Below are positions 1 through 64,000 of a DNA stretch of 64,000 bases, piece after piece (within the stretch, counting starts at the first letter, position 1; each line of letters opens with the position of its first letter). The stretch comes from Centroscyllium fabricii (Eukaryota), in contig JBNRSN020000005.1 in assembly GCA_051313645.2 (NCBI GenBank), positions 304,916,001 to 304,980,000 on the forward strand, read 5' to 3'. Position numbers and translations under genes: made by a program. The notes under the pieces are model-generated. The model was not told where the DNA came from and did no database searches. It saw only the letters and a list, made by a program, of their open reading frames with translations.

Positions 1-525
1 TTTTCTTCATACTTAATAGCCTTCACTTCATTAAAAGTGTATTAATCTGACTGTTGGTCCCCAGGGGGAACCCATAAGATGTTATTTTTTTTTTGTCTCT
101 TATTTTTTTTTTAGATTGCAAAAAAAAAAAGTCTAGCAGATTTGGACCCTGTCAGTCAGAAATAATTGTGTTCTTAATCTTGTCCCTGATGGATGGCTCG
201 GAGTTCAGCATCAGGCCAGCTCCAATGACAAATACAGTATTAATATTCATTAACTGCTTTGACAATGCTAATTTTGATGCAGTAGTAAAGGGCCTTCCAA
301 AGTTAGCGGCCAAAGCATCAGAGCTGTAGAAGGTGGCAAGATAATTTGTGCTGGTTTGCTGAGCTGCGGCTTTCAAAGTAAACCAAAGCTAGGTAAAAAG
401 TTCTGAAGTATTGTGAGGCAAGGCTGCGGAAGTAATACGATCACAGTCCGCCAAAAAATTTGACATCTCCGATGAAGCTTGTTTGACTGAAATTTCAACC
501 AAGTTGTAACAAAAAAAAGCATAAC

Positions 526-528
526 ATG
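526..528 (+). CDS. TCF7L2: Candidate alternative first exon end A (ATG only; gives MSNKVP...)
   Basis: aacATG|gtaagt: A at -3, perfect donor, phase 0 matches exon 6; the exon 5' end is not determinable. Confidence 0.55.
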
Positions 529-1339
529 GTAAGTCAGCGCATTTTTTTGATTTTGTTTAATCTTTTGATCTTTTCAATTATCACCATTTGAAGATCAATA
601 GTCATTTTTTTCCCTAGTATCCTTTAAAGGCGCTCAGCGGTGTCATTCTGCGTGTGTTAGTAACGCAGGCTTCAAAAGTGGGCAGTGAAGCTTTATGGAG
701 CCGCTTGCCACATTCGACTGTGGCAAATATTAGAGTGCAGATATACAACTTGCTAAGTTGCCTTTTATTTATTATTTTTTTACCTGGAATCGATGTATCA
801 AAATTATTGCATAGTTTGGTATTTCCCCGACGAGTGTGTTTAACTGAGCTGGTTATGTGGGCAAAATAAACGGTAGGTTAGCCATTATACCTCGGGTGAG
901 GGGTGAAAAATTATTTTTTTTGTCTGTGGGTTCAAAATACCAGCCGATTTTAACATTATAGGAGACTGCAACTGGTTTTAATGTTTTCAAGTAAGCAAGC
1001 GACTGTTGTTCTTTTGTTCCTTTCTGAACTGTTAAGAGTGGTTTGGGGCTGCTTCTGATCAAATGAGCGCTGCCATCTCATTATCTCTTTCCCATGAAGC
1101 AAGGTAATTCACTGAATAGACCTGAACTTGAGCATCTTTTCCTGAAGAGCTGGAGTTGGATGCAATCGCTTCGTGTCCCTATCTCAGCAGCATCTCGGCT
1201 GTAAGTGGCTCAGGTAGGGTGCTGCCCTCCAGTGGATCTGCCCACATCATGAAGGACTGGCTGGTTTGTGCTGTAGCACAGGAACGGCAGCATGCTTGAA
1301 TTCAGGCAGTGTGAAGCATCGTAATTTGAGCAGGTGTAA

Positions 1340-1342
1340 ATG
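1340..1342 (+). CDS. TCF7L2: Candidate alternative first exon end B (ATG only)
   Basis: taaATG|gtaagt, phase 0; other donors lie nearby (1201 gtaagt, 1214 gtaggg). Confidence 0.4.
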
Positions 1343-2464
1343 GTAAGTTAGAAAATTTTAAGAAGGGCTGAATGTTATAATGAATGCTTTTGAAAAGCTT
1401 TATTTCAGATAGACAAATATGATGACTTGACGCATTGTGTTTTAGAATGTGTTTCATTTTAATTGCAATTTAAAAAAACTTTTTTTAAACTATTGAGTAA
1501 AGGAAGTATTCAGATTTTTTTTCACTTGATGTAATGGCTGAAGTTGATCTGACTTGGCAAGTTTGATTTGCATTCTCTCTTTCCCACAGTTTTTTTTTTT
1601 TTGCCTTTCCTTCCACATCTCCCCCCGCCCTCCTCCCTCCCCCCTCCCCTCAGTAGATGCAAGGTAAATATGTGAGCTGAAAGGGTCTGGTATTTTAAGT
1701 GTTCACCTTTCGTCGTCTGTGGCGAGCTTTCCTCCCGCTCCTTTTTCTTCTCACATCCTCCATGCCCAAAGAAATCTGTGTTGAAGTTGCCCATCCTTTC
1801 TGCCTACACTTAGCGCTCATTGTGCTAAATGATTAGTAACTGTCCATCATCAGCAACCAAACTCCCAGTTTACTTAAGAAATTGCACGTGTGACAAAGGG
1901 AGCTGCTGGAGTGTGGTGACCACCGTGAATAGAGGGAGGGAATGTAATTAGCTGCCTCGTTGTTGGGCTTTTTACATGTCAAACTGTAGCCTCATTGCCT
2001 TTGTTAGTGCCTGTATTGCACCATATAAAGGGAATTCAAAGGTTTTGTTTTGGTATTAAGGCCTTAAAGATTTCTGGCCGACACTTTGCACGCGAAGGCC
2101 AGATTAGTGCAGGGCACTAAATAAAGAGGGGAAAACGGCACACTGTTTTGTTTCCCCTGTTCTCGTGTCTTGTCACTTTTTCTTGCGCAGTACGGATAGA
2201 TGAGAGGAAGAAGTGTGTTACGTGTTCTGCAGACTCTACTAAAGGAGTTTAAAACTGCATGCGTGTAAAGTTTGTTTTTAAAAAGTTGTCTTTTTTTTGC
2301 CCGGGGGGGTGGGGTGGGGGTGGGGGGGGGCGGGGTGGTGGTGTCGTGGGCTGTATGCCACCTGTACTTAGGAGGGGGGTGAGGGTTAATGGGAACATTT
2401 CATTACTTTTGCTTCTATTGTGAAAAGCATTTACTGGAACATATGAGCTGCCCCCAATTTGGAG

Positions 2465-2581
2465 ATGGAGAGGGTTTTGTTTGGGGATGCAATTAGCGAC
2501 GGGAAGCAGTATGCAAAGAGCAACTCCGAAAGAGAATCCTTGCAATACAAAAGCTGCACTTGTACATTGTGTGTAGCCGAG
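2465..2581 (+). CDS. TCF7L2: Candidate alternative first exon C (MERVLFGDAISDGKQYAKSNSERESLQYKSCTCTLCVAE)
   Basis: gagATGg Kozak context, 39 open codons, gag|gtcagt donor, phase 0. Confidence 0.45.
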
Positions 2582-3362
2582 GTCAGTCAGTAGAAGCTGC
2601 AGTGAGGTCTAGTGCTTTGCCTTCCCCGCCACCCCCCCCCCCCCCCCCCCCCTATTTTCTATTATAATAAAAAAAACTGCTGGGACTGATGGCAAGACCT
2701 CACAGGTGTCTTTTTATATATTTATATGTATGTGAGTGTGTGTATGTATGATATATATATAATAATGTCACTGTGTCAAAAAAATAAGAGCTTTCTCGCA
2801 GCTCTACCCCCAGAAGTTCAGCGTGAGGGATTTGACATTCCCACAGATGTGACTGCACGCTACAGTTTGTTGCTCATGCTCCCTTAACCAACGCTTTTCT
2901 CTTCACTGCTGCACTTATTGATACCTTTCCATATAGAGTTGCAGCATTGTCATTTTGGTAATCCTAGGAGAGTTGTCGGCTTTGAAAAGAAAATAAATAG
3001 TATGCATGGGGTTATACCCGTGTGTGCGGTCTTACTCATTGCTAAGTGAGCATTTTGGTGCAGTGATCTATGTTATCGTTTTGAGTGTGCCCTAAATTTT
3101 GGTGCCTGCTGTACGGCAGATATAGGACTGCACTGGGACTAAGATGCTACTAACGGCAAACTTGAATGAGGATGTTGGTTCTAAAAACACCAGGCCACAG
3201 AACTGGAAAGCTCTTGATCTTTTGAGACATCTTTTTTTAGTACTTTAAAAAAAAAAAAGACGCTAGAAAAACCAGGAAGAAACAAAGCGCAGTCGGCACC
3301 GAGGCAAGAGAGAAAGGGGGGGAAAGTTGTAGAGGTTAAGAGACAACAGAAGACAAAGCGGC

Positions 3363-3485
3363 ATGTACCCGAGGGATGCAATTTTGCTGGGAATGGAAGA
3401 AGGGAACAATAAAGGAGGAACGCTAGCCTCTGGGCTCTCCTTTCTCCATCAGTTTGGTTGCTGGCACCTCAATCTAAACAGCTGG
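3363..3485 (+). CDS. TCF7L2: Candidate alternative first exon D (MYPRDAILLGMEEGNNKGGTLASGLSFLHQFGCWHLNLNSW)
   Basis: 41 open codons, then tgg|gtaagt donor in phase 0. Confidence 0.55.
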
Positions 3486-6400
3486 GTAAGTTACTGTACG
3501 CTACAGTGCACGTTTGTATTTTATTTCACACGATGGGCTTCAGATAAGGCCAGTTACTGTGGTTAAGAGGTGGTCAGCTCAGGCAGCGACCTTCTATCCA
3601 ACACTTGAAACTGTGACCTTTGTGTCGCTGCTTTCATAAGAATCTGTTCTGTGAAGAAGAAACAAAAAAAGGAAAATCCAATTGCAGGCAGCTCGACATT
3701 GGGTTTTCTTTAGAAAAGTTGCTTTAACCAGCTCGATACTGATTTTATTTTTTTCTGTATTGCTGCCTAGTACGGGATATTCTACGCTCGTAGATTGCAG
3801 GGCAGAATTTACATTTTAGAACGGCAGATATTAATCCTGACATTCCACTGCCATGCTTCCATTTAGTTAAATTGTGCTTTTAGAATTTAAGTGGGATGTG
3901 CTCTGGTACTGTGAAGAGTTGCTTATGTAGCTCAAATATCAAAGCTGTTTTGAATGCAACAGTGTGCAAATCATGTACAAAACCGAATGTAAAACTGTGC
4001 TTTTTTTCTTTTAATATCTATGCTTGTCATTTGGTTGGGGGGGGGGGGTGTTAGAAAAAAAGTTGCATTTTTTCTTAATTAACTCTATTTTCACAGTCAT
4101 CAGTTAGAGTGTGAAAAACAAAATATTTTAATTTATCTTTATAAATAAAAGCGCCTTACATTTTAAATGTGAATGAAATACTGCTGACACAAGGTAGTAT
4201 AATTTCTCCCTGCTCTGTATTCTTTCCCTTTAAAACTTATACAATGTCCGTTAATACTTCCAAGATTGCACATAATTTGATGTACTGAAGGTTTACTCAT
4301 TTGAAATGTATATTAATTAAAAAAAAAAAAAAAATTATTAGAAGCCTGACGCTCTTCAGATATAATAGGTATGTATTTGTTAAATCCTAGACAGCAAGTT
4401 GGTGTTCCCGAATGTACTTCATTTAGATTTTTGTGAGGGAGCGGAAGATTTTTATTTAATTTAAAAAAGGAATACACAGAGCCTTTCTGAACAGTCTTTT
4501 TGAGTTTACAGGAAAACCTCACTTTTGAGGTTTTGGCATCTCTTCGTGCTCCGTGGGGTAGTGTAACAAAAACCTTCCATTCAATGATATTTTAGAACGT
4601 ACCCAAATGGCGATTTGGGTCTGATATTACGCATTCTCGTTGGATTTAAAACCAAAGCTGATGTTTAAAAAAAAAAATATATATATATCTAAGTTGAGGT
4701 TTTTATTTGTATATATATTCCACTGCTGTGGGGCTGTCTTTTTCCTGCTATGAACAAAATTAGTGCCAGATGTTCTGAACATACCACCAGAACAAATAAA
4801 ATGAGCATTTTAAGGCTGAAATGTTATTATTTTTTGATAAATGCTCCCTGTGATTTCCCCCCCCCCATATAATTAACCTACAGAACGTTTTTATGTTACG
4901 GTTGTATTTCACTTAAATACATATTTGGTATGGACTGGCATCGGAACAACAACTACGCAAACATGTTAAGTGTGCGACGGGACATTTTACAGCAAATCTT
5001 GAGCATTCCTGTGTGAATTGTTAAAGCATTAATTATAATGTATGTTCGCTTCTCACAGAACTTGTTGGCGTTGAAGTAATCGTGTCCCAGAGTTTTAAGT
5101 TGCATATTTCCATTGTAGAGAAAATCGCTATTTTTGAGGTGGTATGAACGAACTTGCATCATTATAGATGTGAACTAATTTTTTTAAGCGTGTTAAATAC
5201 AGTACATACCATTCCAAAACTTTAATCTACTTTGTAGAATATTTTTTCCCCTGCAACATTCTGAAGCGCCCACTCCCTTTTGCTTTTAAACACATATGTT
5301 GCAGTTCGAGCATCATTTTTACTCTTTTTAAACCCCAGACAATGAAACTATTTGTTAATTGAGAGGGAACATTTACTTGATGGCTGATTTTTAATCCTAA
5401 TCTACTCTAATGGCAAGACTGATGGTGGTTTGTATGAACATTTTGGCCTGCTGTTGCAAAGCTGTAACTGTTCCATGACTGAATCAAGAGAGATAAACAG
5501 AAGTACCTGTACTGTAGTAGGTAAATGCGTTTAAGCAAGTGCTTTGGACCCCTTTGCAATGGGAGTTGGTCGGGCTTCACTTTGATTGTGTTGAGTAAAT
5601 GCTCTTCTAACGAACACAGTGAACTAGTTCTACATTCTCTTCACATCCTGTAAACCGGCTGTTAAAGATCAATTAATGACTTTAGTTTTTGACACTTCCA
5701 ATACGCACTTGATTGCCACTCAGATTTTTGTATTTGTTTAGCAGTACTGTAGTTGGATAATGGAAACATTTTGCTCTCCGTGCGGGTGTTCCTATTAAGA
5801 GGCCTCCACTATATTTGTTGCTTAATCACTCAATATGGTAATTTCACTGATTGAAGCTACATTAATGTTACTAAGCGCTCCAGGCAAAATGATAGCCACA
5901 AAGGTACTGTCGTCATTTTCCATATGTTTTGAAGGCCGTGAAAATACAAAAGTTAACCTTTATTGAGTATGGTTAAAATGGTCCCACTGTCCCTTTTTCC
6001 CCCCGGTTACTCACTTTTTTTTACTCGCACATGAATGCTTTCCGGTTTACACTGAAATAAATACTTGGATTTGAGCCTTGGTTCTGCTATTTATCAGGTC
6101 ACATGTTTGGCAGATGCCTTGTACTGCTGGAATTTGTCAACCTGAAACACCAATCGATCATTGCCTGTCAGTTAACTTTCCTTGTACTGCTTGTCCAGTC
6201 TGGCACACACGTCCTACACCGAGTTCAGTCATTGTACTGTGGACTCTGTGAAACTCTTTTATATGTTAGACTGAACTGCTGTAAGTGCAAATTGATTTTT
6301 TTTGCTGAAAAGGGCGGCGCTCAAGGCTCCTCAATAAGCATATGTGCATTGTAAGAAATGGGAACTGCTTTGTAAAACATGACCTTTCTGCCCTCAGGCT

Positions 6401-7142
6401 CAATGTTATCAAACGGAAATAAGTAACAACCATCTAAATAACTGCACTGTTAATAAAATTGCACAAGTTTAAGACCGCAACCCATATTAACTAAAAAAAA
6501 TAATGTGAATTGGAGTGCCAATATGTATTCAAAACTTAAAAGGTTACTAAATAACATTTTAAATATTAAAATGCAGCAGGCTAGCTAACTTAGGCAGGTT
6601 AACTGTAAAGGTTTTGTTGCAGACATGTTATATTACAGACATACCCATTTATTGGGTAAATAAGGGCAGTCAAAAACAAATTAAATATATTCTGACGGAG
6701 TCACATATGGCTCATTTTATTGTTCAGCAGTAGGCAGAAACCTCTGACAGTGTAAGTTATGTTTATGGGTCACTCTCTAATGGAGGAATCTCCCAAACGT
6801 CAATCTCCGAAATGGTTTCTTTTTTTGTGTGACTTCAAGTCTTCTTATAGAGGGCCCTAGTATGTGTAAAATGGGTGGAATTACTAAAGCAATTGGGATA
6901 AAGGGCTCCTTTCAGTAAGCCACTGCATTTGCAGTGGAATGCACGCTGCAATTGGAGTAACTCAAATATTCTCCAGCAGCATTTAATGTCCTATAACATG
7001 CAGTGATAACATGTTAATCCAACTTTTTGTAAGCCTGTTTCTTCATTGTTTTCCCTACTTCTTGTGGCCTTTTGTTCTCTGCATGTTTATCTAGCAGTCT
7101 TAATTATTCTGTTTTACAACACAAGCGAGTTCCAACCATATA

Positions 7143-7605
7143 CAGGTACACAATCTCTTATCCGCAACTCCGAAAACCAAAGTTTTTCTTCAATTTATTT
7201 AAGAAAAAAATGATTTAAGCTGCAGCAGAAAAAAAAGGTTCCTACCCCGATCTCGTGCTGTTGATGCCGTGCTGAGGAAAAAAAACGTCCGGTCTCCCCT
7301 GCAAACGGCCGGTCTCCCCTGCAAACGGCCGGTCTCCCCAGCAAACGGCCGGTCTCCCCAGCAAACGGCCGGTCTCCCCTGCAAACGGCCGGTCTCCCCA
7401 GCAAACGGCCGGTCTCCCCAGCAAACGGCCGGTCTCCTGCTCCAAACGGCCGATATGCCGTTCCCCAACCGTGAGCTGGGCTGCAAACACGGAATTTGCG
7501 CATGCACAAGCGATCTGCGCATGCGCACTGGGGCCAACTCTAAAAACCGTATTTATCCGAAACCCGCCCGGTCCCGAGGTTTTCGGATAAAGGATTGTGT
7601 ACCTG
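7143..7605. mobile_element. Tc1/mariner-pogo (Tigger-like) MITE with internal 20-bp minisatellite
   Basis: TA TSD; TIRs caggtacacaatc...ttatccg / cggataa...gattgtgtacctg. Confidence 0.85.
7289..7451. repeat. 20-bp tandem repeat (ccggtctcccc[t/a]gcaaacgg), about 8 copies
   Basis: Directly visible periodicity. Confidence 0.95.
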
Positions 7606-9580
7606 TATTAAAGGGTGGCCTCATCGTGCCACTCTTCCCCACCCCCCCCCCCCCCCCCCCATTACTATGGGGTTCAAAAGATGGCTATTGAGAAAGTCTT
7701 CCTATCTCTGAAGTTTCTATGGTGTATTTAATTGCACAGCTATTTTAAATTATAGCAATAAGTGCCTACTTTCAGCTATTTCCGTACTGGGAGCAGTACG
7801 GGGAAGAAGTGAATTTGTTTTTTTTGAAACTTTTTACCTCGCTAGATAGTCATTGGGTGGGAAAGTTCTTAAGAATGCTGGTGTTAGCTGAGAATGCCAC
7901 CACAAGGGTGGCTGTTTCACTGAAACGCAGTAAAATCTTCCTGCTCCCAAAATATGCGAGGAACTGATACGGCTGAGCAAGTAATGGTTTAATGTGCGAA
8001 ATGCATTTAATAGCACTAGTTCTCTACTAAATGACTCGAGAGGATAGTAGGCCCCAAAGCATGATTTTAGTTTGGGGTTGCTTATACAATTGTAACAATT
8101 AGGTGGCCAGAAAGTGGTCTTTCTTTCTTGACAGCTGGAACAGCGTGGAAATATGTAAGAGCATTCTGGAGAGGTTTTGTGCTGCGGGTTGCGCAGTATT
8201 GTCTTGGTATGCTGTCGTGTCAGTGGTCCTGTCATCGTTTGTTGGAGGAGAAGAGAGGCCTCTTTCTGAACAGGAGAATTTTACTAGTCAATGAAGGCCT
8301 TGTCCTTGGGAACAATGGCCAGTTAACAAAGGGCAAGACCTTGGCCAGAAATGAGCTATATAATACTGTGAAAGGGCGCAGACCACTGTATAAATAAGAA
8401 TAGGAAAAGTAGATTTGGAAGAAAATGCTTACTCAGGTGTGAAGAGTTTTTTTGGTGGCCGAGAATGTGAAGAAAATGTTGAAATGAAAGCACAGATTCA
8501 AATATTGTCCTTTAGGAAATCAGTCAACTTCTGTTGGTAGAGAATTAGTGTTATTGAGGGAGTTTCTGAAGAAAATTTAACTCTTGATAGCTTTAAAAAA
8601 AATCTCTTTTAAAATTGCGGTTGGTACATAGTTGCCCAGCAATTAGGGAGTTAATAGAGAGCAGACCTTTGGAATAAGAGAATGTAGTGTTGCAGACCAT
8701 TAAGATTAGTAGCTTTGGAACAGTAAGCCATGTCTGGGTACAGCCAAGCTCAGGGCTAGTAATTTAAGCAAAGCAGTGGACTTGCCAGAATTAGCCTGGG
8801 GAAGGCAGCCTGACAAGCCTCCTTGTGTAGTTGCTTTTGTTTTTATTATACTTTGAGCACAAATGCACTTTTCAGACCCAATCTTTCTTCAGCTGCACAG
8901 AACTGCGATGAACGCAATAGGGGTGCATTCAGCAGAAGGGACTGGGTAGAAAGATGGTCGCAGCAGCTCCAGTTTGTTTTGCCTGCCTCTTGATTAATGG
9001 CATCAGAGGTGAATGGCAAGCTTTCATTTCTCTTGGGTTACCAATCTTTTTTTTAAAAAAAAAGCAGGGAAGGAGCATGAGCGTTCAATCAATCTTTGAC
9101 TGCCACATTCCTGGTTGTGAATACTGTGCAGGGTCCACCCTAGTGAAACATCTCCCAGTGCAGCTTATTTGGAATGTGACGCTTAAGTACACTTGAAAGG
9201 TCAGAGGTTGACTCCAGAGTTTCCTGGGTAAAGTGTTGTGCAATGGTCCAAGAGGAGTGGTTTCCCTTCACAGCCTGCCTACTGCCACTGTTTGATGGAC
9301 AGTCCCACTTCCTACAGGCATTTCCTCCATTTCCTCTCCTGGCAACAGCTTAATATTCTAACATCCTCTTTCCCTTCATGTAAATCCCAAATAACACAGT
9401 TTTAAATAGAGAAAAATGACAAGATTATTTTATATCGTTTCCCACTGAATGACTACCATAATTAAAGGAAAACAATTCCACCAAAGGGATAAAAATAGAT
9501 ATGATCTCCACTGGCAAGGGGTAGGTAGGAGGGATGCCTCCCCCCCCCCCCCCCCCCACCACCAGATTTTACATCTGATA

Positions 9581-10292
9581 CAGGTTGCGCACCGGAAATC
9601 TGGCACGGGCGGGACCACGCACGTGCCGGGAAAGTGAAAAAAACGGCACAATGAAGTCGGTCAGTGCGCGCACCATTCAAAATGGCCACGCGCATGCGCA
9701 CATTGGAAATGGCTGCCGAACATTCAAAATATTAGATCATCTCATCCAGAACTCTGCTGTTTGCATCCTTGTTTGTCCATGGCTGACCTGCATTGGCACC
9801 AAGTTCCCCAATGCTCACACTTAAAATTCTAACCTCCGTGTTTAAATCTCTTCACGGGCTCACCCCTCCCTATCTCGGTAATCTCCACCAACCCCACAAC
9901 CACCCACTTCTGCCCCTTAACTGTTGGTTCCTTTGACTGTGGGCATTTGTGCATCTTCACCTCCGTTCCCCTTCGTTTAAGGGTTTCAGGGATGGTAGTC
10001 GAGCTGCCGCGCCCTGACGCCACGGAAGGCCCGGCTCGTCCGGCAGCCATTTTGAATGATCTGCGCATGCGCTAGCCGTCCGGCGACGCATGCACAGATC
10101 ATTCAAAACACCCGGCAGCCGTTTTGAATGATCTGCGCATGCGCTCACCGTTCGGCGGCGCATGCATAGATCATTCGCCGAAGCCGCGATCGCGACTGCC
10201 ATCTTGCGGATGCGCAGTGCAGTCGGGGCAATTTGTTCCGGCAGACTGAAGCTGCCGGCGTTTCGGGTCACGGATTTTCGGTGCACAACCTG
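9581..10292. mobile_element. Tigger-like MITE containing an L2-like fragment (~9735-9960)
   Basis: TA TSD; TIRs caggttgcgcaccggaaatc / gattttcggtgcacaacctg. Confidence 0.8.
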
Positions 10293-10399
10293 TACCTTCT
10301 TTAATTACTACATTTATTCAGTACTATTGTAGATATGCTAATTACTCTGTAAATCTTGTAAACTTATATATTTGCAATTACCGCCCCCCCCCCCCCCCC

Positions 10400-10558
10400 C
10401 CCCGCTGACTCTCTTCCTGACATTATATCTGGTAATTTTGTAAAATTGTGTATTTTGTTTTTCTTTTTGTGGATTTTATGTATTCTGTAAGTGGACAGCA
10501 TCGTCACCAGGCTACATTCCTTGTACATTTAATGCACTCGGCAATAAAGTTGATTCAA
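10400..10558 (+). mobile_element. LINE 3' end, Rex1/Babar-like
   Basis: attccttgtaca...ggcaataaagttgattc tail. Confidence 0.4.
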
Positions 10559-13029
10559 TAGGAGACGAAGAATGGGGTGAGAGAGAAAAGTGAATAATGT
10601 GTGCGCTTGAGTATTGGATAGCAGGACTATGCAATCTGGTACAAAGAGGCACACATTTTATACTTGCGCTTGTTTCCGTTCAGGAGTGACCTACAGGCAA
10701 GGCCGCTGGTTTGTGGTTTTCCCAGGAAAAACGGGCAGCATCGCCAAATGTGATCCCTAATCCCTAATCCGTCTCGTGCAATAAAAAAACGAATTTGACT
10801 CATTCAGTCACCGTAAAGCAGTGGCTCTATCTATAGGCAATTATAATTTTTATATTTCCCATTTTATCATCCTTTTCTTCTGCTGGACGCATTTTGGGCA
10901 GAGGGGGGGGGAGAAAAGTGTCCGGATAATGAAAAATCACCGCAACTGCCCTTGGCATATATAGGTTGAAACCGACACATCTATTATATAAAAAAAAGCC
11001 TTTAAAAAAAATAATATCATGATCTCCCCCCCCCCCCCCCCATCTCACCCATTCCAAACATAAATACTCAGCGTTTCTTAATAAAATAAACTGAATACTA
11101 TTGCCTCACTCTATTCCCCACCCTACCAGTAAGTAATACCGGAGAGAACTCTTAATAACAAAGCTGAACAAATGGGCCACATATCAAGCTGATGCACTGA
11201 TGATCTTGGTGCCGTTTTTTTAATCCTAAGTGTATAAAGCAGCGATGCTTCCTATTTTACAATCAAATGCGTTCAGTATTTTCAGGTAGAAAAATGATCT
11301 GGCGCGCGATGTCACTTTGTTCCTGATGCTTTAAGAATTAGGGAGGGAGTATCCTTGCCATAATAAAAATGACACGTTTTTTGTATCGTTTTTTTCCCAC
11401 GCAGTACTGAGTTATTATCTATTTACACAAGTTACCTTTTAGTTCAGAGCAAAAAGTAGATTTCGTAGTTCAGTTGGTGATATGTGATTTAGGGCTGTGA
11501 TGTTCGAGACTCATCAATGCTCCTATTTAAAAATCAAGCTGTGACTGTAGGCGCAGATGACCAGATTGGGAAATCTCTGTCAGGGAACTGAATTCACATC
11601 AGTACAGTTAGTAACTCGGGGTGCTTCATTGAATCTTGTCATTTGAACGCTACATATTATTTTTAACTTCTTCAGGTTCTGAAAAATTTGAGTATTTTTC
11701 TCCTTTGCATGTTACTAGAAGTCACAATTTAAAAAATATATATATTTTTTTATAGAGTCCAAGCTAATCATTTATAATAAAGGGGTGATCATACACATCC
11801 TCTTCAAAAGTTTCACTGACTTGAAAATATAGTAAATGCAAATATTTCCCGACAGATGTAAAAGTACAAAAAAAGCATTCAGGCCTATCGTTGTTGAAAT
11901 TCTGCATATATTTCTATTTATTAGATACATTAAACCAAAATAAACAAAGTCCAAATTCGAAAAATGAAAAGATAATGGGTTGAATAGGTCTCCCCCATTA
12001 CTATTTTGCCTTAATAGATGACACTTATCTGATAAATGTACTTTTCTTGATATACAATATCACTGTCCTGGAGATTTGTGTATGAATATATAAAATGTGC
12101 TCTAGGCATAATTCATTCCCACATTTTGCGGTATTTGCTATTGAGCAACTTTCTTCTCGGCCCTATTACTACCTTGTAGTCCATCTTTCATGCTTAGCTT
12201 TGTTTGCACGATTGATGATGTAACCTGAAGAGCTGTATTGTGTTACGGATTGTAGCTGCCTTTTACCTTATCGTTATTCAGTGTGCTCTACAAGTTGCTT
12301 GTAGCACCTGAATGCTTTATTACCTAATGGGCTTTAAAGGGCAACCAAATTCCAAATTAACTTGGGAGCACTAGTCAATTGGATGGCAATGTCGGATGAT
12401 GCAAATATACATTGAGGCGGAACGTAAACTGGTGGTTTGCTATGTTATGGGTTGGGCTGTCTCTTAGTAAACAATATTAATTTTAGTTTAAAAAAAAGTG
12501 AATGTGAATCCATGCAAATATTGTACTTTTCTTCTTGGAGAGAGAAGTTTCTTTTATTCTTTCATTCTTTGGTTTGTTCTTTGCTCCCTCTTTTTTGTTT
12601 TCTTTGCCTTTTCTCTTTTCCCTCTCTCTGTTTTAACTCTATTAAATCACTTGAAAAAAATGATTCTGTTGGTGACTTTGCTATCTTCTATTTTGTTACG
12701 TTAGTTTTGAATTATTCTTCCAAGAAGCAATTTTGTTTTCCATTTTTGGTGAATTTTGTGTTCCTTATTAGGCATGGGATGTTATCCTGGAAGTGAAATA
12801 TTTTCCTGCTATTTGAACCCAATATATCAAGCACTCTCAGGCCAGGTAAAGCACTGGCTACATCCTGGAAAGCCTCAACAATGCACTTTAATCCAAACAA
12901 TAGCAAGTACCCACTTCCACATAGATACGACTTCCCACATCAACAATTCTTATGGCTGCTTGGAGTGAGACTGATTCATTATTTAGTACCACATAATGAG
13001 TAGTTTTGTGCTGTAGATTTGTGCCAAAT

Positions 13030-13212
13030 GAAATTTCGCATTTAAAAAGTACTTGGATATGCACTTGAAGTGCAGTGACCGACAGGGCTATGGACCAAGA
13101 GCTGGAAAGTGGGGTTAGGCTGGATAGCTCTTTTTCAGCTGGCACAGACACAATGGACCGAATGGCCTCCTTCTGTGCCATCAATCTCTATGATTCTTCT
13201 ATGATTCTATGA
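13030..13212 (+). mobile_element. CR1 LINE 3' end with (tatgattc)n tail
   Basis: ggaccgaatggcctccttctgtg followed by microsatellite tail. Confidence 0.75.
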
Positions 13213-13431
13213 AATCTTGTACATACTCATTTGGGATCCTTCCAGCCAATGGAGGGAAAATAAATGCTGTGTAAAGGCATGGTCACTGTGACTGAACAAA
13301 AAATGTAGGTGTAGTGGAAAATATTGTATGATTCCAGAGTTAAGACCACAGTGCCATGAATGGAGGCTGTATCTTATTTCTGTCAGAGTAGAAGGCTGGA
13401 AGAGAATAATACCCAAGCCGTTAAAATAATA

Positions 13432-13777
13432 CAGGTTGAGCACCGGTAATCCGGCACCCGATGGTCCGGCAGCTTCAGTGGTCCGGCACGATTGGAAACC
13501 GGCGCTCTTCATCTTGCGGAGCAGCCGCTCGGCGGCGCCACTGTTTACCGCGAAGGGTGAGCGAGCGCCGAAGGAGTCAGGCGGTTGGGTTTCTGTTTTC
13601 TTAGGTTTTGTAAGTGTTCTATCCCCGGGCTCCCTCCCGGGGAGTGTTCTACTGCGCGCTCTGGGCCCCGGGGAGTGTTCTACCGCGTGCTCCCCCCGAA
13701 CCTTCAGTGGTTCGGAAATTCCAGTGGTCCGGCACCAGCCTGGTCCCGAGGGTGCCGGATTAACGGTGCTCAACCTG
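13432..13777 (+). mobile_element. Tigger-like MITE, ~345-bp family, copy 1
   Basis: TA TSD; ~28-bp TIR caggttgagcaccggtaatccggcaccc. Confidence 0.9.
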
Positions 13778-15064
13778 TACAAGGAATTGATGAGATGGAT
13801 GTAGAGAGCTTTTTTGTGCCAAAACAAAGAATCAGGCTCATTATTTATAAGCTAGAAATGTGGGCCTGAATTGAACTTCGCTTAAGGCGTACTTCTCAGT
13901 TGCATTAATTGCCTTTTGAACCCCAGCAAGGCATTCAAAAGGGAGTTGGATCAATTCCTCATTCATCAGCGCGGGGGTGGTTTAAAGGCTACACCAGATC
14001 AGGTCCTGGTACAGCTGAGGAAGCTGGATGACGGACTCTTTTCCTGTTCGCACTTCCTCAGGAAATATTCTACCCCCTTTACTCTGGGCTGCATCAGACC
14101 TGTGATCGTTGCAAAAGGAGGTAATGTTCTAATTACTGTTTTCCTATGTGTTAATGCATTTTTTGTTAAAGTTCATCTTGGCTAATTTGGTCGAAATATT
14201 AACCTTGCATAATAAAATGTAGATTTGGAAGGGAAATGTGGTGCAGGATCCAAGGAATCTTTAAAATGAGATGGACTGGTCAGATTGTATTGGGTCCTAA
14301 CTGATTTTTTTTTGTTAGTAAATGTTTCATTACAATTGAAATTAGTTTGTTGATGATGAGATGGGGCTTTCAAAACATTTATGAAGGGGAAGAAACTGAA
14401 TCATGATCTACTCTGTATTGTCCACGCCTCAATGTAAACTCATTACTACAGTAGCAGGCGCCAATTAGAAGCAGGACAGACTGCAGACAGTAAATAACTA
14501 GCTGTAGCCTCCTGCTGTTTGCTCGCAGGATTCTGCAGCAAATTCTTTCCGAAGCATAAACTTACAGGAGGCTTATGATGCCAGCGGACAGAGCCTTCTC
14601 CCAAAGAGCATGCAGCTACAATTCCACTGCCTGAAATGCCCTGTAGCATCACGATGAAATCTTGATGCCAAAGTTCAAGGTTTTACTTCTCATTTGTTTC
14701 TGTGGGAAGCAGCTCTGTTTTGTTTAAAAGGGGCTGGTGGTTGTTGCTGTTATATCAAAAGTCCAAATAGTGACAATATTAACCCCGCGGACCCTGCACC
14801 TCAATTGTGGTCTTCAAAATAGGCACATCTTTTCAAGCAGCTGCACAAATTAGGTTTTTTTGCATACTTGGTGTGTAACTGAAATAGAATCAGATAATGT
14901 AATGCCATTATGGTTTCATAAGTTCAAAAATATTCTCTTAAAACTACACCTTTTGGATAAATGTTTTAAATCAGTTTTTTTAACATCATAATGCACCGAA
15001 GCAGTGCTGCTAGAAGTCACTGGTGGGCTCACATACAAAGTAATAGAGACACTAAGTAGTAGTA

Positions 15065-15414
15065 CAGGTTGAGCACCGGTAATCCGGCCCCCCTCGGGAC
15101 CAGGCCAGTGCCGGGCCACTGAAAATTCCGAACCACTGAAGGTTTGGGGGAAGCGTGCGGGTAGAACACTCCCCGGGGCCCGGAGTGCGCGGTAGAACAC
15201 TCCCCGGGGCCCGGAGCGCGCGGGTAGAACACTTACAAAACCTAAGAAAACAGAAATCCAAACGCCCGATGCCATCGGCACTCGCTCACCCTTCCCGGGA
15301 AACGGCGATGCCGCCGAGTGGCTGCTCCGCAAAATGAAGAGCGCCGGTTTCCAATCGTACCGAACCACTGAAGCTACCGGTCCATCGGGTGCCGGATTAC
15401 CGGTGCTCAACCTG
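15065..15414 (-). mobile_element. Tigger-like MITE, same family, copy 2 (inverted)
   Basis: TA TSD, same TIR; interior is the reverse complement of copy 1. Confidence 0.9.
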
Positions 15415-16486
15415 TACATAGATAACACTGTCACCTGGAATGTGGCATTTTCAGATTTTTATTTCATTGTGCATCTTTAATCTGTTTACTCTCGGATTTT
15501 CAGTCCTCAAATAGTTAACAAGGACCCAATTTAAAACACGTACTCACTTTCCCATGTGATTGTGTGTGTAATATATATAACTGTATGGCACTAATTCAAT
15601 AAAGCAGACCTGATAATGACAAACTGTTTCTCTTTCCTGTATATTGAGAAGACCTGTGTGGGAATATTTCCTTGAACGCGTTATATCTCCATTCTTTTTT
15701 TATATAGCGCGTTGTCCTTTAATTTCATAATACAATAACTGTGTGTTAGATGTAATTCATCATAAAGGCTCATTGTTGTATGAAGAATAAGTGTTTTGAT
15801 TACTGTGCTTATTTTTATATTGGCATTAATCGAAATTGGCTTTTTATAAAAAAGAATGATTGCACCTGTAATTGGTCTGTTGGACAGTAACGGTACAATG
15901 ATTATGAAGTATCAGGGGCATGTTGAATTGGAGTCATTAAAATGGACAAGAAGACCAGGTAATGTTTTTGTTTCCTGACAATTCATAAACCAAGCTGAAT
16001 ATACCAGGTAAAAGCAAAGCATCTCTTTCATTGTGATCACAGTTGTCTATCATTGCAACCCAAAGAGGCTTGTATTTTAATCATGTCTCTCTCTTTGGAT
16101 GACCTTTTTGGACACTGATTCCCTAGTTTGAGATGGTTCATATTTAATGGATTTTTCTTTTGGGTGTTGACTTGGTGAAATATGGATGTTTGCTTAAGTA
16201 ACTTAAAACGTGATTAATAAATAGTAACAGATATGGTTGCTTTACAACAGAGTGATTCAAATTACTCTCCTTTGTTACAATTTGTTTTAAATTGAAAGCA
16301 GAAGAGAGATGACATATATCAAAATAAAATCTGATCTGAACCATTCATCATCTAATGCAGGCCTCTTGAGTTTTGGCAACACTTAATCTGTTCAAATGTC
16401 CCCTGTTGGAGGATTTAGCAAAAGGCTGTTAAATATTCCCCCCCCCCCCCCCCCTCCCTTCCTTCAACTCAGTGCCATTAGTCTAA

Positions 16487-17062
16487 AGGCCCTGTCACAC
16501 CTAGGCGTTTTAGCCAGCGTATGCAAATTTGGCTAAAACGCTGAATTTTTGACTTTTTCTCAGTTTTGGGCGTAAATAGCGTATTCATAACGTATGCATA
16601 ACGTATTAGTAACGTACACAGAACGTATCGATAACTTACAGATAACTTATACCAACGAATGCTTAGCGTGTTGTCGGCGTTCACAACTTATGCCCAACGA
16701 TAGTCTAACGTATGCATAGCGCGCGGCAGCGTATCGCCGACGTTTTAGATAAATTTTGATATGTTGGCATACTAAATCGTCAAGTTGTGACAGGGCATCA
16801 CAGGGGCACAGGTAAAGTGTGTTCAACGATCGCCTAACGTGCCTACAACGTATGGCCAGCGTATGCGGAACGTGTGAGTCATACGCTGGATAAGTCGAGA
16901 TTTTTTGTGCATGCTCAAAAATTCTCGACTTACTCGAAGTACAACGACGTATGCAACGTATGCCCAGCGTTCTCGTAACGTACCCATAACGTATCCGACG
17001 TAACCCAGCGTTTTAGCCAAATTTGCATACGCTGGCTAAAACGTCTAGGTGTGACAGGGCCT
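16487..17062. mobile_element. PIF/Harbinger-like MITE
   Basis: TAA TSD (16484-86 / 17063-65); ~55-bp near-perfect TIR aggccctgtcacacctag... Confidence 0.85.
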
Positions 17063-17130
17063 TAAGTCGTGGTTCATTGGTTGGTTGCTGTTGTCTAATC
17101 CACTTTTTTTCCTGTCTTTTCTTTTGGCAG

Positions 17131-17263
17131 TCTAACAAAGTACCCGTTGTGCAACACCCCCACCATGTCCACCCGCTAACGCCACTGATAACGTACAGCA
17201 ATGAACACTTCACACCAGGTAACCCTCCACCACACTTACCAGCAGATGTGGACCCCAAAACAG
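17131..17263 (+). CDS. TCF7L2: TCF7L2 exon 6 ([45 protein letters not shown])
   Basis: Polypyrimidine tract plus cag acceptor ending 17130, 133 nt, donor gtaggt; the peptide matches the TCF7L2 context-dependent domain; starts in phase 0. Confidence 0.97.
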
Positions 17264-18439
17264 GTAGGTAAAGGGAAAACCTCTTCGCTGATAATGCTGT
17301 TTGTTTCTGGGATCAGAGTGCAATTCAGATGAAATTCTTCTGAATTTTTCTTTACTCAGAAGGCATTAGGGGAGATCCATGTCTGCATCAGAACTAAGTG
17401 ATGTTGAATGTTGTTTGTGTACTTATACATTTTCAATAATGTGCATCAGCAATGTATTCGAATTTAAATGTCATTGTTGTGCATTCAGTGCCAGAATGTT
17501 CCACTTGTAATTTTGCCAGGGATAAATTGCTTTCCGTTTTTGGAAAAAAATAAACCTTTTCAAATATAATTTCACGCCAGGCATTGTTTCTGCTGCCTCC
17601 ACGGTCAGGTGGTTTGTAAATGGACGGGTGCTGTTCGTCAGGCCGCACATTTGCACAACTTCCATCTGGGCCCTTCCGAACGGTATTTGCACCTATTCTG
17701 TCTGTTCTTTTAAAAAATAAACATAGAAGTATACAAAAAGCTATTCATGAAACTGGAAGTTCAAGGAGGCCTGTGAAATGTCTGCACACCTGGCAAAAAA
17801 TATAAGAAATTAATTGCCGTCCTTTTGGAGTCTGAACTGCTTGCCCAGCGCAAAAAATAAATAAAAAGAAAAGCTTTCCCACAATAGAACTGTTTTCCAG
17901 AAATCACCATTCAAATTGCAGAACTGCCTGTGTATTGAGCCTTGACTACTGCACCAAAATAAAAATAGGATTTCAATTTTTAGTTTGTGGTAAAATTCAT
18001 GTTCTGTGGTTCCAGAGAGCTCTTTTTCATAGCATTCATATTAGAGGTTCTCTGAAACACCGTGATTGCCCAGTGGCTCTCGGATTCTTGCGTGTGATCC
18101 CTCACTCCAGGAAGATCCAATCCCCTCTTTGGGGAGGGGGCAGACTGATGCAAGCCCCTTTCTGCAGGGATTTGAAACCTGAGGACTGGTCATTGGTCCA
18201 TTTGCTTGATTGTAGAGGGCCAGGGGTAAGGGGTCTTAGAGCTGGTTATCTGCCTCAACTTGGGAATGGTGCTGGGGAAGAGGAAGAGACAGAATAAAGG
18301 TTTTAAAAAAAACATGTAATAACAGGGATGGAATCACAAGCTACTTTTGCATTTGTAAGCTTTAATATCTTTAAAATTTGCAAGCTCCCAGCACCAGTTG
18401 AATCTGAATTAATTTCTATAAGGGTCGAACAGGCAGTCT

Positions 18440-18822
18440 GGGCGGCACGGTGGCATAGTGGTTAGCACTGTTGCCTTACAGCACTAGAGACCCAGGTTCA
18501 AATCCGGCCTCAGGTACTATCTGTGTGGAGTTTGCACATTCTCCCCGTGTCTGCGTGGGTTTCCTCCGGGTGCTCCGGTTTCCTCCCACAGTCCAAAGAT
18601 GTGCGGGCTAGGTTAATTGGCCATGATAAATTGACCCTTAGTGTTAGGGGGATTGAATGTGTGGGGTGGGATATGTGTCGGTGCAGGCTCGAGAGGGATT
18701 GAAGGATATGGGGACAAGGCAGGGACAGGGTACTGGGTTTGGATGATCAGCCATGATCTCATTGAATGGTGGAGCAGGCTCGAAGGGCCGAATGGCCTAC
18801 TCCTGCTCCTATCTTCTATGTT
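18440..18822 (+). mobile_element. HE1-type V-SINE, full length
   Basis: tRNA head (tggcatagtgg A box, ggttcaaatcc B box), V-domain gggtttcctccgggtgctccggtttcctccc, CR1/HER1-shared 3' tail. Confidence 0.92.
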
Positions 18823-18882
18823 TTTCCACTGATCCACCACATAATGATGCCTAAATGGCAGACATTACAATATAGCTTAAAT

Positions 18883-20075
18883 AACAACAGAAAATGCTGG
18901 AAAAACTCAACAGGCCAGGCAGCATCGGTGGAGAGAGAAATATAGAGTCGATGTTTCGGGTTAGGACCCTTTGTCAAGACTGTCTTGACAATTCAATTCA
19001 ACTTTATTGTCATTGCACAGTCCACAAGCACAGCACAACGAAAAGTGAGCTCACAAGCTCCCAAGACACAACGTAAAAGTCATTAAGTCGCAGAGTATAC
19101 AGAGTTATGGATACATAATAAATAAATGAATAAAATAGCAATTCAAAGAGCAGATGAGCTTATAGTGCAGAATGTGCGGGTGGGGGTGCCGATGGTAGGC
19201 AGAGATAGTGGTGAGTGACAAAGGGTCCTAACCCGAAACATCAACTCTAAGGTGGCGAATTTCATCTGGCCGTGAGGCGGGGTTTTGGGCGGCCCGGCGG
19301 GCAAAATAGCGGGAGCAGCGGGCCCCCTCCCCGCCCCAAAACCTTCCCGCCGCCGGCTGGCGGGGATGGGTTGTCATCTCATTAAGGGCCCTTAATTGGC
19401 ATCTTTAATGCCTTTTTAAGGGCCCTCAGCCATTTTGCCCTGTTTCCTGCCCTAACCCCGTCACCTTAAACCCCGCTGGGCGAAACCCAGCGGAAGCACA
19501 GCGCTGGTTATAACTTTCTCCTTCAAGGTGTGAAGGACATGCTGCCAAATGCTTGGCATGCATCCCGAACCTGAGAGGAGTAAGTTACTCCATTCTGTCT
19601 GCAGCAGCTGTGAGCAAAAACCGAGAAAACTCCGCTCTGAACATTTGCTCACAGCCGCTGCCGAGCTGTCAAGGATTCTGAGCCTGCCCGCCCGCCCACC
19701 TGTCAGTCACCAGCACTTGACCTTTCCCATTGGTTCCACTCGACTGTGATGTCACAGTGGATTGTTTCCATGGGAACTGTCAACAACCAGTGCTGGAACT
19801 GTCAATCAAACTCCTCGCAGCCCCATTGCAGCCTGACTCGATTGAGGTAATTATCTCCCGCTGCTGCCGGCGTGGATTTAACAACCTGATTAAAGTAAAA
19901 TTGCGTGGCCTTCCCAGCTGTTTGGGTGGGTGGGGCCGGAAGCGGTCCAGACCAATCACCGCCAGGTTCCCGACCTTCGGCCAAAATCCCCCCCCTATAT
20001 TTCTCTCTCCACCGATGCTGCCTGGCCTGCTGAGTTTTTCCAGTATTTTCTGTTATTTTGGATTTCCAGCATCTG
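18883..20075. mobile_element. Palindromic Penelope-derived element interrupted by a LINE tail (~18988-19130) and a MITE (19251-19995)
   Basis: The left arm agaaaatgctggaaaaactc...tttcgggttaggaccctttgtca is the reverse complement of 19216-19248 plus 19996-20055; the hammerhead core is degenerate. Confidence 0.7.
19251..19995. mobile_element. GC-rich Harbinger-like non-autonomous element
   Basis: Splits the PLE arm precisely; imperfect TIR ggtggcgaattt / aaaatccccc; flanks are taa and tat. Confidence 0.6.
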
Positions 20076-20901
20076 CAGTATTTTGCTATCTTACAATATA
20101 GTGTTCCTGACTGCAGCAATTTATACTTTTCCTGCAGTTTGTATCAGTTAATATGCTTCTGAAGTCTCTCTCTGTGCACATATCACAAAAGTGGAGGCTG
20201 ATTGAATGCAGGGAGATCCACAGTTTGATCGCTCAGGCGAGGTTTTGATTATTTCCGCCCAGTCTCCACCTCAACTATTCACATTTTAAAGTTTCTTTCC
20301 TTTCTTTGTCAGGTAAGCTCTTGCTTGCCCCTTACCCTTAGACTGTGACCCCTGGTTCTGGACTCCCCGGCCATCGGGAACATCCTTCCTGCATCTCGTC
20401 CATTTTCATGATCTGTGTTCAGACTTCCTATTTTAATTACTGAAGCAGAATTTAGGAGGAGAGACGGATCACAGGAATAGAGATCGCCATGCGATGGTTT
20501 ACTAAAAGAACAGATTTTACTGCTGGCTTGTAGCTACATAGCTTAGTTGGCTAATAGATCATGCTATTGATTTGTTTTTGTGCACAGGTTGAGATGCGTA
20601 GATTCAATACTGTCAGCTCAGCAGGTTATGGCATTGAATAGTTGATGTCTCAGTTTTCATTTCTGATTTGCGTTGAGTTAACTGACCTCAGCCAGGTAGC
20701 AGTACTACTAAAATACACAGACCACTTTGGGAGCTGCAGTATCTCAATCATTCATGGTTCGTTGGAGGTTGACCCAAGAAATATTCTATGCTTGGGACAG
20801 AGAGTTCATGCAGTGAAGGAGCATGTTCTATCTGGTGCTGCTGTTGGCTACTGCAGACTTGTAGCCAAGTTATGGGATGCCCCCGCAGCCCAAATCCTGT
20901 A

Positions 20902-21239
20902 CAGGTTGAGCACCGGTAATCCGGCACCCGATGGTCCGGCACCTTCAGTGGTCCGGCACGAATCGAAACTGGCGGTCTTCGGTTTGCGGAGTAGCCGCTC
21001 GGCGGCGGCGCCACCGTTTCCCGCGAAGGGTGGGCGGCGGTCATTTGGGTTTCTGTTTTTTTAAGGCTTGTAAGTGTTCTATCCCCGGGCTCCCTCCCGG
21101 GGAGTGTTCTGCCCGCGCGCTCCAGGCCCTGGGGAGTGTTCTACCCGTGCGTTCTACCCGAACCTTCAGTGGTTCATAATTTTCAGTGGTCCAGCACCGG
21201 CCTGGTCCCAAGGGTGCCGGATTACCGATGCTCAACCTG
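20902..21239 (+). mobile_element. Tigger-like MITE, same family as 13432, copy 3
   Basis: TA TSD; same TIR and interior. Confidence 0.9.
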
Positions 21240-21829
21240 TACAGTACTAGGTTCTAGTTGATGCTATTGACACAGCTAGCTTCCTTTGCCGTTTGATAAC
21301 ATTTCTTGACCGGGGCATCCACAGTCCTGTCCAGGAATAGGTTATCCACCAGGGGGCATTGGCACCATATTGGGGTACTAGCGATTGAATTGATTGCAGT
21401 GTCAGCTTACTTAACTACTGTGTTGCTTTCTGTTGAGTAAGTTAGCTATTAATGGAAGGGTACTTCCACACTTGTTAAATGACAGTGGCGAAGATGGGCA
21501 TTAAAACTGATAGAGGCACACAAAAAGCTTATTTCCTGGTCTGCTATGTTTTCCAACCCCCAAAAAGAGTAAATTTGGTATTTTCTTTTGCTTATTAAGG
21601 CTTGTTAATGAGCTTTCCGAGAAAGATGTGGCAGTTTTCTGCTGGGCAAATTAAAACAACTAGGTAGGAATTAGCTCACGTGATCACCCGGAGTTAATTC
21701 AATGATGGCGCTGCCAATCTCTCGCAAAGTATTTCAACATGGGTTTTGCTGCATTTATTACCTTGACTGATTCAGTGTTGCCATTGGTAAGAGAAGGCTG
21801 CCAGGCGCGCAGACTGCACCGAAGACTTA

Positions 21830-22561
21830 GGGGGGGAAAATTCGGTTGCTTACGCCTTCCGTTAGCGCCCTAAGAGGGCTGCTAATGGGGCGCAAGCCTG
21901 GGCTGGCGTCTCCTGCAATATTCAGTGGGGCGCTGGCGGGGGCAGTAACCGGTAGCGCCATGCTGCCGGCGATGACATCATCACCGTGTGCAGCGCCCCC
22001 AGCCGCGAACTTCAGTCGCGCCCGCTGCCGTACCGCCGGACGCTGTCACCGACAGGGTCAGGGGGGCGTACTTGCAGCAGGGAGAGCGATATTTAAAGGG
22101 AGGGGTGCCGGGCGGCCATTTTACTTGCTGGCTGACTGCCAGCACCTGCCCCCCTCTGCCGTCTCCGGCCTTCCCCGATGCCCCCCCGCGGAGTGCTGGT
22201 TGTGCTCCGTTAGCCCGGCGCTTCCCTCGAGTGCCGGGCTCCTTTGGCGGCATTCTGAGCCCGGCGGTCCAACGGGGCTCCGGCCCGAGCCGCACTAGGC
22301 CACTCCCCTTTAATCAGGGGAGGAAGGCCCGCAGTACCGCGGCGCGGCACTCTGCAGGGCGTGGCGCAGCGACCCACAGCGCCTGAAATTGTGTGGCAGC
22401 GCCTAAAGAACGAGGTGGGGCGCCTGCAGTAGCGCCCCACCTCCTACTTGGGGCGCTAAAACCCAATTTCTGGAGGAGCGGCACAAACGTTATCTGGGCG
22501 CTAAAAGTAGTGCAGATCCGAGGGTAGCGCCCCAAACGGGGCGCTACCCAACTTTTCCCCC
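21830..22561. mobile_element. GC-rich Harbinger-like MITE
   Basis: TTA TSD; TIR gggggaaaa / ttttccccc; subterminal tagcgcccc palindromes. Confidence 0.75.
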
Positions 22562-23882
22562 TTAGCATCTACCCCAGCAACTACCACGCAGCTCTTGAAC
22601 TGCACTTGATAATCAGCTGAACAGCTATGGGGTACTTTATACAGATGAACGGGACACTGTTGGAAAAACCAGGATGCACTGATCAACTATATAGTTGACT
22701 CTCATGGGAAGTTGAAAACCTCCCGGTTGGGTTGTTTAAATTTGATCATTACAAACACAGAGAAGACTTGAAATAACGAATACATTAATTGAAATATTTC
22801 CTGTACAATCAATACAAATAAACAATGGGCACAATTTTTAAAACTTGAATTGTAGCTTACTTTTTGTTTCTGATTTCAAATGCTGGCTTGATTACAGAAG
22901 TATACACTTAACTTCTGATGCCCTGGGTCGATAAATCTTTTTTGCGAAAGTTGAAAATGACCACGTCATGGAAATTGGGTGTACAGATTTTTGCTGCTGT
23001 GCTTAATGTGCAGTTTCCTACTCACTCCGGGGCTGAGTGGTATTTTACTAGTTAAGAGGCCCGTAAGCCACTTGGGCATTATTGCAGGTGAATCCTGATT
23101 GGACCGGTTTCCGCTGGTAAGAGTAATGAAATTCTGCAGAACAAACTCCAACTGCAGAAAGTGGAAGGAATTAGCTGCTCTTAAATAAAATGGGAAGATT
23201 AACATTCTGGTTTATTAAAGCAGATATTGTCCCCTTAGGTTTACTGTTCCCTAACCTTCAGCATAAGGCACCTTCAAAGGCAGCAGGGATGCTCCAGTTG
23301 ACCTCAGTGCCCCTGGGTTAGAGAGAAAAATTGGTATGGATGGCTGCTCTTAATTGCTAATCAGTTATTCCTGGAAGAATGTGTGTGTCTGCGTCTAGAC
23401 ACTGGGTGAGTACAGGATCAGTCTGGACTCTGATTACCCCAGCTCTTTCCCGACTGTCAACATGAGGGAAGTAAATTGGGAAGGAAAAAAGGAGAGAGGA
23501 AGAAATAACTCAGAAATTTATAACTTCTCATGTTAAAAATATCAGAAATCCTGTGCTAGTTTCTTTTGTTTAGGTTTCTTTAGCGTGTTAAATGTCCATA
23601 TTGCCAGTACCCATATTGCAGGGTTTCCTAATGGTGCATTTACCTCGACCAGCGCCATTATTCAGGTCTCCAGCGGGTATTGGCTCCTCTGGTGATGTGG
23701 TGTTGGATTGCACCTGCGCTAGTTATTCTTTATTGCCAGTTCAACATCTGTTTCATGCTCCAATTTAGCATGCGCAGATCTGTGTAAGTAGCAAGTTATA
23801 CTGCCTTCCTACACTGCCTTAAAGTGTGTGGGTCATTGAAGCGCGCTACATATATTTTATGTATGTGTATATCGCACACTGT

Positions 23883-24110
23883 CATAGAAACATAGAAGAT
23901 AGGAGCAGGAGTAGGCCATTCGGCCCTTCGAGCCATTCAATGAGATCATGGCTGATCATCCAAACCCAGCACCCCGCCCCTGCCCTCTCCCCATATCCCC
24001 ATCAAGCCTGCACCGACACATATCCCACCCAATCCCCGTAACCCCACATATTCAATCCCCCTAACACTAAGGGTCAATTTATCATGGCCAAATCAACCTA
24101 ACCCGCACAT
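23883..24110 (-). mobile_element. HE1 SINE, 5'-truncated
   Basis: Reverse complement of the 3' half of 18440-18822. Confidence 0.85.
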
Positions 24111-25167
24111 CAAATGTGACTTTGTGATGCGATGCTTCGTGAGTATACCAAACTGAATCAGTTCTTATTTCTGCACCTCCATTTCTAAGTGGAAGAACTC
24201 AATCTGAAGTGAGTTTATTATCAGTTAACCTGAAGCCGCTCTGCCTGAACTACATGCACATGGTAATATCACAGAAGCAACTTGAAGATGTCAGGTGGCA
24301 GTTACCCTCCAGCTGGTAAATCCCTTAGATTGGACCTTATTTGGGATGGGATAGTATCTGGGAATATTGAAGAAAGTAATAATGGTGAAGTAGTGCTACC
24401 ATATTACCATTTGTACAATTCTGTAAAAAAGATAATTCCAGTTAATTGCACAGGCTAAGTCATAATGCGTCGTGCAATTGTACGACACAAAAGGTTCATC
24501 GTTCCATGATGCACTGTGAAGTGCACAGTGCTAAAACCAAACACTGCATTTCTCGTTATTGAATGCCCTAAAACTGAAAGGACACCACATTGTTTTGTTC
24601 TAGTCTCGGGCAGTTTAGGAGAGTATACCTTTTGGATGTAGATTTTGGCTAGTGCATACTTATGATGCATCATTATTGTAGACCTCTGATCCAGTCAGGG
24701 AGCTGCATATAGCCAGGTTCTGTTTCACTGCTGAGTAGATAGGTCAGTGACAGTTTTGTTCTAACCAGCTGCTAGAAGGTGCCATAGAACAACTCTCCTG
24801 CTGTCGAGCAAAATTCTATAGCTTCCACTCAACATTATCCCAGAGGTGCAATGATAACCTTTACTGGGAGTCGGGGGGCGGGGGCGATAGTTACTATGGA
24901 TGTAAACCCTCAATGTGCCTGGGTGGTGCTGGAGTACATTGAATACCATGTCATACCACGTATGATTGTATTTAAATTGTGCAATGCCTGTAGATGGTAA
25001 TGGTTAAGATGATTCATCTGTATATGTGTTGGTGATCAGGTCAAAGGTCGGTTTCCAACACCAACTGTGGCAAATCATTCAAGAGATGCCTTTGGGGTCA
25101 AATCCAGAAATAGATGTATGAATCTTTAGCTGAAGTGTAATCGCAAAGTGAGATTGGCATGTTTGTA

Positions 25168-25555
25168 AAGAAAAGAAAGAACTTGAATTTATATACTGCC
25201 TTTCACGACCCCAAAACACTTTACATCCAGTGTAGTGTAGTCACTGTTGTAATGTAGGAAACGTAGCAGGCAATTTGCAAAAATTATCAGATCATCTGTT
25301 TTTGGTGTTGGTTGAAGGGTAAATATTGGCCAGGACATCAAGGAGTGCACTCCTGCTCTTCTTTGAATAGTACCACCTGAGAGGGCAGATTGGTTTTCGA
25401 TCTCATTCGAGAGTTGGCACCTCTGACAGTGCAGCACTCCCTCAGTCCTACACTGCAGTGTCAACTTAGATTTTTGTGCTCAAGTCTCTGGAGTGGGACT
25501 TGAACCCACAACCTGCTGACTCAGAGGTGAGAGCGCTACCAACTGAGCCAAGGCA
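25168..25555 (-). mobile_element. Deu-domain SINE (SacSINE1-like)
   Basis: tRNA head (rc of gtgggacttgaaccc...ctaccaactgagcc), Deu-like core gacagtgcagcactccctcagt, L2-type tail. Confidence 0.75.
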
Positions 25556-26385
25556 GACACTTGACATCAATCATCTACGTTTACTTTTCAGCAGGAATCA
25601 CTGGATACTGATTGGGAGCAGCAGATCTGGCTGATTAGCCCCACCCCACAGCTTAGGACACCGAGGCCAGTTTGTAGTACTCCATCACTGCCCTGGCAAA
25701 GACCAGGCTGCGAATTGTAACCCGATAGTCCGTGGCTCAGTACCACAGCACGCAGTGAATTTACCCCCTGGGCCATTAAGGAAGTTGCTTTAATCTAGTT
25801 AAAACCTTCCCATTTGAGTTTCTGATACAATTTACCCCATATGTTTTTTCTTCTTGCTTGCAAGCTCTTTTTAATCCTGGCCTCACCTACATGTATTTTC
25901 CTCTTGCACACGCATGCCGCTCTTTTTCTTTCCATCTTTTAAAAAAAAAATCAACTCTCATCTGGATACCTTAAATAGAAATTATAATCTTGAATTTCAA
26001 GTCTTATAAGACATTTACTGTGGATGAATGATAAAATATATATTGTCGCTTCAAATGAAAATGGGAGGGTGAAAGCCTCATTTGTTGGTCGCAGTTAATT
26101 AAGTCATTTTCTGTCTGTATGATAAATAAGTGCCCTAGCTGTTTTCATATCAATAATTAACACTGTACAGGGGCTGTGCAAATTGAATTCCAAACATTTA
26201 CTCTGGCTTCATGTGGCCTTGACTGCCCTGGCTGCACCCAGGTAAACATTACCGTCCTACAAATTGTGCAGTTAAATAATGCCATACAAGAGAAGGATGT
26301 TAAATTGTTTGTGGAAAAATGTGATTGATGTCACCTGTTGACCCTTCTTTACGCACTGGGATTTGTTGGGAGCATAAATAGCTTC

Positions 26386-26479
26386 ATAGTGTACAATGCT
26401 CAATAAGTGAAACAAATAGTGTACAATGCCCAATAAGTGAAACAAATAGTGTACAATGCCCAATAAGTGGAAAAAATAG
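26386..26479. repeat. 30-bp tandem repeat, about 3 copies
   Basis: atagtgtacaatgc[t/c]caataagtgaaacaa repeated. Confidence 0.9.
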
Positions 26480-26579
26480 CAGGCCTGGAGTAAAATTGCA
26501 GGGCAACATTTGAGGCCCTCGAAAACATAATGAGATTCAAGGGCTTTGAGAGAAATGTTTAGAAACTTGATCAAAGTGA

Positions 26580-26860
26580 TTAAGAACATAAGAAATAGTA
26601 GCAGGAGTCGGCCAATCGGCCCCTCCTGGCTGTGCAATCAACAACATTTTTTGTTCTGGTCAAATGAGAGTGAGCTTCCACAGCTCTCTGGGGCAGCAAA
26701 TTCCACAGACCCACCACCCTCTGAGTGAAGAAGTTTCTCCTCATCTCAGTTTTGAAATGGCAGCCCCTTATTTTAAGATTATGCCCCCTAGTCCTAGTTT
26801 CACCCACCATTGGGAACATCCTCACCACATCCACCCGATCAAGCCCTCTCACAATCTTCA
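26580..26860 (-). mobile_element. CR1 3' fragment carrying a 53-bp foreign insert
   Basis: (taagaaca) tail; peptide RTRGHNLKI...FFTQRVVGLWN. Confidence 0.85.
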
Positions 26861-27620
26861 GTGTAAAGATTTGATCGAGGATACACTTTACATTACACCA
26901 TTTGTAGTTGTAACCTCCTTGCCTGAACTTCTAGGAAACAGATTCTTTGCTTTTGTGGATGACCATCTTACTTTCTGTCTTCCGGTGTGAGGTGTGTAGA
27001 ATAGTTTTCAACGGTGCTACGCAAACGTTAGAAGTAAAGAACCGTTTAGATATTGGCCGATCTCCCATGGTATTGCACTCAAGGTAGTCAGGGACTCGGA
27101 TGTGACATCGAGCTGTTACGATGGAGCTGTGTTTTAACCTGGCAACTCTTTCCGACTGCCCAGATACTTTCCATGGGGAAATTATCTAAAGGGCAAATCC
27201 TGGCTAATGTAATTGCTTCTGGAGTTGCAAGGTCAGTTCGCAGACAATGGTAGTTCCTTGTAAATTACTGGCTCCAAGCCAGATGGCATCAGCAATTTTA
27301 TGATTCTTTTGCATGTAACAGTGTGTGACTTGTGTGCACTGGGCCATTTTTATTATTTTTATACATTTATCACACACCAGTGGATTTCCCATGGCATTGT
27401 TTATGATAGGTGGTGCTTGCGATAGTCAGAGGACATGTTGTTTTTAATTTAAGGGTGTTAATATGGTCTAATGAGAAATACTTTTTCCACAGAAAGGGCC
27501 CAGTATCACCTAGGGAAGGGGAATGGGGTGTGTCAGTAGTAGGCAGGAGGGGGGGGGAAGTTTGTGATATGAGTGGAGGGGGGCGTAGGGCCTAGTACTA
27601 GCAAGGAGAGAGGTTATGAG

Positions 27621-27839
27621 TAAGTGTAAGAAGTCACACAACACCAGGTTATAGTCCCAACAGCTTTATTTGAAATCACAAGCTTTCGGAGCGCTGCTCC
27701 TTCCTCGGGTGACTTCACCTGACGAAGGAGAAGCGCTCCGAAGGGTTGTGATTTCAAATAAAGCTGTTGGGACTATAACCTGGTGCTGTGTGACTTCTTA
27801 CATTTGTCCACCCCAGTCCAACACCGGCCCCTCCACATC
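27621..27839 (+). mobile_element. Miniature palindromic Penelope-like element (inverted hammerhead motif pair plus 3' tail)
   Basis: ~88-bp inverted arms, 12-bp TSD agaggttatgag, tail shared with the 56084 element. Confidence 0.85.
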
Positions 27840-28785
27840 AGAGGTTATGAGGGCTGTGGAATCAGTGAGGAATGGCGTGGAGGGGTAGCTAGGGTATGAA
27901 GGAAAAGACTTAACGTGGCTGTGCAGGGTAGAGAAAGCAGCTGTCGGCCAAACTTAGTGATTTAAAAGTAGTTGTGGCCACTCAGTGTTTTGAAAGCGAG
28001 GTTTATTTTAAATAAATGAAGTTTATTGATCAAATTAATGAAGATGGTCAGGCTGTTTTCAGCTTACCAGCTCTTCTGTGTGGTGTGCTGGAGCTAATGG
28101 AAGGTTGAGGTTGGAAGAACCAGGGCTAGAAGTGAATGAGGTATAAGAATGACTCTTATCAGGCTATAATAACTTAGACTATAAGCATAACTGAGGCGTG
28201 TTACAGGAAGTATGTGAAGTCACACGCAAGACATTTAATCTATCATCGACATAAAAATGATTCACGGAAGAGCTAAAAGAACCTGTATTCTTGATTTCAA
28301 AAGCTGAATGCTATGGAAAGGATCAAATAAAACCACAACATAGCATTTTATGAAAATTATTGGCTCTCACTGGTGCGAGAATGCTCCCAGAATACTCAAA
28401 GGCTTACTGATTCTCTCAAACTAAATATCAAGCTTGTTTGTACAGAAATGATGCTGTAACTAATTCCAGTTGTAGTGATATAACTGAATGTTCAAGTCAC
28501 CCTGTGCGCAGATATTGGTGGCCCTCGAGCTGAAGATAACTTTATAAACAACAGTTGCAACGATTATTAAAAATATGCTGAGCTGTAGCAAATAATGGAG
28601 ATAAATGGTGCGTAGGACATGGGCCATTGAAGGCTTGGCATGCAGTTTCAGTTCAAGTGTTGGCATAATTGGAAATAGGAAGGTAAATGGAACAATTGCA
28701 CATTCAAATTTAACCATGTTATGAACATATTTGTATCGCTTGTGCTTTTGAAAGTTAATATTCGGTCTGTTTTTGCTTTCTCTAG

Positions 28786-28888
28786 GAATTCCTAGGCCTC
28801 CACATCCTTCAGATATTTCTCCCTATTACCCACTCTCGCCAGGTACCGTCGGCCAAATCCCCCATCCACTAGGATGGTTAGTACCACA
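28786..28888 (+). CDS. TCF7L2: TCF7L2 exon 7 ([31 protein letters not shown][LVPQ]) with alternative donor after 28876
   Basis: tctag acceptor; donors gttagt (28877) and gtaagc (28889) are 12 nt apart, the known LVPQ alternative. Confidence 0.96.
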
Positions 28889-29501
28889 GTAAGCAGATCC
28901 ATTTCTTTTTCTTTTTATTCTTTTAATTCTTGTAGAATTTTGCATGTTACTGTATTGTCCAATTATTGTAATGAGCTGTGATTGGCTACTGGGTACCCAC
29001 ATATTCATATGGGGCTTCTCCCTTGCCAACACCTGTCAACACTGGTTACTATGACAAAAGGCTACAAATTAAGGACTGTTAATTTAATGTTTTCTTACTG
29101 AGTTCTAAATACCAAAAGAGGCCCAAAGCAGAACGGCGGCTCTTTGATTTGATGTATTTTATTTTGGTATAAATTTACATTCATTATTGTTTTCCTTTGG
29201 ATCTGTAGCCCTCAATTATTGTGATGGCTCCATTAAAGCAAACGCCGCTTCGCCTTTAATTATCACAACAAAACACCTAGTTTTAGCTTGGGGAGAAGGT
29301 CTCTGTTGACATTAGCAGAGGTTATAAAATTTAATTAGCTGGTTCTATCAGATTTAGCACATTAAAATTGTTCTTTATTTACATCCTTTGATCCTGGCTG
29401 TGCAATCAACAACATTTTTTGTTCTGGTCAAATGAGAGTGAGCTCGCAACAGCAGGAGACGTTTTCAGTTATTTTTTTCTTCTTTCTTTTCTTCTTTTCA
29501 G

Positions 29502-29588
29502 GCAAGGTCAACCTGTTTACCCAATCACAACAGGGGGATTTCGACATCCTTACCCCACTGCACTCACCGTCAATGCTTCCATGTCAAG
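29502..29588 (+). CDS. TCF7L2: TCF7L2 exon 8 (QGQPVYPITTGGFRHPYPTALTVNASMS)
   Basis: Long pyrimidine tract plus cag, 87 nt, donor gtgggt; peptide match. Confidence 0.96.
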
Positions 29589-30397
29589 GTGGGTACACTT
29601 GCCTTGTTGGCAATCAATATTTTATTTTAAGCAGATAATCTTCAAGCATTTTCTCAACAGCTCTTTTGTTTTAACCATTTTGCCATTGTCTGTGTTCAAT
29701 GAGGACACATTGCCGTTTCTGAATGTTGTGCCCTTTTTTTTCGCAATGGAAGAATTGGCATGTGACATTTGTATTGTCTTTGTAATAAACAAACAAATAA
29801 ACTAAATGCCATTCCATAACTAAATACTGCACTTTATGAATAAACCAGCAAATAATGCATCATAAATTTGGAATGGAGGTCTAGCTGCAGTATTATTGTG
29901 TAAGGAGATAATTTATATCGTACACAAATATTGACTGCTTTTCAAGGCTATAGTGATAAAATATTGCTCCTAAGGGAATATAGAAGTGTCAAGAGCATGC
30001 TGCAATTATTGCACACTTTATATCGATGTTGGAGCCCGAGGGACAACATTTTAGCACTTGCAGACAGAAAAGTGCAGTTAATATTTATTATACCCTGTGG
30101 CTAGAGTCACTTATCGCTACTTGAGCCACACTAAGCCAGTTCAGAGAGCAATAATCTTCGTTGTTACATCACAGGTTAAAGGCCACTTTAACATGGAATT
30201 GCTCAAAAAGTAGTAATAGGCTGTCTGCTCTTCCACTTGGAGGCCTGCAGCTCTTTCTAGTGAGTCAGTTGGTAGCAACATAAAGCACTTAAAATTGTGC
30301 ATCCATGTAATAGAGTCCCATATTTAAAAGTAGGAGACAACTCGGTGATAATGGTGAGTTACAGCAGTTATCAGAGTGCCACAGAGCAACACATCAC

Positions 30398-30605
30398 AGA
30401 AACTAGGAGCAGGAGTCGGCCATTCGGCCCTTCGAGCCTGCTCTGCCATTTTGATGAGATCATGGCCGGTCATCCAAACCCAGCACCCCCCTCCTACCCT
30501 CTCCCCATATCCCCCGACACCCCGAACTCTAAGAACTATATCTCACACACATACTCATGGACAATTTTGTTTTAGTATCTCCAATTCACCTAACCTGCAT
30601 GTCAT
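30398..30605 (-). mobile_element. Degenerate HE1 SINE 3' part
   Basis: aggagcaggagtcggccattcggcccttcgagcctg tail. Confidence 0.7.
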
Positions 30606-33600
30606 TGGGCCTACTGGTCAAAAAAGCCCCACCCACGGCCTTTGGACATTTAAAGAAAAAACTACGATTCACTCTTTTACTCAATGGACACTTGTATCTC
30701 CCGGTGGAAACTTTTTTCTTTTGTATCCAGGCTGCTCTTTGGCTGACACATTGCTAGATTCAATTTAAGTGCCGCAGGAGTTAATCAATTGGCCCCACAA
30801 CTTGTTGTTTCTTCCCACTCCTTCATGCAATCTGGGCAGCGTGACCACCGGTTGTCCTTTAGGGGATGCAGGAGTCTGAAATGCTGCCATGGATAGGGTT
30901 TAAACTTAAGTTTTCGTAGCTTGAGCGTGATTTCTGCTGGAATTAAATCTGTCTTCTCCTTTTGACCCTCATTGACTGCATTTTGCCCATATATATTTTC
31001 AGCTTTTACACTTGAGGCACTAACTCTAGGAAAGATAAATTATTGATTCTCTAATACAATAAAAGTAGAAAATAAATACTGTAAGAATTAAAACAGTTCT
31101 TAAAGTACAACTTTCTTTGATTTTTTTTTTGCCGCCTTTCGCTGTAGTTTCTGGGATATTCAGGTTTTGAGTAAGTTATAGTGCAGGGGACAGGAACTAA
31201 ACTGAAAAGAGGGAAAATGGGAATCTTTGGTGATTGCAATGTTTTGAGTCGCACAAAAGTTCACGCTTGCAAGAGTCAAATCCGACTATTCTGTCGTGGC
31301 AGTAAAAAGAAAACTCCAAATAAATGTGGAAATGAAAATGGAATGTGCTATATATGAGTCTAGTTCAGCTGCTGATCGACCTCCTGTTCATTTCCTGTAC
31401 TTGAGTTTCATGGTGACACAGTTTTAAGACACAGAGGTGAATGCTCCTGTTCCTGGGAAGGTGCACCCTTGATTTATCCCTGGAGTTGGTGAATTCAGTG
31501 CAGATTAGCTGTAAATTTACTTGTAGCTTTGGAGTGTCAGTTTTCACAATGACCCGACCACCTCATCATACTAGTGTGAATCTGTTCTTAATAACTCAAC
31601 ATTACTTTAGGGTGCTTGCGTAGTATTACTAACTAATACCCTTTGAGTGCTATGGATGTGCCTTCAATGGCAAGAATTCAGTCACAGGCACTTCAGTAGT
31701 ATATATGAAGGGAGTACCTGTGCTTCCTGAGACATAGAACTCCACCTTAAAGGTGGTATCACTTCCAGCATCCTGAGGCGAAGTAGTTTTCACATTGATG
31801 GCCCGTTCAACCATCCCTCAATATTATTGAGGATGTGCGGCCAGAGGCATAATTCTTCAATTGCAACTTTTGAACTGCACAAATGCAGTTTTGAATGTGT
31901 GCAGTTGGTTTACCGTTGCTCTGAAATTAAGTTGTCACATGAATTCAGAGCTGTCTGCAACCTAATCACAGTGTGAAACCACTTCTATTGGAAACAGTTC
32001 CATAATGTAAATGAACTGTTAGAAACTAGTATATGGGCTTGACTAAGGCTGTACCAACATATTCTTTCAATGATTGACTTGGCAATTAACTTGTATTGTA
32101 GTGAATTAGATTAGGATAGAAACTAAATTAGGGTCAGAACTCTTCATTTGGCCATCCTTTATGTGTTGTGTATTACTGCATGCTGAGCCACAGATTGGTA
32201 GCTTTCCGGTTCTGACCCTAGGCAGTGTGTTCCCATACACCTGGAGCCATCTGAGAAGGCAGCAAGTGGAGGTGATAAAAAAGAAACAAAGCCGAATTAA
32301 ATAAACAGCACGTTCCTAAATGTGTATTGCCATCACGATACACAAACATCAGCTTATTCCAGTCACATTATTCATCCAATCTGTGTGTCAGTTGGCCAGC
32401 TCATCAACTAAAGGTCAAAGCACACATCTGTATTTTGTTGTAACAAAGCCAGCAGTCTTCTGTAAAATGTGTATGGAATGCAACACCAACTAGCTCACTG
32501 ACAAGTACTCTATTATTTAAATTTCTTTGGGGGAAAAACTAAATTATATATTATTTTTCCATTCCTTTCACAAATTAGATGCTCCCTATGTTGTGAACAT
32601 CGTTTAATAGAGAGGGCCAGCAGGGGAAAAAGTCCAAGGCCTATGTCCGCACCACTCTCGATTCAGCTGCTAAGCAATCATGTGGCTGCATTTTGACCAT
32701 ATGCTAAGCCTCCATCAACAACTTGTATTTATATAACGCCTTTAACATAGTAAAACATCCCAAGATGCTTCACAAGAGTAGTATTAGACAAAACCTTTGA
32801 CACCATATCAGGATAAATTACGGCAGGTGACCAAAAGCTTGGTCAAAGAGGTAGGTTTTAAGGAGCGTCTTAAAGGAGGAAAGAGTGGCGGAGAGGTTTA
32901 GGCAGGGAATTCCAGAGCTTAGGGCCTTGGCAACAGAAGGCACAGCTATCAATGGTTGAATGATTACAATCAGGGATAGAAGATAAGAGCAGGAGTAGGC
33001 CATTCAGCCCCTCGAGCCTGCTTCGCCATTTAATGAGATCATGGCTGATCATCCAAATTCAGTACCCTGTCCCTGCCTTCTCCCCATATCCCTTGACCCC
33101 TTCAGCCTTAAGGAATATATTCAAATCCTTCTTGAATATATTTAATGAACTGACCTCCACCGCCCTCTGTGGCAGAGAATTCCACAGGTTCACCACTCCT
33201 CCTCATCTCAGTCCTAAATGGCTTACCCCTTATCCTTAGCCTATGACCTCTGGTTCTGGACTCCCCGGCCATCGGGAACATCCTTTCTACATCTAGTCTG
33301 TCCAGGCCTGACAGAATTTTATAGGTTTCGATGAGATCCCCTCTCAATCTTCGAAACTCCAGCGAGTATAAGCCCAAGCAACACAATCTCTCCTCATACG
33401 TCATTCCTGCCATCCCAGGCATCAGCCTGGTGAATCTTCGCTGCACTCCTTCCATGGCAAGAACATCCTTCCTCAGATAAGGCGACTAAAATTGCACACA
33501 ATACTCGAGGTGTGGTCTCACCAAGGCCCTGTACAGCTGCAGCAAGACATCCTTGTTCCTGTACTCTAACCCTCTTGCTACGAAGGCCAACATACCATTT

Positions 33601-33769
33601 GCCTTCTTAACCGCCTGCTGCACCTGCATGCTTACCTTCAGTGACTGGTGCACAAGAACACCCAGGTCTTTTTGCACTTCCCCATCTCCCAATCTATTGC
33701 CATTCAAATAATAATCTGCCTTCCAATTTTGCCACCAAAGTGGATAACCTCACATTTATGCACATTATA

Positions 33770-34518
33770 CAGGTTGAGCACCGTTAACCCGGCAAGGGCG
33801 GGACCAAGCCCGTGCCGGGGAAGTGAAAATCCCGAACGATTGAAGCTTCAGCAAGCGCATGCGCAGATCATTCTAAATGGCCGCCGCGAAAGGCTGGCGG
33901 CCATTCTGAGTGGTCTGCGCATGTGTTTATCGTTCGGGGAATCCCGGCGCCCAGGCCGAGTTCGGAGAGTCCCGGCAGTCCCGGCCCAGCCCGCGTTCGG
34001 AGAGTCCCGGCCCAGCCCGCGTTCAGAGAGTCCCAGCCCAGCCCGCGTTCAGAGAGTCCCGGCCCAGCCCGCGTTCAGAGAGTCCCGGCCCAGCCCGCGT
34101 TCAGAGAGTCCCGGCCCAGCCCGCGTTCAGAGAGTCCCGGCCCAGCCCGCGTTCGGGGAGTCCCGGCCCAGCCCGCGTTCGGGGAGTCCCGGCCCAGCCC
34201 GCGTTCAGGGAGTCCCGGCCCAGCCCGCGTTCAGGGAGTCCCGGCCCAGCCCGCGTTCAAGGAGTCCCGGCCCAGCCCGCGTTCGGGGAGACCCGGCCCA
34301 GCATCGTTCGGGGAGACCCGGCCCGGCCCGCTATCGGCTTGAAGAGACCATTGTGAATGATCTGCGCATGCGCTCACCGTTCGGCGCATGTGCAGATCAT
34401 TCGCCGACGCATCAATCACGGCGGCCATTTTGCGCATGCGCGGGGCAGTCGTGGAAATTATTGCCGGACGTTCGAAGTTGCCGGTATTTCGGGTAACGGA
34501 TTAACGGTGCTCAACCTG
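33770..34518. mobile_element. Tigger-like MITE with 26-bp minisatellite, inserted in CR1
   Basis: TA TSD; TIR caggttgagcaccgttaa. Confidence 0.9.
33977..34330. repeat. 26-bp tandem repeat (agtcccggcccagcccgcgttcagag), about 13 copies
   Basis: Directly visible periodicity. Confidence 0.95.
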
Positions 34519-34811
34519 TAGTGCATTTGCCATGTTTCTGCCCAATCACCCAACCTGTCCAAATCATACTGGAGTTTCACGACATCCTCCTCACAACATA
34601 CCCTCCCACCCAGCTTTGTGTCGTCTGCAAATTTGGAGATATTACATCCAATTCCCTTGTCCAGATCATTAATATATATTGTGAACAGCTGGGGTCCAAG
34701 GACCGATCCCTGCGGTACCCCACTCGTCACTGCCTGCCACTCAGAAAACGACCCGTTTATTCCAACTCTTTGCTTTCTGTCTGCCAACCAGTTCTCTATC
34801 CAAGTCAATAC

Positions 34812-35040
34812 TGATGTGACAAAAGCGACTTACACATCAAATACTTTAAGCAAAGCTTTAATCAGCTATTTACAGAGTTGAGAGTTTTAACATATTTACA
34901 TAGAGAAGCATTATCTCAGACTGAATAGTAGCAGAATTTATACTACTACACAGGAAGTGACATGTACAGGAAGTGATGTCACTGGAAGTTCATAAGCAGA
35001 GTTCATCCGACTTCCTGCCGGAAGTCTCAATATCATTACA
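34812..35040 (-). mobile_element. Solo LTR, 229 bp
   Basis: TG...CA ends, 5-bp TSD aatac, interrupts the CR1 cleanly; TATA-like and ATTAAA motifs on the minus strand. Confidence 0.8.
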
Positions 35041-35906
35041 AATACCTTGCCCCAATCCCATGAGCCTTAATTTTGCACGCTAATCTCTTATGCGGGACCT
35101 TATCGAAAGCCTTCTGAAAGTCCAAATACACCACATCCACTGGTTCTCCTTTATCTATGTTACCAGCTACATCCTCAAAAAATTCCAGTAGATTAGTCGA
35201 GCATGATTTACCTTTTGTAAATCCATGTTGACTTTGTCTGATCCTGTCACTGTTTTCCAAGTGCTCTGCTATTACATCTTTAATAATGGACTCTACCGAT
35301 GTCAGGCTATAATTCCCCACTTTTTTCTACCACCTTCTACCACCTTTTTTGAATAGTGTGGTAACATTAGCTACCCGCCAATCCATGGGTACTGTTCCAG
35401 AGTCCCTTCTGGAAGATGACCAGCAATGTATCTACTATCTCCAGGATGTTCAAGAACACAGAATTAGAGGAGCGCAGATATCTCGGTGGTGGTGGGTGGG
35501 GGGTTGGATTATGGGGCTGGAGGCGATTACAGGGATAGAGAGGGGTGAGGCCATGGAGGGATTTGAAAACAAGGATGAGAATTTTGAAATCGAGGCATTG
35601 CTTAACCAGGAGCCAATGTAGGTCAGTGAGCACAGGAGTGATGGGTGAACGTGACTTGCTGTGAGTTAGGACACAGGCAGCAGAGTTTTGGATCACCTCA
35701 AGTTTACATAGGGTAGAATGTGGGAGACCAGCCAGGAGTGCATTGGAATAGCCAAGTCTAGAGGTAACAAAGGCATGGATGAGGGTTTCAGCAGCGGATG
35801 AGCTGAGACAAGGGTGGAGACGGGCAATGCTACGGAGGTGGAAGTAGGCGGCTTAGTTATGCCACCCCCTACTAGCAAACACAAACCAGTTTTGAATGCG
35901 ATTTAC

Positions 35907-36625
35907 AAAACATAGAACATAGAACATACAGCACTGTACAGGCCCTTGGGCCGTCAATGTAGTGCCGCGCTTAGTCCGTCTCTGATTTTTCCTGTCCCCC
36001 CTACTCTTCCTTCCCCTCCATGTACCTATCTATCATCCTTTTAAAAGCACCCAGACTGTCCACATCCACTATTTCAGATGGTAGCCTATTCCATTCCCCG
36101 ACCACTCTCTGTGTAAAGAACTTGCCCTTGCCATCCCTTCTGAATCTTCCTCCTTGAATCTTGTGCTCGTGCCCTCTTGTTGTCGTTCTTCCCACCCGGG
36201 GAAACAGTCTCTGCACGTTTACTCTATCGATCCCCTTCATCATTTTAAACATCTCTATTAAGTCCCCCCTCTTCCTTCTCCGTTCCAGGGAGAAGAGTCC
36301 CAGCTCCCTCAACCTCTCCTCGTACGACTTTCCCCCCATTCCCGGCAGCATCCTGGTGAATCTCCTCTGCACCCTCTCCAACGCCTCCACATCCCTCCTG
36401 TAGTACGGTGCCCAGAACTGCACACAGTACTCCAAGTGTGGTCTCACCAGTGACCTGTACAGCTGTAGCATGACCTCCCGGTTCTTAAACTCTATTCCCC
36501 TGTTGATGAAGGCCAATACACCATAGGCCTTTTTTACTGCCTTGTCCACCTGGGTGGCAGCCTTCAATGATCTGTGTACATATACTCCCAGATCCCTTTG
36601 CTCCTCTGCTTCGCTATTCAAATTG
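35907..36625 (-). mobile_element. CR1 LINE 3' fragment, distinct subfamily, ORF2 C-terminus open
   Basis: ORF 36001-36639 RDLGV...RPHLEYCVQFW...FFTQRVV; (catagaa)n tail. Confidence 0.9.
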
Positions 36626-39600
36626 GTGACTATGTACACAGGATCTCTCCAAAAATTATTTTCGAACTGGTACCAATTTTGTCATGGGCCATTATAACCT
36701 ACGTTTGGACTTGCACTGAATCCATTCTTGTTGCAGTCATTTCATCCAGCCCTTTTGCCCCTCATTTACTCCTGCTCTTCAGATCTTAAAGAGAACAAAA
36801 AAAAATTCTGGGTTTACATTGTTAAGCAGTGCAACTGAGAGCATCCATTCCTATGTGGAAGCCCTACTTAGTCCTGCAGCATGGAGCCCAAATAGCAACA
36901 CCAAATTATGCCTGTGGGCTTCAGTCTAATTGTGGTATTGGTAAACTGCATTGTAGCAGTAATGAGGCCCTCTTAATGGAAAAATGCAATAATTTTCACA
37001 AGATTTAATTGTGCCAGCCATGTAAAATTTAAATGGGTATTTAGCAATACTGAAGGTGGAATAAAAAAGTAATGAGGTATTGTAAATCTGTACCTAATTT
37101 TAACTAGCAGAAGTAGCTGCAATGCAGGATAAAATATCAATGTATTAAAGTTTACAACACATCAGCGTTACCACAGCAGATTCCACCCCTGTGTACAATA
37201 TTCATGTCCATATGCATACACAACAAATGCAAACATACAAAACTAATAAGAGAGACTGGTAAATGATGACACATCAAAGCTCTTGAAGGCTGATGTTCAG
37301 AACTCTGAAAGCTACTGTTTTGATAGGGGTTCTGACTGTTCGTCACAGCCCCAATTAATACAGTACGAGCTAATTTCCCAGTGGCTACAAGTATATTTAC
37401 AAACTACTCCATAGCACTGTATTTAAGCAATCGCTAATTGCTCCTAATGATGGGTTTATTTTCTGTTCATCTGATTTAGAGTTCAGCTAATTTAATTGGT
37501 GGAGGGTTAGACTTTCCTGATGGGCTGAAACAGCTAATGCATTTTGATGATAGCTGTTAATTAAATTAGCATAGATTATTAGGCAAGGCTCCCCATCTCT
37601 GGGGACTAAGTGGATGCATTTGTAAAAGCACAGCTTTAGATAGGGGCAAGACAAATTAACCATTTAAAATTTAATTTTTTTTCCAGAGGTTTAGCAGAAT
37701 AGCAAAAATGTTTATCACTGAGTAGCAAAAATGTTTATCACTGAATGGCAAAATAAGACTTTAGGAATGTATTAGAAGTGTTCACGATGTTCAGTGTCGC
37801 AATTGTACAGCTGTCAGTGGGGCACCAGTGGGTTATGAGAGTGAAAGGTGCACATCACAAAAGAGAGAAAGGGTGTCGGGTTATTTTCTGGTCACACATG
37901 GACTGCTTTTGGTAGTGTCCCCCATCCCCTCAAATAGACTGTGGGGAGGGGTCAGGTTGTCAGGCAAAGCACACGATTTGTGCACTTGTGATGGCAATCA
38001 TTAAAACAACTTAGCAGTTCTTCAACAGTTTTCTTCCTGTAGGGGCATACATTAGTTATTCAGATGAAAAAAAAGAGAACAAAAGGCATTTGTGTGGTAG
38101 TGGGGTGATGGAAATACACATCTGTATTATTCCTATGACATCTATAGGAAATGTAGACTCCATGCCCTGCCAGAGCGCACCTTTTGATATTTATTCCATC
38201 CAGCAGTAGGGCAGTGATTTCTTGGAATTAAGTGATGGGTCATTATACTTTAAACACAGCAGAGAGGCATAGACTGGCAATTAAACAGCAATAGCTGACA
38301 CTCACTTGTGCCACCTTGTGACCCTGTTAGATTGAGATGTTAGAGCTTCGGGGCCCCTCAGCCTAGCAAATTGGCTGAAGGTGCTTCTCCTGACTAGGGC
38401 CCGCTCTGAAATGTGCCGCCTTCAAAGAGACCAGCATCATGTATAAACCATAATGTGGGTTTGTGGTGGTTCAGAAAGCTCAGGAAAATTGAGCTTGGAA
38501 AAGATGAGAGATAACAACTGCACAGGGAGAGGAGGGGGGGGGGGGGCGAATAATGACAAACTAGCTGCAACTCAAAGAGGCTGGGTTTTTTTTTGCAAGG
38601 GGGGGGGGGTGAAAAAGCATCCCACAGCTCACACATAAAACAAAGCCAGGCAGATGACATGCAGTTAACAGAAACATGTCAACAGTGAAATAAAGTGAGA
38701 GTGAACGTGATAGAAGCCCCAGAGACACTGTGGAACAAAAATGAGTTTGTTCGTAACATGGCCTGCAAGTTTATGCACATCATTATATTCTGGCTTGCAG
38801 CCATAAAAGCAGTCAGGATTTTTTCATAATTAGCTGTTTAGAATTTTCAGTTTTTACAACGGAATATATATATATATTTATTATACATATATTTCTATAA
38901 ATAAAATGTCGTTTCCTTGTTCAGTTGCAAGAGCTATACCAAATTTCAAATATTTTGTAGATAGTGTGGAAGTAATCACCTTATGATAGATTGACATTTT
39001 ATAGTATCCATTAACTCCTGAACCCTTGTAAGTCTCTTCAGGTAATGAAATGAATGTAACCACTTCATCACGTGAAGAATGATGCTCTTGAGGTTTTGAA
39101 AGCTCTAGTGTACTATAAAATACTTCACCTGTGTGCTGTCTTATGTTTGTATGGTATTTGTAAATGGTATTTTCACTGCTCAATCATTTCACTCTAGGCA
39201 ACAAAGTCTGCATCTGTCAGTCTCCCACATGCTGTGTAATTGGACAAAAATGTTCACTCCAAAATCATTTTACTATATTTTAAAATAAAGCAGTAGATAT
39301 ATCATTATTATATTGATAAGAAATGATTATGTTGGTTTGATTTATGATGTTGGGGAAGATTTTTGGTGTACCACAAAGTCAGCCCTTCTCAATAATGCTA
39401 GAAATTGAGATTTGACTGAATATAATTTTGGACAGGTGAACATGCATTTGTTGGCTGTATGCAAAAATTGTCAAAGGGGCCAAACCAAAACTGTTCTTTG
39501 AAAAGGCCTCTTAGACAGAGTTCTATAAGGGAAAATCTTTGAATTTATGTAGCATATATTGTATTTATACAATGTATATGTTGTAATGTTTTGTTACTAT

Positions 39601-39774
39601 ATACTGTTGGCAGTCCAGTAAAGTTAGACTGACAGTTATGTAATGATGAGTCATTTTATGCTATTAATCACAGTAGCCACGTAGAGTGATTGTGACAGCT
39701 TGTATGCTTGTTTATATATCAAATGTGTGCCCATCCCTCCCGTTCATTCATTTCTGTTCTGTTGATTCACACAG

Positions 39775-39915
39775 TTTTCTCTCTGGTAGGTTCCCCCCAC
39801 ACATGGTTCCACCACACCACAGTTTACACACAACGGGAATTCCCCATCCGGCCATAGTCACACCAACTGTCAAACAAGAGTCTTCCCAGAGTGACATCGG
39901 ATCCCTTAATAACTC
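39775..39915 (+). CDS. TCF7L2: TCF7L2 exon 9 ([SFLSG][43 protein letters not shown]) with alternative acceptors at 39775 and 39790
   Basis: acag ending 39774 and tag ending 39789 are 15 nt apart; donor gtaagt at 39916. Confidence 0.96.
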
Positions 39916-40206
39916 GTAAGTCTTAATATTTGTGCAGAAAGCACATCAGTTTATTTTAATGTGCAACTAGTTCATAACTTTGAAATTTGTAGTCCTGTTT
40001 GCCATGATAAAAATTATTTCAAAGTTTTAAAAGCATGCGTGTCTCTTTTGTCTAGATTATTAAATGCTGACTTTTCCCAGTTTATTGTAACTTTTATGAT
40101 TTTCATTTGGTTTTAATGCTGAATCATTTAAAATGTAGCCTTTTTGGAAGAGGAATGATCACTTGAGTTTCACTGGTGAAGTCAGTAACTGTTCTCATTC
40201 TCTCAG

Positions 40207-40369
40207 AAAACATCATCAGGATGCCAAAAAAGAAGAGGAAAAGAAAAAGCCGCACATAAAGAAACCTCTGAACGCGTTCATGTTGTACATGAAGGAAATG
40301 AGAGCAAAGGTAGTAGCGGAGTGCACGCTGAAAGAAAGTGCGGCCATCAATCAGATCCTTGGCCGAAGG
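40207..40369 (+). CDS. TCF7L2: TCF7L2 exon 10, HMG box N-half ([54 protein letters not shown])
   Basis: tctcag acceptor, gtaagc donor, canonical TCF/LEF HMG sequence. Confidence 0.98.
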
Positions 40370-40669
40370 GTAAGCAGTCTAAGCCATTGAAAATCACCAC
40401 TTCCTAACCTAAAGCACACAAGACCAGGTTGGAGATAATAATCTTAGTGATCAGGGCAATCAGTCAGTGGAGATTTTTACGCTGGCCGTCAACTATTTTC
40501 CATTCAGCAAATCAGGATCAACACTCTTTAGAGATTGGAAGCAAGTGTTGCCGATAATAGCGAACGACACAACATGTGCCATTAATCTGCTATTTTAACA
40601 ATGAATGGTTTAACACCTCCATTAAAATACCATGGAGAGGCATGTCATACAGACACCGTAAACACCTGT

Positions 40670-41197
40670 CCATAGAATCATAGAAACATAGAAGATAGGA
40701 GCAGGAGTAGGCCATTCAGCCCTTCGAGCCTGCTCCGCCATTCAATGAGATCATGGCTGATCTTTAGCAAGCTAGTACCCCGTCCCCGCCTTTTCTCCAT
40801 AACCTTTAATCCCTTTAGCTTGAAGAAATATATCCAATTCCCTCTTGAATATGTTTAATGAACTGGCCTCCACCGCCCTCTGTGGCAGGGAATTCCACAG
40901 GTCCACCACTCTCTGAGTGAAGAAATTCTTCCTCATGTCTGTCCTAAATGGTTTACCCCTTATCCTTAGACTGTGGCCCCTGGTTCTGGACTCCCCCGCC
41001 ATTGGAAACATTCTCTCTGAATCTAACCTGTCCAGACCTTTCAGAATTTTATACGTCTCAATGAGATCGCCTCTCAATCTTCTAAACTCCAACGAGTACA
41101 AGCCCAGACTACACAATCTCTCCTCGTAGGTCATTCCTGCCATTCCAGGAATCAGCCTGGTGAAACGCCGCTGCACTCCTTCCATGGCAAGAACATC
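40670..41197 (-). mobile_element. CR1/HER1 3' fragment in intron 10
   Basis: ORF 40772-41185 plus tail. Confidence 0.92.
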
Positions 41198-41624
41198 CAG
41201 TTTTATTGCCCTCTATACTAGCCGTAACTTTTCAATTTAAGAACTCTATCTCAACTGAATTGATTAAAAGTGATGCGCCATAATTCTGAAATGCTTTAGA
41301 ATATAAGTGGTTTTTTTCTTGATTTTTGAAGCTGTGTTCTTATTTTAGTTGAGTCATTCCCCTTGCCCTCCCTCAAACACTTAACAGTGTAAAGGTGATG
41401 ATTCTCCTGTCTGTTTCACAATAAATCCTAGTCTGGCTTTTTTGTTACAGTAAATGAATGTGTACAGATACAGCATAGTGTTAATGTTGATGCTTTTCAT
41501 TCTATTGTGGTATACAGCCCTGATATTTTATTAATGCATTAATCTCTTCAGGCATTTTTATACACAAGTATGGATTGAATTAATGTGTTCTATTTCTCCC
41601 TCATCCGACCCTGTTTGTTCTTAG

Positions 41625-41732
41625 TGGCACGCTTTGACTAGAGAAGAACAAGCAAAGTACTATGAGTTAGCCAGAAAGGAACGGCAGCTTCACATGCAAC
41701 TCTACCCGGGCTGGTCAGCACGAGATAACTAT
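41625..41732 (+). CDS. TCF7L2: TCF7L2 exon 11, HMG box C-half ([36 protein letters not shown])
   Basis: ttag acceptor, 108 nt, gtaagt donor. Confidence 0.98.
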
Positions 41733-41821
41733 GTAAGTTCCATTCTCGAGCACTTTCCCCGCTCCCTTCCCCATTACCCTGTTTTTTTTTCTCCCCTCTA
41801 CAGGCCCAGTGGCGTACACTT

Positions 41822-43382
41822 CATACGATTTGGACAGGTCGGGTGATTGGGCAGAAACATGGCAAATGCAGTATAATGTGGATAAATGCGAGGTTATCCA
41901 CTTTGGTGGCGAAAACAGGAGGGCAGGTTATTATCTGAATGGCAATAGATTGGGAGAAGGGGAAGTGCAAAGAGACCTGGGTGTCCTTGTGCACCAGTCG
42001 CTGAAGGTAAGCATGCAGGTGCAGTAGGCGGTTAAGAAGGCAAATGGTATGTTGGCCTTCGTAGCGAGAGGGTTCGAGTACAGGAACAAGGATGTCTTGC
42101 TGCAGTTGCACAGGGCCTTGGTGAGACCACATCTTGAGTATTGTGTGCAGTTTTGGTCGCCTTATCTGAGCAAGGATGTTCTTGTCATGAAAGGAGTTCA
42201 GCGAAGATTCACCAGGCTGATACCTGGGATGGCAGGAATGAAGAATGAGGAGAGATTGTGTCGATTGGGCTTATACTCACTGGAGTTTAGAAGATTGAGA
42301 GGGGATCTCATCGAAACCTACAAAATTCTGTCAGGCCTGGACAGACTACATGCAGGAAGGATGTTCCTGATTGCGGGGGAGTCCAGAACCAGGGATCATA
42401 GTCTAAGGGGTAAGCCATTTAGGACTGAGATGAGGAGGAATTTCATCATCCAGCGAGTGGTGAACCTGTGGAATTCTATGCCACAGAGGGCAGTGGAGGC
42501 CAGTTCATTAAATATATTGGCCCAGAAATTCAGGTTGGAGGCTTCCCGCGAGTGCAAGCCTCCAACCCACACTTACGGACTGCGCCGGCCGTTGAGCAGT
42601 CCACCAGCATGGAATTCCGATGTTGAGCCCTCCTGAACTGCCGGCGCGCTGTTCTCCTGGATCTGAACGGCGAAGATAGTGCGAGGCTTCGCGTGGGATC
42701 ACGTGGGCCATGGAGAGCACAGAATACTACAACCCCAAAACCTCAGTAAATCTTAAAAGAATTTTTTTTTTTTTAAATCACTTTTTAAAATAACTATCAA
42801 TTACATAAATTAGCTATTTTAAACAAACAAAAATAATAATAATTAAAATATTTAATGGGGCTAAAAATCAACTTACCTTTCTTTAAAGTATTTAAAAACG
42901 AAAAACCTGCGGAATTGCTTTTTTAATTGAATGAAAAAAATCACCACTTACCTGCTGAAACCCAGTCTTGGCGCTTGAAAAAAGCTTTTTCTAATACTTA
43001 CCCGGATAAAAAGCTGTAAAAAAAAAAATTAAAAAATTTTTAAATCGCAATTTCATTACGCCCCCGCGCACGCGTTCCGATCCCTGACCTCTTCTTTCAG
43101 GGGATCAGACGTGGCGGTTTCGCGTACATGCCGGAAACCGGCACTTCCGATGGGCCTATGCGTGAGTACCCAGCGCGTACTCCCGCGTTGGGACCCTAAT
43201 TTCTGCCCCATTCAAGAAAGAGTTGGATATATTCCTTAAGGCTAAAAAGATCAAGGGATGTGGGGAGAAGGCAGGGATAGGGTACTGATGTTGGATGAGG
43301 GCAGCCATGATCTCATCGAATGGCGGAGCAGGCTCGAAGGGCCGAATGGCCTGCTCCTGCTCCTATCTTCTATGTTTCTATG
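41822..43382 (+). mobile_element. CR1/HER1 3' fragment in intron 11, split by a MITE
   Basis: ORFs 41809 and 42049; resumes at 43210 and runs to the (ttctatgt) tail. Confidence 0.92.
42519..43209. mobile_element. Harbinger-like MITE inside CR1
   Basis: 3-bp TSD att; TIR ggcccagaaatt / aatttctgcccc. Confidence 0.8.
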
Positions 43383-43645
43383 TCAGTTTAATGTTACAAA
43401 TAATGATTAGGGTGAAGCCAACAGTGCCCAGCCGTCTTCAGGAACGTGTGCGTGCCACAGAGCTGTCCTGCATATTGCTTTTGCTTCTCCGTGCTGATCG
43501 AACAGAGCATTAAAAAAAAAATCTTTTGAGGTGTTTTTGATTCTTATTGGCGTAGTTTTGTGAACCTAATGGGCAAACTGAGCTTGTGCTTTTTTTATCC
43601 CACCACCCTCCTCCCCATCTCCCATTTTTTCTCTCTCCCTAATAG

Positions 43646-43694
43646 GGCAAAAGGAAGAAGAGGAAAAGGGAAAAGCAGGCAGGGGAGACCAATG
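43646..43694 (+). CDS. TCF7L2: TCF7L2 exon 12, basic tail/NLS (GKRKKRKREKQAGETN)
   Basis: aatag acceptor, 49 nt, gtaagt donor. Confidence 0.95.
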
Positions 43695-44499
43695 GTAAGT
43701 AGCCAGCAATTATCTTCCATAATAGAGGGCGCCCTTCACATATCAGAATAACGACATTTAATCAGATGAAACCCTAGCTGCTGCTAACCATGTTTTATAA
43801 CATAGTTAATTACAATACTATGTATGCAGTTTAATTTTATGGCTGGTTTGCCTTTCCAAGAGCGATAAAGTAATCAGTGCATGAATATAGACATTTTTAA
43901 TGCTCGTTTTTATAGAACTCTTTAAAAAAAAAAATAATAATAATAATAATTATTGCATTAGCTATTGTAACTTAAAATGTTTTAAAGCTTATTGTAGTGT
44001 GTACTTATTGTCTTGTATTGACATATTAATTTGGGCTGTACCTGTTTTCTGATGCATCCTTCGTGAAATTAGCCTTACCTGCTAGACTAATCCCATTATC
44101 CTACTTTACATTTGCCCTCAGAAGGCATGCATGTAAAATTGACCCTGCTGTCCAGCTCCTATTGCAAAGCACTTTAACCTTTTAGCCTGATTCAAGCCTA
44201 ACCTTACTCTTGCTGGCACTAACCTGCAGGTTCTTTATTCAGTCCACTTCCTTCCTTTTGCGAATTCTAATTAAAAGCTACTATAAAATAATACAAATTT
44301 GTATTGCCACACAATATATTGGTGCTTCTTTTAAATGGGTGAAAAAAAAATACAGCTGTGATTTTAATACGTTTTTTTATGAAATTAGAGGGCATCGCTG
44401 ATCACTGGTAACAGTTAAATTGATTTATTCCTTTTTGTTTTCTTGTCTCTCCTCCTTCCATTTCTGTCTCCTCTGCTCGCTTTCTTCCAATTTGTTCAG

Positions 44500-44572
44500 A
44501 TCTGAGCGCTCCTAAGAAATGCCGAGCGCGCTTTGGCCTTGATCAACAGAATAACTGGTGCGGCCCGTGCAG
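44500..44572 (+). CDS. TCF7L2: TCF7L2 cassette exon 14, C-clamp CRARF (DLSAPKKCRARFGLDQQNNWCGPCR)
   Basis: ttcag acceptor, 73 nt, gtgtgt donor. Confidence 0.96.
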
Positions 44573-44846
44573 GTGTGTATCGTTTTCCCAGGTTTGCTAT
44601 GGTTGGTTTCAGCTGGGTTTAAATTGGTACTTTCCCCTTCTTGCTATCACTGTTTCAGTGTTTCGATTGGACGCTGATAACCCCACCCTTGCATCCATTG
44701 TTGCTAGGCAGTGTGAAATTTTTGTTTTTTTCAGTGATGAGGGGAGAATGCCAACTTGGCCAGCTAAACCACTAGCTCTGGCTGAGATGTCACATCCAGT
44801 GAGCAGTATCCTCCATTTGTTGTTTTTGTTTACTTCATGCTAACAG

Positions 44847-44919
44847 ATGCAAATACTCCAAAGAAGTGTCGGGCATTGTTCGGGCTAGACCAACAGAGTT
44901 TATGGTGCAAACCTTGCAG
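44847..44919 (+). CDS. TCF7L2: TCF7L2 cassette exon 15, C-clamp CRALF ([25 protein letters not shown])
   Basis: taacag acceptor, 73 nt, gtatac donor; paralogous to the preceding exon. Confidence 0.95.
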
Positions 44920-45274
44920 GTATACTCCCATTAGGCCGTCCGGAATTAAATACGCCCTTTACTGGATTTGTAGTGCATTCGTGTGACTTTCCTGTGCTCT
45001 AATGTGCTAATATTCTATAGCTTAATGCAGATTTTTTTTGTTTTATTTTCCTTTCTTTTTTTTTTACCTGTTGCCTTTTATTAGCAGCATTGGTCTGTCT
45101 CCTTGCAAGCACTGTCCACCTTTTTTCCCCCTTTCCTGGCCCCCCCAAACAGTGGTTGCGATGGGCCTGTGACCTTGTGTCAGAGATTGGTGCAATGAAA
45201 CCTAGGACAGAAGAGAGAGAAGTTTTGTTCTTGAAAACTGGCTAACTACTAACCACCCATGGTCCATAAAGATC

Positions 45275-45335
45275 TATATATGTATATGTGTATATATGTA
45301 CATATATATGTATATATATGTACATATATATATAT
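45275..45335. repeat. Imperfect (TA/TG) microsatellite
   Basis: tatatatgtatatgtg... Confidence 0.9.
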
Positions 45336-45986
45336 TGTGTAGAAAATTCACCTGGTTTCTACTGAATGTGTAGACATCGCAGTTCTAAGTGCACAACATG
45401 TACTGATATTCTTCTGTGCATGAGTCCATTTTAGTCAGTGAATGTGAAATTTCAACATAATAGAGCTACTATTTCATTTATAGAGAATGTTACCTTATTG
45501 ATAAAATAGTCGCCTCTCCTGAGTAATTATCGCAGCATTGTACAACAGATACGTTTCCAAGAAGCAGAAAGGTGTTTGTGCACTCCAGTAACTATGTCTT
45601 TACATTTTTATGTATTAATCGCCAATTTATTTTTAGTAATTGGGCGTCATACCAGCTACAAGCTCGTTCAGAGGAAACTTTCATTTTCAGGCGAGTGCAA
45701 AATCTGTTGGAATATCTTTTTTTTTAAGTAACACACAATTAAATTTCTCTTTTTTAGTTTTCTTACAATTCGGTTTAACTAAACAAACTCAGACATCAAA
45801 CGGTCAAAGGCTTATCCACCACAGCTAATCTGAGTACTCTAGAACCTTTCAAACTACTCGGTTGCCAATTCTCTAATTCTTGGGACTTGGCTGGGTAGAG
45901 GGAATAAATGTTTTGTCCTGTTTATGTACACCTTTCCCGTTGACCGCATTTGGTTAAATCTTATTTCTTTGTCCTGACACATGCAG

Positions 45987-46011
45987 TCTTTGAAGTGGGA
46001 ATGTTGTCATG
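45987..46011 (+). CDS. TCF7L2: TCF7L2 25-nt micro-exon 16 (13b)
   Basis: atgcag|tctttgaagtgggaatgttgtcatg|gtaggt; same length, position and TCTTTGAA...ATG ends as the mammalian micro-exon (from recall); gives ...PCSL* after exon 14 or 15. Confidence 0.85.
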
Positions 46012-47159
46012 GTAGGTATTTGTTTCTTTAAAGTTGAAACTTTTTGTTTTTCATATACACGTGGTGCTCGATCGCTCTCTCTCTCTTTCGTACTTCATTT
46101 CCCCTACTTCAGAATGTGTTACAGTCTCTCTAACCCCATTTCGTTATCATTAATTGAAAATATACTGTTAAAGTCTGCTGATGTAATGAGGTTGACAGAG
46201 ACTGTGCACTTGTTTGTGTCCCTTTTTAGCATTGTCTTTATGTTGGCATGTATGTTAAGAGTGGCTACCATTATTCTATAATCATGATCTTAAAGCGTAA
46301 TTAAGATACAAGTATAATTGTGCTTCTGACTGAATTCCGTGATTAACAGATACATTTTTTCATCTGCTTGTTTGACTGTGTCATTTCTAATAAATGGTGC
46401 TCAAATTAAAAGTAAATGTTATGTAAGATGCAGCATGGACAATTGCCAAATGATGGACGGACATCAGTGCATTACTGAGCTGCTGCCAGAGGATTGTCGG
46501 TTGATACTGGGAGGATTTGTGTATTAGCAGCAGTAAATTTGAGACTGCAATGCTTGTGGCTAATTCCTTACAGAATTTTTACCATTTCTCTGAGCATTTT
46601 GGCTATAATGCACTGCTTTTGGATTTATGAATTGGTTAATCCTTAATTAATTATGTGATATTTGAAACAGTTATTTTATTCATTTTTAATGGGCTGATGC
46701 TTAAAATTATAATGCAAAATATAGTGTAAAGAGGAATGAGTAAAGAATCCACAAAGTTATGAATGACCTTCAAATGACCTGATTGCATGCTTCTCTTCAA
46801 TACTGCCATTAGCTTTATATTTAGAGGTGCCCCTTTCTCATTTCAGATGTCACGTTTGTACTTGAGGGTGCTGGGTGGGGGAAGTTTTCCAAAAATCGGT
46901 TTAAAAATTGTTCTGATGCAACACTTTAGTCAGACTGTAAAACATGGTGGCTAAACAGCTCTCCAATGGTGATTTCAAATAAAGCCTTGGGTTTCTTGAC
47001 ACCATTTTATCTAATATTTTCTTTACAATCCTACAATTGCAAAATAATAGGGATGAGTATTCCAACTTACTTGGGTAATCTAAATTCACTTTAAAAAAAA
47101 ACAAAAAACGATTTAATTCCAGTTTTCTTCCCTTTCACAAAAGCATTGACTCTTTTACT

Positions 47160-47480
47160 GGGTGTGGTTCCCAGAGTGACCGTTGCCCTCTGACCCAAGT
47201 GGTCATTCTTCAACCATGAATCTAGACAGTGAGCGTTGGTGGACTATTAGGTTGTGGGGGGCATCACAACTGAGCCCAATCCTATCCTCCATTTTCCTTG
47301 TCCACTTCTTCAGCAACGGTCACTAGACAGTGTTCAGGAGCCGGACCCCTGATGCTTTTGGCCCTTCCTTGACCTAGGCATACTGAGGCATATTGTAGTG
47401 ACCTCCCTATACTGCCCTGGCCCTGAAGTCATTACGGACTGGGAATTGAACCTGGGACCTTGCTGGTCTGTGTGGCTCTC
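47160..47480 (-). mobile_element. Old tRNA-headed SINE-like repeat; related copies at ~23290-23460 (+) and ~57880-58050 (+)
   Basis: rc B-box gggaattgaacctggg; shared diverged core between copies; family not named with certainty. Confidence 0.5.
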
Positions 47481-50132
47481 TTAATCGTAGCTTCAATCTG
47501 CGATTTTTTTCTCAGTTTAATGTGGGAGAGGCAAGAGTTTGTTTTCCCAAAATAGTTTACTGTTTTTATTTTTAATTTAGACCTTTCTTGGGGAGGAGGT
47601 GGAATGTTTCAGCTCATTTCTCAAAATGTTGCAGCCAAGGGTTGGAAAGGTAGTTCAACACTGAATGTAATTAGCAGTGTGTTTTATTTGAGGTTACAAC
47701 ATCTTGACAAAAAGTTGAGAGACAATATAGATAGAATATTGGTACCAACCTGCTGTGCCACAGAATCGTGGGAAACATCTTTGCACTAGTAATTCCTCAC
47801 GTGCAGAGCCCACAGTTGGGATGAATCAATCAAAAATTGCCATTGTGAGGGATGTGCATATTGGCATCCGGAGGTAGAGGCCAAGGCACACACCTTGCAA
47901 CAGGTTGCCTGACCACCCTCTTGAAGAATGCTGCTGAGGGGAGGACAATGTTTAAAGGTGGGGGTTGGGATTAAAATAATTTTAATCTGCAATGAAGTAA
48001 CTTTGTGGAAACCAAGTGAAATTCCCAATACCTTCGTGCCATAGTTTCACAATTCTTCACAGAGTTCCCCACACCAACTCTTTATTGAGAAGGCTGGGCA
48101 CTTACCAGCAGGGAAGAAGAGTAAATGAATCCCCCTAATGTACTTCGGTATGCCCACAAGTACCAGGTCAAGCAGATGATTTTGGAACTGGCCTGAAAGC
48201 CAGTCTGTTGCTCAGTGTCATAAGGACATAAGATCTGTGACCTCAGGAGTCTACAAATGGGAGAAAATAAGAGGGATTATTTCCAGAACTTAGAAAACCT
48301 AAATATTTCCTTCATTTCCCTGGAAGGAGAGATGTAAAATTGACATGCCCCAGCTGCCTACTTTGCCAGAATAGTGGGAACATGCTGTTGGAGGGAGGTT
48401 TGTGGCATAGAGGTGGGAAATCTATTTCCAAAATGAAGGGAGGAGGAAAAACTACGAAGTATTGACATCTGAAGCTGAAATTGCAAACGATTCAGCACAC
48501 TTTGTTGCCTGTTATCATTAATTTTGTGTGACTAACAGTTGACAAAGTTTTTAAAACATTTTTCCCCCACGACTAGTTATTGAGGAATTATTTATTTTTA
48601 ATTTGAACTTTACAATGCTATCGGTGTACCCACGGCAACTTTTTTGAAATTTCTGAAGTTGAATATCCATCTGCAGTGCACTGATGCCGATGAGCCCCAG
48701 GCACCTGCGTTTGTTTCTGCTCAGGCTCTGGTGGAATATCTTAGTGTGTATCTGTAGATTGTTGTATATTTTTTCCAAGTACAATAGTTTCTGGGAGCTG
48801 TATTTCAATAAACTGCTCTGTTATCAGGAAATAAACGATGCATTGTTTAAATGCAGCTTCCAGAATGGTAACTCCTACCTAGGGGCCATTTAGTAGTTAT
48901 GGGGTTGAGCTAAATAAATATTATTTGTACTTTACTGGCCATTGACTGGTAATTATCTTGATCTGAGTCAGTCAACAAAGCCCCTATTCATTTGGCAATT
49001 ACCTGGTTGTCGGTGTTGCATTTTTCCTCTCTGTTTTGAGCCCACCAAGTTGGTCCTTTCGCCTGCAGCTTTGTTCTAATACAGCATGACTGGCTGCTTC
49101 ACTTGCATGTTTCTGTCCGTTACACTGCCCTTTTGTCTTGGCGAACCTCGAATTTAACTGCATGCATATGCTCCAGTGTAGCATGTATTTGACCTAGCAG
49201 GCTTGTGTGGCTTGAACTCTCAAACTGTCTCAATGCGTCTTACCAATGCGGGCCCTGAATATATTTGACAGACTTTTATGGGCGTGAAGTTCTAACTTGG
49301 GCTGTAGGTATTTGAGGTGTCATTTGTAATGATAGAAAAATTTAAAGTTGAATTATACATCCCCTTTTGGCAAAATGCAGGATAAAATCAGATTATTCAT
49401 ACTGTGAATACTAATACATTTTCTTCTATATTTGTAGTGAAAATTGAAAGAGGCCTACTAATAAATACTACATGTTGTTTGCAAATTTTATTTGGTGGTT
49501 GAACTATTGCCTGTTTGTAAAATAAACCAAATGTACTCTAACAATAATGAATCCTTGGCCAAACTGGTACAGGAATCGTGAAGTACAATAAAAGCCTTCT
49601 TTCCTCTCGCAGATAGCTGGCGTGAAATGACGCACACAAGGAAACCTATTAATGAAATGTGAACCTTTTTTTAATCAGCCAAACCTTAATTGACTTTCGT
49701 TTTCCATTGCAGACCATTTAAAGAATCAGCCACAGCCTGCAGGCCATAGAACCAGTTATTCTTGTTTTTTATTGTGTTTTTTTTTTACTTTGCATTTTCC
49801 ATTGTTTCTTGCTCCTTTTCTTTCTTTCATTCTTTTCTTTAGTATTTTTCTCCTGTCCTCTTCAATTTGGTGTGGTTCTTAACAGATAAACACGAAATAC
49901 TGTAATTTTGTTAGTATTTCGCACATCAGGAAGCCATCCCTGATTACATTTAAACAAATTTGTAAATCCCTATAGATGTGCTGGCTTAATTGGGCCTTGC
50001 ATTAGTTATTAATGTTTCAAGTGTCGTGGATGTACTCTTGTTGCCTGAATAAGATTACTTTCTTTGTTCAAATAACCAACTCCATTAGTCTTTTTGCCCT
50101 TTATTTACAGATAAATCTTTCCCTGTTTCTAG

Positions 50133-50571
50133 GAGAAAAAAAAAGTGCATTCGCTACATACAAGGTGAAGGCAGCTGCGCCAGCCCACCCTCTTCAGATG
50201 GAAGCATATTAGATTCTCCTCCCCCTTCTCCTTCCATGCTCAGCCCTTCTACAGCAGACTCTGATCCACAGACTGAACAAATGCAACCTCTGTCACTCAC
50301 AATGAAACCTGATCCTTTGGCCCATCTTTCCTCACCATCCTCTTCCTCAGCCTTGTCGACAAACTCAGCACTCAAGTCCAGCGCAGTCTCAGCTGTTAGT
50401 TGCCAGAACGGGGCGTTAGAGCACCGATCCATCACCTCACACCAGTCCACATCCTCGTCTTCATCGCAGACTCGACCTTCGACATCATCCATGTCAATTG
50501 TCCATTCCCACGGTGCTTTGCAAGAGACACAGTCCCAGCCACTTTCACTTGTAACCAAGTCTTTAGAATAG
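50133..50571 (+). CDS. TCF7L2: TCF7L2 terminal exon 17, E-tail frame (RKKKCIRYIQGEGSC...PLSLTMK...PLSLVTKSLE*)
   Basis: ttctag acceptor; RKKKC completes the C-clamp; two PLSL CtBP-type motifs; the M-tail frame GEKKSAFATYKVKAAAPAHPLQMEAY* ends at 50212. Confidence 0.96.
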
Positions 50572-52115
50572 CTTTTAGCATAGTCGCTGGTGTTCTTTTT
50601 ATTTCATTTGTGCCATATGGCTACATGTTAGTAGATGTTATGGAGTGCATTGGTCAATATTTGACCCATTGTTATTTCAAGGTCCTCTTTGAATATGTAG
50701 GATAAGCCTTGAGAGATCCTGCCAACCTCTTGTCAACCATTGCAAAACTTTGTAGTGTTCATCACTGTTATGTGGTTCTTACTGGGTGGATTCTTTACTA
50801 GTAAGAGACTGATATCAAATTCAAAGAAGCCCTTGTGGAAGGAGTTGGCTACGCTGTATTATTTGTATTAAATAAGAGCTTGCGAACCAATCATTTTACG
50901 TCCATTTTATCCTTAAGGGCACAATGAATGCAGTGCCACCTGTTAATTGTGTGGAACAACTTTTGTGATGTTGCGTGTTATTGTTTAAATGTACAGAAAT
51001 AATGGGGAAAACTGTGTTAATATGCATTGTTCCATGGCGTTGTTTTTTGGGGGGGGGTGCAAGAAAAGAATTACAACGCTATAGGACCAGTAGTATTTAT
51101 TGCTTTAGAGATGCTTGTTGTATCATGTATGTTGTCTCTTTTAAATATTTTTCATTTCTTCAAACAATGTATAAAGTTTTTTTTTTGCTTAGTGTAAGCA
51201 TCTTATATATGAAAAAATTCATTTGTTACCAAGGATTTAACTTTTTTTTTCCTCTGTTGTGATACATGACTGTCACCAAATGGATAATGTTGTGGCATTG
51301 TAAAGAACAAAAGTGCACAAAATTGCTGAAAAAAAAGCCATTGTACAAAAGAAAACTTGAAAGCAATTGGGGGAGGGGGGAAATGTTTTTTGGAATAGCA
51401 CAAAAAAACCACCTGATCACCCATCTAAAGCCCTATAGTGGACTGTAGCCTCAACCCTGGAATTGCTTAACCTATATCCTATGTATGTATTCTGTGCCAA
51501 ACTTTTAAAGGTTAATACATCTTCCCTCCCCCATTTTTGCTGTATTTTGGTCCTTTTTAGCTGTGAGGTAACATAGGTATGTATGTAGTTTTAATGTTGC
51601 TGACTAGTTTAAGCTATAACGCAATGTGTTTGGTAGCTATTGGCAAATCATCCAAAAAATCTTATAAAACAAAGCATTGAAGGGTGAGAATTAATAAAAC
51701 CCATAAGGGCCAAATTTTCTGTACGTTGGGGAAATTACTCAAAACTGAAACTGCCACTTTTTATGTACACTACTATCAGTAGGTATTTAGTAAATTTTAA
51801 AATAGGCATGTTGATGTTGCAAAGGCTGTATACAACTGATGAAAAAGTTCATTCATTTGGTGCCATTGTAGTAGAAATGAAGCAGTTGTATAGCTGTCTT
51901 TTTTTTTTCCATTTTACTAAGAAGCTGATGACCTTTTGTGAATACTCTCAATGTTTCCTAACAGCTGTGATGTTCCTGTTCTGTTTTTTGCTCCTTTTTT
52001 TTCTTTTCATTTTTATTGTTCTGAAACCATTTTTGTAATGAATCAATGTTCATGCTGTACAGTATCTGTAGCATGCAGTTCTGGATTAATAAAAGCAACT
52101 TAGTATGTGCAGAGA
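50572..52115 (+). other. TCF7L2: TCF7L2 3' UTR
   Basis: Repeat-free AT-rich stretch from the stop codon to AATAAA, followed by a GT-rich downstream element. Confidence 0.75.
52088..52093 (+). terminator. Polyadenylation signal AATAAA
   Basis: ctggattAATAAAagcaacttagtatgtgcag followed by ttcttgtggtgttcgtgtg; context resembles the mammalian TCF7L2 3' end (from recall). Confidence 0.8.
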
Positions 52116-54484
52116 ATTCTTGTGGTGTTCGTGTGCTCTCCGTCACAGCTGCGTGAAGAAAGTGGATCGTCAACTTGTGACCTGAACCGTAACAACTTTT
52201 TAAATAAAAGTCAAAAATTTGCCTCTGCCAAGTTCAGATAATATGTGGTACAGTGCACTCCCAGATGTTGGTATCGAAGTGTTGTAGGTATGGAGTTATT
52301 GCAGAGAACATGTTCCTGATGGACAAAATGAGTTGACCTCTTCAGATATACATATTGAGTCATTTGTTGGGCTGCACTTAATTCATTTAAAATGATCTAA
52401 ATTTACTTTGTGTGTGTATATTGTACCTATTACTGCTCTGTAGCTATTGCTTTTCTTCAGAGTTCAGGTTATGAGTGCCCCTTGAAAAGCAGTATTTTAC
52501 TATAGTGAGACACTGTAAAAGACGTGTTTAATGGGCAGTATTACATGATTGTCAAAGAATTATCAATGCTGAATTCCCTGGGGATAATACTGTGTGTAAC
52601 TGCTGTTCTTTGTGTGCAGAACATTGTTTATTAAGTTTTGGGACTTTAAAAAAAAAAAAAAAAAGAGGGCATCACAAATATACCCAAGTTTAGATTTTAT
52701 TATACAGACTCAAAAGAGGCTTTCTATACATCTGTGTTAAACAGATTCAAACCCAATGCTTCTGTAGTTTAAGAGACATGAAATTAGAAGTCCTATTTCT
52801 CGACTCGTGATTGCGCCAGTTCATTATCATAATAAATGATGCTTCAAAATTATACATTACTTTTATTTTAAATAAAAGACTCGACAGAAATATTACATTA
52901 ACAACGTATTAAATGGGGTACCATGTCTCATTTCTTGCTGGACGCACTCAGAAATAAACAGATAAAATTAGTCATTTCATTTGCATATCACAGATGAACT
53001 TTTTATTAAGTTACCAGGTAAATATTGGGAAATGCCTGCTTTGCTTGTGGAAATGCCACTTGCATTTGCTGAATCTGTCTCTTTGCAGTTTTGTAACACC
53101 CCTTCTATTCATCAGCTACAGTTTTGAGTGAGCTTTGTAGAGCAGTGTGTTGAAGCCAGAAGGAAGTTATAGAGGTGTCTGTATTCCTGTTGGCCCATGA
53201 CTTTATTCTGTTTATTACACTGATGGTATATTTTCAACTGAAAAGGAGTACTTATTTTTTTTGTTCATGATATTCTAAAGCAATTTAATTAGCTTAACTG
53301 CTTATCTGTGTTAAAAAGTTGCAGTTGCTTACCATTATACCGCCATCCCTATTTCCTGCAGCATTGATGGTTTGTTGCTTATATCTGCCCACCTGCATAC
53401 AGTGATTTCTTTGGTAATTCAAAATAAGTACATTGATCGTCACACTCTGGAGAAACTATCTGTTTCTAGTTGTACTTTTGTAAACACTAACTTACCAAAA
53501 AAAACCTGCCTGATTGGATTTTTAGTAAACTTGACGAGTGACTTCTTGTCAGCAGACTCTAGTTGCCTGTCGAGAAAAAGATGTGCTAAAACTTGTGAAT
53601 TCTTCCAACACTGAATTGTCACCTCAAAAATGTTTGATCAGATTTTGCCAAACTTCCAATTGTGACCTGCCTGTTTCAAGAATCCAGATCGCTTTTGAAA
53701 ATGAGTATGTTCAGAACATCGATAGGTTAGTAAATACTCTCGTCTCAGAATGTGAAAAACACTTTGGCAGTTTTGAACTAAGTATGATGGGTGAATTATT
53801 CTCATCGGGTTCTGAATTCCTGTTGAAAATGACTGCTGCAAAGGGAGGGACTGGGGGCGTAAATACATTTTAAATAGATTGATGCCAACAAAAAAAAACA
53901 CGTGGGAGTGTTACTTTCTAGGATTTCATAAATCTGTCTTCAATTTAGAGAAAATTTGTTTGATTTATAACTTGAGTAGTTTTGTGGAAGTACTGAACTG
54001 TTCAGGAGCAGCACTGTGCTGCTGAGGTATGGCCTTTTAAAGAAAAACATGCTCATTGCCTATTGGGTGCAGCAGTATAAACCAGTGATATTTGGCTGAA
54101 GCTTTTGAACTGTATTACAGCGATGGCTGAAGATCCAATGCTGAGGTCCGATCTAATTATTGTATGCTTGTTAAAAAAAAAATCATTTTTCAAAGTGGTT
54201 AAGTTCTCACCCCCTGCGTCATTTTACCCCGCTTCTCCCCCACTGCCCCATAACTGTTGGTCATCACTGGGTTATAGTTCACCATATGCGCAGGCACCCC
54301 ACAGTAGCTCACCCAAATATTCATTATTCATGTCTAAGCCTTGACGCTGTTGGCAGGCAACTGATGCTGCCTTCAGTCAGCTATCTCCAGTCATTTTTAT
54401 GACCATCTGCTAAATGTGCAGTTCCGTAGTCTACAATGTTTTTCTGTTGCAAAACTCTAATCTAACTGAGTGGTATGTTTTGGG

Positions 54485-55380
54485 AGGAAGAATGAGAGGA
54501 AGTATACACTAAATTGTAAAACTTTTAAAAGGCGCGCAGGAGCAGAGAGACATATCGGGATTCCGATAAATTTTTAGAAGTTGATTAAGAAGATTTTTTT
54601 TAAATTACATAGAGGTATATGGGATCCTAGGCTTTATAAATAGGGAAATGAATGCAAAGGCAAAGGGACAATGCTAATTCTATACAAACCATTGGCTAAT
54701 CTCAATTAGAATATTGTCTGGTTTTGTGTGCCCTACTTCAGGAAGGATGTTAATGCCATGGAACGAGGGTGGAAGAGATTCAGTAAGGTGATACCTGGGA
54801 TGAGAGGCTTTAGTTGTTTCATAACATCCCTCGGAAAACAGTGTGAGGTAGTGGAAGGATTCTGAGGCTGATTAACAATCTTGGCAGGTTGTGACCTGAA
54901 CGCTCCTTCCGTGATCGTAACCATCTTCATACCAGGCGATCGGGTGGTTTGTCCCCTATGGCGGGAGGTTTGTATGGACTCCCATACGATGGGGGGGAGG
55001 TGGGGCGGGGGCACGCAATTCATTAAACCAAAAAAAGTTAATAACCGATCAGACAGCGGTGCTGTTAATTATGAGGGTTTTGATGAGGTAAATGGAAATA
55101 CTACACCGGTCTGTCCATCTGCAACTAGAGGGCCGCCAAAGGAAAAGGTTAGGAGAATTTGTTTTTTAATGCAGATTTTGTAGGCCATTGAGTGCCCAAC
55201 CAAACACACTGTTGGAAGCAGAATCCATAATAATCATTGCACGGGAAGTGGATAAATATTTTGAGGAAGAATTTAGAAGGCTATAGGGAATGGAAAGGAG
55301 ACAAAATGAACACTTTGAGAGAGCTAGTACAGGTGATGGGCCGAATGGCCTCCTTGCTGTACAATTCTCCTGATTCTATG
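54485..55380 (+). mobile_element. Old degenerate CR1 3' fragment with an unrelated ~250-bp interior segment
   Basis: ttagaatattgt...aggaaggatgttaatgccatgga and gatgggccgaatggcctcc tail. Confidence 0.6.
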
Positions 55381-56435
55381 ACCAAGGTCTTACAGTTAAC
55401 CTCTTCAAGCAGTTAGAACCATTCTTAATCCTGTAAACATGAAAGCAGCAGATTTCCATATGCATTTGATTTAGTACAGCATTTGATTTAGACAAGTGCT
55501 TGTCCACAGTGCTTACACAATTTTGCCAACAAACTTGAGAATCGCCACCTTTTTTTCCCCAGTGCAAAACACCACATGGAAGGTAAGGTAAAGGAGAGCA
55601 GAGATTGGCTTGAGTTGTAATATTCGCCTTGCTGCTAGTGAGTGATAAGCATGCTCCCATTAATACAGTAACAGCATCAAAAAATCCAAAGTTGTGAAAA
55701 TGGACTATACATTTAAGAAAATTTGCAGCCCACTCAAAAACAAGATTGCTTCAAAATTGGTGGCACCCCATTGCAAATAGAGGGATATGGTATTCTCTAG
55801 ATAATTATGCTGCGGATATACTGAGGCCCAGATTTGAATTCCAGGCCCCGAACATAGTTCTGGTTCTGAATCAACAAAAGCAGATTTTTGAAAAGTCAGG
55901 CCAGCTGTATCCTGTGAAAAATTTTACAGTACATGTGTGATCACTAATGCCATGCATTGATAAATGCATTCGCAGTTTCACAGTGTGATGTATTCTGAAG
56001 CACTCAATCCAAACGGGACCTAAATTTCAGTCTCGCACTGGACGAACTAGATGTTTTTCAGCACCTTGATCCAATTAGAAATACAAAAAGTCACACAACA
56101 CCAGGTTTAAAGTCCAACGTTTTATTTTAAATCACAAGCTTTCGGAGCGTCTGCCCCTTCGTCAGGCAAAGAGAAACTGAAGTCAAAGATCACACACATG
56201 GGGGAGGGGAGAAATTTGATCCCATACATCCAACCCTAGAGCACACAAGCATATTAGCATACCTTAACACCTCAGTCTGCAAACAATGGGGCACAATTGC
56301 AAAACACTGATTTTTTCCCCCTTTTTTAAAGCAAAAAAGACACATCAAAAGGGTGCAGTCACAGGGCCTAATGCTAGTCTGCTGTAAATCCCACAGAATT
56401 AAGCCGAAGATGGTTCGGGTCTGGATGACTCCACA

Positions 56436-57125
56436 ACGAAAAATCGCGTAGATCTCCTCAGAAGACAAACACGGGACACAACCAACAGAGTACCCTTTGT
56501 CGTCCAGTACTTCCCCGGAGCGGAGAAACTACGCCATGTTCTTCGCAGCCTTCAGCATGTCATTGATGATGACGAACACCTCGCTAAGGCCATCCCCGCG
56601 CCTCCACTACTCGCCTTCAAACAGCCACCTAACCTCAAACAGACTATAGTTCGCAGCAAATTACCCAGCCTTCAGGAGAACAGCAACCACGACACCACAC
56701 AACCCTGCCACAGCAACCTCTGCAAAACGTGCCGAATCATCAGCACAGATACAATCATCACACGTGAGGACATCACACACCAGGTACATGGCACATACTC
56801 ATGTAACTCGACCAATGTTGTCTACCTCATACGTTGCAGGAAAGGATGCTCCGGCGCATGGTACATCGGCGAGACCATGCAGACACTACGACAACGGATG
56901 AACGGGCACCGCGCAACAATCGCCAGGCAGGAATGTTCCCTCCCAGTCGGGGAACATTTCAGCGGTCAAGGACATTCAGCTTCCGATCTTCGGGTGAGCA
57001 TTCTCCAGGGTGGCCTTCAAGATACACGACAATGCAAAATCGTCGAGCAGAGGCTGATTGCCAAGTTCCGCACCCATGAGCACGGCCTCAACCGTGATAT
57101 TGGGTTTATGTCACGCTACATGTGA
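56436..57125 (+). CDS. PLE ORF C-terminus: Cys-rich linker plus GIY-YIG endonuclease (open frame, no start)
   Basis: AFKQPPNLK, CHSNLCKTC, NVVYLIRC...WYIGET...RMNGHR...HF...H...E...GLN; no stop found in manual translation. Confidence 0.9.
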   Translation, partial: TKNRVDLLRRQTRDTTNRVPFVVQYFPGAEKLRHVLRSLQHVIDDDEHLAKAIPAPPLLAFKQPPNLKQTIVRSKLPSLQENSNHDTTQPCHSNLCKTCRIISTDTIITREDITHQVHGTYSCNSTNVVYLIRCRKGCSGAWYIGETMQTLRQRMNGHRATIARQECSLPVGEHFSGQGHSASDLRVSILQGGLQDTRQCKIVEQRLIAKFRTHEHGLNRDIGFMSRYM

Positions 57126-57403
57126 CCCCGCCTGGCGTGGAGTCGTCCAGACCCGAACCATCTTTGGCTTAATTCTGTGGGATTTACAGCAGACTAGCGT
57201 TAGGCCCTGTGACTGCACCCTTTTGATGTGTCTTTTTTGCTTTAAAAAAGGGGGAAAAAATCACACTGTTTTGCAATTGTGCCCCATTGTTTGCAGACTG
57301 AGGTGTTAAGGTATGCTAATATGCTTGTGTGCTCTAGGGTTGGATGTATGGGATCAAATTTCTCCCCTCCCCCATGTGTGTGATCTTTGACTTCAGTTTC
57401 TCT

Positions 57404-57441
57404 TTGCCTGACGAAGGGGCAGACGCTCCGAAAGCTTGTGA
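57404..57441 (+). ncRNA. Minimal hammerhead ribozyme motif (mirror copy on - strand at ~56132-56169)
   Basis: CTGACGA-a-ggggc-agac-gctcc-GAAA-GCTT; palindromic stem III as described for PLE hammerheads. Confidence 0.75.
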
Positions 57442-58740
57442 TTTAAAATAAAACGTTGGACTTTAAACCTGGTGTTGTGTGACTTTTTGCATTTGTCCAC
57501 CCCAGTCCAACACCGGCACCTCCGCATTACAATTAGAAATAGGTTAGGGACAGGATTTTGGAGCTTTTCAGATTCCCAAAGTGTAGTCTAAAGCTGGTTA
57601 TGGAAAGGTTAAGCCTATTGTGAGCCTGTCTTTTGGTACCCTGTGGTGAACTGCTTAACTCCAGTTTGGTAGCTCTGTCAGATGGCATGGTCAAAATGAA
57701 CAATTTGCACTGTGGGATTGTAAGTGCAATATTTGAGCGATACGATAATTGGGGGTGACCAATGCACTATGTGACCGAGAAATTCTTTTGCTTTTTGCAA
57801 AGCTGAGCTTACCACATGAGCAGTCTTCCTCTGGCTGAAAGTAGTATATTTACTGAAGAACAGTTAGCTTTGACACCTTGGGCTAAGGAAGAGTAAAATT
57901 AGCCAGGGTTCCCGCTCCTGGCTGCTACCCAGGGAAGTGCATTTGTAATCACTGGGCAAGGACGGAATCAGGCTATGCCACCCTCTGCGGTTTCATAGTC
58001 TTATCAATACTCTGATGAGGCTCACTCATGGAGAATGGACTCCTGGGCTAAATATCATGGGGGAAGGGAGCATCTGTGAAATGTTACTCCAGCATGAATC
58101 ATCAGCCTGTAGAGAGGAGGGGAAAAAAATTCTGAAAACACTCCCAAGTAATTATTGTAGGTTGCTTGCTGTGCAACTCTGCCTTCCTGTTTTCTCCACT
58201 TGTCAGGAACTTCAGATTGTAACTTTGCAATGTTTCCTCCACTGACTGTACCCTTTTTCTTGCAGGGAACACCTGACTTGAAAGTAGACACGTTTCCAAG
58301 TAACAAACAAAACAACCATTATTCTGAATAGTTTCTCGTGAAACTGTTCTGTGATCTGTTTGTATTTTACAATCCAAGAGCTCGAGTCTAATCCTAATTA
58401 AAGCTCTTTTAAAAGCTTGCATCTTATTAAATTTGGCATAGCTCCACCCCTCGTAAAATGCTCAATTTGCTGCACAGTTCAATGTCCAAATATAAGAACC
58501 ATGCAAAAAAGATTATGACTGGATAGACGTAGCATCTTAACTGATTTAAAATCTGGCCCCTGTAGCGCTTGCAGGACCCAAGAACCACACAGGAGCCAGA
58601 GAGACAGATAACACTCGTTTAATTACATTACTAGACAAGAAAGAGACTGAACCACAAGGAGCAGGCTTATTTAAACGGCCCGCTTAGTGACCTCATCACG
58701 CCGAGAGATGTGACGTCATCGCGTCACCCGGTGGGCGGGA

Positions 58741-61445
58741 CTATGCCCCGCAGACTCCCGAGGTGGATTCGTCAGTCTGGTGTGCCGCCACACAGCTCCC
58801 CCCCCAGAATTCGTCCGAGAGGAGAAAAAGTCTATGTGAGGCGTTGTGGTGGCCGTAAGATGCGGCCGGCACGTGTCGTGTGTTGCTCCTTGTTCTGCGG
58901 TGGAGTGTGGGCGGGTGTTGGTGCGGGAGGGCATCCGCGTTGAGGTGGTTGGGCGGGGGGACTGTTGCGTTGCCCGCTATAACATGTGCCGGTTTTAGCC
59001 GGTCTATAGAGACAGTTTCTGTCCGATTGCCCAGCTGAAGCTGAAAAGCTTTTGGTCCTGCCCGAAGCACTGTAGGGGCCGTCATAAGTTGGCTGTAGTG
59101 GTGAGCGATGGGCGTCGTGCCGGGCAAACACGTACTTCGCGTTTTTGATGCTGTCCGGTACGCGTGCTGCTCAGCTCTCCGTGCCGGGCCACCGGTAAGG
59201 GTTTGAATGCTCGTGCCGGGTTGGCGAAGTCCTTTAGGAACTGGTCGGCCGACCAGGGAGCGTTTGGTTCGGCGAGGAACTCGCCCGGCACTGTTAAAGT
59301 TTGGCAGTAGACGAGTTCTGCTGCTGAGGCGTGTAGATCTTCTTTGGCCGCCGAGCGCAGCCCGAGCAGCACCCATGGAAGACGGTCGGTCCATGATGCG
59401 TCTTTGAGGCTGGCCCGCAGGGATGCTTTCATGGAGCGGTGGAACCATTCGCAGAGCCCGTTAGATTGTGGGTGGTATGCGGTGGTTCGATGTAGGGTTA
59501 CCCCGAGGTCGCGGGCGATGGCCGCCCATAGTGCCGACGTAAATTGGGGACCTCTGTCCGACGTGATGGTGGGCACGCCGAAACGGGCGACCCAGGTGGC
59601 GATGAACGCCCTGGCCAAGTCCGTGGTGCTGGGAGCAACGAGGGGGACTGCTTCTGGCCAGCGAGTGTTGCGGTCGACCATGGTCATGACGTGTGTGTGG
59701 CCCCGGGATGGCGGTAGTGGTCCGACGAGATCGACATGGACGTGGTCGAAGCGTCTGGCCGGCATGGTGAAAGTTTCCAGCGGTGCCCTGATGTGCTTGT
59801 GCACCTTGGCGCGCTGGCAGGCAATGCAGGCGTTGGTCCAGGCACGGACGTCTTTGCGTAGGCCGCGCCATACGAAACGGGCCGAAATTAGTTTGATGGA
59901 AGCGCGGGTGCCGGGGTGGGACAGGCCATGGAGGGTCTCGAAAATGTGTCGCCTCCATGCGTGGGGGACGACGGGTCTGGGCTGCGGTAAGGAAACGTCG
60001 CAGCAGACTACGGTGGCCGCGGGGCCATGTGCGATTTTGGCCAAGCGTATGCCAGGGAGGTTTCCTGCTGGGTCGAGCAGGTCTGGGTCGGCCAGCTGGT
60101 CTGCTGCCAGCTTGGTGTAATCGACCGCCATTTGGGCGGCGTTAATTGCGGGACGTGACAGGCAGTCAGCAACCACGTTGTCGCGGCCGGAGATATATTG
60201 GACGTCGGTAGGGAACTCCGACACGGCCGCGAGTTGGCGCTGCTGCCTGGCCGACCAGGGTTCGGCGATCTTAGCCATTGCGAAAATGAGCGGCTTGTGA
60301 TCGACGAAAGCTGTGAAGGGACGGCCCTCCAGGAGGAAGCGAAAATGGCGCACTGCGAGGTAGAGAGCGAGGAGTTCCCTGTCGAAGGCGCTGTACTTAA
60401 CCTCTGGGGGCCGAAGTTGCCGGCTGAAAAAGGCCAGGGGCTGCCATGAGTTGCCGGTCCACTGTTCAAAAACGGCCCCGACAGCGTGGTCGGAGGCGTC
60501 GGTGATGAGGGCCACTCTGGCGTTGGGCCTGGGGTGGGCTAGGAGGGTGGCGTTGGCCAGGGCGGTTTTGGTTGCGGTAAAGGCGGTGGCGGCCGTCCAC
60601 TCGACCGCAGTTTTGCCGGACTGCCCGCGTGTGGCCTGGTATAGGGGGGGCCATGAGAGCGGCTGCTCCTGGGATGAAGCGGTTATAGAAATTAACCATC
60701 CCGAGGAATTCCTGCAGCCCCTTAATGGAGTGCGGGTGGGGTAATTCCTGAGCTGCCTGTACCTTGGAGGGCAGGGGTATGGCCCCGGTTTTGGAAATGC
60801 GGTGGCCGAGGAAGTCTATGATCTCGAGGTTGAATTTGCATTTAGAGGGGCTTAATATGAGGCCGTGTTCGGTCAGGCGCTGGAACAGGGTCCTGAGGTG
60901 CAGGAGGTGCTCCTGGGGGGAGGTGCTGGCCACGAGGATGTCGTCCAAGTAGACGAAAATGAACTGCAAGTCCCGTAGGACCGAGTCCATTAGGCGCTGA
61001 AAGGCCTGTGCCGCGTTTTTGAGTCCGAAGGGCATCCTAAGGAACTCGAAGAGGCCGAAGGGGGTTATTACGGCTGTCTTGGGGACATCCGCCGGGTGCA
61101 CTGGGACCTGGTGGTAGCCACGCACCAGGTCGATCTTAGAGAAGATCGTGCAGCCTGCTAGCCTGGCGGAGAAATCCTGGATGTGGGGTACGGGGTACCT
61201 ATCCGGGGTGGTGGCGTTGTTGAGGCGGCGGTAGTCGCCGCAGGGGCGCCAGCCTCCGCCCGGCTTGGGGGCGATGTGGAGGGGAGAGGCCCAGGGGCTG
61301 TTGGAGCGGCGGATTATGCCGAGTTGCTCCATGGTGCGGAACTCGGTGCGCGCAATCTCCAGCTTGGCCGGGTCCAGCCTGCGGGCGTGGGCATGCACGG
61401 GAGGGCCGGAGGTGGTGATAAAATGTTCCACCCCGTGTTTGGCTG
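58741..61445 (-). pseudogene. Gypsy pol (RT YLDD, RNase H DAS/ELLA/DH, integrase HHCC plus DDE, GPY) with frameshifts near 60645, 59160 and 59070
   Basis: Domains are split across ORFs 60466-61536, 59082-60515, 58832-59131 and 58741-59448. Confidence 0.9.
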
Positions 61446-61457
61446 TCGGGGTCACCA
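61445..61457 (-). promoter_or_regulatory. Primer binding site, tRNA-Trp
   Basis: TGGTGACCCCGAC 1 nt from the 5' LTR equals the first 13 nt of the classical tRNA-Trp PBS. Confidence 0.85.
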
Positions 61458-62613
61458 CTGTAGCGCTTGCAGGACCCAAGAACCACACAGGAGCCAGAGA
61501 GACAGATAACACTCGTTTAATTACATTACTAGACAAGAAAGAGACTGAACCACGAGGAGCAGGCTTATTTAAACGGCCCGCTTAGTGACCTCATCACGCC
61601 GAGAGATGTGGTGACGTCATCGCGTCACCCGGTGGGCGGGGCTATGCCCCGCAGACTCCCGAGGCGGATTCGTCAGTCTGGTGTGCCGCCACACCCCAAT
61701 TCAAATGACGAATATGCTTTAGTTTATTGCAATATATTTTTGTGAAAATACATTTGGTGGTTGTGGATACAAAATGAGACCATCAGGATGCAATTTATCT
61801 TTAGAAATTGCAGGTCTTGCATAGAACTGTACAGGGCACTGGCACTTTGTGATCTATTTAAGGCTATGCAAATGACTCACTGGATTGTTGGTATTTGTTT
61901 ACAAGACACTGACATATCTTTTGCCATTGACGTACGTTTTGGTCAATATTGTATGCTGGAGTTCATCATTTTCCAATTCTGCTTGTAGCTCTCTGTTTGA
62001 AGTATGTTCTTGAGACTTGGCATATTTTCAAATCACAGCTGAAAAATTGGCGATGTCAATAAATTTAAAAAGTTGCTTACGCATGGTGAGTGGTTTTGAA
62101 AGGTCCTAATCTCAAAATTAACTTCTCAAGTGACAGTTTTTGACTGTATGTTATCAGGAATCCTATAAAATGTGTCTCTTGGCTCAGACGAGGAGCTAGT
62201 CAGTGTGGTAGGAGCGACCTGCGAGGGGCCACTAAGAAGTCTAATTTAGAAAGAAACAATGAAGCGTCAGAGATAGGAAAATAAATCAGTTGACATTCCT
62301 TACAAGCTGCTGAATTGCTTTGGTTGGAGGCTTGATTGATCTGGATAACTGGCTCCTGGCTGGTGGTTAAGTAGAATTTCCTATCTGGGTGACATCAGTT
62401 GTAAATATGTAAATGTTAATGTGGATGTAATTTCTGCTGGTGCTTATTGCAGCCTTTTCAACCTAATGCCATAGCAGGGATTCAAATAAGTGGCCCTCCA
62501 GACCCATGTGGGACAACTTTTACAAAGTTAAGGAATGATTGGAAGACCAACGTGAACGTTTTGTTTGAACCCCTGCTGTGGCCAATCTTTTTCCTTTTGC
62601 AGTTTGTAATTTT

Positions 62614-62998
62614 GCACGGTGGCATAGTGGTTAGCACTGTTGCCTCACAGCTCTGGAGACCCGGGTTCAAATCCGGCCTCGGGTACTGTCTGTGTGGAGT
62701 TTGCACATTCTCCCCGTGTCTGCGTGGGTTTCCTCCGGGTGCTCCGGTTTCCTCCCACAGTCCAAAGATGTGCGGATAAGGTTGATTGGCCAGGATAAAT
62801 TGACCCTTAATGTTAGGGGGATTGAATATGTGGGGTTACGGGGATAGGGTGGGATATGTGTCGGTGCAGGCTCGATAGGGATGTGGGGAGAGGGCAGGGG
62901 CGGGGTGCTGGGTTTGGATGATCAGCCATGATCTTATTGAATGACGGAGCAGGGCCGAATGGCCTACTCCTGCTCCTATCTTCTATGTTTCTATGTTC
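62614..62998 (+). mobile_element. HE1-type V-SINE, near full length
   Basis: Highly similar to 18440-18822. Confidence 0.92.
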
Positions 62999-63439
62999 TC
63001 TATCCTGTCCTGATGAGGGTGTCACCAAAATGTTGGACTTTTATTTGAGAACATCAAGATTTTGCATTTGAACTACTGCTAAGGAGGGTTCCTTACATTG
63101 CAAGAGTGACTGCTCTTCCAAGGGTACGTCATTTGCTGTATGGTATTTTTGGGACATCCTGAGTACATGAAAGGTACTATATGAATGCAAGTCCTTTTCC
63201 TTGTTTGTTACTGTATGAATGCTCAATAATCTAAAGAAAGACTTGTATTTATATAGTGCCTTTTCACATCTCAAATATCTAAAAATACTTCACATGCAAC
63301 AAATTACTTTGAAATCCAGTCACTGTTTTGTAGGCAAACAGCAGCCATGCATACAGTAAGAGATTACAAGCAGCAACAAAATAATCCCATGTTCCTTGAA
63401 TTTCTCTTAACGTCTCTGAATGTCTCAATCTCCTCTGCT

Positions 63440-63632
63440 TTCTACCCTGTCGCTGACCTTCCCTTTGTTCTTTCAGCCCCTCGCCCTTTCCCCAGCCCCT
63501 ACTTGCTTTAAAATCTATCCCCTCTCCTGATTTCTCCAGTCCTGAAGAAAGGTCATCGACCTGAAACGTTAACTCTGTTTCTCTCTTCACTGATGCTGCC
63601 TGGCCTGCTGAGTTTTTCCAGCCTTTTCTGTT
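63440..63632 (+). mobile_element. Penelope-derived fragment with minimal hammerhead motif (63538-63574), within an old L2-tailed SINE
   Basis: CTGAAGA-a-aggtc-atc-gacct-GAAACGTT; downstream sequence matches the 19996-20055 arm. Confidence 0.7.
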
Positions 63633-64000
63633 ACAATGAAATGAATGACCAGGTAATCTGTTTTTAGTGGTGGTGGTGGAGGTGGTATAAAAAGGAATGC
63701 AATACTTCTTTCAGTACTGCACTAGAATGAGGAACTACATTGTGTTCAAGTCCTGGATAGTAAAAAGAAAGGTCTGTCTGATAAAATGAAACATCCTAAA
63801 TAGTAAGAATAAGAGAACCAGTAGGACTGGAAGGTGCTTTTGTTGTGTTTAATAGATATGTGAGATACTGGGTCTGGCACTCTAGTAGTAAACTCACAAT
63901 TGAATTATATCAGCTACTATATTACATGTCTCACTGCAAGCACCACTTTTCATCATTAGTATTTTAATTGAAGATTACAAAACACCTGGCGGGGGGGGAA

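Follow-up and report, generated by a model that had tools for sequence, protein, structure and literature searches.

Introduction

TCF7L2 is a transcription factor of the Wnt pathway. Does the region upstream of its exon 6 in the shark Centroscyllium fabricii hold alternative first exons for truncated TCF7L2 proteins and, if so, how many different N-termini would they provide? The first-pass annotation of this DNA had proposed a battery of four, here termed exons A to D, all spliceable in frame to exon 6. We followed up this proposal in a window of 64 kb, the whole stretch of DNA that was analysed.

The host gene and the candidate first exons

Judged from the sequence, the host gene of the block is TCF7L2, since HMG exons, two alternative C-clamp exons and an E-tail are all present within the window (Table 1). 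Exon 6, the common acceptor exon, is preceded by the acceptor ...ttggcag| and followed by a donor, and its peptide is identical at 45 of 45 positions to that of shark, ray and skate TCF7L2 proteins. The block containing the candidates lies upstream of this exon, where an intron-5 promoter would be located; TCF7L2 exon 5 and the 5' part of intron 5 lie outside the window. The second C-clamp exon reads QQSLW, as in all three shark proteins that have this exon, which fits a shark; batoid proteins carry QQNLW (4/4).

All four ATG/donor pairs (526-528, 1340-1342, 2465-2581 and 3363-3485) were recovered, and each is phase 0 and in frame with the SNKVPV start of exon 6. The block had been described as free of transposable elements, and this holds in the sense that 0% of positions 1-7000 resembles the rest of the window; across 7001-17000 the share reaches as much as 36% per kb. 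Its assignment to an intron-5 region for truncated TCF7L2 was likewise borne out.

Table 1. Features of the TCF7L2 window (positions in the 64-kb window)
Feature	Position	Strand	Remark
Shark-bird conserved element	189..332	+	tblastn 43/48 identical to N-terminus of bird model P0089
Candidate exon A, ATG directly 5' of donor GTAAGT	526..534	+	predicted Met-SNKV short TCF7L2
Candidate exon B, ATG directly 5' of donor GTAAGT	1340..1348	+	predicted protein same as for exon A
Second shark-bird conserved element	1841..1939	+	tblastn 70% over 33 codons, N-terminus of tinamou model P0060, E 5e-12
Candidate exon C, 39-codon ORF and GTCAGT donor	2465..2587	+	no homologue; within chance
Exon D, coding part, 41-codon ORF from ATG to phase-0 donor	3363..3485	+	skate match, jawed-vertebrate homologues
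Exon D 5' splice site GTAAGT	3486..3491	+	homologous models change to SNKVPV right after residue 41
TCF7L2 exon 6 (SNKVPV...), common acceptor exon	17131..17263	+	phase 0 at 5' end
Downstream TCF7L2 exons, including HMG box, basic tail, two C-clamp exons and E-tail	28786..50568	+	
TCF7L2 HMG box	about 40208-41732	+	
TCF7L2 basic tail	about 43646-43694	+	
Two TCF7L2 C-clamp exons	about 44500 and about 44850	+	

Exon D and its homologues

Exon D is very likely to be a real and ancient coding first exon of a short TCF7L2, a reading that the comparison with other vertebrate proteins suggests. Its ORF ends TGG|GTAAGT and contains a second in-frame Met codon at 3393. The little-skate RefSeq model XP_055502842.1 is identical to the predicted shark peptide at 38 of 41 residues and possesses the same ATG, the same length and the same junction to exon 6. 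N-termini of this type were found in 89 of the 326 retrieved TCF7L2 proteins with SNKVPV, a set that was enriched on purpose, and the peptide was present in 45 of the best 120 database matches. In addition to the little skate, which is the sole other chondrichthyan with the peptide among the 15 of 34 members listed of its cluster, the homologues span sturgeon, teleosts, frogs, reptiles, birds and mammals. The peptide had been put forward as unique; on these matches it is not confined to the shark but shared across gnathostomes. All of the homologues are predicted gene models, neither curated nor demonstrated by proteomics.

Since only one of the 89 models, a 'hypothetical protein' prediction, also carries the normal N-terminus, exon D behaves as a first exon, and its interpretation as an internal cassette was rejected on the same count. 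In 82 of the 89 models the peptide is exactly 41 residues long; three have 35, two have 39 and one has 58 residues, all six of these length variants remaining in frame, and one further model starts at Met11.

On a 23-leaf species tree, the peptide has undergone at least 119 amino-acid changes with no stop codon, an outcome with an expectation of about 0.001 in the absence of coding constraint, although this estimate is biased because lineages with stops would be missing from a protein set. Its substitutions are only mildly conservative (mean BLOSUM score -0.2 vs -0.69; 52% vs 46% non-negative). Among seven bony vertebrates, conservation of exon D (19-30 of 41 residues) is far lower than that of exon 6 (39-41 of 41). 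Four residues, M1, Y2, G24 and W41, never vary, and 33 of the 34 distinct peptides have G10, G32, W34 and L38. Positions 6-21 change freely; the conserved ends fall within the context of the start codon and of the splice donor. The hydrophobic moment is highest or nearly so at residues 21-31 (0.30-0.41 in five peptides). The peptide has no Pfam family, no PDB sequence match and no usable ESM Atlas match, and none of the 81 pattern matches from scanning metagenomes with an exon-D profile was confirmed. Homology to the domain that binds beta-catenin and to fish or mammalian cassette exons was rejected in sequence comparisons.

Exons A, B and C

Exons A and B would both encode the same protein, in which a single methionine precedes SNKV. 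They are plausible first exons because two copies of ATG|GTAAGT within 3.6 kb are more than chance would give and because Met-exon 6 models exist. Such models amount to 14 of the 326 retrieved proteins and come from bony vertebrates, a match at the protein level; none was seen among the 16 chondrichthyan proteins examined. The start context of exon B is weak, with T at -3. Chance was assessed with 1000 dinucleotide shuffles of positions 1-3600, a region picked after the sites were known: ATGGTAAGT occurred twice in none of them (0/1000), and GGTAAGT three times with P=0.004; of the three exons concerned, D alone has direct homology support. Across the 64 kb, the plus strand holds four copies of GGTAAGT, namely those of exons A, B and D and the real TCF7L2 donor at 43694, and the minus strand holds six. 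In-frame spliceability together with an ATG is no rarity: of the 35 loose donor matches within 1-17120, 13 show it.

Exon C, the candidate containing CTCTLC, is probably not a coding exon. Its ORF (2465-2581) ends GAG|GTCAGT at a 7/9 donor and begins in a strong start context (G at -3, G at +4), with four out-of-frame ATGs within 250 nt upstream. At least one ATG-initiated ORF of at least 39 codons ending at a 7/9 donor was found in 19% of the shuffles of 1-3600. A homologue search with its peptide returned two candidates, none at E<=1, and the peptide has no similarity to any of the 334 retrieved cluster members. The two matches of a second search were rejected as unrelated repeat proteins. 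Of the two peptides of about 40 residues annotated as unique, that of exon C thus does stand without a homologue, and its features lie within chance. The four-member battery is not supported: A and B would yield one and the same protein, C lacks comparative support, and the number of distinct N-termini is probably two.

Other conserved elements in the block

Two further segments are conserved, one between shark and birds and the other between shark and a bird (Table 1), and both are probably non-coding. The one at 189-332 is translated by two bird gene predictions; in the shark, codon 47 of the 48 in this frame is a stop, and the segment was rejected as a fifth coding exon. It provides an internal contrast, as it is more conserved in translation than exon D, yet is interrupted by a stop in the shark. 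No enrichment of TATA, CCAAT, TCF or homeobox motifs, and neither CpG enrichment nor a CpG island, was detected in the block.

A probable ancient internal promoter as the best explanation

We suggest, with a probability of roughly 0.8, that the shark block is orthologous to the internal promoter cluster of TCF7L2 intron 5, with exon D supplying a 41-residue start, A and B supplying Met only and C probably not a coding exon. Spliced to exon 6, its first exons would give rise to TCF7L2 proteins devoid of the beta-catenin-binding N-terminus; exon D would add the start common to predicted isoforms from skate to mammals, and A and B would contribute just one methionine. The skate D-isoform XP_055502842.1 matches the Pfam family CTNNB1_binding (PF08347) at positions 138-222 only and has a full HMG box (PF00505), whereas the full-length skate isoform matches PF08347 at positions 1-222. 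By analogy with the mouse, the transcripts would probably be made in neurons of the diencephalon and midbrain, and the short proteins would bind DNA via the HMG box and act as beta-catenin-independent regulators or repressors. Because gene models on both sides of the split between cartilaginous and bony fishes contain the exon D peptide joined to exon 6, the internal-promoter system is likely to be older than this split, as the first-pass annotation had proposed.

How the open frame of exon D is to be understood can be viewed in different ways. In the explanation that we prefer, it reflects selection that has kept the start codon, frame and length, the delivery of protein most likely being the foremost reason. 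Conceivably, the block is regulatory throughout, a conserved promoter or enhancer, exon D being a transcribed first exon, its ORF a by-product of annotation and translation mostly starting elsewhere. Gene predictors do translate conserved non-coding elements of this very block and every exon D homologue is a prediction; however, the same ATG is kept and the frame stays open in all major jawed-vertebrate clades despite at least 119 amino-acid changes, and six length variants out of six are in frame, so that we regard this explanation as quite improbable. Somewhat less improbable, though still unlikely, is that all four exons are real and that the N-terminus from exon C contains cysteine and is specific to chondrichthyans. 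Its strong start context and 7/9 donor would fit, a lineage-restricted isoform could hide inside protein clusters, and several first exons are unsurprising because the mouse already has at least 10; the fruitless homologue searches, the frequency of comparable ORF-donor pairs in shuffled DNA and the out-of-frame ATGs upstream speak against it.

A less improbable, albeit tentative, idea is that the exon D peptide is a functional module, for example an amphipathic helix adjusting how Groucho/TLE is recruited, or an N-terminus that determines protein half-life. The exact length in 82 of 89 models, the invariant and near-invariant residues and the hydrophobic moment at residues 21-31 are consistent with it, as is the behaviour of a 20-residue zebrafish cassette located just before SNKVPV that raises Tle3b co-immunoprecipitation and repression (PMC6908431). 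Similarity to this cassette is, however, non-significant (P 0.09-0.86), Pfam and PDB gave no match, residues 6-21 are free to vary, and the conserved ends coincide with start-codon and donor context. Within the internal-promoter explanation that we prefer, the C-terminal half of exon D, which would occupy the site where the zebrafish cassette boosts Tle binding, may have a weaker, sequence-specific role. If the peptide were a module, a possibility to which we give less than even odds, first-exon choice in the brain would toggle between a repressor with the module and one without it. Short TCF7L2 would then come in two functionally distinct forms, of which 'dnTCF7L2' constructs built by plain truncation would represent just one.

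Relation to known short TCF7L2 systems

Vacik, Stubbs and Lemke reportedly described in 2011 the production of dnTcf7l2 from the intron-5 promoters Ex1b-e, and a deeply conserved promoter element is said to be bound by Vax2. In the shark block, two shark-bird elements were seen and homeobox motifs were not enriched. In reviews, the Ex1b-e promoters in mouse intron 5 are the source of dnTcf7l2/S-TCF7L2 (PMC3468386, PMC6147171, PMC3429047), a system described in mouse and Xenopus, but not in sharks; truncation only, with no added N-terminal peptide, is mentioned there. Hallmarks of the system are expression restricted to diencephalon and midbrain and repression of beta-catenin/TCF reporters. The likeness to the shark lies at the level of the cluster. 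According to the accessible part of a mouse study (PMC10208975), the 'exon 5 prime' cluster of Tcf7l2 comprises at least 10 neuron-specific first exons with their own donors, exons 2-9 lying within about 6 kb, and its deletion removes the short protein; coding content is not assigned exon by exon in that part. The shark block has only three strong donors in 3.5 kb.

The 41-residue N-terminus of exon D and its junction are also found in the RefSeq MYPRD isoforms of skate (XP_055502842.1), chicken (XP_015144042.1), zebrafish (XP_073773475.1) and Xenopus (XP_031760582.1), which stem from automatic annotation, are unnamed and have no family model. dnLEF1 and dnTCF7 (PMC4963812) resemble short TCF7L2 in that an intronic promoter yields a TCF without the beta-catenin-binding domain, but they derive from paralogous genes and different introns. 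The zebrafish tcf7l2 cassette exon 5 (PMC6908431), which enhances Tle3b binding, adds residues right before SNKVPV as exon D would, but it is internal, belongs to the full-length protein, encodes 20 residues and has no significant similarity to exon D.

Short TCF7L2 accounts for about half of the Tcf7l2 transcripts in mouse brain and is required for pup vocalisation (PMC10208975). Its role is disputed between a dominant negative and a redundant one, and it is customarily treated as a plain truncation; the label 'dominant negative' is weakened by a preprint of 2025, in which the short and the long isoforms are redundant in the embryonic thalamus (bioRxiv 10.64898/2025.12.27.696670). The gain from the present analysis is moderate because the system was already known and the isoform already stood in automatic annotation. 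What is new is the likely origin before the gnathostome split and the length-conserved N-terminal peptide, of which no discussion was found in the literature searched. A 41-codon coding first exon extending from sharks to mammals would place the system in the gnathostome ancestor, and exon D offers a small and cheap test of whether short isoforms differ in function.

Exon D is very probably a conserved N-terminal exon of TCF7L2

The four ATG/donor pairs that the first-pass annotation had proposed as alternative first exons of TCF7L2 (exons A to D) lie where it placed them, and each is in frame with exon 6. The reading was borne out in part: exon D is the one strong, under-noticed feature of the block, and exon C was left unsupported. 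When used as a query, the exon-D peptide retrieved a single protein among six candidates, isoform X18 of the little-skate TCF7L2 (XP_055502842.1), which is identical at 38 of 41 positions and shares both the start and the SNKVPV junction. In a second search with the first 90 residues of this skate protein, 3832 proteins were scored, and the peptide was present in 45 of the best 120; its carriers among the matches listed are sturgeon, cypriniforms, salmonids, percomorphs, frogs, squamates, chicken, platypus, a carnivore and rodents, while no human or house-mouse record was seen among them. The skate match supports the peptide of about 40 residues as a real N-terminus, and the homologues in bony vertebrates remove the claim that it is unique to the shark.

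Features of the TCF7L2 window
Feature	Position	Strand	Remarks
Element	189-332		Translation agrees with the N-terminus of two bird gene predictions at 43/48 residues; shark frame interrupted by a stop
Exon A	526		Candidate first exon
Exon B	1340		Candidate first exon
Second shark-bird conserved element	1841-1939		Tinamou gene model, 70% over 33 codons
Exon C	2465-2581		Candidate first exon
Exon D	3363-3485	+	41-aa peptide, homologues in gene models
Exon 6	17131		Begins SNKVPV; putative common acceptor

From the 21 clusters listed, 334 proteins were collected, 326 of which contain SNKVPV; their N-termini are of the exon-D type (89), a bare Met before exon 6 (Met-SNKV; 14), normal exon 5 (137), known cassette exons (42) or other (44), proportions that are not representative because most clusters were picked for carrying the peptide. 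The exon-D segment is 41 aa long in 82 of the 89 models, 35 in three, 39 in two and 58 in one, and one model begins at the in-frame Met11. All these homologues are automatic gene models; RefSeq models are usually RNA-seq-based. An in-frame second Met at 3393, with a stronger start context, is found in 14 of 34 distinct exon-D peptides, and one Xenopus model begins there; a 31-aa form produced by leaky scanning is therefore possible.

Constraint on the exon-D peptide

On a textbook species tree with 23 leaves, the peptide has undergone at least 119 amino-acid changes and no stop (P near 0.001, taking about 5.5% of amino-acid-altering changes as nonsense), a test biased by the fact that stop-bearing lineages would be missing among proteins. 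In seven bony vertebrates, 19-30 of 41 residues of exon D are identical versus 39-41 of 41 in exon 6, and its substitutions are conservative only to a mild degree. This pattern, with more divergence and an intact frame, is the opposite of that of the 189-332 element, which is probably highly conserved non-coding DNA and might be the known promoter element. Residues 21-31 appear amphipathic, and family and structure searches (Pfam, PDB, ESM Atlas) gave no match. The lead for a role is positional: a zebrafish tcf7l2 cassette occupying the exon-D slot increases Tle3b binding (PMC6908431), but it shows no significant sequence similarity to exon D. A sequence-specific function of the peptide is conceivable, if somewhat doubtful.

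Exons A, B and C

In-frame spliceability alone is weak evidence: an in-frame ATG accompanies 13 of the 35 loose donor matches that lie 5' of exon 6. Among 1000 dinucleotide shuffles of positions 1-3600, a region picked post hoc, none contained two copies of ATGGTAAGT, three GGTAAGT motifs had P=0.004, and an ATG-initiated ORF of at least 39 codons ending at a 7/9 donor arose in 19%. The whole window holds three copies of ATGGTAAGT versus 0.49 expected (1 of 100 shuffles reaches three), the third being a real TCF7L2 donor; GGTAAGT occurs four times on the plus strand (exons A, B and D and that same donor) and six times on the minus strand.

Bony vertebrates have an exon that ends in ATG, since Met-SNKV proteins appear in the annotation of chicken, quail, a sparrow, marmot, bear, zebrafish, several other teleosts and a frog; protein records cannot reveal which exon provides this Met. 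The start was seen in none of 16 chondrichthyan proteins, a set outside which 19 of the 34 skate-cluster members fall. Exons A and B predict the same protein; we regard exon A as likely to be real and lean, less firmly, towards the same view of exon B.

Exon C, credited in the first-pass annotation with a unique N-terminal peptide, is quite unlikely to be a real coding exon, given that no homologue was found and that such ORF/donor features arise so often by shuffling. Its peptide yielded two candidates and no match in a first search and two unrelated repeat proteins in a representative protein library, searches with little power to find isoforms concealed within clusters, and it resembles none of the fetched TCF7L2 N-termini. 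The start context is good, yet four out-of-frame ATGs lie within 250 nt upstream. A TATA-like sequence is located at 2024, about 440 nt 5' of the ATG; the block shows no enrichment of such motifs.

Relation to the known short TCF7L2 system

The short-TCF7L2 system has been described before, and automatic annotation already includes the D isoform. In the mouse, intron-5 promoters (Ex1b-e) yield a protein of 35-40 kDa that lacks residues 1-161 (PMC3468386, PMC6147171, PMC3429047, PMC4963812 and PMC3825142). Nanopore reads from mouse brain revealed at least 10 neuronal first exons, accounting for about half of the transcripts, and a deletion of about 6 kb abolished the short protein and impaired vocalisation (PMC10208975 and its preprint). 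Whether short and long forms antagonize or duplicate each other is disputed (bioRxiv 10.64898/2025.12.27.696670).

The shark block would correspond to such a first-exon cluster; by analogy, it may be active in the diencephalon and midbrain, and its products would be HMG proteins unable to bind beta-catenin. In the skate D-isoform, the N-terminal portion of the Pfam CTNNB1_binding model is missing. Donor-like sites without an in-frame ATG are found at 1103, 1213 and 1663 (AAG|GTAATT, CAG|GTAGGG, AAG|GTAAAT); donor-like sites are no more numerous than expected by chance (13 versus 9.3), and these three could be non-coding first exons, as are some of those in the mouse. Full-text literature searches found no discussion of the peptide or of the shark version, with zero occurrences of MYPRD among the matches listed, and the available text of PMC6772062 and PMC7473649 held nothing further on either; Vacik 2011 or figures in papers may describe the peptide.

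Anatomy of the window

The block had been called free of transposable elements, and positions 1-7000 indeed share no repeat with the remaining window, a partial test that covers within-window similarity only; positions 7001-17000 do share repeats with the rest, up to 36% per kb. An inverted pair (13430-13780 and 15062-15416; about 350 nt, 88% identical) in the intron between the block and exon 6 probably represents two mobile-element copies. Several lizard and frog models (P0187, P0189, P0190, P0273) start a few residues directly 5' of exon 5 (YLQMKW...), hinting at a further putative internal start upstream, beyond the window.

Downstream, the window contains TCF7L2 exons for the HMG box, the basic tail, two alternative C-clamp exons and the E-tail; bony-vertebrate 'exon 13' motifs had no match within the 64 kb. 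An exon encoding SNWASYQL... (about 45635-45694) lies 3' of both C-clamp exons and also occurs in the shark, ray and skate proteins examined. The second C-clamp exon is in keeping with a shark origin of the sequence: it reads QQSLW in the window and in all three shark proteins having this exon, and QQNLW in four of four batoid proteins.
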